The notes: a model not told the origin generated them from the letters alone. DNA of 64,000 nucleotides from an uncultured Methanomassiliicoccales archaeon (GCA_963695345.1 OY968769.1:608001-672000), one strand, 5' to 3'; counted from the first letter of the stretch, positions 1 through 64,000 are shown. Numbers and translations: made by a program.

Positions 1-1
1 A

Positions 2-199
2 AAAGAGTGCAGTGGCTGTGGTATCTGTTACGGAGACGAGTGCCCGGAGCTGTTTGCTGAAGGACAGGGCGGCATAAGCGAGATACTGCCTGCGTTCCAG
101 AAAGGCAGCGCCTATGTCGGGGAAATCCCAGCGAACATGGTGGAAAAGGCCAAGGCCGCATCAATGGCGTGTCCGAACAATTCGATCATAGTAGGCTGA
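2..199 (+). CDS. Ferredoxin, single-cluster type (5'-truncated)
   Basis: Manual translation KECSGCGICYGDECPELF...AASMACPNNSIIVG*: CxxCxxC plus distal CP motif. Confidence 0.85.
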   Translation, partial: KECSGCGICYGDECPELFAEGQGGISEILPAFQKGSAYVGEIPANMVEKAKAASMACPNNSIIVG

Positions 200-390
200 T
201 GAAACCTCACGATTCGATTGGATGTCTTGATGTCCTCTCGAGAAAAATCTCTTCTCCAACATTCTATTGATTTCATCGCGCTGCTCTTGTATTGAGAATA
301 ATGTAAACTGCCGTCAGCCGCCTCTGCTGTTTGACCAATGCGTAAAAAGGACAGCGCCATATTTGAGCAGGTTCCGCCATCCGGTCTTAG

Positions 391-1698
391 ATGCAGACGG
401 TCATGTTGTTGGCACTGGCCATATTCCTGGCGACCTACATCCTGATCTCGGTGAGGCGCTTTGGCAGACTGAACCTGGAACGGCCGACGGTGGCCCTCTT
501 CGGGGCGGCGTTGATGGTCGTTTGCGGGGTTGTCTCCGCCGACCAGGCATTCGCCTCGATCCAGTTGGACATTCTCGGACTTCTGCTCGGAATGATGATC
601 ATCGTGGTCTCCCTGGAGCTCTGCGGGTTCTTCACCTGGGTCTCGGTAAAGATGATCAGGGCGTCCAAGAACCAGTTCCAGTTCCTACTGCTGGTGATGT
701 TCGTCACGGCGCTGCTCTCAGCCCTCATATTGAACGACACCGTCGTCCTCCTGTTCACCCCTATCGTGATCAAGGCCTGCCGCCTGATCAAGGCCAATCC
801 CATCCCATTCCTGGTGGCCGAGGCGATATCCGCGAACATAGGCAGTGTGGCCACCCCGGTGGGGAACCCGCAGAACGCGTTCATCGCCACCCAATCGCAC
901 ATCACCTTTGCCGAGTTCACCACCAAGCTGCTCCCGGTCACCCTGATCTGCCTGGTGATCGCCATGGTCCTGGTGTGGCTGGTCTTCAGGAAGGAGCTTA
1001 GGGACGGCAGTGAAAGGAATGGCAGGTATCTGTTCTGCGAGCGGAGCAAGCCGATCGACGCGGAGAGGGCGGTCATGGATATCGCCCCCCAGCCGGTGCA
1101 CCGCTCTGTCTACCTCGTCCTTGGGGCATTGGTGCTGGTGTTCATCGGGTTCGTTCTCTCCCCCTACATCAACCTGCCATTGGCCATGGTGGCGTTCATC
1201 GGCGGTGCCTTCGTCCTCATGTTCCTGCCGTTCTTCAACCGCTCAGTGCATTCGATCGAGGTGTTGCGCAGGGTCGATTGGACCCTTATACTGTTCTTCG
1301 TCGGCCTTTTCGTCGTGCTCAAGGGAGTGGAGACCTCTGGCCTTCTGGCGGAGATGATGGGGCTGTTCCAGGCCAGCAGCGGTTCTGGCCTGACCAGCAT
1401 CCCCGGGCTGACCGGATTCTCCGCCATCCTTTCCAATCTGATCAGCAACGTTCCGGCGGTCATGCTGCTTTCACCGTTCGTGGCCAGCGTGGGGAGCAAC
1501 AACCTTTGGCTGGCGCTGGTCACCAGTTCGACGCTGGCGGGGAACGCGACCATCCTGGGAGCGGCGGCCAATGTGATCGTGGTGGAGACCGGGAACAAGA
1601 TGGGGGTGGAGGTCTCTCTGTGGCAGTTCATGAAGGCTGGTCTCCCGATCACCATCATCACTCTGCTTGTCTCCATAATCATGCTGGAGATGCTCTGA
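391..1698 (+). CDS. ArsB/NhaD (SLC13/CitMHS-like) anion transporter
   Basis: 435 aa, very hydrophobic; ILNDT, ANIGSVATPVGNPQN and SNLISNVPA motifs. Confidence 0.9.
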   Translation: MQTVMLLALAIFLATYILISVRRFGRLNLERPTVALFGAALMVVCGVVSADQAFASIQLDILGLLLGMMIIVVSLELCGFFTWVSVKMIRASKNQFQFLLLVMFVTALLSALILNDTVVLLFTPIVIKACRLIKANPIPFLVAEAISANIGSVATPVGNPQNAFIATQSHITFAEFTTKLLPVTLICLVIAMVLVWLVFRKELRDGSERNGRYLFCERSKPIDAERAVMDIAPQPVHRSVYLVLGALVLVFIGFVLSPYINLPLAMVAFIGGAFVLMFLPFFNRSVHSIEVLRRVDWTLILFFVGLFVVLKGVETSGLLAEMMGLFQASSGSGLTSIPGLTGFSAILSNLISNVPAVMLLSPFVASVGSNNLWLALVTSSTLAGNATILGAAANVIVVETGNKMGVEVSLWQFMKAGLPITIITLLVSIIMLEML

Positions 1699-1776
1699 TA
1701 CCGATCGGAAGCGCCAAATGAGGATGGGATGCCAGGAGGAAGAACAAAGACCCTTGGCGCCCACGACGGGTGCGGT

Positions 1777-2484
1777 TCACATCTTCTTGTGGCAGAACCA
1801 CCAATCGTAGCATTCCTTGCCCATGGTCCTCTTCCGTTCCATTGCCGCCTTGTAGTCCCTCGGCGGTGGAACGATCACCTCCCCCGGGATGAATTCGTTA
1901 TTAGGCCAGTTCTCCGGGGTGGAGACGTTGTTGGCATCAGAGTACCGCAGGGCCTTGACCGCCCGCAGTATCTCGTCGATCGACCGGCCTACCTCGGGCG
2001 GGTAGTAGACCATGAGCCTTATCTTGCCAGTTGGATCGACGACGAACACCGACCGGACCGTGTTCGTGGCCCGGGCAGGATGGATCATCCCCAGCTTCGA
2101 TGACAGCGACCCCGCCCCGTCGGCGATTATGGGGAACGGGACCTTCACGCCCATATTGTCCTCTATCCATTCGACCCATTTCAGGTGGGAGAATATCTGG
2201 TCGATGGAAAGGCCGATCAGCTCCGTCTCCTCGGCCCGGAACTTCTCCGCCCGGGTGGCAAAGCCCACGAATTCGGTGGTGCAGATCGGGGTGAAGTCAG
2301 CGGGATGGCTGAAGAGCACGAACCATTTCCCGGCGAAATCCTTCGGCAGCACCATAGGCCCGAACGTCGTCTTGACCTCCACTTCGGGGAAGAACTCCCC
2401 GATGAGCGGGATCCTCCCCGCCGTTTCCTTCTCCTCCCTGCAATCCGCCATGTAAATGACCTCTGAATCAATTGGAGACGACAT
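1777..2484 (-). CDS. Peroxiredoxin (archaeal Prx6 type)
   Basis: [12 protein letters not shown] active site; C-terminal CYDWWFC. Confidence 0.95.
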
Positions 2485-2643
2485 TACTTAACGTTTCTTT
2501 TTCCAGGGAACAAAAGCCTGGAACGAATGCACTCTGGCTCCGCACACGATTGTACCAGTTAGGGGCGTTAATATCCGCTTAAGGGCAATGTTCCCTCTCT
2601 AGGCATGATACCTTAAATAGCGAGGAAGTGGTTTTGCTTATCC

Positions 2644-3126
2644 ATGGAATTGGGAACGATTTTCGGGATCGGATTCATCGTACTTGGCACGCTCATGCTG
2701 TTGTTAGAGCTGAACGCTCCAGGTACGTTCCTCATCGTACCGGGCACGGTACTGATGGTGCTGGGCGTGATCGGCATACTGTTCCCCGACCTATTGTTCA
2801 GCTGGTGGGCCCCGATCGCCGCGGTGATCGTACTGGTTCCGACCACCCTGGTGACCATCAAGCTCTACCAGAGGCTCTCGCCCCCCGGTCCGCCGGTGAC
2901 TACAGTGGCGACCTCCCTGGTGGGCATGAAGGGCATGGTCACGACGGACGTGTACCCGCACACCCTAAGAGGAAAGGTGGAGATAGAACACGACACCTGG
3001 TCGGCAACCTCGGAGACGATGATTCCCAAGGGAAAGCTCGTAGTTGTCGTGAGCAGCGAAGGAGTTCACGTGGTGGTCAAGGAGCTATGCGAGGACCCGA
3101 AGCGAGCGGAGCAGGAATGTCGATGA
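2644..3126 (+). CDS. NfeD family membrane protein
   Basis: TM helices then OB-fold (GKVEI..TWSA); directly upstream of SPFH gene. Confidence 0.9.
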   Translation: MELGTIFGIGFIVLGTLMLLLELNAPGTFLIVPGTVLMVLGVIGILFPDLLFSWWAPIAAVIVLVPTTLVTIKLYQRLSPPGPPVTTVATSLVGMKGMVTTDVYPHTLRGKVEIEHDTWSATSETMIPKGKLVVVVSSEGVHVVVKELCEDPKRAEQECR

Positions 3127-3157
3127 GCAGGACGTTCAACAGAAAGGAGAGGTAAAG

Positions 3158-4285
3158 ATGGCGGATGTGGCATTGGAAATAATCATCGGATTGCTTATCT
3201 TGGCGATCGTCGCGGTGCTAGTCATCGTGACGAGCGGAGTGAAGATCGTTCAGCCTTACCAGCAGGCCGTCTACATGAGGCTGGGAAGTTATGTCAGGAT
3301 ACTTGACCAGGGTATGAATTTCGTCACCCCCTTGGTCAACACGGTGGTCAAGCTCGACCTGAGGACGCAGGTGCTGGACGTACCGCGGCAGGAGGTCATC
3401 ACCAAGGATAACTCCCCGGTGAACGTGGACGCGGTCATATACATCAAGGTCATCGACCCGAAGAAGGCCTTCTTCGAGGTCACCGACCACCGGGCGGCCA
3501 CCATCTACCTGGCCCAGACCACCCTGAGGAGCGTCATCGGCGACATGGAGCTGGACGAGATCCTGTCCAACCGGGAGAAGATCAACCTTCACCTGAGAGA
3601 CAAGCTGGATGAGGCGACGGACAAATGGGGCGTCAAGGTAGAGGCGGTGGAGATAAGGGAAGTTGACCCGGCCCCGAAGGTCAAACAGGCGATGGAGGAG
3701 CAGACATCGGCGGAGAGGCTCAGGCGCGCGGCGATATTGAAGGCGGACGGACAGAAGACCGCCGCGATCCTGAGCGCCGAGGGTGAGAAGAGGGCCAGGA
3801 TCCTTCAGGCTGAAGGTCTGAGACAGGCCAAGGTCCTGGAGGCCGAGGGTGAGCGTCTGGCGATCATCCTGAATGCCCAGGGAGAGGGACAGAAATTGAG
3901 GATACTGAGCGTCGGAGCGGCGTCGCTGGACTCCAAGGCGCTCACCGTGCTTTCGTTGGACACGATGAAGTCGGTCGGAAACGGACAAGCGACCAAGATC
4001 ATCCTCCCATTCGAGGTGTCTAAGCTGATGGAGACCGTCTCTGAATATCTCGGCGGTGGCACCAAGACGCCGGAGCGGTCCATATCCAACCGGGATGAGA
4101 TCGAGAAGGCCGTCGGCAAGGTCGATGACATCCTCGGCCCGATCCCCACCCAAGATGAGCTGAGGGCGGACTTCAAGAACATCGAGGATGCGGTCCAGAA
4201 GGACCGGATAGAGGCCGCCGAGGCGATCAGAGAGATGGAGAAGAAGAAGCGGGCGGCAATGATCGCGCCGGACGGTTCCGCCTGA
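3158..4285 (+). CDS. SPFH/stomatin domain protein
   Basis: N-terminal TM; QEVITKDN, LAQTTLRSVIG, WGVKV motifs; SD GAGAGGT. Confidence 0.95.
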   Translation: MADVALEIIIGLLILAIVAVLVIVTSGVKIVQPYQQAVYMRLGSYVRILDQGMNFVTPLVNTVVKLDLRTQVLDVPRQEVITKDNSPVNVDAVIYIKVIDPKKAFFEVTDHRAATIYLAQTTLRSVIGDMELDEILSNREKINLHLRDKLDEATDKWGVKVEAVEIREVDPAPKVKQAMEEQTSAERLRRAAILKADGQKTAAILSAEGEKRARILQAEGLRQAKVLEAEGERLAIILNAQGEGQKLRILSVGAASLDSKALTVLSLDTMKSVGNGQATKIILPFEVSKLMETVSEYLGGGTKTPERSISNRDEIEKAVGKVDDILGPIPTQDELRADFKNIEDAVQKDRIEAAEAIREMEKKKRAAMIAPDGSA

Positions 4286-4466
4286 TACAAACCCCTTCCC
4301 TTCGTTCTTTTTTATTTTCGCCCAAATGAGCCAGCGTGGTCTTATCCGACACGATTTATACGTTCAGACTGCTTCCAACATACCCTTTTTTATATCACGA
4401 GAAACATAGCAATTGTCATACCGCATGACCAGAATCGTGCGGTCCGAAAAAGGAATGGGTATCGTA

Positions 4467-4670
4467 ATGTATGGTGGAAAACCAAGAGGCGGCGGCGGTG
4501 GCGGCTATGGGGGACGACCAAGACAGGAAGGACCCCGCGAGATGACAAAGGTAAAATGTTCCGATTGCGGAGCGGAGACCGAGGTTCCATTCAAGCCGAC
4601 TGAGGGCAGGCCGGTCTATTGCAGGGACTGCTATCAGAAACACAAGCCCGCCAGAAACGACAGGTTCTAA
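4467..4670 (+). CDS. CxxC-x17-CxxC zinc-ribbon protein with Gly/Arg-rich N-terminus
   Basis: CSDCG..VPFKPTEGRPVYCRDC; start may be 4413 or 4455; T-rich tract follows. Confidence 0.85.
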   Translation: MYGGKPRGGGGGGYGGRPRQEGPREMTKVKCSDCGAETEVPFKPTEGRPVYCRDCYQKHKPARNDRF

Positions 4671-4856
4671 ACCTGTCAATTCCTTCTTTTTTTTGTTTCC
4701 TATCAGGTAGGGGCCGTCATATTCTCGTTATGCTTTCGAATTGGCCGGTTACCGAGTCCTGGTCCGGTGTATCCAGAAATTAAATATATGACACATCCCC
4801 ACACGCCCGTGCGGTCATCGGAGAGGCCGCCGATTGAGGGTGTCTGAGGGATTCAA

Positions 4857-7800
4857 ATGCGATCTTGTGAACCTATTTCAATACTGATCATTGCGGCGAT
4901 GTTGCTGACCGGAATCGGTGCGTTCCTGCCGGCGGCGGATGCCGAACTGACCTCCTCCGACCCATTGCTGGCCTCGACGTATCTGGAAAGCCCGGGCTAT
5001 GATTATGGCAATTGCATAACCACTGACTCGCAAGGCAACATCATCATCGCCGGCAAGACCAACTCCTCAGGCTTTCCCATATTTCCTAACCCCGGGGCAT
5101 ACTCCACCGTCCATCACAATCCCGGCAGCCTCACCTGGGGCGAGTTCTCCGAGACCTTCGTGCTGAAGATGGACCCGACCGGCACCGAGCTGATCTTCTC
5201 CACTTTCCTGGGAGGGTCGGGCAACGACGTGGCCAACGGCATCACGGTCGACTCGAACGATAACATTTACATAACCGGGTTCACCGATTCCACGGATTTC
5301 CCGGTCACCAGCCAATTCGTCACCGTCAGGGGATGGGGCGAGGCCTTCGTCTGCAAGATGGACCCGACCGGCTCGTCACTGCTATACTCGGTGATATTGG
5401 GCGGCAGTGAATGGGAAGAAGGTAAGGACATAGCGGTCGATTCCTCCGGAAACGCCTATGTCTTCGGGGAGACCAATTCGCCGGATTTCTATTCCACCGC
5501 CTCAACGAAGACCTATGACGGCACCTTTTCCGATAGGACCGATACGTTCATCGCGAGGATCGGTCCGCAGGGGACAACACTGCCGTTCTTCACCTACCTG
5601 GGCGCAGATGCGTCGGAACAAGCGGGTGGGATCGCCGTGGACAATGCCGGAAACGCGTATGTCACGGGAAACACCCATTCCGTTGGTTTCCCGACGAAGA
5701 ACGCATATGACAGCACCTACAACAGCTTCGTTCTGGTGGGCGATGAGCCAGATACCGAACCGTTCTACTTCCAGGATATCTTCGTGACCAAGTTCAACAC
5801 CGCTGTGGATGGCGTGGCCAGCATGGTCTATTCCACGTTCATCGGCGGTACGGATGACGACCGGGGAATGGACATATGCATTGACCCTTCCGGCAATGCG
5901 TTCATCCTGGGGGAGACGGTCGGCGGAGTGGGATTCCCGACCACGGCAGGGGCGTTCGACCGCCATGGCCGCACCTGCTCCCAGCTCCTTTACTATCCCA
6001 CTTCCGACGTCAACTGTTTCATGATGAAGCTGAGCTCGAGCGGGGGCGGATTACTGTACTCCACGCTGATCCCGGGAATATCGCATTCAGGGGACATCGC
6101 GCTGACCGCGGGAGGAGACTTGGCGGTCTCTGGATGCACATACAATGTAACCTTCCCGACCACGGCCACCGCGTTCTCACGCACTCTGAGCGGTGATTCT
6201 GACCTGTTCTTCATGGTGTTCAGGACGGGCGGGGCGGGGACCTCCGACCTCATCTATTCGACCTTGATCGGCGGCTCGGAGTTTGACTACGTCGACGGCA
6301 TGTGCATCGACAAAACTGGTAATGTCCTCCTCACCGGAGGCACCACCTCCCCGGATTTTCCCATAAGGCCATCCACCGGAGCGTTCCAATCAACAATGAT
6401 CAACGACTATCAGAAGGCCTTCGCGATGAAACTGCAGATCTCCGCGGGCCTTCCAACGGCACCGCGGGATGTCGGTACCAGTGCCGGGACCACCTATCTG
6501 GACGTTTCCTGGTCTGCCCCATCATCGGACGGAGGCAGTCCGATCACCGGCTATAACGTGTACCGGAGGACCGGAACGACCGTGGACAAGGTCCTCCTGA
6601 CAACGACCCCGTTGTCATCGACGGCAAGAAGCTATCATGACATCGTTGTGTCGACTGGCACCGAATACGTATACAGCATCAGGGCGATCAATGCGAATGG
6701 CCTGGGCGATTCGTCGATCGAGGCGAATGTTTCCCTCACCCCGGTGCAGAACCTGCAGGTACCGGGCCAGATACTTGACCTTCAGGCCACCGCGAACGCC
6801 GATTCCATCACTCTCCATTGGTCCGCGCCAACGAATGGAGGAAGTACCATCCTTGGATATTTCGTCTATCGGATCCAGAACGGTGCGGAGACGCTGTTGA
6901 CCGATGTCCTGATGCCACCATCTTCGACCTCATATTCCGACTCGACGGCGCAGTCTGGCATACAATACACCTATCGGGTGACCGCCAAAAACAACGTTGG
7001 TGAATCGGCCAAGTCGAACGAGGCCATGAATCAGATAGGGCTAGGACCTACAGTTCCCGGAGCGCCCACCGACCTGAGGACGACACCTGGAGCGAGCAAC
7101 ATAACGCTGAGATGGACACCGCCAGCCTACCCGGGGACATCTCCGATCACTCAGTACCGCATCTATGTCGGCACTACGACCGGCCAGGAAGTTGCGGCGG
7201 GCAACATTTCCGCGAGTTCAGCATCCTGTCTGGTCTCCGGGATCCCGCTGGGAGCGACCCGGTACTTCCAGGTGACGGCGGTGAACTCGGTCGGCGAGAG
7301 CAACCGGTCGGGAGAGGTGTCGGCTGCCACCATATCGTCTCCCACGGTGCCCGCGGCGCCGGCAGCGCTTACGACATCGATCCATTTGGGTGACGCTGTG
7401 CTTTCGTGGACCCTCCCGAGCACCGACGGAGGGTCGGAGATCACGGCGTTCAGGATCTTCAAGGGGGTTGCGGCAGATGGAAGCGATGCGGCCTTCCTGG
7501 CGGATGTCCCGAACGGGAACGTCACGTCCTATGTCGACACCACATACTCCCCTTACCAGACCGTTTACTACCGGATCTACGCGGTCAATGCCAACGGACA
7601 GAGCACTGTGGCGACTGTAACGATGATCAAAGGTTCGACCGACAACACTGCCGGAGAGTTCCCGATCATCCCCATCATCATTGTGGTCGGCGGAATAGTG
7701 GCCATCGTTCTGGTGATCTTGTTCATTATGAGAGGCGGGAAAAGAGCGGCAGGGAACCGCCCAGGTCAGGTCGGACCGCAGAATCCATATCTTCCTGGAA

Positions 7801-7889
7801 ACGCCCCTGCCACCGGATTCTGTCCGTACTGCGGCAATCAGACGCAAGGTGCTGGGTTTTGCGGAAAATGTGGCAAGAGGCAGCCGTGA
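4857..7889 (+). CDS. Cell-surface protein: SBBP beta-propeller repeats, four FN3 domains, TM anchor, cytoplasmic zinc ribbon
   Basis: Signal peptide; repeated IAVDSSGNAYVTG.T.S.DFP; W.AP..GGS.I.GY FN3 units; TM; CPYCG..FCGKCG. Confidence 0.85.
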   Translation: MRSCEPISILIIAAMLLTGIGAFLPAADAELTSSDPLLASTYLESPGYDYGNCITTDSQGNIIIAGKTNSSGFPIFPNPGAYSTVHHNPGSLTWGEFSETFVLKMDPTGTELIFSTFLGGSGNDVANGITVDSNDNIYITGFTDSTDFPVTSQFVTVRGWGEAFVCKMDPTGSSLLYSVILGGSEWEEGKDIAVDSSGNAYVFGETNSPDFYSTASTKTYDGTFSDRTDTFIARIGPQGTTLPFFTYLGADASEQAGGIAVDNAGNAYVTGNTHSVGFPTKNAYDSTYNSFVLVGDEPDTEPFYFQDIFVTKFNTAVDGVASMVYSTFIGGTDDDRGMDICIDPSGNAFILGETVGGVGFPTTAGAFDRHGRTCSQLLYYPTSDVNCFMMKLSSSGGGLLYSTLIPGISHSGDIALTAGGDLAVSGCTYNVTFPTTATAFSRTLSGDSDLFFMVFRTGGAGTSDLIYSTLIGGSEFDYVDGMCIDKTGNVLLTGGTTSPDFPIRPSTGAFQSTMINDYQKAFAMKLQISAGLPTAPRDVGTSAGTTYLDVSWSAPSSDGGSPITGYNVYRRTGTTVDKVLLTTTPLSSTARSYHDIVVSTGTEYVYSIRAINANGLGDSSIEANVSLTPVQNLQVPGQILDLQATANADSITLHWSAPTNGGSTILGYFVYRIQNGAETLLTDVLMPPSSTSYSDSTAQSGIQYTYRVTAKNNVGESAKSNEAMNQIGLGPTVPGAPTDLRTTPGASNITLRWTPPAYPGTSPITQYRIYVGTTTGQEVAAGNISASSASCLVSGIPLGATRYFQVTAVNSVGESNRSGEVSAATISSPTVPAAPAALTTSIHLGDAVLSWTLPSTDGGSEITAFRIFKGVAADGSDAAFLADVPNGNVTSYVDTTYSPYQTVYYRIYAVNANGQSTVATVTMIKGSTDNTAGEFPIIPIIIVVGGIVAIVLVILFIMRGGKRAAGNRPGQVGPQNPYLPGNAPATGFCPYCGNQTQGAGFCGKCGKRQP

Positions 7890-8029
7890 TTGATCCATGA
7901 TATAGGCGGAATGAGCGCGGTTTCCATACTGACGATCATGCATTAATTAGCGGAGACATGGACGATCGACGCGACCGGTCAATGAATGTGCAGCGATGGA
8001 ACTGGGTTCTAGCAGATAAATAAGAAAAG

Positions 8030-8103
8030 TGGACGGTGCGCGATTTGAACGCGCGGCCTCCTGCTTGCAAAGCAGGCGATCTTCCGGTCTGATCTAACCG
8101 CCC
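8030..8103 (-). tRNA. tRNA-Ala(TGC)
   Basis: Cloverleaf; anticodon arm CCTGC-TTTGCAA-GCAGG; G3:U70 pair; T-loop TTCAAAT; no encoded CCA. Confidence 0.97.
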
Positions 8104-8214
8104 GATTAGGGTTCGTAAACGTGCTGGCGAATATATAGGTTTCTGAGTTCCAGTCAGATCTAGGTACTCAGAGCCCCGTTTCGACCCGTGACGGCGCGGT
8201 CCCGACCTGCTTTC

Positions 8215-9864
8215 TTACCTGCAGATGGCACCGTCGTTCGCACCGCTGACCAGCTTGCGGTACTTGGCCAGCATCCCATCGGGATGGCGGTCGACGACCT
8301 CGACCTTCTCCAGGCGCTTCCGGATCTCGTTGTCGCTCACTCCTACCAGCTCCAGTTTCCGACCCGGGATGTCGATCAGGATGCGGTCGCCATCGACAAC
8401 CGCGGCGATCGGTCCCTTGTCGAACGCCTCGGGGCAGACATGGCCAATGCATGGCCCGCGTGTCGCTCCGGAGAACCGGCCGTCGGTGATGAGCGCCACC
8501 GAGTCGGACAGGCCCATGCCGGCGATCATGCTGGTGGGCCCGAGCATCTCCGGCATTCCTGGTCCGCCCTTCGGCCCTTCATAGCGGATGACGACCACGT
8601 CGCCGGGAACGATCTTCCTTTCCGATATTGCCTTGCTGACGTCATCCTCGGAATTGAAACAGCGCGCCGTCCCCTCGTAGCGCATCATCCGCTCGCTGAC
8701 CGCCGCCTGCTTGACTACTGAACCTTCCGGAGCCAGATTCCCGAAGAGAATAGCGATGCCGCCCTGAGCATGATATGGCCGGTCCATGGGCCTTATGCAC
8801 TCCTCGTCCGTAACCCGGGCCTCGTCTGCGATCTCGTGGATGGTCTTGCCGGAGACGGTGTCCTCGTTGTACAGGCGGTCCTTCAAGCGCTTCATTATCG
8901 CCGGGACGCCGCCGGCGCGGTCGAAGTCTCCCATAACGTACTGGCCGCTGGGTCTTATGCTGGTCAGGTGCGGGATCTCCTTGGAGCATTCGTCGAACGT
9001 CTTTAGGCTGATCCGGATGCCGAAATCCGCGGCGACCGCCGGGATATGCAGGGCAGTGTTGGTCGAACCCCCGATGGCCATGTCGATCCGGATCGCGTTC
9101 TTGAACGAGTTCTCCGTCACGAAGGAACGGGGCGTCTTGTTCTGCCGGGCCAGTTCGACGATCCTCCGACCGGACTCCCGCGCTATCTCCCGCTTCTCCC
9201 GGCTGTCCGCCATGGCAGTACCGCAGCCGACCAGGGACAGACCTAACGCCTCCGTCATGCAGGCCATGGTGTTGGCCGTGAACAGACCGGCGCAGCTTCC
9301 GGCCCCGGGGCAGGCGCAGCCCTCGACGTGCTCGACGCGTTCCTGGTCGGATTTTCCTGCCTTGTACTCCCCGAGCGCCTCGAATACGCTCTGGAGGTCC
9401 AGCCGCTCCTTCCCCGACACACCGTGCTCCATCGGCCCGCCGGTGACGATTATGGTCGGAATATCGCACCGCCCTGACGCCATCAGCATTCCTGGAGTGA
9501 TCTTGTCGCAATTAGTCACACCGACCCATCCATCGAAACAGTGGGCCTTGACCATCAGCTCGACGCAATCGGAAACGGTCTCCCTGGAGGCGAGCGAGTA
9601 ACGCATTCCGGCATGGCCCATGGCAATGCCGTCACATATACCAGGGACACCGAAGACGAACGGGACACCGCCCGCCTCGATTATTCCCTGCTTAACCTCG
9701 TCGACAAGCGAATTGAGATGTATATGACCAGGAATGATGTCGTTCTGGGAGTTCGCTATGCCGATGAACGGCTTATTGAAGTCCGCATCGGTCAGTCCAA
9801 CCGCCCTGAGAAGGCTCCGGCTGGGTGCCTTCTCGATACCTTTGGTGATGATATCGCTGCGCAT
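8215..9864 (-). CDS. ilvD: Dihydroxy-acid dehydratase
   Basis: ICDGIAMGH, NCDKITPG, CAGLFTANTM, YEGPKGGPGMPEM, TDGRFSGAT. Confidence 0.97.
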   Translation of the reverse strand: MRSDIITKGIEKAPSRSLLRAVGLTDADFNKPFIGIANSQNDIIPGHIHLNSLVDEVKQGIIEAGGVPFVFGVPGICDGIAMGHAGMRYSLASRETVSDCVELMVKAHCFDGWVGVTNCDKITPGMLMASGRCDIPTIIVTGGPMEHGVSGKERLDLQSVFEALGEYKAGKSDQERVEHVEGCACPGAGSCAGLFTANTMACMTEALGLSLVGCGTAMADSREKREIARESGRRIVELARQNKTPRSFVTENSFKNAIRIDMAIGGSTNTALHIPAVAADFGIRISLKTFDECSKEIPHLTSIRPSGQYVMGDFDRAGGVPAIMKRLKDRLYNEDTVSGKTIHEIADEARVTDEECIRPMDRPYHAQGGIAILFGNLAPEGSVVKQAAVSERMMRYEGTARCFNSEDDVSKAISERKIVPGDVVVIRYEGPKGGPGMPEMLGPTSMIAGMGLSDSVALITDGRFSGATRGPCIGHVCPEAFDKGPIAAVVDGDRILIDIPGRKLELVGVSDNEIRKRLEKVEVVDRHPDGMLAKYRKLVSGANDGAICR

Positions 9865-9922
9865 GAGATCGCCGGCATTGAATGCAGGAAGGGGTAGATA
9901 ATCTGTTCATGTCGAACACGGC

Positions 9923-10783
9923 TCAGACCAGTCTGATCTTTTCCGTCTTTAACCGGGTGTAGAGCGTGTTCAGGAAATCCGACACGAAGTCGTCGCGACG
10001 GTTCACTTCTCTGATCCATATGCGGATACTCAGCGTTACCTTCCCATCCGAGATATCTGACACCAACACACGGGGAAGGAACATCTCAAAGGATATCTTG
10101 TTCTCGAAGAGTGAAAGGAGGCGCCTGAGGTGTATCACCCTGTCGATCTCTACCCTCTCCTCTCCCGGGACGTTAGGCAGCACATGCGGATCCTTGTCCG
10201 CCTCCTCCAGTATGATCTTCCGGACCCTTTCGATGTCCTCGTCCAAGTGGACGGTCAAGCGAAGCGGGACCTCGAAGAACCCTGCTTTCGTATAGTTGAT
10301 CACTTTGCTGCTGGTTATCACTGTGTTTGGAACGATGACCATCTTGCCCTGAGGATCGAGAAGGATTGTCTTGGTCAGGGTTATGTCCTTGACCCGGGCG
10401 GGTTTGGTCTCAGGCAATCCCCCGATATCGATCCAATCTTCCAGCTGGACCTGACGCTCCATCCCCATGAGAAGGCCGGCCATGACGTTCTGCAAAATCT
10501 GCTGGGACGCCAGGGCGATAACTATTCCGACCAGGCCGACAGTTGCGGCGATGGTGGATAGATCGACCCTGAAGATCTGAGTCATGCCGAAGGAAAGGCC
10601 GGTGGCGATGATTGCATATTCAAGACCTCTTGCATACATTTTTGATCGGCGCTTTCCCAATCTGATGTCGAACGTCCGGCGGAAAAGGTTGTGCAATGCC
10701 CGGCTCAGGAAAAGCGTGAAGAGAATCAGGAAGGTGAAAACGACGAGGCTCTCACCATCGATTCCGAAAATAGTCCATGCCAT
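9923..10783 (-). CDS. MscS family mechanosensitive channel
   Basis: Three TM helices, GIVIALASQQILQNVMAG, IVPN...VINY. Confidence 0.88.
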   Translation of the reverse strand: MAWTIFGIDGESLVVFTFLILFTLFLSRALHNLFRRTFDIRLGKRRSKMYARGLEYAIIATGLSFGMTQIFRVDLSTIAATVGLVGIVIALASQQILQNVMAGLLMGMERQVQLEDWIDIGGLPETKPARVKDITLTKTILLDPQGKMVIVPNTVITSSKVINYTKAGFFEVPLRLTVHLDEDIERVRKIILEEADKDPHVLPNVPGEERVEIDRVIHLRRLLSLFENKISFEMFLPRVLVSDISDGKVTLSIRIWIREVNRRDDFVSDFLNTLYTRLKTEKIRLV

Positions 10784-10888
10784 TAGGGATGAGTGATGGA
10801 ATTACCCGGTAAATAAATTGCCTTGTCTATATGGATAGAATTATTGGAAAAGATTTGGAATAAGATAACTGGAATATGTTTGAAGCGT

Positions 10889-11200
10889 TTAGGACCGGAG
10901 AACGATCTCGATGTTAACACCATCTGGCACTTGAATTCTCATCAGTTGCCTCAGGGCGCGCTCATCTGCGTCTAGATCGATCAGTCTCTTGTGGATACGC
11001 ATCTCCCACCTGTCCCATGTCTCCGAGCCCTCTCCGTCCGGGCTCTTCCGGCAAGGGACCTGGAGCCTCTTGGTAGGCAGGGGGATAGGTCCGCGTATAG
11101 CGACGCCGGTCCTTTGGGAGATCTGCTTTATCTGTCCACAGACAGAATCGACCTTCTTTGGGTCCGTGCCGCTCAGTGAAATCCTTGCGCGCTGTGCCAT
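10889..11200 (-). CDS. rps10: 30S ribosomal protein uS10
   Basis: [32 protein letters not shown]. Confidence 0.98.
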
Positions 11201-11238
11201 GTGATCATCTCAAAATATAAAGAGGAAAGGGAAGGGGT

Positions 11239-12522
11239 TTACATCTCCTTCTTTTCGACTTCGATGCACATACCGGCGGCGACGGTTGCGCCCATGTCAC
11301 GGATGGCAAACCTACCGAGCTGTGGGAAGTCCTTTGCCCTCTCCACAACCATTGGCTTGGTCGGCTCTACCTTGACGATGGCGACATCGCCGGTCTTCAG
11401 GAAGGTGGGGTTCTCCTCCTTCACTGCGCCGGTCTTCGGGTCGAGCTTCTTCTGGAGCTCGATGAAGGAACATGCAACCTGGGCAGTGTGGCAGTGGAAC
11501 ACCGGGGTGTATCCGACTGGTATTGCCGTAGGGTGGTTCAGGACGACGATCTGGGCGATGAAGGTCTTGGCGACGGTCGGCGGGTTGTCGACTGGGCCTG
11601 CTACATCTCCCCTCTTGATGTCGTTCTTGGCTATGCCCCTGACGTTGAATCCGACGTTGTCGCCGGGGAGCGCCTGGGTCAGCTGTTCGTGGTGCATCTC
11701 GATGCTCTTGACTTCGCCTACCTTGTTGGACGGCATGAAGATGATCTTCATGTCCGGCCTCAGGGTACCGGTCTCGACACGCCCGACCGGGACGGTTCCG
11801 ATACCGGTGATGGTGTAGACGTCCTGGATCGGCAGCCTGAGGGCGAGGTTCGCCTGGGTGGCCGGGACCTTCAGCTTGTTGAGGGTCTCGATCAGGGTGT
11901 CTCCCTTGTACCACGGCATCTCTGCGGTGCCCTTCTTCAGGATGTTGCAGCCAGTGTAGGCGCTGATCGGGATGAACGGTACTTCCTCGATCTTGTAGCC
12001 GATGTTCTTCAGGAGGGCCGAGACGGCTTCCTTGGCGGTGTTGAAGGTCTTCTCGTCGTAGGCCGGCTTGGTGGCGTCCATCTTGTTGATGGCGATCATG
12101 ATCTGCTTGACACCGAGCACCTTGGCCAAGAAGATGTGCTCCTTGGTCTGGGCCTGCGGTCCGTCGGAAGCGGATACGACGACGCATGCGGCGTCTGCCT
12201 GGGAGGTACCGGTGATCATGTTCTTGACGAAGTCCCGGTGACCGGGGGCGTCAATGACGGTGAAGTAGTACTTGTCGGTCATGAACTTCTTGTGAGAGAC
12301 GTCGATGGTGACACCGCGCTCTCTTTCTTCCTTCAGGTTGTCCATGACCCATGCGAACTCGAAGGTTGCCTTTCCCTTCTCTTCCGCGAGCTTCTTGTAC
12401 TTTTCGATGACGAACTTGTCTATCGCGCCGGTCTCGAGCAACACCCGACCGACTGTGGTGGACTTTCCGTGATCGACATGACCTATGAACACAATGTTCA
12501 TGTGGGGCTTTTCTGATGCCAT
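11239..12522 (-). CDS. tuf: Translation elongation factor EF-1 alpha
   Basis: [21 protein letters not shown] GTPase motifs. Confidence 0.99.
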
Positions 12523-12610
12523 TTTTTCATCCTCCTTTTTATTTTCTATATCCTGGTAATATGCTTGATTTTTCTCGATACCGTTCTTGATATATAACGG
12601 TTTTTCATCC

Positions 12611-14806
12611 TCAGCCAGAGTAGTACGCGGCGTCGTAAGGCTCTGGGTTGAGGCCCTTCCTCTTGCGTATTTCGCCTACTACCTTTGACAGCAGTTCCTT
12701 CGGGACGATCACGAAGCCGGCGTTCTCCGTGGACCACAGAGCGCGGCCCTGGGTCGCGCCACGGATGGCGCTGGCGAATCCGAACATCTCGGCGACCGGC
12801 GCCCTGGCGACGATGACCGCGTTGATGCCTTCCTGGTTGATCTCCTCGATGGTGGACCGTCTGGACTGGAGCTCACGTATTGCGTCTCCCATCAGGTCCT
12901 GCGGGACGTTGATGTAGATCTTGGTTATCGGCTCTAGCAGTACTCTTTCTCCCATGCACATGGCGCCATAGATGGCCGACCTTGTGGCTGGGATGACCTG
13001 GCCCGGTCCCCTGTGGATCGAGTCCTCGTGCAGCTTGGCATCGACCAGCAGCATCTTGACGCCGGCGCACTTCTCTTGGGCGAGAGGGCCGACGTTCATT
13101 GCCTCGTCGAAAGCCTGCTTGCACAGTTCCATCGTCTCGTGCAGGTTCTGGATACCTTTGGTCATGTCGATCAGGACGTTGTTGTCCTTGAACGCCACGA
13201 CGCCCTTGGCCTGTTCCTTGTCCATCCCCAGGTCGCTGAGCTGCTTGGCCAGCGCCTTCGGGTCCTTGATCTTCCCGTCGACCTTGATGTCGCCGGCCTT
13301 GATCGCGGCCACGATGGAGTCCTCCAGCGGGAGTACTTCCATGAAGAACCGGTTGTGCTTGTTCGGCGACTTGCCTTCGAACGGGCCGCCGTGCTGTTTA
13401 ACGCACTCGCGGTAAACGACGATCGGCGCGGATGCCTTGATCTCCACCTTGTGATCGTTGACGATCCTGTATTGCGTGATATCCAGGTGCAGCTCTCCCA
13501 TGCCGGACAGTAGGTTCTCCCCGGTCTCCTGGTTGATCTGGACTTGGATGGACGGGTCCGCCTTGGCGACGGTCCTCAGCACCTCGACCAGCTTCGGCAG
13601 GTCCTTCATGTGCTTGGCCTCGATGGCCACGGTGACCACCGGCTCGGAATAGTGGGTGATCTTTTCGAAGGCTTCCATGTCCTTGGCGGTCGAAACGGTC
13701 GATCCCGCGAAGGCGTCCTTCAATCCGGCCAGTGCCACGATGTTTCCGGCGTCGACCTCGTCGACCGGGATACGGTCCGCGCCAACGCTCAGTGAGACGG
13801 TCTGGCAGCGGTTCATGCCCATGCCGACGATGTTGAGTTCCATGCCACGGGTGACCTTACCGGAGAACAGACGGCCGATGGCCACCTCTCCAGCATGGGG
13901 GTCCATGATGATCTTGGTGCACATGAAAGTGACCGGACCGTTGGAATCGCAGTTCATCATTGCCTTGCCGACCTCGGTCTCCAGGTCTCCCTTCCAGATG
14001 ACCGGGATACGGACCTTCTGGGCGTCCTGCGGGTTCGGGACGTGGGTGATGACCATGTCGAGCAGGACCTCGTGGACCGGGGACCTCTTGGCGAGGGTCT
14101 TCTGGTCTCCGTTCTTGCAGTACTCGTAGACGTCCTTGAACGAGATGTTGGACTTCTTCATGTACGGCGCGGAGATGGCCCAGTTGTTGTAGGCGGAACC
14201 GAACGCCACGGAGCCGTCCTCGACCTTGACCTGCCATGACTTGCGCAGGTCCTCGGGCAGCTGGGTCAATATCCTCTTGTTGACCTCGGCGATGATCTTG
14301 ACAAAGCGTTCCTGCATCTGCTGCTGGGTGACCTTGAGCTCGTTTACCAGGCGGTCGACCTTGTTGATGAACAGGACCGGCCTGACGCGCTCCTTCAGCG
14401 CCTGCCTGATGACGGTCTCGGTCTGGGGCATGATGCCCTCAACCGCGCAGACCAGGATGATGCAGCCATCCAGCGCCCTCATGGCCCTGGTGACGTCCCC
14501 ACCGAAGTCGACGTGACCCGGGGTATCGATCAGGTTGATCAGGTATTCGTGACCGCCGTAGCTGTGGACCATCGATGCGTTGGCGGCGTTGATGGTGATG
14601 CCGCGGGCCTGCTCCTGCTCGTCGAAATCGAGCATGAGCTGCTTGCCTGCCAGGTTCTCCGACATCATGCCGGCGCCGGCGATCAGGTTGTCACTGAGCG
14701 TTGTCTTGCCGTGGTCGATATGGGCCGCCGTTCCGATGTTACGGATGTACTTCGGCGTCCGCATGATGGCCTGGGCCTTTGCGATGTTATCCTCTTTACG
14801 TCCCAT
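12611..14806 (-). CDS. fusA: Translation elongation factor EF-2
   Basis: [17 protein letters not shown], diphthamide loop HEDSIHRG. Confidence 0.99.
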
Positions 14807-14823
14807 AGATCCCACCTTTTAGT

Positions 14824-15414
14824 TCAGCGTGCCGACTGCGCGACCCTTTCAACTTCTTCCTTCTTGGCGACGGAGAAGCTGTTCATGTCGTTCTTGGAGG
14901 CGAGTATGAGCTCGTCGGCCAAGCACAGTTCGATGGGCTTTGTTGTCTTGAACGATGCCTGGATCGCTCCCTTGGAGATGTTCCTCAGGGCGATGTCCAG
15001 GCGCCTTGAAGGTGCGATATCGACGGCCTTCGGTACGGATATTCCTCCGAACTGGAGCCGGGTGATCTCTTCCCGCGGCGCGGCGTTCTCCAGTGCCTCG
15101 ACCAGGACTTGGACCGGGTTCTTCTTGGTCCTCTCGGCGATGACATCGAAGGCGTCCTTGGTCACACGGTAGGCCTTCATCTTCTTGCCGGTGTAGACCT
15201 CGGTCCTCATCATGTTGTTGAGCAGGCGCTCCACGATGTTGACCTTGGACTTTCCGAACCAGCGGTTGGCGTGCCTCGCGTCGCTGTGCGGCAATGAGAT
15301 CGGGCTGAGGTTGATGTACTTGGCCAGTCCGCCGTCCTTGACGACGACGTCGGCCATTGCGAACTTTCCGAACAACAGGATGTTGTTGAATTGAAGGGTA
15401 GTCTCTTCTGCCAA
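14824..15414 (-). CDS. rps7: 30S ribosomal protein uS7
   Basis: NPVQVLVEALENAAPREE, AVDIAPSRR; probable TTG start after SD GAGGTG. Confidence 0.97.
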   Translation of the reverse strand: MAEETTLQFNNILLFGKFAMADVVVKDGGLAKYINLSPISLPHSDARHANRWFGKSKVNIVERLLNNMMRTEVYTGKKMKAYRVTKDAFDVIAERTKKNPVQVLVEALENAAPREEITRLQFGGISVPKAVDIAPSRRLDIALRNISKGAIQASFKTTKPIELCLADELILASKNDMNSFSVAKKEEVERVAQSAR

Positions 15415-15419
15415 AGAAT

Positions 15420-15848
15420 TCACCTCACTGGCTTTTCTTTTCTGCCCCTGACGAGTTCGTTGAGGGACACATTGTTCACCTGGATGACCTTGAACCTGAC
15501 ACCAGGAATGTCACCGTATGAACGACCCATTCTGCCGCCGATGCCCTCTACTAGGACCTCGTCGTGCTCGTCAATGAAATTGATGGCGCCGTCGCCGACC
15601 GCGAAAGCGGTGATCTGCCTGCCGTTCTTGATCAGTTGTACCTTGACGCACTTTCTGATAGCGGAGTTAGGCTGCTTGGCCTCGATACCGACCTTCTCAA
15701 GTACGATGCCCCTGGCCTGGGATGCCCCTTCCAACGGGTCAGACTTCTCTTTGAGCTTGAGCATTCTTCTCTTGTAAGAGCTGTCACTCCATCGGAACTT
15801 CTGCCTGTCTGATGCGAGCTTCCTGGCAGTGTATAATCCTCGTGCCAA
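15420..15848 (-). CDS. rps12: 30S ribosomal protein uS12
   Basis: [18 protein letters not shown]; probable TTG start (ARGLY N-terminus). Confidence 0.97.
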
Positions 15849-16141
15849 TATATTCACCTTCATTATCTGAAGCAGACTCCCAATACCGCATGTCGTATTT
15901 AAGAGTATAGGGCTAACGATTGTGCCCTCTGGCTCTCAAATTTTCGACCGATGGATGGCTAACTGTCTGCGATTTGCGTTGGTCGATGGAAAGAACATCT
16001 CATTTATATCCCTTCCTATCGTTTGCAAAAAACTCGTAAGTCAGTTTTCGGTTCTATTCAGGAAGGCTCGGATCGATGTCCCAGACTAAAACGGCATAGG
16101 TTTATGAATCCGGGCAGTATTATGATTTCCAGGGATGGGAT

Positions 16142-16824
16142 ATGGTAGAGAAAGCGTGCGAGGGCGCTGACCAGCTTCAGCGAGCACAGTCGATCATTGA
16201 GTACGGTCTTGCAGTGGTCATCCCCTCGTTCTTCGCCTGCATGATGTTCTCATATGTCATTGCACAGGAACTCTTCAACGTGTTCTTCGTCATCTCCATC
16301 GATAGTCGGCGGCGCTGCTGATGATCCCGGCCAAGATGGTAAGCGATCTGCACTTCGAATGCTGGTCGAAGCATGTCATGCCCAAGAAGTTGGTCAATGG
16401 TATGCTCGGCATGATCTACATATCCGAGGTGTCGGTTTTCGCCGCTTCGCTATTATCTATGTACAAGGGGCTCAACCCGGAACAGCCGCTCACCTTCGCC
16501 ATCATCGGCGGCCTCATGATGGTGCTGATCATCGTGCTGGCGTTCAACGACCGGTACGGCAAGGTGCTTGCCGAGATGGACAAGCGTTGCCTTCGGATGA
16601 CCTCGGACAAGGCCCGCGACAAGGTAGTAAGCGCACTTGGGACGTCGGGAACGTCCTTCGAGGTCACACCAGTCAAGAACGGGTTCGTGGTCTCCATGAA
16701 GGCCGATGCCCTGAACATCCACATCAAGCCGTTGGGGACAGGGTCCTCCGAGATAATCCTGGAAAGGCAGGCCGGGGCCTCCGACGCCGTGGTCGAGGCG
16801 GTCAAGGCCGCCATCATCGCCTGA
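16142..16824 (+). CDS. Hypothetical membrane protein (frameshifted near 16300-16315)
   Basis: Hydrophobic frame from ATG 16142 continues into ORF 16321-16824. Confidence 0.55.
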
Positions 16825-17399
16825 TCACGGGTTACCCTTAGATTCTCCTTTCACCAGGGCGGCGGCAATCAGGTGGGCCAGGCGAATCGGCTCCGGTATG
16901 GCGCCCAGGACGGTGCTCCCCCGTATCAGTTCCCGCATGTCCCCGATCGATGCGCCGGCGACCGAAGCGAACACCGGTCCGTGCTCGGTCTCCACCTCGG
17001 TGAGCGGGTGCCTCTCAACGACGTCTAGCCGGTCCTGCCAATCCGGAAAATGCTTCTGCAGTGCGGCGCTCATCGAATCGATGTCGGGACGATCCCGGGT
17101 AACCGTGCAGAAAGGGATCCCGGTCTCCTCGTAAAGGCGATCGATGTCCACTATGTTGAAGCCGCCCAGGGAAGTGCCGTCGATCATGACCATCTTGATC
17201 TGCTCACGGTACCGGGACCTGGCGATCAGTCCGATGATCGACCTGATCGGCGTCATCGCCCGTCGACGGTAACTTCCGAGACCATGACCCCCTCCACATA
17301 CCCCGGGAGACGCATGACGACGCCGACGATCGGGACCTTGCCGTCCCTGAAAGAGAAAGGTGCGTCGTCGATCCCCAGGACGCGCACCTGCTGCTTCAT
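16825..17399 (-). CDS. DUF99 family protein (endonuclease dU-like), frameshifted near 17240-17260
   Basis: MKQQVRVLGIDDAPF..., DGTSLGGFNIVDI, IPEPIRLAHLIA. Confidence 0.88.
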
Positions 17400-17762
17400 C
17401 TACATCAGCCCCAGATGACCAGTGACCTTGTCGATGAGATTGTCCGGTGCCGGTCCGATGCCGAGGCAGGTGGTGGTGTTCGGCGGCAGCTCGGTCATGC
17501 CGGCGTCGACGATCAGCGAAGAGACCAGCCCGATGGCCTCGGCCGCCGCCTTCACCTGGTGGAGCTCGAGAAGGCTGTTCACCTTGACGACGACCTTCTT
17601 CTGGCCTTCGTTGTACCAGGCGTCGAAATACATGGGGCTGCGCTTCTTCGCGATGAGGGCGCAGTTCACCGCCGCATGGGCCACCTGGGCCGCCATCTTG
17701 CCCGGCGACAGCTTAAGGTCCTTGCGGACGACAATGACCATTTTGAAATTGAAAGATGCCAT
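17400..17762 (-). CDS. pth2: Peptidyl-tRNA hydrolase Pth2
   Basis: KMVIVVRKDL, GKMAAQVAHAA, DAGMTE, T.LGIGP; TAG stop. Confidence 0.96.
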   Translation of the reverse strand: MASFNFKMVIVVRKDLKLSPGKMAAQVAHAAVNCALIAKKRSPMYFDAWYNEGQKKVVVKVNSLLELHQVKAAAEAIGLVSSLIVDAGMTELPPNTTTCLGIGPAPDNLIDKVTGHLGLM

Positions 17763-17810
17763 CTGGATTCGGTCTATGATTTACCCTGAGCGTAAAAAGC
17801 TTTCCGCGGC

Positions 17811-18042
17811 TCAGAGGTCACCGAAGGTCATCGGGAACGATTTGCGCAGCTCCCTTTCCTGGAGGCGCCTCATCTTCTCGACCAGGTCCTTGAGCTCCTG
17901 GTCGCTGTAGTGGAAACATATTTCCGCCGTGCAGATCGGGCAGCGGTAGTGACTCCCCCTCCCTGCAGGCATTCACCGGCACCGTGATCTTGATACCGCA
18001 TTTCGGGCAATCCAACAGAAGGCTCTCCTCAATCTCGGGCAT
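17811..18042 (-). CDS. Small zinc-ribbon protein (frameshift in G run near 17955)
   Basis: Joined frames give CPKCG...YRCPICT followed by a charged helix. Confidence 0.55.
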
Positions 18043-18154
18043 CGACCGGTCGAGTGCGTTTTCCGGTATTTCAGGGTTGCCTCGGAATGTTCCGGAATCG
18101 GTCAATTACAGAATGGTAGTGAATATTAATATCCCGCTCACATTGGGATGAATA

Positions 18155-20111
18155 ATGTTCGAGATAACGAAAAGGGACGGACTGGCCAGGATCGGCAAGC
18201 TCGAGACTGCGCACGGCGTCCTGGAGACCCCGGCGTTGTTGCCGGTCATCAATCCCCGGCTGATCACCGTCTCTCCGCGGGAGCTATACGATGTCTTTGG
18301 TTTCCAGGGGGTCATCACCAATTCATACATCATAAGGAACGATCCGGTGCTTCGGGAGAAGGCGCTCCAGGGGAAGCTCCATGACCTCCTTGACTTTCCC
18401 GGGACCATCATGACCGACAGCGGGACGTTCCAGTCCCACATGTACGGCGAGGTCGACCTGAAGAACAGCGACATCGTCAATTTCCAGAAGGACATAGGGT
18501 CGGACATCGGGACGGTCCTGGACATCTTCACCGAACCAGAGTGGACCAAGGAGCAGACCGGGGCGGCGGTGGACGTGACCTTGGAGAGGACCAGGGAAGC
18601 CGCCGGCCTGAAGGGCGGCATGATGCTGGCGGGAGTGGTACAGGGCTCTGTCTATCCCGACCTGAGGGAGCACTGCGCCCGGGAGATGGCCTCCATCGCG
18701 GTCGACGTTCACCCGGTGGGCGGGGTGGTCCCGCTCATGGAACAATACCGGTTCGCCGACCTGGTGGACGTGATCGTGGCGTCGAAGAAAGGGCTCAATC
18801 CATCCCGGCCGGTGCACCTGTTCGGCGCCGGACACCCGATGGTCTTCTCGCTGGCCGTCCTGCTCGGATGCGACATGTTCGATTCGGCCTCCTACGCCAA
18901 GTTCGCCCGCGACGACCGCCTGATGACCGTGGAGGGAACCATGCATCTGGCGGATATGAAGGTGCAACGACTGCGACTGCCCGGCGTGCGTCGGCAAGAC
19001 CATCGAACAGATCAAGGCCATGAAGCCGGCGGAGAGGCTGCTGACCCTGGCCCGGCACAATCTCTACACGTCGCTCACCGAGATCGAGAGATGCAGGCGC
19101 GCCATACTGGAAGGGGACATATGGGAACTGGCGGAGAGGCGCTGCCGCTCCCACCCGGCCTTGCTGGACGGGCTCCGCCGGCTGCACGAGCACACCGAAT
19201 ACCTGGAGAAGTTCGAGCCGCTTTCCCGGGACCGGGCCATGTTCTACACCGGACCGGAATCGCTGAACCGCCCCGCCATGCTGCGGTATGAGAAGCGCGT
19301 CTTCTCCCGCTACCGGCAGCCGGAGAACGAGATCCTGGTCGGCTTCGCGGACAGCAGCAAGCCCTATGCCAGACAGTATTCTAGCGAGATCGCCACGATA
19401 TCCAAGACCTCCGACGCCCACTTCATGGTGGTCACGCCGTTCGGTCCGGTCCCGATCGAGCTGGACGAGATGTACCCCATCGCCCAGTCCCTGTTCCCGA
19501 GCACCAACGACCGGGAGACCCAGGAACGGATCAGAGGAGCTGATGGAACGGCAGTCGCACCGGCAGACGTACAAGCTCTCGCTCATGTACGACGGCGAAC
19601 CCACCCTGGAGATGCTGTCCGAGATAGCCAAGGGAAGGTCCAGCTTCGATCTGGACCTCTACCGGATCCGGGCCGTCGCTGACTACCAGTTCGGGGAGGG
19701 GGCGGCCGACGCGCTGTTCTCGGGCAAGATCGACCTGGTCAAGTCAAAGAACACCGACAAGATCCGCAATGTCATCGTGGACGGGGAGCACATCCTGTCG
19801 ATGAGGGCGGAGGATGGTTTCTTCACCATGAGACCGGGGGCAGCCAGGAGGCTCATGAAGGCGTTCCCATCGCCCAGGCTCCGGGTCGATGGTGAGGGAC
19901 GACGCCATCCCCTTCGTCAAGGAGGGCAAGAACACGTTCTGCGGTTTCGTGGTGGACGCCGACCCGGAGCTGCGCCCCATGGACGAGGTCATGGTGGTCG
20001 ACAAGAACGACAATCTGCTGGCCATCGGAAGGGCGATGCTCGTCCCGGACGAGATGATGGCGATGACCAAGGGCATCGCGGTGAAGGTGCGCGAAGGGAG
20101 TAAAGGATTAG
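18155..20111 (+). CDS. tgtA: tRNA-guanine(15) transglycosylase with C-terminal PUA domain (several +1 frameshifts)
   Basis: IMTDSGTFQ, GGVVPLME, HLFGAGHP, DMFDSASY, CDCPAC zinc site, ADYQFG, PUA domain; breaks near 18962, 19535, 19888. Confidence 0.93.
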
Positions 20112-20113
20112 GT

Positions 20114-20349
20114 TCAGCACTTCTTACCAGCGGAGGTCATCTCTTCGGCCACCCGGATGCAGGCCGAGCAGGTCTTCCAGCGTGTGCAGCATGGAAGGCA
20201 TCGACTTGGCCTCGCAGACCAGGTGGAAGGTCTTCCCGGTCAACGGCGGCCTTGGCATACGGACCGTTGTCCAGCTCTATCGCCTTCAGTATCGCCTGGG
20301 CCTGCGCCTCGCTCTCAAGGTCCATCTCGATATCGCATTCTACGGACAC
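20114..20349 (-). CDS. pcc1: KEOPS complex subunit Pcc1 (frameshifted)
   Basis: AILKAIELDN...SMLHTLEDLLACIRVAEE after joining frames. Confidence 0.75.
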
Positions 20350-20486
20350 GCAGGGTGATTGTCTATTCGAGGTAATAAGCGGTTCGGAGCTTGCGGACCG
20401 GCCGAACGATTCGATGATTCCGGCCTAGTGTAACGCTTATCTACGTTGGCGTGGACTATTATTCAACAAGAGCTCGAGGTGCACAT

Positions 20487-21004
20487 ATGGATGTTGTGAA
20501 GGCGATCGAGGAAAGGCACAGCGTCAGAGGTTTCACGGCCGACGACGTACCGATGGAGATAATTGACGAAACTCTCCGGTTGGCGAACCTGGCCCCTTCC
20601 GCCGGCAACCTGCAGGCAAGGGACTTCATCATCGTCAGGGACCTCGAGATGAAGAAGAAGCTTTCCAAGGCCTCATTCGGGCAGCGTTTCGTCGAGGAGG
20701 CCCCGGTCGTCATTGTGGTCTGCAGCAACATGAACCGCATCAAGAACTATGGGGAGAGGGGAGAGAAGCTCTACACCATCCAGGACACCGCGGCTGCCGT
20801 GGTGAACATGATGCTGTACCTGGTGACCAAGGGATACGGGACCTGCTGGGTCGGGGCCTTCGATGAGAAGGAGGTGGGGCGTCTGATGCACCTGCCAGAG
20901 TGCGCCCGGGCGGTCGCCATGATGCCGATCGGCAGGCCCAAGGAATCTGGACGGACCTCGCCCCGGCTGGAGCAGGACACCATCGTGCACAGGAGAAGTG
21001 GTGA
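20487..21004 (+). CDS. Nitroreductase family protein
   Basis: RHSVRGF, APSAGNLQ, GYGTCWVGAF; likely true end ..EKW* in a shifted frame. Confidence 0.9.
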
Positions 21005-21041
21005 AGGAGAGTCTTTCATACCGGAAGGCCCATCAGGTCCC

Positions 21042-21483
21042 ATGGTCCAGATGATCGAGGGTTTCGAGCACGTGGCGCTGGAGGTCCAGAACGCGGAGAC
21101 ATCGCATAGGTTCTACGCCGACGTTTTCGGAGCCGTGGAGACGAACCGCTGGGAGTCGATGGCGCCCGGTATCAGCCGCATCATCTTCGTCGACCTGGGC
21201 GGGACGATCATCGAACTGATCGAGCGGGGCGGGGCGAAGGAACAGTTCCGGGACCACGGCGATGCCGGGATCAAGCACCTCTGCCTGCGGGTCAAGAACC
21301 TGGAGGCGGTGATGGCGATGGTGGAACGGCTCGGGGTCAAGGTCGTCAGCGGCCCGATGTCGATCGACCGATCGAACTACGAACCTACTCCTATCCGATG
21401 GCACCATGGACCTGGACAAGGGCATGAAGCGGGCGGTCGTCTCCGACCCGGACGGCATCCACATAGAATTGTTGGAGAAATGA
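21042..21483 (+). CDS. VOC/glyoxalase family protein (frameshift near 21390)
   Basis: EHVALEV, IELIE, KHLCLRV, DPDGIHIELLE. Confidence 0.85.
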
Positions 21484-21487
21484 GTAG

Positions 21488-21560
21488 TAGCCCCGTCCAG
21501 ATTCGAACTGGAGTCGCTGGCTCCAAAGGCCGGCATGATTGACCGCTACACTACGGGGCT
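21488..21560 (-). tRNA. tRNA-Gln(TTG)
   Basis: Acceptor AGCCCCG/CGGGGCT with A1-U72; loop CTTTGGA; T-arm TCCAG-TTCGAAT-CTGGA. Confidence 0.95.
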
Positions 21561-21744
21561 GTTCTGACCGCGATATTCGTTCCGCCTATATCTAGCTTAG
21601 TCGTCCAATCATCGCCTGAGGATGACTGGCGGTCGAGCTCGATTTGTCTTTGTTGCAATTCATGGTAAAAGCCTGGAAAATGAGGATCGCCAGACGCCGA
21701 ATAACATCGGACGTCCGGCCCTGCGTTCTTGTAAGGGAAAAGGT

Positions 21745-24365
21745 TTAGCTCGACTCGTCGTCAGCCAGGTCTTCTGCATGACACTTTGCCGCGACGCAGA
21801 TCGGGACGACCTCGATCTTCTTGTATATCTCCTCCGGACGGACCACCGCTCCGCCCTTCATCAGCAGGTCGCTCTCGACCGATATCCCGAACAGGCTCTC
21901 GTTCTCCCTGAGGTAGGGCATGAGCAGTTCCCAGTCCTTGTCGGAGAGCTTCGATATGCGCCCGCCGTTGAGCTGGTCCTCGGTCACCTTGTTCCTCGGG
22001 TCGCGCACGTAGATGGCACCGCCGGATGCCAGGGAGAACAGGTTGCCTCCCGGGTAGGGCTCGGCCAGGTCGAACGCGTTGCCGTCGGCGTCGAATCCCA
22101 GTCCGTTCAGGACCACGAATCCTCCGCCGTTCAGCGGGTCGCCCGCCATGATCGACTCGGCCAGATAGTCCAGGCAGGTCCCGTTGATGACCACCCGCGG
22201 CTTTGCCCACGGCGTTGATCAGCGGCCTTCCGGCGGCGTTGCCGCGGATGTAGACGCTGCCTCCCTTGGCCCCGTACATGAAGGTCTGCCCAACGTCGCC
22301 ATGGATGACGAACTTGCCCGATGCCAGGATCTGCCCCAGCTGGTCCTGTCCGTTGCCGTGGATGATGACCTCGGCCCCGTCCAGACCGGACGCCAGGTAG
22401 TCTCCGGAGCTTCCGTAGACGTCCAGCTTGATGCCGGCCGTGCGCGGGCCCAGCCCGCAGCCGAAGAACCTCTGTCCGGTCGTCCCGAAGGTGATGATGT
22501 TCTTCCAGCCCAGTTCGGCGGCCCGGCAGATGACGTGCGATACTCCCTCCTCCCCTTCCATGGGGAATCCGGTGCAGTCGATGGCCATCGCCCTCTGGCC
22601 GTTCGGGGCGACCAGCGATTGATAGTTCTTCAGGTCCACCAGCGCGGCTGGCGACGATCTGTTCGACTCCACCCGGGGGGCCGATCGCAGCATCGACGCG
22701 ATGCCGTCCGTCAGGAGCGTCGTTATCCGGGCCCTGCGCAGCTTGCCGGTCGGGTACCGGCGGTCGAGCGCGATGGTCAGCAGGTCGATCCTCTTCTGGA
22801 ACTCGTCCCCGTTCTCGGACAGCGCCGACAGCGAGGATATCGTGTCGATGATCTCCTCGGCGGACGATGAAAGGACCGCGTGCTTCCACAGCTGGAACCC
22901 TTGTTCCACGGTACCGGAGAGCATCTTGTCGGCCAGTGCCGACCTCCTGCCCATGGGCAGCGGGTGGGCCATTATGGCATCCGCGGCCATGTCGAACTCC
23001 TTCCCCGGGACCGTGACGCGCGCCCCGAACTTGTTGTTGCAGGTCAGCTGGCGCCCTTTGCCCGGGATGTCCTTCCCGAGGTTGAAGATGAACGACCCGC
23101 CGTCGGTGTGGCTCCCGCCCCGTGGCGTTCCAATACATGTCCGCCTGCAGCGGCAGTGTCTTGTAGTAGCTTGCCAGACTGAGCAGCGCGGAATCGATGG
23201 CCTGCTTCTCCGAGGCGATCAGGCCGATCTGCATCTCCCCCTCGACCAGCGCGAAGACCTGGGGCCTCAGCATCGAGGTGTCGGTGATCCCGATCAGCTG
23301 CAGCTTGTCATTGTAGTGGTCGTTGCGGCTGATGATGAAGAACCAGGGGCCGTCCGGCGAGCGGTGCAGGTGGGTCGACTGGATCGCCCGGTAGATCTTC
23401 TGCTTCTCCGGCGACAGCTGGTGGAAGTCCCTCTCGGTTGTCGGTGCGAGCGCCTCCAGGATGTATTCCAGCGGGTACCCGTAGACCCGGTTGAGCAGGT
23501 CGAACAGCAGCACCGATACCTCGGTGTCGGTCAGGAACAGCGGCTTGATGCCTTTCTGTCCCAGGTATTCGGTCACCGAGACGTAGTTGGCGAAGTCGCC
23601 ATTGTGCACCAGCGCCTCGTCCAGGCCCATGAACGGATGCGCTCCGCCGGGATGCCACACGCGACCCTTGGTGGGATATCTCTGATGTCCGATCCAGATG
23701 TTGGCCTTGAAGTCCTCCATCTTGTAGTAACGGATGACGTCCTCGGCGTAGCCGACGATCTTCATGATCAGCATGTTCCGGCCCTGGGACATGACGAACG
23801 CCTGCATCGCATTGTTCGCGTAGAACTTCTGGTTGATCTCGAAGCTGGTCTGGTTGACGTATTCGTCCTCCACCTGGCCGCGGGCTATCTCCTGGAGCTC
23901 GTTCTCAACGATGAACTTGTCCAGCCTGGCCGGCTTGGCCCGGCAGAAGTAGCGGACGACGGTCGGCGGCCTGACCTCCAGCCTGGCGAGCAGGACCGGC
24001 TCATTGCTGATGGGCACCACGTGCGATGACCTGACGTCGTACCGCTCCTGGATGAACTCCTTCTCCAGCTGTTCCCGCACCTCATCCTTCAGATACGCCA
24101 CCTGGACCAGGTAGTGGCTCTCCAGCGTCTGCCTGTCCACCCCCAGCTGCTCCGGGACCAGGCCCACGGCGGATATGCCGCCGCCCTTGCCGTTGCCCCG
24201 GTTGTGCATCTGTTCCAGCGGCTGCAGTATGTGACAGCCTTCCACCGGCTTCGAGGCGGCCAGTCCGACCACTCCGCATCCGCCCTCGGCCTCCTGGGGC
24301 AGGTACTTGAACGGGTCCTTGGTGATCTTCCTTCTCGATTGCAGTATCTTGTTGGCGGAATCCAT
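21745..24365 (-). CDS. Glutamate synthase amidotransferase (GltB1) fused to GXGXG domain (GltB3), frameshifted
   Basis: EGGCGVVG (Ntn Cys), HNRGNG, HQRYPT, AHPF, HNGD; C-terminal GSSGDYL, HGNGQD, GDVGQTFMYGAKGG; breaks near 23120 and 22200. Confidence 0.9.
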
Positions 24366-25867
24366 CACAGCATCCTCCCGGGTGTTCCGTTGTAGCGGAG
24401 CAGGTCCGTCCTGCCCCTCAGCTCGGTTATGTCCTTCATGTCCAGGCGGTGCAGCAGCTCCTTCCATTGCATCTGCCAGGACTGGTACAGGTTGCCCAGC
24501 CTCTTGGCCTGGGATTGGGATCTCGTTCAGCACTTCCAGCTCCAGGTCGGTGGTGGCTATTCCGCGGGGGCAGCCCCTGCCGCTCTCGCAGTTCGCGCAC
24601 CGGACGCATCCCATGGCCACCATTTCCGCCGTGCCGATGACGACACCGTCTGCGCCCAGGCAGATGGCCTTGGCGATGTCCATGGCGGTCCTCATGCCGC
24701 CGCTGCAGATCAGGGTCACGTCCTCCCTGATGCCCTCCTTCTCCAGGAAGCGGTGCACCTTCGGTATGGCGTACTCGATCGGCTGGGCGATGTTCTTCTT
24801 GGCGATCTCCGGAGCCGCGCCGGTACCTCCGTATCCGCCGTCCAGGTGGACGATGTTGGCGCCGGCGTAGTAGGAGCCGACCGCCACCATCTCGACGTCG
24901 TTGGGCGTCGACACCTTGACCGACAGCAGCGCCTTCGGGTTCACCGCGTGGATCCAGTCCAGGTGCTTCTTGTGGTCCTCGACCGAGTACACGCTGTGGA
25001 ACGGGAACGGGAGAGAACAGACTGGTGTAGGGCACCGCCTCTCTCATCTTGGCCACCTCGGGGGTGTTCTTCTCGTACAGCAGATGTCCGCCGAGACCGG
25101 GCTTCGCGCCCTGGGCGTACTTGAACTCCACGATCGGGGCGCGCTTGATGGTCTCCTCGCGGACACCGAACAGCCCGGTAGCGATCTGGGTGATGACGTG
25201 GTCCTTGTACGGGATGAGCATGTCCGGATAACCGCCCTCGCCAGTGCAGGTGAAGGTGTTCCATTTCGTGGCCGCTATGGCCTTTGCTAACATCGTCCGC
25301 TTGCTGACGGAGCCGAACGACATGCCGCCGCCGTAGACCGGGATGTCGATCTTGACCCGCGGTCCATACTTGCGGTGGTTCAGGTCGATCGCGGTGGATA
25401 TCTCCTCCGGATGGAAATTGCCCTTGGCGGCCGGGATCTGCGATCGAGATCCGGTCGAAGCCGCCGCCCGAGTTGGCATGCTGGGCGTAGTGGTCCAGCG
25501 GGATCGGCTGACCGGTCTCCGCCTGCTTCCAGGTGGCGATGATCATGTCCGGGGTCCAGCGGGGGTCGCCCATGCTGGCGAACACCGGGTTCGGCGAGAC
25601 CGACAACGATTGGGTGGGGCAGTTCTTGACGCAGTAGAACGCGTTCGAGGAGCAGGTCGGGCCGATGCACTTGGCATCCGCCGGCGGCAGCATCTTGACG
25701 TGTCCCTCCACGCGGCGGTGCACGCCGTAGGGGCAGAGCGACTCGCAAAGCCCGCAGTTGATGCAGTTGTCCGCCCGGGTGACCCGGTACCGGGCCATTC
25801 TCTTCAGCAGCATCGACGGAACGGCGTTGAAGTCCTCATCCATGATCTCGGTTGACATTGCGCACAT
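24365..25867 (-). CDS. FMN-binding glutamate synthase subunit (GltB2) with N-terminal ferredoxin domain, frameshifted
   Basis: CINCGLCESLC; GGMSFGS, TGEGG, KYAQGAKPGLGGHL, DGGYGGTGAAP, SGGMR, CVRCANCESGRGCPRGIAT. Confidence 0.9.
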
Positions 25868-25868
25868 C

Positions 25869-27239
25869 TCACGCACCTCCCTGTAAGTTGGAGAACGCAT
25901 CCCTTTCGGCGTCCTCGTAGAATATGGCACGGCCGGTCTCACCGCGCAGGCGGCGGGCCTCCCTAATGCCCATGGCCCCCATCACTTCCAGCAGCTGGTC
26001 CCTCCAGGCGCCCATCATGTTGACCACCCTCCAGTAGGCGTAATCGGTGGTGATCTTGCTTCCGATCCATCGGACAGACCGGGCAGGACGGGCCTCCGTG
26101 GCATCCCAACGCCACCTTCAGCGCCTGTTCCAGTACGATAGCGTCGGCACCGCAGATCAGGCTCTTCGGCACATGTTCCGCCGCGGCCAGACCGCCGGCG
26201 GCTATGATGCTGACGGATTCCCTCACTGACGCGTTGGCCAGCGCCTTGTTTATCGCCAGCAGCGAGTCCTTGGCCAGACGCTTGGTCCCTTTCTCCTGGC
26301 CCTGCTCGTCGTAGAGCAGGTGGATGATGTCGATGCCGCCGGAGACCAGCTCCAAGGCGACGCTTCTCGACCCCTTCGGCCGTCTCCACCCTCGCGCCGA
26401 ACGATGGCGTCGGGGAACCGGGCGGTGAGGGCCTGCGAGGTCCTCTTTCCAGGCCGGGGACATCTCGAACTCGACGATGCTGGGCGAGGTCACCGTCTCT
26501 ACCGAGGTCCTTGCCTGGCGAGAAGACCGGCACCAGCAGGCGCATTGCCTCGGTCGTCACCTCCGGCAGTTTCGTCCCGGCCGGGGAAGAACAGGTACGT
26601 TCCCAGCGTGGCCGCCGCCTTGATCAGGCCTTCCAGGGGTGCCGCCCTGAGGTCGGCCGAGCGGCACACGTCCATCATCATCGGCACGGGCAGCTCGACG
26701 AACTTCGGCATCTCGGTGAGCAGATTTCCTTTCTCATCGAACTCCAGGTGATCGACCCTCTTTCCCAGGTCGACGCTGGTGGATATGTATTCCCTTCCGT
26801 GGATGCCGTCCCTGGTGGGACGGACGATCTCGGACATGTCCGTCCACATGGAATCGTAGCCGGGACCGACGTACATGCCCCGGTAACCGGCCCCGTACAC
26901 CGGCAGCTTGCCGGTCTGGGATTCGTTCCAGATGGTGTTGACCCGGGTGCGGTGTCCAGATTCCACCGCCTAGCGCCAGGTATTCGTTCGAGTACTTGCA
27001 CGGTCAGCGCCCTCTGGGGGCAGTTCTCGACGCAGCGCAGGCAGTTCTTGCACAGGTAGGCCTTCGGTTCGGCCATGACCCTGGGGTCCTTGGCGTCGCG
27101 TTCGTGCACACCGTAGATGCATTGGTCGGCGCACCGGCCGCAGTTCATGCAACGGTCGTCCCGGATGACGGCGTTCTTGGCGAACGGCTCTCTCCGGCAA
27201 CGGAAGCTCCTTCTTGGGGAGGTGGTAGCGCTCGTACAT
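25869..27239 (-). CDS. Glutamate synthase-related protein: 2x[4Fe-4S] domain plus degenerate GltB2-like barrel, frameshifted
   Basis: CMNCGRCADQC, CKNCLRCVENC; GYDSMWTDMSEIVRP, SIIAAGG, KSLICGADA, WRDQLLEVMGAMG. Confidence 0.8.
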
Positions 27240-27240
27240 C

Positions 27241-29234
27241 TCAGTTACCTCCTTCGACGTTCTTGCTGGGAGACCCAAGCACCAGCCCGCGGTCGACCAG
27301 CGCGTCGTATGCCGCGGAGTTCTCCGCCTGCTCCACGAACCGCTTGACCATCTCGTCGTTCCTTGCCGTGCTGTTCCTCCAGCCGCCTTTCCATCTCCTC
27401 GTAGACCGGGATCAGGTGGAGCTTCGACTGGCACACCTGCTCGCAGGCCTTGCATCTCATGCACAGGAAGGTCGCATGGGCGTGCTCCTTGGTCACCGCC
27501 CCGTAGGTGTCCATCTTCCTGGCGGTGAGAAGCTTGCCCCTGGCAGTGACACGCTCGTCCTTGGTCAGCATGTACGCCGGGCAGACTCCGACGCACGCTC
27601 CGCACATGGCGCACTCGTCGGCGGTGTCCAGCAGCAGGTCCTTTCCCTGCCGTTCCATGATCTCTCCCGAGGCAATGACCTTGACCGCCGGTGCCGCCAC
27701 CGGGGACAGGGCGTTGACCATCTTGAGGACCGACCCCAGTACGCCTGGACTGAACAAAGTGGCCGGCAAACCGCCCAGCCTGCCGCTGAGCCTGGGGAAC
27801 TTGCCCCGGTTCATGATGTTGGCCGGGTCCATCTGCTTCTTGGCGTCGAGCAGGGCGGTCTTCTCGTGGACGTCGCCATAGTCGACGAACAGGTGGTTCC
27901 ATACTCCGAATGAGTAGGGAGTCGCCCCTTCCTCGTACAGTGCCTTGCTGATGAGGAGACCACGGAACGAGTCCATGGTGTACTTCAGCTGCTTGGTCTG
28001 GTCGGTTATGTAGTAACAGAGGAGCATGCCGTCCCCGTTGCCGAGGAAATGAATCTCCATCATCGGCTCGAGGCCATGCTGGTCGCATATCTCGAGTGCC
28101 TTGGCCACGATCTTGGACATCCTTTCCTTGGGTGCCAGCACCTCGGAGCCCATCAGCCCCGGTCCGAGCTTGCGGAACTTCATGGGGAAGAACCGCTCGT
28201 TCCACATCAGGAATGATAGGTAGGGCTGGGCCAGCTTTGCCATCCTTCGGGACGGCGTTGGCGGCAGCGTCCTTGTCGTTCTCGTAGGTGGCCATGATGC
28301 CGTGCGCCTCCGGGTAGTCACCCCTGCCTAGTACCTGGTTCAGGCCCTTGAACTTGGCCGGGCTGAAATAGGTCAGGTCCATGGGTTTCTTGTCGGAGGT
28401 GGCGAGCTTGCCGGCGTACTCGATGGCCTTCTCGTGGTCGGAGAAGAAGACGAGCCTTGGCGCTACCGTCCTCAGCCTTTCGCGGACCTGGAGCGTGACC
28501 GACGCGATGACGACCAGCTGGCCTTCGCTGCCGAAGACAGGATGGAAGAGAGGGTCCTTGGGAGTCAGCTTCTTGACCTCGCCGAGGGAGGTGACCACCT
28601 CGACCTCTTCCACGGAGTCTATGAGCCTCCCGGCGGACACGGTGCCTACGCCGATACCGCCGCAGGCGATCCAACCGCCCACCGTCGAAAACCTGCTGGA
28701 TGGTGAGGATTTGACGCTCATTCCCTTCTTCTCCAGGAACCAGTCCAGGTCGGCCCACCGGATACCCGCCTCGACCTTGACGGTCCTCCGGACCGGGTCG
28801 AAGGAGATCACGTTGTTCATGGTGTTCATGTCCAGGACGATGCCGCCCTTGACCGGCATGGAACCTCCGAACGGCGAGGAGCCGGCCCCTCGGACGATCA
28901 CCGGGATCTTCTTGGAGGCGGCGTAGGTCAACAGCGCCTGGATGGCCGAGACGGAGAATGGCTGGGCGAGAACGTCCGGGACGCTGTCGAACATGGTCGA
29001 GCGGAGCATGTCCGGCACATCCGCCTGGTCCCTCGAATAGAGGGCGAGCGCCCCTTTCGCCGATATGATCTTCAGGTCCGGTATGTTCAGGGCCATGATG
29101 CCCTTGGTGACCTTTCCCTTCTGCACCTCTCCCTCCTCAGGGAACAGGTCCTGGGCGGTCTGCTTTACTGCCCACGGGTCGGTCTTTCTATCATTTTCTG
29201 AGCCATCGAGTGCGGTTGTTGAAGCGGCATTCAT
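27241..29234 (-). CDS. FAD-binding (PCMH/GlcD-fold) oxidoreductase with C-terminal 2x[4Fe-4S] domain, frameshift near 28230
   Basis: RGAGSSPFGG, VEAG, TVGG, GSEGQL, DPANIMNRGK; CAMCGACVGVC, CMRCKACEQVC. Confidence 0.88.
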
Positions 29235-29931
29235 GCTGGATATCCCCCTCTAGATTTGTTGTCTTCGGAAATCTGTCGATCGCGATCAATACGATGAACA
29301 TTATCGCCCTGGCGGTTAACATTGCCAGGCATTCGGTCGAAGGCGTCTATGGCCAGCACTGAGTACGCTCGGACCCCCTTACGCTCCGCATCCGCCATTT
29401 CATCACCTTGCAATGCGCCGATCATCCCAGGACCACCATTCCTCGTCCATCGCTCGCCCCTCCCGAGCTTGGACGCTTGTGTAATAGTACCGCGGGTTGC
29501 GATAACAGGCCTCAGATAGCGAATCAGGTCTTATAGCTTATGCATATGTCTAATTCAAGCCCCGAAATACCTTCAATAACTGATTAATGAATGTTATTTC
29601 AACGTTTTTTTAGACGAATGTCGGGCAGATTCATCGAATGGATAGTCTCATTGCCTAAGGAATTCCTCTGTTATTGGACAGATATGTTCAGAAATGCGAG
29701 GATGTATTAGATGTTTATCTAAAAATTGGCCAAATTCATGCTCAACAATTGGAAAGGATTCTGTGCAACTTATAATTAACGACCCTGTAATTATGAAATC
29801 GCTGCTGATCCCGAGCATATTGAGCACTCGGGATGATAGGACCTCTACGGTAACCTTCATCAATGAACATGCGGAGCCAGGGAAGTGCCGGGAATGGGAT
29901 TGAGCCGGGCGATGCCCCGACAGCAACAACA

Positions 29932-31539
29932 TCAGCCGTACTTGTGATTGATCGCGGCCTTTATCAGCCCGAGGTGCAGAGGCGAGGGCTTGTTCGGTCT
30001 CGACCTGAACTCCGGATGGAACTGGCACGCCACAAAGTATGGGTGATCTCCCTGATATTCGCCAATTTCCATCTTCACCCCGTCGGCCGATCTTCCGGTG
30101 AACTTCCACCCGGCGGATTCGAGCTGTTCTATGAACTTCGGGTTCACCTCGTACCTGTGCCGGTGCCTCTCCATGATCAGCTCCTTTCCATAGAGATCAT
30201 AGGCTATGCCCTTAGTGACCATGACCGGCTGGGCCCCTAGCCTCATGGAGGCTCCCTTCTTGACGACGTTCTTCTGCTCCGGGAGCAGGTCCACCACCGG
30301 GTAGGCGTTGTCCTTGTCGAACTCGGTGGAGTTGGCGCCTGACATCCCCAGTATGTCCCGGGCGATCTCCATGGTAGCGATCTGGAACCCGAGACAGACC
30401 CCAAGATACGGCACCTTGTTCTCCCGGGCGTATCTGGCAGCCATTATCTTGCCCTCTATGCCCCGGTTTCCGAACCCTCCTGGGATCAGGATCGCGTCGG
30501 CCTTCTGCAATTCTTCGGTGACGCCGAACTGCTGCACCACCTCAGAATCGACGAAGATGAGCTCGACCTTGGTCCCGGCCTCGGCCCCAGCATGGTGAAA
30601 GGCCTCGAAATGCGATATGTATGAATCGGCCAGATGGGTATACTTCCCGACACAGGCGACCTTGACAGTCTTGTTCGGGTTGAGGATGCGGTGAGCGAAC
30701 TCCTTCCATTCAGTAAGGTCGAAGCCCTTGGGTTCAAGCTTCAATCGGTGAAGAAGGAAATCGGTGAGGCCCTGCTCCTCGAGGATCATCGGGACCTCGT
30801 AGATGGAGCTCGCATCCGGACAGGAGACCACCGCCTCCACCGGGACGTCGCAGAAGAGCGATATCTTCCTCTTGATCGACTCCTCCAAAGGCTCCTTGGC
30901 CCGGCAGACTATCACGTCAGGCTGAATACCGATGGCACGGAGCTCCTTGACCGAGTGCTGGGTCGGCTTGGTCTTCTGCTCCCCCACCACGCCCATGATC
31001 GGGACCAGGGTGGTATGTACATAGATGCAGTGCTCGCCTTTTCCCAGATCCGCGTTCATTTCCCGGACGGCTTCCAGGAAAGGCATGGACTCGATGTCAC
31101 CTACCGTCCCGCCCAGCTCGACGATGCAGACGTCCGCGCCGGTCGCCTCTGAAACGATGGTGATCTGGTTCTTGATCTCGTTGGTGATGTGGGGAATGAT
31201 CTGGACCGTCTTGCCCAGGTATTCGCCGCACCTTTCCTTTTCGATCACCATCCGGTAGATCTTTCCGGTGGTGATGTTGTGATTGTTGGTCAGGCTGATG
31301 TCTAGGAACCTTTCGTAGTTGCCTAGGTCCAGGTCGACCTCTCCGCCGTCATCCAGCACGAACACTTCACCATGCTCGAACGGGTTCATCGTCCCTGCGT
31401 CGACATTGAGGTAGGGATCGATCTTGATGGCGGTGACCTTGAGCCCGCGGGATTTGAACAGCCTACCGATCGATGAGGCGGTTATCCCTTTGCCGAGCCC
31501 GGAAATTACTCCCCCAGTAACAAAAATGTACTTCATCAA
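29932..31539 (-). CDS. pyrG: CTP synthase
   Basis: [40 protein letters not shown]. Confidence 0.98.
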
Positions 31540-31734
31540 TTCACGGGAAATGACCATAATCCAGATGCATATTTATTGTTTGTCTTTTAGACAAAAAATC
31601 GATGGCGATGAATCTGATTTAGTAGAAATGACAAAGAATAATGGAATGACGATCGATGTTTGTTTTAGTGCCTGGTAACCCTGCGGGAATTGGTCGGGGA
31701 AAACACTCGATTGCTCTCGTGCTTCCCCTTGCGT

Positions 31735-33204
<1,470 letters not shown>

Positions 33205-33460
33205 CGATCCTATGCTTAATCCATGATTACTGCTAAGGATTTAACACGAAATTGGCAGGATTACCAAGTTTCACCAGCGATACCACTTCAATATTAGTGA
33301 TATTCGCCATCGATCGTCAGAACCAAGAGAGCACGTCATTCTTGACGGAGATCTCAGTTCTCCATTATCGCTCACAGCTCTTTTTAGCTATACAGGCCAT
33401 TCGACCCATACTGCTCTTTTTATGCTGTGTCTTAGCGTAGAATCCCCTTAACTTCGGTCA

Positions 33461-33559
33461 CATATATAACCGTTTGGTTTAGGGGGCTTCTTTCGCCTTT
33501 CCCATGCCTTTCATGGCAAGGTAGCCCCTCACCTCGGTTTTGATATATAAACCTTTTCC
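33461..33559 (-). promoter_or_regulatory. Tandem BRE/TATA promoters of the 16S gene
   Basis: Minus-strand AAACGGTTATATATG (33461-33475) and GGAAAAGGTTTATATAT (33543-33559). Confidence 0.7.
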
Positions 33560-33957
33560 AAGGGGGCTTTTTGGTGTCTTACGGTGCAATCCGACCCCAT
33601 GGATGGGGCCGATTTCATCGTATTATCGGCTAACACCTCATCATACATATACTCTGCGGAGAACCCCGATGATGTGTTGACCCTGCCAAGGGTGGATTTG
33701 CGCCGGATCTTCGGATGAAACCAATTAAAAACGAATTGAAAAAAGTTAAAAGATCGTGGTGAAAAGGTAAGAAATGGTTCTGGACCGTGTCTTTGATAAA
33801 GGTCATTCCGAAACGTCCACATAATAGAAGGTTGACCGGTCGGGCAATGAGCCAAAAACGTGGCATAGAAGTCATCCTGGATATGAAGATCCCGGCCCAG
33901 AGAATTTGCAGGTCGGGGAAACTGAGGGATAATGATTGAAGGGCTGGAACGGGTGAC

Positions 33958-34248
33958 TTATCGTTCGATATGGTTCCCAAGGACGATCTCGGCCGCAAGA
34001 AACGCGAACACCGAGAGGAGCAATACAGGAATGCTCTCCACGATTACCCTTAGAGGGTCGGCCCATATCCTAGGGAAAGCAAGGAGGAACAATAAGAACG
34101 CCCACACCGAGCAACAGAGGAACACGCTCCAAGAACCCGCTGGCCAGGGGGGTCATCGAGCCGATACCAGGAGGACGGTCGAGCTGGTGATGAAGCTGAC
34201 CTGCCATCACATAAGGTCCTTCAGAGCACTCTGCCTGAAATATTGCAT
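33958..34248 (-). pseudogene. Remnant of a small membrane protein gene with two in-frame TGA
   Basis: One hydrophobic frame interrupted by TGA at 34207-34209 and 34153-34155. Confidence 0.4.
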
Positions 34249-34311
34249 GTGCCTATCAAAATATTGAACCAAACCGCGTGCGGTGGGAACTCCCTATTGT
34301 CACGGCACCCC

Positions 34312-34770
34312 CTAGTCGCTCATTCGAAAGGGATATTCTCTAGTAGAATAGTTCCAGGCTGACAATTTCTCCCACGGGCTTGTCTTCATCGCCCATAACA
34401 GGCAACGCATCCCATTCTTCACCATCGCATTGAGGACGTTCCGAGCTTGGCATCTCTCCTCACTTTGGTCACCTTTTGGAACGCACCCCTCACATCGTCC
34501 CCCCAGGGGCGTCGCGCATGAAACGGTAAAAGGAAAAGTGCTCTCCCCATCACCCCGACCTTTGTTGCCTAGGAGCTTAAGGAGCGTTCTCTTGGTAATG
34601 ACCTCCACGAATCGTCCCCTTCATCCATTACGTACACTTTGTTAGAAGGGGGTTGCGAAGCATCTCCTCATTTGCATCCCTAATCCTCGAACCTTCCTTG
34701 ACCACAGAGGGCTTTTTGAACAATCTCCTAACGTCCCCACCAGAGTATCTTGAAAGCTCTTCTCGACATC
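34312..34770 (-). pseudogene. Decayed CBS-domain gene, paralog of 36795-37268
   Basis: Fragments EMLRNPLLTK/VYVMD, TLLKLLG, KPVGEIVSLELF align by eye with QMLLNPLSRKVYVVD, TILRLMG, KLIGELVSLELF. Confidence 0.7.
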
Positions 34771-34858
34771 TACCTTGCCTCGTCCATATGGAGCTAGGCA
34801 TAAAGCGAGCTCTCATCCTGTCCATTCACATCAGATGGTCGATAGGTGTAGGTCCGCA

Positions 34859-36238
34859 CTATAGAAGATTGAAGTCCTCGAAGACGATATCTTTCATTCG
34901 GACGCCCATTTTCACGAACTGCCTGGACAGGTCCTCCATCAAGGGCAGTGGCCCACAGAGGAAGATGACCTTGCCGAGAACCTTCTCTCTTCCGCCGAGC
35001 AACTCGGATATCTTTTCGGAGTCCAAACGTCCCTGCTTGCTGGACACCCAGGGATGAAACCTCAGTTCCCTGCTCTTATTCACTTCTCTGATAAGCTCAT
35101 CATAGTATAGCGCCTCCTCGGTGTATCGATATGCCCATATCAGGTCAACTTGCCGCCCGATGGGGTTCTCGGATTCGTTCCTCGCCATGCTCAGGAAGGG
35201 AGTGATTCCAATGCCTCCGGCGATCCAGATCATATCTCGCTTATGGTCAAGATATCGTTCCCCGAACTTACCGTAAGGTCCCATTATCACTGCCTCATCA
35301 CCTTCTCTCACCAACGGTACCTGCTCACTCGTGAAGTCGCCCTGTTTCTTGATGGAAAGGCGGATCGTATCCTCATGTGGATGGTTCGATATGGAAAATG
35401 GCCACATCTCATGGGAACTCCCTGCGCGAGGAAACCTCACGAATACGAACTGCCCAGGGTGAAACGATAGGCTTCTATCCCCAGACCTCAGGTGTATCTC
35501 GGTCAGATCTGGGAAGCGGTTCACCTTAACCACCGTCATGAGTCTCTTGGGGCCGAAGTGTCGGTAGAGGACTAGGGTGTAAGCGTAGGCAAGCACCCCC
35601 AGGCCGCCGATCAGCAGGACCCAGTACCTAAGGACAGGGTAACCTTGGATATCTGAGCCGGCGTCAAGGGCATGCCATATCGCGAATATGAGGGGTAGGA
35701 CCATCAAGCGGTGTGTCTTCAGCCAAACGCTATAGGAGATCCGCATGTGCAGTGTTAGGGACAGCAGCACGAGCAATACCATCAAGGAAATGATCCCTAA
35801 CGTGTTAGGGAAGTTAAGACCTGGAACATAGAGCGTGAGTATATATGACCCGGCCGGGAAAGCGCGGATGGTCAGGAAGGCTATGTGGAATATGATGAAG
35901 AACAGGGTCAGCCTCCCCACCACCTTATGCACCTTGTACTGTCTGTCCAGCCCTCCAAAGAGGTTTTCCAGAAATGACCACCTAGTGGATGTCAGGAAGT
36001 TGATGGAAAGAAATGAGATCGCCAGGAAAGCAAAGGTCTTCGCCAGGACAGTGATGATGCTTCGCAAGGATTCGGACCCCTGGACGACCCACACAACCAG
36101 GGTAACGGAGCAGATAAGCATCATGAGGATAGCTCCAGCTGACTTGAGGGGAGCCCTATGGAACGGGTCTGATATTTTCTCGGGGAAATAGCTCTTCAGT
36201 ATGTCTTTCACTTTTGATGCCTTAGTTCCCTTGCCCAT
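34859..36238 (-). CDS. Ferric-reductase/NOX-like flavocytochrome (TM heme domain plus FAD/NAD(P)H domain)
   Basis: H-x13-H and H-x12-H in TM helices; PGQF, PFSI, GPYG, AGGIGITPF, CGP, terminal EDF. Confidence 0.9.
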   Translation of the reverse strand: MGKGTKASKVKDILKSYFPEKISDPFHRAPLKSAGAILMMLICSVTLVVWVVQGSESLRSIITVLAKTFAFLAISFLSINFLTSTRWSFLENLFGGLDRQYKVHKVVGRLTLFFIIFHIAFLTIRAFPAGSYILTLYVPGLNFPNTLGIISLMVLLVLLSLTLHMRISYSVWLKTHRLMVLPLIFAIWHALDAGSDIQGYPVLRYWVLLIGGLGVLAYAYTLVLYRHFGPKRLMTVVKVNRFPDLTEIHLRSGDRSLSFHPGQFVFVRFPRAGSSHEMWPFSISNHPHEDTIRLSIKKQGDFTSEQVPLVREGDEAVIMGPYGKFGERYLDHKRDMIWIAGGIGITPFLSMARNESENPIGRQVDLIWAYRYTEEALYYDELIREVNKSRELRFHPWVSSKQGRLDSEKISELLGGREKVLGKVIFLCGPLPLMEDLSRQFVKMGVRMKDIVFEDFNLL

Positions 36239-36499
36239 CTGCCATTCCCCCTAAGTATGGCTATAATGGTAGTATAGCTCCCATTTTATTTTAACGATTC
36301 ATGGTCAGGGGCAGATGCTCTGCATCTAGCTGGAGCAACGTTACGACCCGACCATACGCGCGATGATGATACGTCAGAGCACATGGCCATGCCTGCATTA
36401 CATTCAGGCCTGAGAAAAATCACTTGACCGACCTTCAGTTCTCAGTTCACCAGGGATCCAAAGGATCTTCGATCAGGTGCTATTCGGGCAGGATTGCCA

Positions 36500-36700
36500 G
36501 CTTCCGGAACGATATGCTCTAGGAGCATTATGGTGCTGTCAGTGTTCGATCCTCAGGTGAACGTCCACAGACCTGCAGCGATCCAGGAAAGTTATGACGG
36601 TTAAGGTTTGGATGAGAGAGGCCCGTCGTGAGCGCATACTCTCGAATCTGCTGGAGGCCATCAGGCAGAGGATGAGGGCTTCGAATTGGCGGATTCATGA
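36500..36700 (+). pseudogene. C-terminal remnant of an MscS paralog
   Basis: FDPQVNV/TDL..KVMTVKVWMREARRERILSNLLEAIRQRM resembles FLPRVLVSDISDGKVTLSIRIWIREVNRRDDFVSDFLNTLYTRL of 9923-10783. Confidence 0.55.
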
Positions 36701-36794
36701 TGTTAATGCTCTTACAAAAATGCCCGGCAACATGACCCCGGAGTGTCTCCCATGCCGAAAAGAGTGGTCCCTTTATTGTTTTCCATAAGAGACC

Positions 36795-37268
36795 TTACTC
36801 CTCCTCGAACACCTTCTTACCTACTATGAAGAGCTCCAAACTCACCAGTTCTCCGATGAGTTTGCCTTTGGAGTCCACCACCGGCAGATCGTTGAGATGG
36901 TCGTCCAGCATCGTTCGCATGGCCGCAGTGAGCTTCGTTTCCTTGGTGACCGTCCGGCTCTTGACCATTATGCTATCTGCCTCCTCCTTAAAGATGCCGA
37001 CTATGAACTGGAAAAACGATAGACTTGAATTTTCCCTTACACCATACCGGTATCCCATCAACCGCAGGATCGTTTCGGTGTTTACTGTTCCAACATATCT
37101 ACCCATGTCATCGACGACATACACTTTCCTGGAAAGTGGGTTGAGGAGCATCTGATCTATGACCTCCCCGATCTTTGCGTCCCGTTTGACCTGGGATGCC
37201 TTCATCACGATCTTATCGTATACATCGCCGACCAGTATATCTCCGAACTTCTTCTCGCGGTATGGCAT
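36795..37268 (-). CDS. CBS-pair domain protein
   Basis: VYVVDDMGRYVGTV and LPVVDSKGKLIGEL CBS motifs. Confidence 0.9.
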   Translation of the reverse strand: MPYREKKFGDILVGDVYDKIVMKASQVKRDAKIGEVIDQMLLNPLSRKVYVVDDMGRYVGTVNTETILRLMGYRYGVRENSSLSFFQFIVGIFKEEADSIMVKSRTVTKETKLTAAMRTMLDDHLNDLPVVDSKGKLIGELVSLELFIVGKKVFEEE

Positions 37269-37427
37269 GGATGTGAATTAGCAAAAGAATCATTATACAA
37301 TTTCCATCAAATACCTCGATCTTGAGGGACAATGTCGTGACCATCTTACTAATTTGGATTTATCATCGACGGTTCGGAACGAGGATGCGCCATATGGATG
37401 AGATAGCCATAAACGGTTCTTTAACGA

Positions 37428-37694
37428 CTACTCGTTCCTGTTCCTATTGGTAAAGGTGCCGACATGCACTTGTCGAGGATACCAAGGAAATCTGCCCCTT
37501 GTCCCGGTCGAATCAGTGAACTTGAAACCACCTTCGAAGGATCGTGCTTCCAAGAACCGGGTTGCCTCAATGCCAAACCTTTTGCCCCCGAACAGAGTAA
37601 CCAGATCGTTCTGTTCCGTCTTTATACCAAACAGGAACATGGGGTTTTGCTGGAACATGTAGTTGCCCATGGGAGATTTGACCTCGACCTCCAT
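37428..37694 (-). CDS. Hypothetical protein or remnant (88 aa)
   Basis: ORF only; no recognisable motif. Confidence 0.3.
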   Translation of the reverse strand: MEVEVKSPMGNYMFQQNPMFLFGIKTEQNDLVTLFGGKRFGIEATRFLEARSFEGGFKFTDSTGTRGRFPWYPRQVHVGTFTNRNRNE

Positions 37695-38018
37695 CTAGTA
37701 GTTTCCACGCGCTTAGAAATGTACAACATTAATTCATTCATCATTGTCGAAGTGATAGGATAACGATCGAATTCAGCGATTCCTCTAAGAATTAGTTTGA
37801 TCGATAGGACTTTTTCAGAGGATGTTTCGTGAAGATTGACCCACGACCCCCTTACCAGCTATGATAGTTTACTCATCATCGAGCGCTTTGCTCGTTCAAA
37901 GGTCATCAAAAGAGTTCTTGGGGCTCGATAGGCTCCCCTTGCCCCGGCCGGCCTAACCAGCCATCGGAGGCTAGATAAAAACCTTTAAGAACGACATGGA
38001 CTTTCTCAGACCCCTAAA

Positions 38019-38105
38019 GCGGAGGTGGCCCAGCTCGGTAAGGCGATGGATTGCTAATCCATTGTCCGAAAGGACCCGGGGGTTCAAATCCCCCCCTTCG
38101 CGCCA
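38019..38105 (+). tRNA. tRNA-Ser(GCT)
   Basis: ATGGA-TTGCTAA-TCCAT anticodon arm, long variable arm GTCC-GAAA-GGAC, G73, encoded CCA; TTTAAG box upstream. Confidence 0.97.
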
Positions 38106-38379
38106 TTTATCTATCCATCGTCTTCTTAGCGACTTCTTAGGGAATCATTCTCCGTCTGGTGTTTCCGCAACTATCCAAATGTTTGGTTCTGTCTCTAAGA
38201 TTTATTAATCATTTGTTCCTGAAGATGTTCAAGAACAGTCCCTTAGACTACCACTAATCGATAGATTTGCCAACGTTCGGAAAATATTCTGTCAATCCAT
38301 CGAGAGTTTTATAACGTTATGAAATCCTCATTCATTCTCATAAAGGCCTCGGGCCTGGATCTTAGGGAGGAGTATACGC

Positions 38380-39897
38380 ATGGTCAAATTGACAAAATAT
38401 CTAGCATTGGCTATTGTCACCACGATGGTCGCTTTGGCGGCGATCCCCTTTATGGAGAACACGGGGGCAGTTCCTACGGGTTGGAATGAAAAACAGATCT
38501 CGGCGGATTATGCTCCTCAGGCGAGCTCGATAGCGGTTGATAGCAGCGGCAAAGTCCATATCATCGGTGTGGACGCCAACTATTACAACAAGGTGTTCTA
38601 CATGGATGATGTATCCGGTTCCTGGTCAACCCCATATACCATCGATAGTAGCAATGTAAAACAGCCTGGAATCGCAGTGGATTCGGCTGGGAAATCCCAC
38701 GTCGCGTATGTCAAGGACTTCAATCTGAAGTATGCCACCAACGCCGGTGGATCGTGGGTGAACACGACGATCTGCCCCATCCCCCAAGGGGTCACAACCG
38801 GTGTGGCGATCGCAGTTGACCATGCCAATAAAGTGTACATCACATTCAACAACTATACTCCCTATTCGCATGTTTATCTGGCATCCAACGTTCTTGGATA
38901 CTGGACCATCGAGAATGTCACCCCTGCCTTGAGCTACGAGAGCTGGCCGTACCTGGCCATCGACTCGAACAACAAAGTGCACATCGCATGCTTCTCCACC
39001 GGAGCGAACAAAGGCCTGGTGTATCATGCCAACACGACAGGGACCTGGTCCACGACGCTGCTCGATTCGGCATTGAACATCACTAACATCGCCATGTGTG
39101 TTGACCACAACGACAAGGCCCACATAGCCTACGAGACAAGCTATACGAACATCAACTACACGACCAACGCGGGGAGCGCATGGCAAAGGTCAACGGTCAC
39201 CAGGATTCCGGTGCAGCATGGGGATCTCCAGTACCTGCCCCAGATTGTAGTAGACTCTAGCAACAACCCCAGTATCTGCTACACCAACAATACTGCTGGA
39301 GCCATTAACGAGGAGCAATACGTGCACATCGTGACCAAGTCCGGTTCATCGTGGACCAATCTCCGTCTAGGAAATGGACTCAGTCAGAGCATGGCCATCA
39401 GCGCTACCGACGAATATTATGTGGTGTCCCATAGAAGCGGCACCATCCTCGATTCAACGGCGACCATCACCGGGAGCACCTCTACCGATGGAGTGGCACC
39501 GGGACCGCTCACCTCGGTCAAGGCGACCGCCGTATCCAACAAGGTGACCCTTACCTGGGAGGCACCAACAACGGGGGGAGATACGACCTGGGTGAAGATA
39601 TACAGGTCACTGGACGAGACCATGCCGGCCTCTCCGATAATCACGATCGACTACTCAAAAATGCAGTATGCGGACAGTGCCGTGGAGACCAATAAGACCT
39701 ACCATTACTGGCTCGTCTCCAGTAACACCTATGGGAACGGGCCTTCGGTCTCAACAGCAGGCACGACCGTCGGAGCTGCATCACCTTCAACCTCGACACC
39801 GGGGAGCGGTGGAGGGTTGATCCTCTTGGTGTTGATCCTTGTGATTATATTGGTCATCGTGGCCTTCGTCTTTATAAGGAGGAGAAGGAGGACTTAA
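38380..39897 (+). CDS. Secreted beta-propeller plus FN3 surface protein with C-terminal TM anchor
   Basis: Signal peptide; repeats IAVDS.GKVHI...YATN..G.W; FN3; Ser/Thr linker; TM then RRRRRT; SD GGAGGAG. Confidence 0.85.
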   Translation: MVKLTKYLALAIVTTMVALAAIPFMENTGAVPTGWNEKQISADYAPQASSIAVDSSGKVHIIGVDANYYNKVFYMDDVSGSWSTPYTIDSSNVKQPGIAVDSAGKSHVAYVKDFNLKYATNAGGSWVNTTICPIPQGVTTGVAIAVDHANKVYITFNNYTPYSHVYLASNVLGYWTIENVTPALSYESWPYLAIDSNNKVHIACFSTGANKGLVYHANTTGTWSTTLLDSALNITNIAMCVDHNDKAHIAYETSYTNINYTTNAGSAWQRSTVTRIPVQHGDLQYLPQIVVDSSNNPSICYTNNTAGAINEEQYVHIVTKSGSSWTNLRLGNGLSQSMAISATDEYYVVSHRSGTILDSTATITGSTSTDGVAPGPLTSVKATAVSNKVTLTWEAPTTGGDTTWVKIYRSLDETMPASPIITIDYSKMQYADSAVETNKTYHYWLVSSNTYGNGPSVSTAGTTVGAASPSTSTPGSGGGLILLVLILVIILVIVAFVFIRRRRRT

Positions 39898-40233
39898 CCA
39901 CAAACACATCGGTTCTTTGTCGAAATGAGGCTTTCCGGCCTCCCCTGATATCTATTTCACATCTGGCTACAAATGGATATCGTTCTCCGCCTTTCTCGCT
40001 ACTTTCAATCCCAATCTCGAAATCCTCTCATTCTGTTGCGAACACCAGTTCAAAACGATGCTGGATTATTGAGTATTTCAATAAGATCCTGACCATACAT
40101 GGCAGCATGAAAAGTCCTCTGACAGAATGCGTCCAGCGTAGGGGAGATCAATTTCTTTATGTCCATCTTGATGGCCAGGCCAACAAGTAGATACCACGAT
40201 ATGCCCTATGATACAATGGGCAGGTATCGGATC

Positions 40234-43200
40234 ATGATCGCTATCCTATACGTTGATGATGATGTTGATCAGCTGGACCTAGGCAAAATATTCCTGGAGG
40301 AGATGGAGGATTTCCAGGTTAAAACGGCGGCATCTGCCAACGAAGGGCTGATGCTTCTAAGAGACACGGACTATGATGCGATTATTTCAGATTACCAGAT
40401 GCCGGTGATGGACGGAATAGGTTTCCTGAAGACAGTAAGGGGCATACACCGCAACATGCCCTTCATACTGTTTACTGGCAAAGGCCGCGAGGAGGTAGTC
40501 ATCGATGCGATCAACAACGGAGCGGATTTCTACCTTCAGAAAGGCGGTGACCCCGGGGCCACTTTCATCGAGCTCGCTCATAAGGTGAGGCAGGCAGTGA
40601 ACCGAAACCGCGCTGAGCGAGAGTTGAGGAAGAAGACCGCAGAACTGGACAATTTCTTCTTGCTGTCGTTAGACATGCTCTGCATCGCGGACATGGACGG
40701 CCACATTGTTCGAGCCAATAAAGCCTGGGAGGATACTCTTGGCTATAGTTTGCAGGAACTTGAGGGGGCAAGGTTCCTCGATTTCGTACACCCTGATGAT
40801 GTTGTTACAACTCAATTGGCCATGGCGGAGCTAGAAAACGGCAATAAAGCACTCGATTTCCTCAATCGATACCGGACCAAGCATGGAGACTATCGCTGGA
40901 TAGAATGGAGGTCGATACCCTACGAAGGGAGATTGATCTACGCGGCGGCCCGAGACATCACGGACAGGAAGTTGGCAGAGGACCAATTGAGGGAAGCATA
41001 TGAATTGATAGCTGCGAATGAAGAGGAACTGCATCAACAGTTCGATGAACTGATTCAGAACCAGGAAAATCTAAAGGCGGTGAACCTGCAGTTGAACAGT
41101 CAAGAAGAGGCCTTGCGCACCCAGCTTGCGCAGATCACCAGTATCCACAGTGAATTGTTGAGCAGCGAGAAGAACTTTCAACTTCTGGTAGAGAACGCAC
41201 CGGATGCCATCTTCATAGCGAGCCACGATTTCCGATTTGTTTTCATAAACCGAGCGGGGGTCAGGATGTTTGGGGCATCGGTTGCCGAAGAGCTATTGGG
41301 CACCTCGACCTTCGATAGGATACACCCGAGTTTCCATTCGATAGTAAGGGAGCGCGTGAGGCAGCTCACCGTCGAATGTGAACCGGTCAAGCCTCTTGAG
41401 GAGGTGTACATCAGGATGGACGGCTCTCCGGTGGCGGTTGAGGTCGGCGTAGTTCCATTTGACTATAGAGGGAAGAACGGAACCCTGGTGATCGTGCGGG
41501 ATATCACTGAACGGAAGCGGGCAGAAGAGGCGTTACAGCGCTCTGAGCAGATGCTGAAGATCGTCCTAGATAACTTCCCTGGAGTGGTATTTTGGAAGGA
41601 TCGCGATTTGGTCTATCTGGGAGCCAATCTGGAATCGGCTAGAATCGCAGGGTTCACTGATTCTAGGGAAATTGTTGGCAAGACTGATTTTGACATGCCC
41701 TGGGCGAAAACAGAAGCAGAGGCCTACCGGGCAGATGATCGTCAGGTGATTGAGAGCGGTCAACCGAAGCTTCACGTCATTGAAAGACAGCTCAGAGTCG
41801 GCGGCGAGATAGGTTGGCTGGATACAAGCAAGGTTCCCTTGCGGGATTCTGGGGGGAATGTGGTTGGAATGTTGGGTACATCTACCGATATAACGGTTCT
41901 GAAACGGGCCGAGGAGAAACTTCTCCAAGCGAATCTGGTGGTGGAGAACGGTCCTGCCGTGCTTTTCTGCTGGAAGATGGAGGAGGACTGGCCAGTCGAG
42001 TTGGTCTCCAAGAATATCAGGCAGTTCGGATATTCTCAGGAGGAGTTCCTATCTGGTGCGGTAAAATTTGCCCAGATCGTCCATCCCGAAGATCTCGGAA
42101 GAGTCAGGGAGGAGGTAGACCGCCATATAGCACTAGGTACGGACCATTTCAAGCAGACCTACCGAATATTGAGCAAAGAGGGTGATGTCCACTGGGTGGA
42201 CGACCGAACGGCCACAGTCAAGGACACCGGGGGTCGCATCGCGCATCTCCAGGGAATAATAATCGATATCACCGATCGAATGAGCGTCGAGAGAGCCCTC
42301 CTTCGCAAGAATGAGGAGCTGAACATAGCTTACGATACCTTGAGCAAGATCGAGGAGAAACTACGAGGCAACTTTGCTCGACTGAGCACTAAGGAATATG
42401 AGCTGGAGGCGAGCGAGAAGCGCTACAGAAGGCTGCTCGAACAGACGTATGATGCCATAATAACCCATCATGACGGCAAGATCGTACAGGCGAATGAGGC
42501 AGCTTGCAGACTTGTCGGGGCAAGGTCGATCGACGACCTGATCGGACGCTCGGTCATCGATTTCGGAGGACCAGGATTAAAGGAGGTGATCGTTCAGAGG
42601 ATGGAGCACCTATATGCCAATCCAGGCATCATCGAGCCCCTCATCGGGGAGAAACTCCGACGGTTGGACGGCTCGATCATAGATGTGGAAGCGATCGCCA
42701 CCAGTTACCTAGAGCAAGGAAAGACATGCGTCCAGGTGATATTCAGGGACGTTTCTGAACGGAACCGTATCCTGAATGATTCACAGGAGAGCGAGGAGAA
42801 GTATCACCAGCTCTTCGAGTTAGGCGGTGAGGCGATATTCCTCATCGATAACGAAGATGGCAGGCTCATGGAGTGCAACACCGCTGCCACGGAGATGTAC
42901 GGATACAGCCATGATGAGCTGGTCCACATGCAAAATACGGACCTATCGGCGGAGCCAGGGGAGACCAAGAGGATGACGATTGAGAGTTCTGATGGAGAGG
43001 TAGTTGTTCCCGTAAGGTATCACCGCCGCAAGGACGGGAGAACGTTCCCAGTGGAGATAAACGGCCGTTTCTTCTCCTGGAAAGGCAGGAGGGTCCATGT
43101 GGCGGCAATCCGCGACATTACTGAGCGCATGAGGATCGACGACGCCCTCCGTCAGATAAACAGAAAGCTAAACCTGCTCAACAGCATAACCAGGCACGAC

Positions 43201-43791
43201 ATCATCAACAAAATCGTGGTACTGCAGGGGAACATCGACATCGCCAAGAAGAGGTCCAGCGACCCGTCGATGAAAGAGTATCTGGACCGGCTGGACAATG
43301 CCACCAAGGCCATCCAGGAGCATGTAGAGTTCAGCCGGATATATCAGGACCTCGGCCAGCAGGGGCCGGTCTGGCAGCCAATTGGCGAATTGATCGGGAC
43401 GATGGACATTCCTCCTGGCCTGACCCTCGAGCAAGAGGTAGGAGAGATCGAGGTGTATGCTGATCCCATGCTCAGGAAGGTCTTCTACAACCTTCTCGAC
43501 AATACCATCCGACACGGAATCAGGAGCACAAAGGTTGTGGTCTCCCTAGACGAGAACAAGGATGGCCTGATCATAGCATGGGAGGATGATGGCATCGGCG
43601 TTCCCACCACCGAGAAGGAGAAGATATTCGAGCACGGATATGGCAAGAACACCGGATTGGGCCTCTTCATCTCCAGAGAGATTCTGGCGATCACAGCCAT
43701 CGGCATTAGGGAGACCGGAATGGAAGGGAAAGGCGCCCGCTTCGAAATCACCGTCCCGAATGGCGGGTACCGTCACGTCAGCAGCAACTGA
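40234..43791 (+). CDS. Hybrid sensor histidine kinase (REC, about six PAS/PAC, HATPase)
   Basis: YVDDD, SDYQMP, FTGKG; repeated RDITERK; RHDIINK; NLLDN, DDGIG, TGLGL. Confidence 0.95.
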   Translation: MIAILYVDDDVDQLDLGKIFLEEMEDFQVKTAASANEGLMLLRDTDYDAIISDYQMPVMDGIGFLKTVRGIHRNMPFILFTGKGREEVVIDAINNGADFYLQKGGDPGATFIELAHKVRQAVNRNRAERELRKKTAELDNFFLLSLDMLCIADMDGHIVRANKAWEDTLGYSLQELEGARFLDFVHPDDVVTTQLAMAELENGNKALDFLNRYRTKHGDYRWIEWRSIPYEGRLIYAAARDITDRKLAEDQLREAYELIAANEEELHQQFDELIQNQENLKAVNLQLNSQEEALRTQLAQITSIHSELLSSEKNFQLLVENAPDAIFIASHDFRFVFINRAGVRMFGASVAEELLGTSTFDRIHPSFHSIVRERVRQLTVECEPVKPLEEVYIRMDGSPVAVEVGVVPFDYRGKNGTLVIVRDITERKRAEEALQRSEQMLKIVLDNFPGVVFWKDRDLVYLGANLESARIAGFTDSREIVGKTDFDMPWAKTEAEAYRADDRQVIESGQPKLHVIERQLRVGGEIGWLDTSKVPLRDSGGNVVGMLGTSTDITVLKRAEEKLLQANLVVENGPAVLFCWKMEEDWPVELVSKNIRQFGYSQEEFLSGAVKFAQIVHPEDLGRVREEVDRHIALGTDHFKQTYRILSKEGDVHWVDDRTATVKDTGGRIAHLQGIIIDITDRMSVERALLRKNEELNIAYDTLSKIEEKLRGNFARLSTKEYELEASEKRYRRLLEQTYDAIITHHDGKIVQANEAACRLVGARSIDDLIGRSVIDFGGPGLKEVIVQRMEHLYANPGIIEPLIGEKLRRLDGSIIDVEAIATSYLEQGKTCVQVIFRDVSERNRILNDSQESEEKYHQLFELGGEAIFLIDNEDGRLMECNTAATEMYGYSHDELVHMQNTDLSAEPGETKRMTIESSDGEVVVPVRYHRRKDGRTFPVEINGRFFSWKGRRVHVAAIRDITERMRIDDALRQINRKLNLLNSITRHDIINKIVVLQGNIDIAKKRSSDPSMKEYLDRLDNATKAIQEHVEFSRIYQDLGQQGPVWQPIGELIGTMDIPPGLTLEQEVGEIEVYADPMLRKVFYNLLDNTIRHGIRSTKVVVSLDENKDGLIIAWEDDGIGVPTTEKEKIFEHGYGKNTGLGLFISREILAITAIGIRETGMEGKGARFEITVPNGGYRHVSSN

Positions 43792-43985
43792 TGCCATGGT
43801 CGGAATAGGATGAATTCACGTATCGGTTCCCGGCAGAAAGGATGGTTCTTTAGCCTGTCGGGCAGGAATGCCGTAGCGACGCAACGAAACGATGTGACTG
43901 GATAGCCGCCACATTCTGTTATTGGTAGTACCGTTCCAACTGGTAATGTTTATATTCAAGTTGGGGCTTGAGAGTGACGATACCA

Positions 43986-44619
43986 ATGGCTGATGACGAT
44001 TACTTATCACTCCTGGACCGGGCCAAAGGTCAGTTGCCCGAGACCATTGAAAAGCACGAGCGTTTCACCGTGCCAGAGCCCGACATCTTCCAGGAAGGGA
44101 AGACCACGGTCATCAAGAACTGGGGCGACATCACCGACGCTCTTAGGCGTGAGCCCGAGCACCTGCTCCAGTACCTACTACGCGAGCTCGGGACGCCCGG
44201 TACGATCGAGGGCAGAAGGGTCGTCTTCAAGGCCAGGCTGGCCCCGGTACAGATCGCAGAGAGGATAAACAGCTATACCGATACGTTCGTACTTTGCTCG
44301 GAATGCGGCAGGCCCGACACTCACATCGTCAAGGAGGGAAGGATCCTTATCTTGGAGTGCGAGGCATGCGGTGCACACAGACCGGTAAACGTGAGGAAGC
44401 AGGCCAAGGCCCCGGAGAAGGAAGGGCTGCAGGGAAGGAAACATCTACGAGTTCATGATCGAGGACGTCGGCAAGAAGGGAGACGGCGTGGCCAGGATGG
44501 ACAAGTACATCATCTACATCCCGGGCACGATCAAGGGCGCCAGGGTCAAGGCCAAGGTCACCAAGGTCTCCGGCAACGTGGGATTCGCCAACGTCTCCCA
44601 GGAACCGGTCACCAGGTGA
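43986..44619 (+). CDS. eif2b: Translation initiation factor aIF2 beta with C-terminal TRAM domain (frameshift near 44432)
   Basis: RELGTPG, CSECGRPDT, CEACGA; IEDVGKKGDGVAR TRAM in next frame. Confidence 0.93.
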
Positions 44620-44706
44620 TCGGCTCGAAACTTCAAACCTTTTCCATTCTTATCTACAATCATTTCTGAAAACATGAATTGAAAGAAAGGAGACGGGCCG
44701 GTCCCG

Positions 44707-45201
44707 TCAGTTGATGTAATTGACGCTGGAACGGTCGAACCCCTTCACCAGCTCGATGTCCATGGTCTCTTCATCGTCCATCTTCGGTTCGGCGTAGGTG
44801 AAGAACGGAAGGACCCGGGATATGTCCTCAGCAATGTAGGTGGTCTTGTGGTCCTTGCCGAACAGCGCGACGCTGATCGAATAGGCACGCCTCCGGGTCT
44901 CTTCCTCGTCGAGTATGCCGATGGCATGGATGTACTCGTGCAGCAGTACGTGGAATGCATAGGACTTGTACAGGTCCGGCTGAATCACCATGATCCTGTT
45001 CAGAACGCTCTTGTTCATGACGATGATGTTCGACGTGACCGGGTACAGCCCGCCGACGAAGGACTTGTTGTCGCCGCCCATCTCCGCCAGCCCAAGCATC
45101 AGCCCGGCACGGGAAATACCCATCTGGACGCGTACCGCTTCCTTGACGACCTCGAATATTTCGGTCAGGTCCTTGGCCCGCTCGAGACGCTCCGGGAACA
45201 C
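44707..45201 (-). CDS. Conserved HEXXH zincin-like protein
   Basis: HVLLHEYIHAIG..DE; start may lie at 45238 across a frameshift. Confidence 0.7.
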   Translation of the reverse strand: MFPERLERAKDLTEIFEVVKEAVRVQMGISRAGLMLGLAEMGGDNKSFVGGLYPVTSNIIVMNKSVLNRIMVIQPDLYKSYAFHVLLHEYIHAIGILDEEETRRRAYSISVALFGKDHKTTYIAEDISRVLPFFTYAEPKMDDEETMDIELVKGFDRSSVNYIN

Positions 45202-45361
45202 GGACTTGGCGGACTCGTGTCCGCACTAGTTCACTCATGGTTAACTACAATGCGGAGACTTCCTTATTAAAAACATTCCTCGAAATATCGAAGCTTGACG
45301 AAGGAGTTCTGCCGCCCTCGCTCAAAATGGTATTATAGACGCTGAACGCATCCATCCGCCC

Positions 45362-46286
45362 ATGCGGAACCCGGTCCAGTACCTGGTGATGTTTGCCATC
45401 TTCATATTCATCCCGGTAGCGGCGATCTACTTCCTGCCACTGCTGTTGAGCACAGGCGACTACCAGGCCTTCCAGGACCCCCAGAGCCCGGTGAACCCGC
45501 TGATCTACTTCGCTCTGATCCTGGGCATGACCGTGCTGATGCTGGTCCTGATCAAGTTCGCCAAGGAGAAGATCATGCAGGCGATATTCTACAGCGCCAT
45601 GACCATCTCCATGTTCTCTATCCTGCTGCCGATCTTCTACTATCTGATCGGCGACGTGAACATCTCGCTTGTCCTCGCCATCGCCGGAGCGGTGGGCCTG
45701 CATGGGATGGCTGGTCTTGCGTCCGGAATGGTATGTCATCAACTCGGTCGCCGTCCTTATCGGAGTGGGTGCGACGGCCATTCTGGGAATATCGTTGGGC
45801 ATCCTCCCCGCGCTGATCCTCCTCAGTATTTTGGCGGTGTACGACGCGATATCGGTCTACAAGACCAAGCACATGCTCTCCTTGGCAGAGGGAGTGACCA
45901 AGATGAGGCTCCCGGTGCTGTTCTATGTCCCGAAGAAGCTGGACTTCAAGGTCGAACAGATGGACAGCATGGACCTGAAGGACCGGGAGAAGGACCAGGA
46001 AAGGGAAACGATGATCATGGGAGTGGGAGACGCGGTGATACCGGGCATATTGATCGTCTCGGTCATGGCCTACCTGCCCACCAACTCTATGCATTTCCTT
46101 CACGCGGACGTGCTGGTCACTGCGGGGACCCTGATCGGTGCCTGCTGCGGTTTCGCGGTCCTGATGAGATACGTTGCCACCGGGCGGCCGCAGGCCGGAC
46201 TGCCCCTGCTGAACGGCGGCGCGATCCTGGGGTTCCTGATCTCCTACCTGCTGGTATTCCAGGACCTTGGTTTCGGGTTCTTGTGA
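45362..46286 (+). CDS. Presenilin/SPP family GxGD intramembrane aspartyl protease (frameshift near 45700)
   Basis: LAVYDAISVYKTKHM, MGVGD, QAGLPLLN. Confidence 0.92.
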
Positions 46287-46333
46287 GCAACATTGATGTA
46301 ATCAGCCCTGATATGTTGAGATAGGCGAGTTCC

Positions 46334-46975
46334 ATGCGATTCCTGGTTCTATCGGACGTGCACAGGCGCGACAAAGTGGTGAAGTGGGCCAACGAGATCA
46401 TCGAGGACATGGGCTTGGATGGGACGATCGTGCTGGGCGACATAACCCATTTCGGCCCGCCGGAATGGGCAGAGGAGTTCCTGGGAGCCTTAAAAGGAAA
46501 GACATATGCAGTGCCCGGTAACTGCGACCCGACGGCTACACTTGCCTACATAGAACGGAGCTCGGTATCCCTGCATCTGACCAAGGTCCGGCTGGGCAGC
46601 TATGTCCTGGGAGGCATGGGCGGGTCCAACCCCACCATCTTCGACACGCCGAACGAGTTTTCGGAGGAGGACATCATGACCCAGCTCCGTCCGGTGATGG
46701 AAGAGGGCATGATCCTGGTCCTGCATTGCCCTCCGTTCGGGGTACTGGACGTCCCGTACTCGGGAAAACACGTGGGCAGTGTTTCGATAAAGAAGCTCGT
46801 GGAAGAGTTCAAGCCTAGGGTGGTATTGTCCGGTCACATCCACGAGGACCGCGGCGTCGTCGAGAAGGATGGAACGCTCTACATGAACCCAGGACCAGCC
46901 AAGGAGGGCTACTCCGGCCTTCTGGAATTGGGCGATGCCCCGTCCGTCAAATTGCTCGAACAGCGCCTTGTATGA
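46334..46975 (+). CDS. Metallophosphoesterase
   Basis: SDVH, GD, GNCD, H.PP, GHIHE, NPG. Confidence 0.9.
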   Translation: MRFLVLSDVHRRDKVVKWANEIIEDMGLDGTIVLGDITHFGPPEWAEEFLGALKGKTYAVPGNCDPTATLAYIERSSVSLHLTKVRLGSYVLGGMGGSNPTIFDTPNEFSEEDIMTQLRPVMEEGMILVLHCPPFGVLDVPYSGKHVGSVSIKKLVEEFKPRVVLSGHIHEDRGVVEKDGTLYMNPGPAKEGYSGLLELGDAPSVKLLEQRLV

Positions 46976-47021
46976 AGATAGGTATTAATACCCCGCTTTA
47001 TTTTAGTGGCCACGGATTGCT

Positions 47022-47405
47022 ATGGCACTGTGGCAAGGGAAATCCAAGAGGAAGCCGTCAGGTGGAAGGCTCCGCCTCGGCAGGAAGAAGAGACGATTCG
47101 AGATCGGCAGGGAGCCGACTTTCACGCTTCTGGGCGCAGAGCGCTCTCTCATCATGAGGACCAGGGGTGCAAACGTCAAGGTTAGGATGCTCAAGGCGTC
47201 ATTCGCCAACGTCATCGACCCTACGACAATGAAGGCCCAAAAGTCCAAGATCGTAACCGTCAAGAAGAACTCGGCCAACCCTAACTATGTTCAGCGTAAC
47301 ATAATCAACAAGGGCGCTTTGATCCAGACCGAACTAGGACTGGCCAAGGTCACATCGAGACCGGGACAGCACGGGGCGGTCAACGCGGTACTGGTCAAGG
47401 AGTGA
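47022..47405 (+). CDS. rps8e: 30S ribosomal protein eS8
   Basis: SKRKPSGG, RNIINKGA, VTSRPGQHGAVNAVL. Confidence 0.97.
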   Translation: MALWQGKSKRKPSGGRLRLGRKKRRFEIGREPTFTLLGAERSLIMRTRGANVKVRMLKASFANVIDPTTMKAQKSKIVTVKKNSANPNYVQRNIINKGALIQTELGLAKVTSRPGQHGAVNAVLVKE

Positions 47406-47430
47406 CCGGTACCCCCTTAGGGGACTACCC

Positions 47431-47724
47431 ATGACCCTTGACGAGGATAAGGCATGGGTCCTTTGGCCCGAATATTTTGACATCAGTCGGACCAGGGACG
47501 GCGGTCGAAAGGTCAGCAGGAAACTGTCGATCAACAGTCCGAACGTTGAACTTATTGCCAAGGCCGTCAAGCAGATGGGCTTGGAATTCAAGATCGAGAC
47601 GGACAAATCCTACCCAGGCAACTGGTTCAACCACACGGGAAGGGTCCTGGTGGAGCATTCCCTCCCCAAGACATTGTTGTTGTTGAAAGTAGGTCAGGCG
47701 CTGGTCAAATATCAGCGGTCCTGA
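47431..47724 (+). CDS. srp19: Signal recognition particle subunit SRP19
   Basis: [27 protein letters not shown]. Confidence 0.92.
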
Positions 47725-48002
47725 GGCGTTTCGACTTCTTCCACCAGCTTCTTGCCGGCGGAAACGCTGTCAACGGAGTGAACGACGGCACCGGATTCGG
47801 TGATGACCTGTTCGACCATGTCATAATCGATGGAATTCCCCTCGATGGTTATCTTGATGCTCTCGGTCTCCTGGTCAACCTCGTCCAACGTGCAGTTCAC
47901 ACCGGAGATCCCTTCAATGGCGCCGAGTCGTTTGGCCAACTCCACGATCGAGGGATGATGCGGCTTCAATACGTCCAATACGAGTCGTTTAACGTCGCTC
48001 AC
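47712..48002 (-). CDS. DUF211 family protein
   Basis: [11 protein letters not shown]..., GAVVHSVD; GTG start. Confidence 0.85.
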
Positions 48003-48125
48003 TTTCAGATACCCTTCCAGGGCGAGAAATTGGAGTCGGTATATTAAATCGTTAGGATGGCAGAAGCTTGTCCTGCTCCAATCAGTGGTATGGGATAGAT
48101 AAGATTTCAATTATGAAGGGGGACC

Positions 48126-48629
48126 TCACTCCAACCAGGGGAATCTATCTACGATCTTCGTGTTCGACCACCACTTGCCCAAACCGATCGTACGGCCTGC
48201 CTTTACCCTCCATAGACCAAACAGGAGGAACAGGTAGATTATGTGCTCATCGATGAATGGGTTGTTCGTGGGGGGAACCTGGGTGGACCAGAGCAGAAGG
48301 ACGAGCAGCCCTCCGCCATAGGCCGATATCTTGCTCCCGATTCCGAGTATTAGGGCCACTCCGAGGAGCAATAATGCCGCCATAAAGATCACATCAACGA
48401 TTTGGTTGCCGGCAATACTGCTGTAAAAACCCTCAAAGATCCCACCCGAAACGTTGCTTAGGTAAAATGTCGTGGGCGAACCGCCATTGATCCAAGAACG
48501 GCTAGATGCCGTCGCAAATCCGAGGCCGAAGGTCTTGTCCAAGAATGCCCATAGGAAAACCCATCCCAATAATATCCTGGATATTCCCCAGATATAGTCC
48601 GTCCGGATCTCAGGAAGCCTATAGGCCAT
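48126..48629 (-). CDS. DoxX family membrane protein
   Basis: RILLGWVFLWAFLDK, W..GGSPT, NPFIDEHIIY. Confidence 0.85.
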   Translation of the reverse strand: MAYRLPEIRTDYIWGISRILLGWVFLWAFLDKTFGLGFATASSRSWINGGSPTTFYLSNVSGGIFEGFYSSIAGNQIVDVIFMAALLLLGVALILGIGSKISAYGGGLLVLLLWSTQVPPTNNPFIDEHIIYLFLLFGLWRVKAGRTIGLGKWWSNTKIVDRFPWLE

Positions 48630-48991
48630 GTTTAATTTGGATTCGATCCGGGTGGATATAAACATTATTGTTGCCTTTCATGACGGTCGATCGTGGCGGA
48701 TAGAGGTCGGACGTGTCGAGAAACAATGCACCATCCACCATCCTTCATTTTTACTCACTGTATCCGTTCAGGACCGGTTAGGATCATACGCACATTCGCC
48801 AATGCCGGTATGTTTGGCAGGAGCGGTCGGAAAACGCTCTGTGCTCGCTCCCGATTCTTTGCCCCGAAGCGACGCGGCAAGTTGGTGTCATACTTCCATG
48901 GTGGCATATCGAATAGCTGTCAACGAATCGTCCGGATCGGATGTTTGGCTTGGAAAAGGATTATCCATGATGCCAATGGATTCTAGTTGTC

Positions 48992-50427
48992 ATGCTCACC
49001 TTCCGTGAAGTCACCGTGATCGACGTCAACTCGGAGTATCTGGGTGTCCAGGTTGAGACTTTGATGGAAAACGCCGGTTACGCGGTGGCAAAGGCCATCA
49101 CCGAAGAGTATGGGAAGGGAAAGATCGATCGCGGTCATCTGCGGCATGGGGAACAACGGCGGCGATGGCCTGGTGGCCGCCAAGTACCTGCGGGAGAACA
49201 ACAACGTCAGGGTCATTTTGGCCAGACCGCCGCAGTTCATCAAGAGGATGGCTCCGCGGAAGAACCTGGGGCCAGTGGAGGACATCACCAAGGTATACGG
49301 CGGCGAGGACCTGTCCGGCTACGATCTGATGGTCGACGCGATCTACGGGATCGGCATACATGGCGATATCAAGGAACCGTACTACTCGCTGATCAGCAAG
49401 ATGAACACGGCCGGTGTACCCATCGTGTCGATCGACGTGCCATCGGGGCTGGGCAGCAACATGACCATCAGACCGGTCACGACAATAACCCTCCATGACA
49501 TCAAAGAGGGAATGAACGAGTCGAACTCGGGAAAGATCGATTTTCGTTGATATCGGCATTCCCAGGGATGCCGAGCGCTTCGCCGGACCGGGCGAGTATG
49601 TCTACTATCCGATACCAAAACCGGATTCCCACAAGGGGGAGAACGGACGCGTGCTGGTCATCGGGGGCGGACCCTATACCGGGGCCCCCTCGCTGGCGGC
49701 GATGGGTGCATATCGGATCGGCGTTGATCTGGTCCAGATCGCCACACCGGAATCATCGTACATCACCATTTCCAGCTACTCGCCCAACCTGATCGTGCAC
49801 GGCATGCAGGGAGCCATCTTCTCCAGCAGCAACCTGGACCAGGTGCTCGGTTTGGCCAACCTGGTGGATGTCGTGCTCATCGGTTCAGGACTGGGACGGG
49901 ACCCGCGGACCCAAGAGGCGGTCCGGGAATTCGTCAAAGAATGCGGAAAACCGATGGTCATTGATGCCGATGCCTTTTCCGCCCTTTCTATGAACCCGGA
50001 GTTGCTGAAGGGCAAGAAGGGCATCGTGACTCCTCATTCCAGGGAGTTCGCGACCTTGTTCGGCAGGTCCCTGCCGGGAGACCTCGATGAACGGGCCGGC
50101 GTGGTAAGGGAGGCTTCGGCGCGCATCGGGATGACCGTTCTGGTGAAGGGCATGGTCGACGTGATATCGGACGGAGACCGGACCAAGTTCAACCGGACGG
50201 GAAATCCCGGCATGTCGGTGGGAGGGACTGGGGATGTATTGGCGGGCATATGCGCGGGGTTGCTGGCCAAAGGGGTCGAGCCATTCGAGGCCGCCCGCAT
50301 GGCAGCCTTCACGAACGGGGCCGCCGGAGACCTGGCCTTCAGCGACCTATGCTACGGGCTTATGGCCACCGATGTGATCGACAATATCCCATCGGTTATG
50401 TGCAGAGCGCTTGACAGATTTAAATAA
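48992..50427 (+). CDS. nnr: Bifunctional NAD(P)H-hydrate epimerase/dehydratase (frameshifts near 49120, 49545)
   Basis: LMENAG, GNNGGDG, SIDVPSG, HKGENG, GSGLG, DADA, TPH, GGTGDVLAG. Confidence 0.93.
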
Positions 50428-50448
50428 TCCCTAGATAATCGAAGGACC

Positions 50449-51131
50449 GTGAGGACGGCCATCATATCCGATGTCCATGCCAACCTCCCGGCTTTGAATG
50501 CCGTTCTGGCCGAGATCGACAGCATGGGCATTAACCACATCATCAGCGCAGGGGATGTGGTCGGTTACTATCCATTTCCAAACGAGGTTATCCAAGTTTT
50601 CCAGGAAAGGGCGGTCGTAGGGGATCGCCGGGAACCACGATCGGACGGTCATCCGGACCCAGGTTTCCCGCATGAACCATGTCGCCGGAGAGGCGGCCCA
50701 GTGGACGGCAAGAGAGCTGAGCGAGAGTTCACGAAAGTATCTCGGCAGCCTACCGCCCCGGACCCATGTGACCATCGGCGGAAAGCTGATCGGTCTTTAC
50801 CACGGTTCACCGCGGGATGATGTGGAGTATGTGTTCGAGGAGGAGGCGGAACCGGAGCTGCTCAGGCTGAGCGGCACACGCCTGCTCATCCTAGGCCACA
50901 CCCATGTCCCTTTCATATATCCGTTCCAAGGAAGGCACGATCGTGAATCCTGGATCGGTGGGCCAGCCAAGGGACGGCGATCCGAGGGCCTGCTTCATGG
51001 TCCACGATTCGACCAAGGATGATTTCACCATCAGACGGGACGGAGTACGACATCGAGTCGGTGGTGCAGGCAGTGTCGAACGGGCCGGTCTGCCGAATGA
51101 CCTGGGAGAACGCCTCAGACATGGATGGTGA
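50449..51131 (+). CDS. Metallophosphoesterase (YfcE/MJ0912-like), frameshifted
   Basis: [37 protein letters not shown]. Confidence 0.88.
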
Positions 51132-51914
51132 GGAGCGATTGGACATCTCGCCGATCCCGGGACAGGCCGGTGCTGGACATATCCGGCTCGAAGAGACTGA
51201 TCTGCGCCGGAGACCTGCACATCGGGCTCGAGAATGAGATGAAGGTCAACGGAGTGGTCCAGTCCCCAGCCAGACCTACCGCATGGAAACGGAACTGGTC
51301 TCCCTGGCACAGGGGCACGACGGCCTGGTGCTTCTGGGAGACATCAAGCACCGGGTCCCCGGTTCATCCAAGCAGGAATACAGGAGATACCGCGGTTCTT
51401 CTCGGAACTGAAGAAAGCCTACGGCGAGGTGCACATCGTCCGGGGAAATCATGACACGAACATCGAGGCGATGCTTCCTGAGGGGATCATCGTCCATCCC
51501 GCGACCGGATTCGTAATGGATGACGTCGGGTTTGTGCATGGCCATACCTGGCCTTCCCCAGAGGTGATGTCCAAGAGGGTGCTGGTCATGGCGCACAATC
51601 ATCCGGCGGTCATTTTCGAGGATAACATGCACCACAACCAGATAGAGCGTTGCTGGGTGCGGTGCCGTTTCCGTGAAACGGCCAACCAGAAGTACCTGGA
51701 GCTTCCCGAGGAGGTCATCATCGTCCCGGCCCTGAACCGGAACCTGGGCGGGTCACCGGTCAACTTCGAGGAACCGAGACTGCTGGGACCCTTCTTCTCC
51801 CAGGACCTGATAGACCTGGACGAGGCCCGCGTCTATCTGATGGACGGCGTGTTCCTGGGCAAAGTCGGCAGTCTGAAGGTCAAGAGACGCCGCCATTTCC
51901 AGCCTTCGTCCTGA
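51125..51914 (+). CDS. Metallophosphoesterase (ICC-like), frameshifted
   Basis: GDLHIGLE, LGDIKH, GNHD, HGH, AHNHP, PALN. Confidence 0.85.
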
Positions 51915-51987
51915 CGAACAGTGAGCGTATCCGCTCAACGTTGGAGACCAAAAGAAAAGGAAAGAGAAAAGGTTTTCTTGAAGGGGT

Positions 51988-53500
51988 TTAGTAGTTCGAT
52001 ATCTCTCTGAACACGGACCCGTCTGGGTTCCTGATGACTGCCTTCATCGGCATCTGTCCCGGCAGGGTGTGCGTCGCGCACGAGTTGCACGGGTCATAGG
52101 CACGGTAGGCCATCTCGACCATGTTCAGCAGACCGTTGGACACTTCCCAGTTCTTGATCAGCGCGGTGGCGGCCTTCCTGACGCTCAGGTTGATCGGCGC
52201 GTTGTTGTTGGTCGTTCCGACGACCAGGTTGACCTGGGTGGTGATGCCGTTCTTGTCGGCGCAGTAGTGGTGCACCAGGGTTCCACGCGGAGCCTCGAGT
52301 ATACCGACTCCTTCGTCCGGGGTGTGCAGCTCGCCCTTGATGTCCTTGCTGGTGATCTGCGGGTCCTGTGCCCTCTCGAGCAGCAGTTCCGATGCGTGCA
52401 CCAGCTCGATGACACGCGCCCAGTGCATTGCCATGGTGTGGTGGATCGGTCCCTTGACGCCGAGCGAGGCGAAGGTGCTCTTCATCTTCTCGTACTCGGC
52501 CTGCGCCAGCGGGGTGGTGAACCCGCTCGAGACGTTGATCCTCGACAGCGGCGTCGCCCGGTAGATACCGGAGTCGATTCCGTCGACGAGTCCCTTCCAG
52601 CCGACCGGCTTGAAGTAGCAGAACTTTTCGTACGACCAGGGCAGGGTGTGCTCGGCGATGTAGTCCAGGTATCCCTTTCCGGTGTAACGTGCCACCTCCT
52701 TGCCGTTCGGGTCGATCATCTTCTGCGTTCCGTCGTAGAAGTTGACCTTGTCGTTCTTGTCGACGGTTCCGAGGTTGTAGGTCTCGTTGTAGAAGATGTC
52801 CTTGCTGACGATGATGTTCAGGTAGTCCTGGTTCTTCAGCACGACGTCCTCGAAGATCTTCATGGTGAACATGGAGAAATCGACGCAGGACTTGGCCATG
52901 GCCTCGATCTTCTTGCGCTCGTCCTCGTTGAGCGGCTTGGACATACCGCCGGGGATACCGCAGACCGGGTGGGTCGCCTTTCCGCCCAGCATCTCCTGGA
53001 TCTTCTGTGCGTAGGACCGGTGCTTGATGACTTCGGCACCGACCGCGACGCCGACCGCGTCGACCACACCGAGGATGTTCCTCTTCTCTGCCGGGGCGCA
53101 TGGCCCGAGGACGAAGTCCGCCGCCGCCAGCGCATAGAAGTGCGCGATGTGGCTGTGCACGTAGTGTGCGGCGTAGAACAGCTCCCTGAGCTTGACCGCC
53201 GCCTCTGGCGGGGTCGGCTCCGTAGACACCGTCCAGTGCCTTGGTGGAGCACAGGTGGTGCGCACCGGGGCATACGCCGCAAAGCCTGGCGGTGATCTTG
53301 TTCAGCTCATCGACCGACCGGCCGATGCAGAACTTCTCGAAACCTCTCAGTTCCGGCACCTGCCAGTAGGCGTTGGCTACGTTACCCTCGTCGTTCAGGA
53401 AGATCTCGATCTTGCCGTGGCCTTCGAGCCTGGTGATCGGGTCTATGGTGATACGCTTCGAGGTCGCCTTGGTGTGCGGGTCAGATAGTATCGGTGACAT
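51988..53500 (-). CDS. mvhA: F420-non-reducing [NiFe] hydrogenase large subunit (frameshift near 53210)
   Basis: TRLEGHG, RGFE, RLCGVC, EAPRG, DPCNSCATH plus cleavable tail. Confidence 0.95.
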
Positions 53501-53502
53501 GT

Positions 53503-54541
53503 TTAGGCCTCCTGCTTTGCCTCTACCGGCTTCTTCTTACCTCTCTCGTGACGGTCCTCTTGATGATGGACTTCGGCATGGTGAACGCGTAGAACGTTCC
53601 CAGCGGGTCCTTGACCTGCTGCATGATCTCGAGGATCTGGTCCTCGTTCAGCAGCGCCTCGTCGTCCCCGATCTTGAAGATCGAGGCCAGAGCGGACAGC
53701 ATGCTACCGCCCTGGTCCATGACCTCGGCGGTCGGTCCCATGCATCCGCGGCATGGCTGGTTGGCCTCGAGGCACTTCGCGCCGCATCCGGCCCTGGTCG
53801 ATGGTCCGAGGCAGATGACTCCCTGCTCCAGCATGCACTTTTCCGGGTCGATGTCGATCTCGAAGGCCAGGTGGATCTTGTCCACGCTCTTGACCGACTT
53901 CGTCCTGCCGCACTCGTCGCACAGGGTCTTCTGGGAAGCGATGACCGATCCCTTCGGCGGGAGCGGCGTGCCTTCCGTCAGATGTGCTGTGACGATGCCC
54001 AGGAACTCGTTGATCAGGTTGGTGGTCGGCGGGCATCCCGGCATGTAGTAGTCGACGTCGATGACCTGGTCCAGCGTCAGGACGGTGTCGTACAGCATCG
54101 GCAGCTCGAGGTCTCCCTCGGGCATGTGGGTCTCATGTCTGCGGTATCGACCGGGTTGGCCGAGTCCTTCTGGTCCGAGGAGAACGTCCGGTTATAGACG
54201 TAGTCCAGGGTGGCCTTCGCGTTGGTCACGTTGGCCAGTCCCGGTATTCCTCCGAAACAGGCGCAGGAACCGAAGGAGACGATGAGGGCGGACTTCTGCC
54301 TGAGCAGCTTGGCCATGTGCTCGTTCTCGCTGTTCCTGATCGCACCGTTGTACAACGTGGCGGTGATGGACTCGTCGGGCATCGCCTCCACGTCCTTGAT
54401 CTTGGTGTCCACGGCGATCGGCCAGAACACGATGTCCGCGATCTCTGCCACTCCGAGGATCTTCTCGTCGATGTCCAGGAGGGCGACGTCGCATCCTCCG
54501 CAACCGGCTCCCCAATATTGCGCAATCTTGATCTTTGCCAT
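53503..54541 (-). CDS. mvhG: F420-non-reducing hydrogenase small subunit (frameshifted; stop at 53503 or 53523)
   Basis: GCGGC, GSCACFGGIPG, PGCPP, CDEC, CLGP.T..GC...C, PCRGC. Confidence 0.93.
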
Positions 54542-54560
54542 TTCGTTCCACCTGCCTGGA

Positions 54561-55019
54561 TTAGACCTCATCGTTGATCGGGTTCGGGCCAAGCTCCTTG
54601 ATCAGCTCGTTGAACTCCTTGATCGTCTTCTGGAACTTCGCACCCTCTGAGGCGGAGACCCACTCCAGCTTCAGCCGGTCCGGGTTGAATCCGTATTGTT
54701 CGAGCAGCACCCTGAGCAGCGCTATCCTCCTGCGGGTCCTGTAGTTGCCACCGATGTAGTGACAGTCGGCCGGGTGGCATCCCAGTACCAGGACGCCGTC
54801 GGCGCCCTTGGCGAAGGCCCGGAGGACGAACTCCGGGTCTACCCTGGCCGAGCACATGGTCCGGATGACCCTGAAGTTGGTCGGCATCTGCAGTCTCGAC
54901 ACTCCCGCCAGGTCGGCCCCGGCGTAGGAGCACCAGTTGCAGCAGAAGACGACGATCTTCGGCTCGAACTCGCCTTCCTCTGCCGGCTTCGCTGCTGTTT
55001 GGGTAACGGTCTCGGACAT
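54561..55019 (-). CDS. mvhD: Hydrogenase iron-sulfur subunit MvhD
   Basis: FCCNWCSYAGADLAG, MCSARVD, GCHPADCHY, WVSASEG. Confidence 0.97.
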   Translation of the reverse strand: MSETVTQTAAKPAEEGEFEPKIVVFCCNWCSYAGADLAGVSRLQMPTNFRVIRTMCSARVDPEFVLRAFAKGADGVLVLGCHPADCHYIGGNYRTRRRIALLRVLLEQYGFNPDRLKLEWVSASEGAKFQKTIKEFNELIKELGPNPINDEV

Positions 55020-58000
55020 TACTTTCCACCTCCCACGAGGGCCGCGTCGATCTGTGCGATGATCTGGTTGTTCTTGAAGCCCTTCTGCTCCATGGCACCG
55101 GACGGGCATGCCGCCACGCAGGTACCGCAACCCATGCACAGTCCTTCGTTGACCACTGCCTTCAGCTTCTTCGGGTTCTTCGGGTCCGCCACGATGGTGA
55201 TCGCCTTGTACTCGCAGACCGGCTCGCATATGCCGCAGCCGTCGCAGATCATCGTCGTTCACCGCCGCGATGATTCCCTCGGTCTCCAGGAACTGCTTCG
55301 AGATGATGGTCATTGCCCTGGCGGCCGCTCCGGACGCCTGTGCGATGGTCTCATCGATGAACTTCGGCCAATGCGCCAGTCCGGCCAGGTATATGCCGTT
55401 GGTGGCGAAGTCGACCGGCCTCAGCTTCATGTGCGCCTCGAGGAAGTAGCCGTCCTTGCTCAGCGGCACCTTCAGGATCTTGGCCAGGTCCTCGTTGTCC
55501 GGCTGGGGCCTGATACCTGTGCTCAGCACGACCATGTCCGGGTGGAACATGAGCGGCGATCCCAGGATCACATCGTCGGCGACGATCTTCAGACCGGTCG
55601 CCTTCCTTGCTGACCACTGGGTCCTTGTCCTCAGGGAACCTGACGAACTTGACACCGAGCTCTGCGGCCTCCTTGTACAGGGACTCGCGGAACCCGTAGG
55701 TCCTGATGTCCTTGTGGAAGACGTAGACCTCTGCGGCCGGGTCCTTCTTCTTGATCTCGATGGCGTTCTTGACCGCCTTGGAGCAGCAGACCCTGCTGCA
55801 GTACGGGGCCTCCTTGTTCCTGGAGCCGACGCACTGGATCATGGCGATCTTCTTGGCGTGCAGCGGTCCGTGGTGCAGCTTCTCCTCCAGCTCGAGCTGG
55901 GTGATGACGTTCTTGTCCTGCACCGTACAGGTACTCCTTGGGCTTGTACTCCTCGCCGCCGACCGCCACGACGACGGCGCCGGTCTCGATCTCCTGCCCG
56001 CTGATCTTGACCTTGAAGTTGCCGACGAATCCGGTCAGGTCCTCCAGCTCGGAGTTCATGTGCACGGTGATGTTCTTGTTGTCCTGGACGTTCTTGATGA
56101 TCTCGTGCATGACGGTCCTCGGGCTCTTTCCGTCCTCGTGCGTCAGCAGCTTGTTCATCCTTGCCGCCCAGCTCTCCGGTCCTCTCGATCAGTTCGACCT
56201 TGAATCCCTGCTGCGCGATGTCCAGAGCGGCGGTCATTCCGGCCAGTCCGCCGCCGACGACGACGGCGGAGTGGGTGACTCCCAGCCTGGACTTGGACAG
56301 CGGCTCCAGCAACCTGGACTTGGCGATTGCCATCCTTACCAGGTCCTTCGACTTCTGGGTGGCCTTCTCCGGCTCGTGCATGTGGATCCAAGAGCACTGG
56401 TCACGGATGTTGGCCATCTCGAACAGGAACAGGTTCAGTCCCGCTTCCTTGATGGTGCTCTGGAACAGTGCCTCGTGGGTACGGGGCGTGCAGGACGCGA
56501 CCACGACGCGGTTCAGCTTGTGCTCCTTGATGAGCTCCTTGATCCTCTCCTGCGAATCGGCCGAGCAGGTGTACTTGTTCTCTTCCGCGAAGACGACGTT
56601 CGGTAGGGTCTTGGCGTACTCCACGACCGACGGGACGTCGACGGTTCCGCTGATGTTGATGCCGCAGTCGCAGACGAAGACACCGATCCTGGGCTCCTGC
56701 CCCTTGACGTCGATCTCCGGGGTCTCCTTGACCACCGTGTCGATGCTGACGCGGTTCTCGGAGACCAACGCGCCGGCCTTCGACGCTGCACCGGAGGCCT
56801 CCGCGACCGTGGTCGGGATGTCCTTGGGGGCGGTGAACGCACCGCTGACGAACACTCCCTTCCTGGAGGTCTCCAGCGGCGAGTATACGCCGGTCTGGCA
56901 GAATCCGTACTTGTTGAGCTTGACGCCGAGCCCTGTCGGCGATGCTCTTGGCCTCTACTGGCGGCTCGAAGCCGACCGAAAGGACGACCATGTCGAACTC
57001 CTCGGCGGCCACGTCCTGACCGTTGCTGTAGCGCAGCGATCAGGTTCTTGGTCTCGGGGTCCTCCTCGACCGATGCCACCCTGGTTCCGCGGTACATCTT
57101 GATACGATATTCCTTCTCGGCCCGGGCCCGGTAGTCCTCGAACTCCTTGCCGAAGGCCCTGATGTCCATGAAGAAGATGGTCGGCTCCAGGCCCGCGGTG
57201 TGCTCACCGGCGATGATGGCCTGCTTCATGGCATACATGCAACAAACGGACGAGCAGTAGGGGTTGCCGACCTTCTCGTCCCTGGAACCGACGCACTGGA
57301 TGAAAGCGACCTTCTTCGGGGTGCGCTTGTCGGACGGCCTTACCACATGTCCCTGGTATGGGCCGGTGGCGGACAGTATCCTTTCGAACTCCAGGCTGGA
57401 GACGACGTTCTTGAACTCGCCGTATCCGTATTCCTTCTTGGCACGGGCATCGAAGATATCGAAACCGGGGGACAGGACGATCGCTCCTACCTCGATCTTC
57501 TCCTCGACGCTCTTTCATCTCATAGTCAATGGCGCCGGCCGGGCAGTTCTTCTTGCACAAGCCGCATCTTCCCTTGGTCAGGAACAGGCACTTTGCTTTC
57601 GTCGATGGCGTACTTCATCGGTACGGCCTGGGCATACGGGACATAGATGGCCTTCCTCGTTACCATTCCCTGCTCAAATTCAGCGGGGGTCTTCGACGGG
57701 GCATTTCTCTGCGCAAATGCCGCATCCGACGCATAGGTCCTCACGGACGTATCTCGGGTGCTTCTTGAGGGTCACTGTGAAATTAGGTGCCTCACCTTCG
57801 ACTTTCATGACCTCTGTCAAGGTCATCATGGTGATCATCGGGTGCCTTGCTGCCTCCACGAGTTTGGGGGACAGGATACACATCGAACAGTCGTTCGTCG
57901 GGAACGTCTTGTCCAATTGTGCCATCACACCGCCTATGCTTGGCTTTCTCTCGGTGAGGTAGACTTTTAATCCTGATTCAGCCAGGTCTAACGCTGTCTG

Positions 58001-58054
58001 AACTCCGGAAATGCCTCCTCCTACAACCAATACGGAACCAGTCTTTGCCGACAT
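55019..58054 (-). CDS. hdrA: Heterodisulfide reductase subunit A, tandem about 1000-aa form (many frameshifts)
   Basis: VVGGGISG, LDKTFPTNDC, two IQCVGSR..YCS.VCC, GVFVCDCG, CTPRTHE, NIRDQCSW, EAHMKLRP, terminal ferredoxin. Confidence 0.93.
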
Positions 58055-58384
58055 TTGTGCTCCTCCTTCTATCTTACAATCCTACAATTTTCAGTTAACG
58101 GAACGGCCTTAGCGGTAAACGAAGTTCTCAGAACGGACGCCCTGTGGTCTTCAAGGCGCCCCGCGCCTCGGCCAGAACTTTGCTTCGTACCGGTCAGTCT
58201 TTCCACCTTCCAACAAACGCTTGCTACGGCCCCACAGACCGCTTGCATCGATCTGGTGGCCATTTCTCGCAATCCATACCCGTTTCCTAGGCGGTTTTGG
58301 CTGCGGTGAAGAACCGCAAGTGTCCCCCATTCACCGGTTGTTTCGTAGGGGATACCGTGTCATGTCGTGTCGCGGTTTTCCGTG

Positions 58385-58475
58385 AATACGGATGTCCGTA
58401 TTTTAACGTTTTGTACTTTATCTTCGGCATGACAGCGGGTATCTCTCATGCCCTCTTTGTTAAGAGCTTTTCGCT
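58385..58475 (-). promoter_or_regulatory. Candidate hdrA-mvh promoters with two inverted repeats
   Basis: Minus-strand CAAAACGTTAAAATA and CGAAAAGCTCTTAA; AATACGGA-N2-TCCGTATT; GGCATGA-N13-TCATGCC. Confidence 0.5.
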
Positions 58476-58720
58476 TAACTCGCGTGAACTTTCCGAAGGT
58501 TCGACGCACCATGACCGAAGCGTCCCCTGATGAAATGGATAGCATGAGTGTAATCGTCCCTGGTATTGCCCACTCCAAAACATGGGTCAGAAGACCTCAC
58601 ATGCCCGCTTCCCTATCAAATAAGTGTATTCACGGACAAAGGGTTTTAGACCCTAAGCGAATTGGGAATGGTCGTGCCAAGGTCAAGGGAGACGATCACC
58701 TCTTGAGGAATCCGTTCACG

Positions 58721-59401
58721 ATGCTGTTCCGAGGGCGTCTGGTCGTCAATTGGGTACCGATCGGTGAGGCGCCGACGACCACCAGGCAGAAGGCGCCGGA
58801 GGTCCTCCGACCCCGGCCGAGGGTCACTCCCATCAAGCCGAAGTACGACATCGTTGTCTGTCAGATCTGCATGGGCCGGGTCAAGCCGGGCTTGAACGTG
58901 GCCAGATGTGAGTGCGGGAAGAGCTTCCACGACATCTGCCTGGAACGGACCGGTTTCTGCCCCTATTGCCATAGGACCTATGACGCGCCGTCGGTTGCCG
59001 CCATCTCGAAGAAGAGGGAGTCGCCGAAGATCGAGAAAGCCCCTTGCCCATCCTGTGGCCAGATGATACTGGCCGAGGCGAGGGGGTGCGAGTGTGGGGC
59101 GGTCTTCGTGGAGGATGAGCAGTTCAACTGCGCCAAATGCGGATCGGTGGTCTACGCCGACAACATGGTCTGCGGCCATTGCGGGGAGGTATACGAAAAC
59201 TATACCCCGAGGCTTTGCCCCATATGTTCCAGGATCTTCAACGAGGAGACGGGACAATGCGAGTGCGGGGCATTCACGGGCGATTCCTGTCCGGAATGCG
59301 GGCTAACCCTGGAGGTCGATGATCGGGCCTGCCGCCGGTGCGGGACCATTTTCGAGTATGTAGGCACTCCAGAGGAGATCGCGGAAAGGAATCGGGATTG
59401 A
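58721..59401 (+). CDS. Cys-rich multi-zinc-ribbon protein
   Basis: More than ten CxxC/CxC pairs; start uncertain. Confidence 0.75.
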   Translation: MLFRGRLVVNWVPIGEAPTTTRQKAPEVLRPRPRVTPIKPKYDIVVCQICMGRVKPGLNVARCECGKSFHDICLERTGFCPYCHRTYDAPSVAAISKKRESPKIEKAPCPSCGQMILAEARGCECGAVFVEDEQFNCAKCGSVVYADNMVCGHCGEVYENYTPRLCPICSRIFNEETGQCECGAFTGDSCPECGLTLEVDDRACRRCGTIFEYVGTPEEIAERNRD

Positions 59402-59561
59402 AAAGTGTCAGCCTGAATATCCGCCTCTTTATATCAGGTCCCAGAGCAAATTGAATAAATATCACATTTGTATTATTCAATCGAGGGTGTGGGTGCACTT
59501 GAGATCATTATTTGATATTCCAGACGAAGGAAAAAACGGATTACGGGAAGATGTCCCGAGC

Positions 59562-60611
59562 ATGCAACCATCGATGACCAGTGAGGACGACGCCGAGCTT
59601 ATGAAGCTCGTGGAGACCCTGCGGATAAAGATCTCCATCATTGGGTGCGGCGGAGGCGGCTCGAACACTGCCAGAAGGGTCACCCAGGCAGGGGTGTCCG
59701 GGGCGACCATCGTGGCCTGCAACTCCGATGCCAGGCATCTGTTGGCCATACAGGTCCCGAACAAGGTCCTGCTCGGCAAGTCAACGACCAAGGGCCTAGG
59801 GGCGGGAGCCATCCCAGAGATCGGACAGCAGGCCGCCGAGGAATCCGAGGGCGACCTGCGGAAATATGTCCAGGGTGCGAACATCGTGTTCGTCACCGCG
59901 GGCATGGGCGGAGGAACGGGCACTGGATCGGCGCCGGTCGTTGCGGAGATGGCGCGGAGGCAGGGAGCCTTGGTGATCGGTATCGTGACCCTGCCGTTCA
60001 AGGCCGAGGGCAGGATCAGGATGGAGAACGCCATGAAGGGCCTGAACAACCTGCGGGAGCACTGCGACACCACCATCGTGGTCCAGAACGACAAACTGCT
60101 GGAGCTCGTGCCCAGATTGCCCATCGAAGCCGCGTTCAAGGTGGCCGATGAGGTGCTTATGCAGAGCATCAAGGGCATCACCGAAGTGGTCACAAAACCT
60201 GCGCTGGTCAACCTCGATTTCAACGATATCCTGACCATAATGAAGAACGGCGGCATCGCCATGATCGGCATCGGCGAGGCCGTGACCGATGACAACGACC
60301 GCGTGAACAAGGCTGTGAACGACGCCCTGAGCTCCCCGATGCTGGGAGATGTGGACCTTCACGAAGCGAAGGGTGCCATGATCCGGGTCGTGGGCGGTCC
60401 GGACATGACCGTCACCGAAGCGGAAAAGGCGGCAGAGCTGGTAAGCCAGGCGGTCAACCCCCGGGCCCGGGTCATCTGGGGATGCGCGGTCGAACCGGCA
60501 ATGAAGGGGAAGCTCAGCGCCATGGTGATCATCACCGGCCTGAAGCAGAACGCCATTTCCGGCAAGACGGATGCGGCCAGCTGCCCCCCGACGCCGTCCA
60601 GGGGCCGGTGA
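59562..60611 (+). CDS. ftsZ: Cell division protein FtsZ
   Basis: GCGGGGSN, GLGAG, AGMGGGTGTG, PF..EG, NDKL, VNLDFND. Confidence 0.95.
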   Translation: MQPSMTSEDDAELMKLVETLRIKISIIGCGGGGSNTARRVTQAGVSGATIVACNSDARHLLAIQVPNKVLLGKSTTKGLGAGAIPEIGQQAAEESEGDLRKYVQGANIVFVTAGMGGGTGTGSAPVVAEMARRQGALVIGIVTLPFKAEGRIRMENAMKGLNNLREHCDTTIVVQNDKLLELVPRLPIEAAFKVADEVLMQSIKGITEVVTKPALVNLDFNDILTIMKNGGIAMIGIGEAVTDDNDRVNKAVNDALSSPMLGDVDLHEAKGAMIRVVGGPDMTVTEAEKAAELVSQAVNPRARVIWGCAVEPAMKGKLSAMVIITGLKQNAISGKTDAASCPPTPSRGR

Positions 60612-60620
60612 ACGGGACCG

Positions 60621-60955
60621 ATGGTCGTCAAGGACAAACGAGGACGCCGCCGCTACGTAGCGTTCGAGACCGACGAGGTCAATGACGCGGAGACGGTTTC
60701 CCGGGAGATCATCTCAAGCGCCGTCCGGCTCGGGGTCCGACCCCCGAAATTGATCCAGTTCGAGGGGCGGCGGGGCATCGTCCGTTCCCTGGAACCGGAG
60801 AAGGAGGCGACCTTGGAACTGATCAGTACGGCCGCAGCTGCCGATGAGGACCCTCCGCACCTCGGGCACGCTTGAAGACCCTGAGGGAGCGTTATTTTGT
60901 TCCCAACAAGGAACCCGGCAATGATGCCGAAAGAGGGCGGCGAATCGGCCGCTGA
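60621..60955 (+). CDS. RNase P protein Pop5/Rpp14 (frameshift near 60835)
   Basis: RRRYVAF, GIVR, TSGTLKTL; immediately before psmA. Confidence 0.8.
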
Positions 60956-61070
60956 GGGACGCATAACGGCCTTGCCAGTATACCAGAAGTATGGGTGCGA
61001 AAGTACCCAACAAATATATAGCCGAGGATAACTTAAGGGAATGTCGTAACGCGTTCGAAGGAGTGTTTAG

Positions 61071-61793
61071 ATGCAACCAGGACAAATGGCATACGATCGG
61101 GCCATAACTGTGTTTTCGCCGGACGGAAGACTGTTCCAGGTGGAGTACGCTAGGGAGGCGGTCAAGCGGGGGACCACAACCGTCGGTCTGAAGTTCAAGG
61201 ACGGAGTGGTCTTGATTGTGGACAAGAGGATCGCCAGCAGGCTCATGGAACCGAAGTCCATCGAAAAGATATTCAAGATAGATCATCACATCGGCTGCGC
61301 CACCTCCGGACTTGTGGCCGACGCGAGGATACTCGTGGATCAGGCCAGGGTCATCGCCCAGGTTAACAAGATCACATACGACGAGAACATGGGCGTCGAG
61401 GAGCTGGTGAAGCGCATCTGCGACTACAAGCAGAACTACACCCAGTACGGCGGTGTAAGGCCGTTCGGAACCGCCCTTCTGGTCGCTGGCGTCGACGAGC
61501 TCGGCGAGCACCTGTTCGAGACCGACCCGAGCGGGGCGCTCGTTTCCTACAAGGCGGGAAGCATCGGTGCCGGTCGGAACGTTGTGATGGAAGTCTTCGA
61601 GGAGCTGTACGCCGAGGGCATGGATATGGTCGACGCGGTCGAGCTGGGCCTAAAGGCGCTTAAGAAGGCGACCGAGGAAGAGAAGCTCAACCCGAAGGCT
61701 GTCGAGATCGGCATCGTCAGGCGGGGAGAGAACTTCCGCCGGATGGATGACAGCGAAGCAGAGACCTATATCCAAAGGGTCAACGCCGCGTGA
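61071..61793 (+). CDS. psmA: Proteasome alpha subunit
   Basis: YDRAITVFSPDGRLFQVEYA, GGVRPFG. Confidence 0.99.
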   Translation: MQPGQMAYDRAITVFSPDGRLFQVEYAREAVKRGTTTVGLKFKDGVVLIVDKRIASRLMEPKSIEKIFKIDHHIGCATSGLVADARILVDQARVIAQVNKITYDENMGVEELVKRICDYKQNYTQYGGVRPFGTALLVAGVDELGEHLFETDPSGALVSYKAGSIGAGRNVVMEVFEELYAEGMDMVDAVELGLKALKKATEEEKLNPKAVEIGIVRRGENFRRMDDSEAETYIQRVNAA

Positions 61794-61804
61794 TCGGGGT
61801 CTGG

Positions 61805-62504
61805 ATGGTAGACATCGAGGACGCGATCATCGCGAAGCTGGAATCCCACGGGGAGACCTTTGAGATACTGATCGACCCCAAGGTAGTGAATCTGCTGAAG
61901 GAGGGCAAGGACCCCAACCTAGTAGACTACATGGTAATAGACGAGATCTTCAAGAACGCCCACAAAGGAACCAAAGCCCCTGAGGAGAAGATCAAGGATA
62001 TCTTCGGCACCAATGATGTGATCGAGGTCGCCAAGCAGATCATCCTCAAGGGGGAGATCCAGCTCACCGCCCAGCAAAGAAAGGAGATGCTTGGAGAACA
62101 AGCGGAAGCGGATAGTCTCCGAGATCGCCAGGAACGCCATCAACCCCCAGACCGGAGGACCGCACACCGCCGAGCGCATCTCCATGGCCATGGATGAGGC
62201 CAAGGTGCACATCGACGCATTCAAGCCGGTCGAACAGCAGATCAACCATGTGCTGGACAAGCTGCGACCGTTGATCCCGATCCGGTTCGAGAAGATCAAG
62301 ATCGCGGTCAAGCTCTCCGGGGACGAGTATGGCAAGTGCTACGATGACATCATCCACTTCGGAAAGATACTCAAGGAGGAATGGGAGCCGAACGGTTCCT
62401 GGATCGGAGTCGTGGAGATCCCCGCGGGAATGCGGGACGACTTCTACGGTCGTTTGAACGAAAGGACCAAGGGGAACGCGCAGACGAAACAGCTCAAGAA
62501 CTAG
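61805..62504 (+). CDS. Ribosome maturation factor SBDS/Sdo1 (frameshift near 62090)
   Basis: HGETFEILIDP, GEIQLT, INPQT..PH, IPIRFE. Confidence 0.93.
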
Positions 62505-62571
62505 GCGTTCGCTGCTTCAATGGAAGGGAAGGTTTTTAAACCAATCAGGATTTGCATGAAGATGTGGTCAA

Positions 62572-63259
62572 ATGAATAGAGAAGGTGCAGGTGGAGACCG
62601 GGAGATAGTTATCCCCGGAGATCTGCTCGATGCGAGCGGCCTTAAGGCCGGAAGCGGCGCCTATGCCGTGGAGGGCAAGGTCTTTGCCGCGCAATTGGGC
62701 ATCAAGAGCGTGAAGTCAAATTTTGTGAATGTCATTCCCCTTGGCGGGAGATACATACCGGCCACTGGTGACAGCGTAATCGGCAAGGTCATCGACATCG
62801 GACCGTCGAACTGGCTCATCGACATCAATTCCCCTTACCCGGCCCCGTTGCATGTCAACGAGGTCCCGTGGAGGGTAGAGTTCGGTGACACGTCCAAATA
62901 CCTGAACGTCGGCGACACCCTGCTGGCCAAGGTATTGATGGTCGATGAGACCAAGAGGGTCCAGGTCACCATGAAGGAGCAGGGCCTGCGCAAGCTGTCC
63001 GGCGGCCAAGTGATCGACATATCATATACCAAGGTGCCACGGGTGATCGGGAAGGGCGGTTCGATGATCCAGCTGATCAAGAGCCACACCAACTGCCGTA
63101 TCTTCATCGGGCAGAACGGAAGGATCTGGCTGGACGGAGAGATCGAGAGCATGGTGATCGGCGATCCACGCGATCCGTATGATCGAGGAAGGCGCCCAGC
63201 AATCCAGGCTCACGGAGAAGGTTAAGGAATATCTCGAGTCGATGACGAAATCAAATTGA
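62572..63259 (+). CDS. rrp4: Exosome RNA-binding subunit Rrp4 (frameshift near 63162)
   Basis: VIPGD, YIP..GD.VIG, KVPRVIGKGGSM, GQNGRIW. Confidence 0.95.
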
Positions 63260-63271
63260 TCTGGTGAACTT

Positions 63272-64000
63272 ATGAGCGGAAATACAGGCGTCAAACTCAT
63301 TGATGACAATGGGATCAGAATAGACGGAAGGAAGGTGGACGAGCTGCGGCCGATCAAGATCGAGGCCGGCGTCCTGAAGAGCGCGGACGGCTCCGCCTAC
63401 GTGGAGATCGGCAAGAACAAGGTCCTGGCGGCCGTATATGGCCCTAGGGAATGCCATCCCCGCCACATGCAGAACCCTGCCAAGGCGATCGTCCAGTGCA
63501 AATACAACATGATCGCGTTCTCGGTCGGAGACCGCAAGAGGCCAGGACCGGACCGGAGATCGGTCGAGATCTCCAAGATCATATCCGAGGCGCTGGAGTA
63601 CGTGGTATTCACCGAGAGCTTCCCCAGGACCTCGGTCGATGTGTACATAGAGGTGCTGCAGGCGAACGCGGGAACGAGATGCGCGGGCCTCACCGCCGCA
63701 TCGGTCGCCTTGGCTGACGCCGGCATCCCGATGAAGGACCTGGTCCCGGCGATCGCCGTCGGAAAGGTCAACGACCAGGTGGTCCTGGACCTGAACAAGG
63801 AAGAGGACAACTATGGCCAGGCCGATGTACCGATCGCCATGATCCCACGGACCGGCGAGGTCCTCCTGCTGCAGATGGACGGTCACCTGACCGTCACCGA
63901 GTTCAACCAGGCCATGGACTATGCGGTCCCGGCACTGGAACAGATCTACCAGATGCAGAAGGACGCGCTGCGCCGAAGGTACGCCTCCACCGAAGCCGCC
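63272..64000 (+). CDS. rrp41: Exosome catalytic subunit Rrp41 (3'-truncated)
   Basis: Manual translation [39 protein letters not shown]; absent from ORF track because there is no stop in the window. Confidence 0.96.

Follow-up and report, generated by a model that had tools for sequence, protein, structure and literature searches.

What kind of enzyme is encoded by four adjoining genes that combine the parts of a glutamate synthase with an FAD/Fe-S protein, and are these genes intact, given that their reading frames jump repeatedly? The cluster that raises this question occupies positions 21745–29234 on the minus strand of the window, as we call the whole stretch of 64,000 nucleotides analyzed here. 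Glutamate synthase is one of two gates for nitrogen into biomass, and known glutamate synthases draw on NAD(P)H via GltD, on ferredoxin or, putatively, on F420 as electron source. Judged from its genes, the operon probably specifies a four-subunit Fe-S flavoprotein of the glutamate synthase kind, in which gene 1 would be a dedicated redox module. An intact counterpart is present in another genome of the same genus (G007, locus L011), where abutting or overlapping open reading frames (ORFs) encode 680, 460, 516 and 872 residues. The features of the locus are as follows.

27241–29234, minus strand: gene 1, FAD/Fe-S protein of ~663 residues (Pfam; alignment with the G007 orthologue)
25869–27260, minus strand: gene 2 (B2deg), ferredoxin domain and dead GltS FMN barrel (Pfam; G007 alignment)
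24365–25918, minus strand: gene 3 (B2), ferredoxin domain and intact GltS FMN/synthase domain (Pfam; G007 alignment)
21745–24365, minus strand: gene 4 (B1B3), amidotransferase-GXGXG fusion of 872 residues (Pfam; AF2 model and fold search)
29235–29934, minus strand: upstream spacer of 700 bases, pyrG to gene 1
22201–28242: span of the 16 extra bases relative to the G007 orthologue (alignment; all insertions, none a deletion)
~28242, 27360: extra bases in gene 1
~27189, 26997, 26953, 26573, 26510, 26437, 26401, 26363, 26064, 25439, 25012, 24513: extra bases in genes 2 and 3
~23122, 22201: extra bases in gene 4

Genes 1 and 2 overlap by ~20 nt, and the start of gene 4 overlaps the stop of gene 3. 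A purine-rich stretch in the spacer (29235–29934) precedes the ATG of gene 1 at 29234. The pattern GGAA-N6-TTCC, which from work on methanogen NrpR we take to be the NrpR-type operator, occurs twice in the whole window (1.43 matches expected); neither match lies upstream of gene 1, and this operator was dropped as a candidate.

DNA alignment of the window with G007 (83.9% identity) reveals 16 one-base insertions in the coding part of the window and not a single deletion: two in the FAD gene, nine in the dead copy, three in the live FMN gene and two in the fusion. Sixteen frame breaks within 7.5 kb of deposited sequence could suggest a true pseudogene cluster in this strain, but every break is a one-base insertion. 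The original prediction had named repair of the frameshifts as a check, and with the 16 bases skipped all four genes do read through without an internal stop, each ending at the orthologous stop. The repaired products of genes 1–4 share amino-acid identities of 0.87, 0.85, 0.94 and 0.91 with those of G007, and synonymous differences outnumber non-synonymous ones (741 vs 262 codons). Short-read contigs from public runs X1 and X3 (92–99% alike) lack one base at 12 listed places, corresponding to 12 of the 16, and leave out a base at two further places; runs X2, X3 and X6 cover the stretch incompletely and at low depth. Frame changes also affect 10 of the 27 other G007 ORFs that have a counterpart in the window's genome (G000), among them GDH, archaeosine TGT and two hydrogenase-like ORFs, and housekeeping genes elsewhere in G000 show a similar density of breaks. 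The completeness of G000 is 85%, compared to 93–99% for six relatives of the same genus and 55% for a seventh. Since the breaks are insertions only, leave no stops once skipped, are absent from the public contigs, and recur elsewhere in G000, they are assembly artefacts, not gene decay; we give a genuine pseudogene cluster only a very slim chance. The practical message for the window is that its apparent pseudogenes are assembly errors.

The domain content is as originally described, and the domains are visible both in the broken ORFs of the window and in the G007 orthologues. Pfam searches of the former return FAD_binding_4 (119.9 bits), Fer4_8 (39.6 bits), a weak FAD-oxidase_C (22.4 bits), two separate ferredoxin stretches, pieces of Glu_synthase (29.3, 121.2 and 141.3 bits), GATase_6 (26.1 bits) and GXGXG (37.2 bits). 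In G007, gene 1 matches FAD_binding_4 (125.1 bits), FAD-oxidase_C (22.4 bits) and 4Fe-4S dicluster families; gene 2 matches Fer4 families and, weakly, Glu_synthase (32.2 bits); gene 3 matches Fer4 families and, strongly, Glu_synthase (PF01645, ~304 bits); and gene 4 matches GATase_6 (26.4 bits, just under the cut-off of 27) and GXGXG.

Gene 4 encodes a class-II amidotransferase with a propeptide, followed by a helical linker and a GXGXG β-helix (PF01493, residues 643–799, 46.9 bits, cut-off 32.5). Cys30, which follows a 29-residue leader, is invariant in all 26 orthologues compared, as are the stretches HQRxPTKG, HNGDFANY and TDTE. The AF2 model (pLDDT 75.6) finds its best folds in GltS α chains (7mfm_G, 6s6s_A, 1ea0_A and 1ofd_A) and also matches GlmS and PurF.

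Genes 2 and 3 represent a dead and a live version of the FMN subunit. The product of gene 3 retains QGAKPGLGGHL and GGTGAAP, presumably the substrate and FMN-phosphate motifs, and its N-terminal ferredoxin domain contains one standard motif and one CxxxxC-x6-C-x3-CP. The cluster motif beside its FMN domain, Cx2Cx2Cx5CP, has four cysteines, whereas the [3Fe-4S] site of bacterial GltS has three. The product of gene 2 consists of an N-terminal 2x[4Fe-4S] ferredoxin domain and a second, catalytically dead GltS FMN barrel, in which the QGAKPGxGG and GGTGA motifs are lost while the ferredoxin motifs are kept; a C-terminal four-cysteine motif persists in most of five aligned copies, with three cysteines in that of G007. 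By motif count, genes 1–3 together provide up to eight Fe-S sites.

Gene 1 encodes a PCMH FAD domain, a VAO-type cap, both supported by Pfam and by fold matches, and, at the C-terminus, a helical domain bearing two CxxCxxCxxxC(P) motifs. The best folds of its AF2 model (pLDDT 81.7) are LctD (7qh2_C, from Ldh-EtfAB), mouse LDHD and AGPS. It shares the whole fold, FAD domain and cap, with LctD, mouse LDHD (8jdv) and GlcD (Foldseek E 5e-21, TM on target 0.77–0.80, profile E 2e-31), but its FAD-oxidase_C score barely passes the cut-off (22.4 vs 21.2 bits) and, unlike D-lactate dehydrogenases, it bears a 2x[4Fe-4S] domain fused at the C-terminus. The portion of the LctD report available to us (PMC9232219) names His377, His384 and Glu422 as metal ligands and His423 as the base. 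As far as that portion defines the site, these residues align with Q/G, L, S and L/F in the FAD family profile, the serine at the Glu422 position being nearly invariant in 33 sequences; thus neither the metal ligands nor the base is conserved, whereas the carboxylate-binding Arg328 aligns with an invariant arginine and Tyr386 with a conserved tyrosine. The donor of gene 1 is therefore not readable from homology, and D-lactate and D-2-hydroxyglutarate were dropped as candidates on account of the missing metal and base residues. The appeal of D-2-hydroxyglutarate was that its product, 2-oxoglutarate, would feed the synthase.

The arrangement of FAD_binding_4 followed by a Fer4_8-type dicluster domain is common to gene 1 and to E. 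coli YdiJ and GlcD-GlcF. However, NCBIfam matches to YdiJ (39.6 bits) and GlcF (33.2 bits) are weak, far under the family cut-offs, and gene 1 has no CCG domain, hence no exit of the quinone or disulfide type. Pfam detects no membrane or pyridine-nucleotide domain in it, and neither Pfam nor NCBIfam finds Fer4_20 or the NAD(P)H-binding Pyr_redox_2 that mark GltD and NfnB. The two [4Fe-4S] motifs are the only output domain seen by Pfam, and a dedicated redox subunit, as the original prediction proposed, is the simplest reading of this protein.

To what extent is the FAD gene tied to the other three? The order FAD/Fe-S, B2deg, B2, B1B3 on one strand is complete in 46 of 59 related loci; the remaining 13 stop at a contig end with at most 73 bases left, and no locus departs from the order. 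All ten loci of the window's family, from six genera, show it. Of the 201 genomes in the class sample (Thermoplasmata), 33 have the FAD gene, and these are also the ones with the dead copy; the two genes have adjoining coordinates, and the carriers belong to five families, with identities of the FAD orthologue as low as 33%. The predicted four-gene synteny, and with it the tie between the FAD gene and gltB-like genes, thus holds in Thermoplasmata, and the architecture is real. Outside the class, the picture differs: in 11 of 13 genomes of Chloroflexota, the fetched stretch around the B2deg-B2-B1B3 core contains no FAD gene. It follows that the FAD protein is an add-on to a wider three-gene core, not a universal replacement, and that the core can work with other partners. 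The FAD subunit has 333 protein clusters at E≤1e-20. Matches in the Protein Atlas, taken as leads only, show look-alike clusters in Chloroflexota, Thermodesulfobacteriota and Planctomycetota. In a tree of gene 3 with ordinary GltB2 as outgroup, a Thermoplasmata clade (support 100/99) lies among Chloroflexota sequences; the outgroup branch is very long and deeper forks are weakly supported (80/61, 82/95), and for these reasons we draw no donor lineage from it.

The neighbors of bacterial copies are nitrogen genes. One four-gene copy (L088) is directly preceded by amtB and a P-II gene, glnA ends ~140 bases before the FAD gene in the Chloroflexota genome G234, and in G502 glnA is located ~3.9 kb downstream of the cluster. 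The DVU1823–DVU1821 operon of Desulfovibrio presumably encodes homologues of the three-gene core. In the part of PMC4641369 accessible to us, this operon is listed in a nitrogen regulon. Glutamine synthetase (GS; PF00120, E≤1e-10) is present in the window's own genome and in all five bacterial genomes tested; among Thermoplasmata, however, it has no match in 24 of 33 carriers, compared to 13 of 168 non-carriers (counts in which the unpublished genome G135 figures as a non-carrier with GS). Carriers without a match include G043 (97% complete) and G077, a single contig of 98% completeness. In most carriers, therefore, a GS/GOGAT cycle with this enzyme as the partner of GS is impossible, which raises the question of how they handle glutamine. 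GDH is encoded by all five GS-less carriers tested, in three of them 8–14 kb from the cluster.

The proposal that the FAD protein stands in for GltD proved correct only in part. The cluster does contain a PCMH FAD/Fe-S protein, and Pfam finds no Fer4_20/Pyr_redox_2 protein of GltD type within it. However, G000 encodes in addition a gltB1/Fd-gltB2/gltB3 set of the ordinary archaeal type (from 899487 onward; locus L082, 5726–9338, in G007), such that the role of the cluster there may be accessory, as well as a GltD relative of the NfnB/'GltA' type with a PyrK-like partner; the nearest TIGR01317-like gene in G000 (2471379–2472639) scores under the family cut-off. Moreover, 18 related loci have an NfnAB-like pair downstream of the cluster, directly behind it in 13 and within ~2.5 kb in five, its large subunit reaching 600–604 bits on TIGR01316 (cut-off 471.75), and the FAD gene is mostly missing from the Chloroflexota core. 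The pair is absent from 22 loci with at least 1.8 kb of room downstream. In G007 it is located away from the cluster, after a polyferredoxin resembling the HdrA C-terminus. Two ORFs read as putative hydrogenase subunits follow it there. The fusion is the sole GltB1 match (~30% identity) in families f10, f28, f30 and f31 and in genome G015, and no ordinary GltB2 was found in G012 (99% complete).

From the linkage of the genes we infer that the four proteins may form one complex, and the donor and the direction of electron flow are inferred as well. In such a complex, gene 4 would hydrolyze glutamine at its N-terminal cysteine, the GXGXG domain serving as a structural β-helix, and the released ammonia would combine with 2-oxoglutarate to 2-iminoglutarate, to be reduced to glutamate at the FMN of gene 3. 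Electrons could pass through as many as eight Fe-S clusters in series, two contributed by gene 1 and three each by genes 2 and 3, and the series would end at the gene 1 FAD. The product of gene 2, dead as an FMN subunit, would be retained as wire and scaffold, and gene 1, a D-lactate-dehydrogenase fold with a rebuilt active site, would exchange electrons with another substrate.

It is also conceivable, but rather unlikely, that the FAD/Fe-S protein is a free-standing dehydrogenase, merely co-transcribed with a self-sufficient three-subunit glutamate synthase that would be fed by ferredoxin via its own ferredoxin domains. The Chloroflexota cores lacking the FAD gene would fit this arrangement, as would the fact that both GltB2-like subunits have their own 2x[4Fe-4S] domains, like ordinary archaeal GltB2; but the FAD gene is never apart from the core in Thermoplasmata (33 of 33 carriers, 59 of 59 loci), it overlaps gene 2 by 20 nt, and its product has no CCG, membrane or pyridine-nucleotide domain with which to hand on electrons alone. 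For a system of the MgsABC type, an N-methylglutamate-synthase-like enzyme for methylated amines, which the original prediction offered as its alternative, we see next to no likelihood. MgsABC comprises the same three domain types as the core, the window's organism has mcrA, and upstream of the cluster 17–21 related loci have an MttB-family gene and an MFS transporter. However, the MttB gene is divergent and missing from the window, mcrA is missing from all four carriers tested outside the window's family, and the bacterial neighbors are amtB, glnK and glnA. The glutaminase residues are invariant, and up to eight Fe-S sites plus FAD imply net electron transfer, for which the N-methylglutamate reaction has no need.

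The GS counts bear on a further reading, that the job is not GS-linked ammonia assimilation: GS-less carriers might convert imported glutamine to glutamate, or run the enzyme backwards with the FAD subunit as electron exit. The 24 carriers without PF00120, G077 and G043 among them, the GDH genes of GS-less carriers, and glutaminase residues that stay invariant in GS-less lineages too are in its favor. On the other hand, GS is present in the window's genome and the five bacteria, two of which have the cluster beside glnA, amtB and glnK; by rough estimate the backward reaction would need an acceptor above about −70 mV; and the carriers are related to each other, such that few evolutionary events may underlie the counts. 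We consider this reading unlikely. In its most specific version, the enzyme of GS-less Thermoplasmata would be an ATP-independent, redox-driven glutamine synthase making glutamine and 2-oxoglutarate from two glutamates; the two electrons would travel by way of the Fe-S chain to the rebuilt FAD site and on to an acceptor with a fairly high potential. Such an operon would have replaced GS rather than partnering it, but this is very improbable.

A four-subunit glutamate synthase with its own redox module, the reading that we prefer, would tie glutamate synthesis to another redox couple in anaerobes living near the thermodynamic limit. The system is common, being present in 33 of the 201 Thermoplasmata genomes sampled, and in many carrier genomes the cluster is the sole gltB-type system. 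Our literature search found no paper on this four-gene system, which appears to be a form of glutamate synthase so far unstudied, with the flavin/Fe-S protein as an unusual part. The new elements would be a dead copy of a catalytic subunit used as an Fe-S wire and a flavoprotein of lactate-dehydrogenase fold with a rebuilt active site.

Among known systems, NfnAB/SudAB, with a GltD-like NfnB and a PyrK-like NfnA, is a possible supplier of low-potential electrons to the cluster, although the pair is not in that of the window. Reviews, in the parts available to us, merely record that split gltB ORFs exist in Archaea (PMC8097209). The archaeal split set (gltB1, Fd-gltB2 and gltB3) resembles the cluster in having its domains on separate proteins and a ferredoxin domain on GltB2, but it consists of three genes, without the FAD protein, the dead copy or the B1-B3 fusion; ordinary GltB2 scores 424 bits on PF01645, compared to ~305 for gene 3, and is joined to the gene 3 clade by a very long branch. 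With GltB/GltD of Azospirillum brasilense (1ea0, 6s6s) and Bacillus subtilis (7mfm), the cluster has in common the amidotransferase with an N-terminal cysteine, the FMN barrel with its Fe-S motif and the GXGXG domain, and GltS α chains of bacteria are the best folds for the model of gene 4. In contrast to GltB, however, the α chain is split and reordered, with the FMN domain separate and the amidotransferase fused to GXGXG; the cluster has a second FMN-type subunit, which is dead, and both of these subunits begin with a ferredoxin domain; and a PCMH-fold FAD/2x[4Fe-4S] protein occupies the place in the cluster where GltD would stand.

The cluster lies in the window at the following position, where its open frames are fragmented.

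21745-29234, minus strand: four-gene cluster

The Pfam content of these window ORFs comprises a PCMH FAD domain, a dicluster domain accompanied by a weak match to FAD-oxidase_C, two ferredoxin stretches, a glutamate-synthase FMN domain in three pieces, one class-II amidotransferase piece and one GXGXG piece, which matches the domain list of the original prediction for this region. A plot of third-position G+C content shows the coding frame shifting about a dozen times across the cluster. A genome of the same genus (G007; one contig, 99% complete) carries a syntenic cluster, flanked by pyrG and the gene for archaeosine tRNA-guanine transglycosylase (TGT), as four intact, overlapping or abutting ORFs of 680, 460, 516 and 872 aa. 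These encode, in order, the FAD/Fe-S protein (gene 1), a dead copy of the FMN subunit (gene 2, B2deg), the live FMN subunit (gene 3, B2) and an amidotransferase-GXGXG fusion (gene 4, B1B3).

In a DNA alignment with G007 (83.9% identity), the coding part of the window carries 16 one-base insertions and no deletions. When these 16 bases are skipped, none of the four genes retains an internal stop and each ends at the orthologous stop codon. The repaired genes encode proteins with 85–94% identity to those of G007, and the differing codons comprise 741 synonymous versus 262 non-synonymous changes. Public short-read contigs (92–99% alike) have one base fewer at 14 places, at least 12 of which coincide with one of the 16 extra bases. 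Elsewhere in the window's genome, frame changes affect 10 of the 27 other G007 ORFs that have a counterpart, including GDH, TGT and two hydrogenase-like ORFs, and 15 kb surrounding the ordinary gltB genes contain next to no breaks. The completeness score of the genome is only 85%. Since most of the extra bases are absent from the public contigs, no stops remain once they are skipped, the same breaks occur elsewhere and completeness is low, the genes were treated as intact in the organism. The broken frames are explained as artefacts, and the cluster as originally observed is confirmed.

Errors of this kind are also seen in neighboring and distant genes. The archaeosine TGT gene of the window (18155-20100, plus strand) is broken into two ORFs (378 and 271 aa), with three frame changes by tblastn, while G007 has a single ORF of 650 aa; this is an assembly error like those in the operon. 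A 363-aa ORF (20451-21539, plus strand) combines nitroreductase and glyoxalase domains where G007 has two ORFs (175 and 146 aa), and is probably a fusion created by a frame error. A second glutamine synthetase (GS) copy (1812875-1813877 of the window's genome) and an NfnB-type gene (2471379-2472639) are each in two frames, providing more evidence of patchy indel errors in this assembly.

The linkage of the four genes is strongly conserved. Their order is identical in all ten loci, from six genera, of the window's family. Scanning the gene 1 alignment against one genome per species yielded 61 loci, 59 of them with an orthologue-grade match. All four genes are ordered on one strand in 46 of these 59, and the other 13 run into a contig end with at most 73 bases left, so that no exception to the four-gene linkage was found among them. 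The two other loci have weak gene 1 matches (24–31%) and no gltB-like genes. Among 201 genomes sampled evenly across the class, 33 contain a gene 1 orthologue and the same 33 contain a gene 2 orthologue, at adjoining coordinates and with gene 1 identities down to 33%. Carriers are found in the window's family (f1; 3/4, plus the window's genome), the non-methanogenic Thermoplasmata family f10 (21/22), f28 (4/6), f30 (3/3) and f31 (1/6), and in none of the 25 other families sampled (including f7, 0/20). The carrier organisms are recorded as Methanomassiliicoccales, Methanomassiliicoccaceae or Thermoplasmata. At f10 loci (L034, L037, L038, L042, L061, L066, L068, L071, L075, L076, L078 and others), an MFS transporter gene and a divergent MttB-family methyltransferase gene lie upstream of the cluster, and an NfnAB-like pair lies downstream.

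Gene 2 (460 aa) pairs a complete 2x[4Fe-4S] ferredoxin domain with a degenerate FMN barrel, in which the QGAKPGxGG and GGTGA stretches are gone and the C-terminal Cys motif is retained, with four cysteines in most of five aligned copies and three in that of G007. A stretch specific to its family, WTDMSEIVRPTRDGIHGRE, is invariant. The ferredoxin domain of gene 3 (∼500 aa) contains two four-Cys motifs, one standard and one with odd spacing, and is followed by a full FMN/synthase domain (304 bits) that keeps every motif and has a Cx2Cx2Cx5CP site. Gene 4 (872 aa) consists of a propeptide, the invariant Cys30, a helical linker and a GXGXG helix. Its PurF-type glutaminase stretches are invariant in all 26 orthologues, and glutamate synthase alpha chains are the best matches to its fold. 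Together with gene 1, the predicted complex would carry FAD, FMN and up to eight Fe-S clusters.

The conservation of both catalytic sites argues for a glutamate synthase. In the two bacterial four-gene carriers, nitrogen genes lie near the cluster: in G502, it is immediately preceded by genes for an ammonium transporter and a P-II protein and has glnA ∼3.9 kb downstream, and in G234 glnA ends ∼140 bases before the FAD gene. The fusion is the sole GltB1-type match in f10, f28, f30 and f31 and in genome G015, and no ordinary GltB2 was found in genome G012. However, a plain GS/GOGAT role is disfavored by the absence of GS from most carriers in the class sample: only 9 of 33 have a match, and 24 have none at E≤1e-10, compared to 13 of 168 non-carriers (these counts include an unpublished GS-positive non-carrier, G135). 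Some GS-less carriers are near-complete (G077, 98% on one contig; G043, 97%), and all five tested contain GDH, located 8–14 kb from the cluster in three. The GS-less carriers are related to one another and, thus, represent few independent events. In family f9, ordinary gltB1 is present in 5/5 sampled genomes and GS in only 1/5. The window's genome, for its part, contains GS (676877-677968, plus the second, frame-broken copy), GDH and an ordinary gltB1/Fd-gltB2/gltB3 set. The original interpretation is partly supported. The cluster is a genuine and conserved glutamate synthase variant, so far unstudied, with a flavoprotein add-on and an association with GS loss.

A literature search found no paper on this gene set, and its proteins carry generic database names ('FAD-binding protein', 'FAD/FMN-containing dehydrogenase/ferredoxin', 'glutamate synthase-related protein'). 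A review mentions archaeal ORFs for single GltS domains (PMC8097209), and GltD domains occur in HdrA, according to another paper (PMC12054007).

The FAD protein was originally proposed to stand in place of GltD. This holds for the cluster, which lacks a GltD-type gene, but the genome does encode an NfnB/'GltA'-type relative, which scores 600 bits on TIGR01316 (cut-off 471.75), along with a PyrK-like partner. The two genes come after a polyferredoxin with a part resembling the HdrA C-terminus, and are followed by two ORFs for putative hydrogenase subunits. In 18 related loci, an NfnAB-like pair lies downstream of the cluster in the same orientation (13 directly, 5 after ∼2.2 kb), and it is absent in 22 loci with at least 1.8 kb of downstream room, including all those closest to the window. 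The window encodes an Mvh-type hydrogenase set (51991-55655, minus strand) with a large subunit (NiFeSe_Hases), a small subunit (Oxidored_q6) and a 364-aa protein ending in an MvhD/FlpD domain that makes up its C-terminal third. It also encodes a 1210-aa sensor protein (40159-43788, plus strand) with a receiver domain at its N-terminus, HATPase_c at its C-terminus and many PAS domains.

One scanned locus belongs to a MAG labelled Chloroflexia (G234), and a gene 2 homologue is present in 14 of 301 sampled genomes of its phylum. B2deg, B2 and B1B3 occur in this order in all 13 genomes looked at (one is cut at the contig start), and the FAD gene is present in the fetched stretch of only G234 and G502. 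At four FAD-less loci (L089 5181-7242; L090 10757-12815; L091 3173-5598; L092 2-4711 and 10928-11845), a MetF-type methylenetetrahydrofolate reductase gene, accompanied by a MetV and/or MvhD-type gene, lies directly upstream. An NrpR-type regulator is near the core at L091, and a CCG protein and a 1275-aa HdrA/GltD-like protein lie downstream of it at L092. These neighbors may be alternative electron-input partners. As only 2 of 13 cores have the FAD gene and others have different neighbors upstream or downstream, the FAD protein is one among several lineage-specific partners of a three-gene core. At six high-G+C loci (L093-L097 and L099), gene 3 matches begin only near residues 109–115 and, at three of them, gene 2 matches begin near residue 47; judging from these alignments, the N-terminal ferredoxin domains may be partly or wholly absent. 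Thermoplasmata form a single clade (100/99) among bacterial sequences in the gene 3 tree. No direction of transfer follows from this tree, whose root hangs on a very long outgroup branch.

Gene 1 (∼663 aa) has a clear FAD_binding_4 domain (125 bits), a marginal FAD-oxidase_C match (22.4 bits) and a C-terminal helical domain bearing two CxxCxxCxxxC(P) motifs; a domain search found no CCG domain. Its AF2 model (pLDDT 81.7) matches the folds of LctD of the Ldh-EtfAB complex, mouse LDHD and alkyl-DHAP synthase. In LctD, the metal is bound by His377, His384 and Glu422, His423 is the base, and Arg328 is located at the carboxylate (PMC9232219). A profile alignment places Q/G, L, S and L/F of the gene 1 family at the four catalytic positions, with the Arg328 counterpart invariant and the Tyr386 counterpart kept. 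The cap has strongly conserved stretches of its own (ERFFPMKxRxLGPG, YYxTDQ and PYSxGxWN), which make it likely that gene 1 has a real active site, yet one unlike that of LctD.
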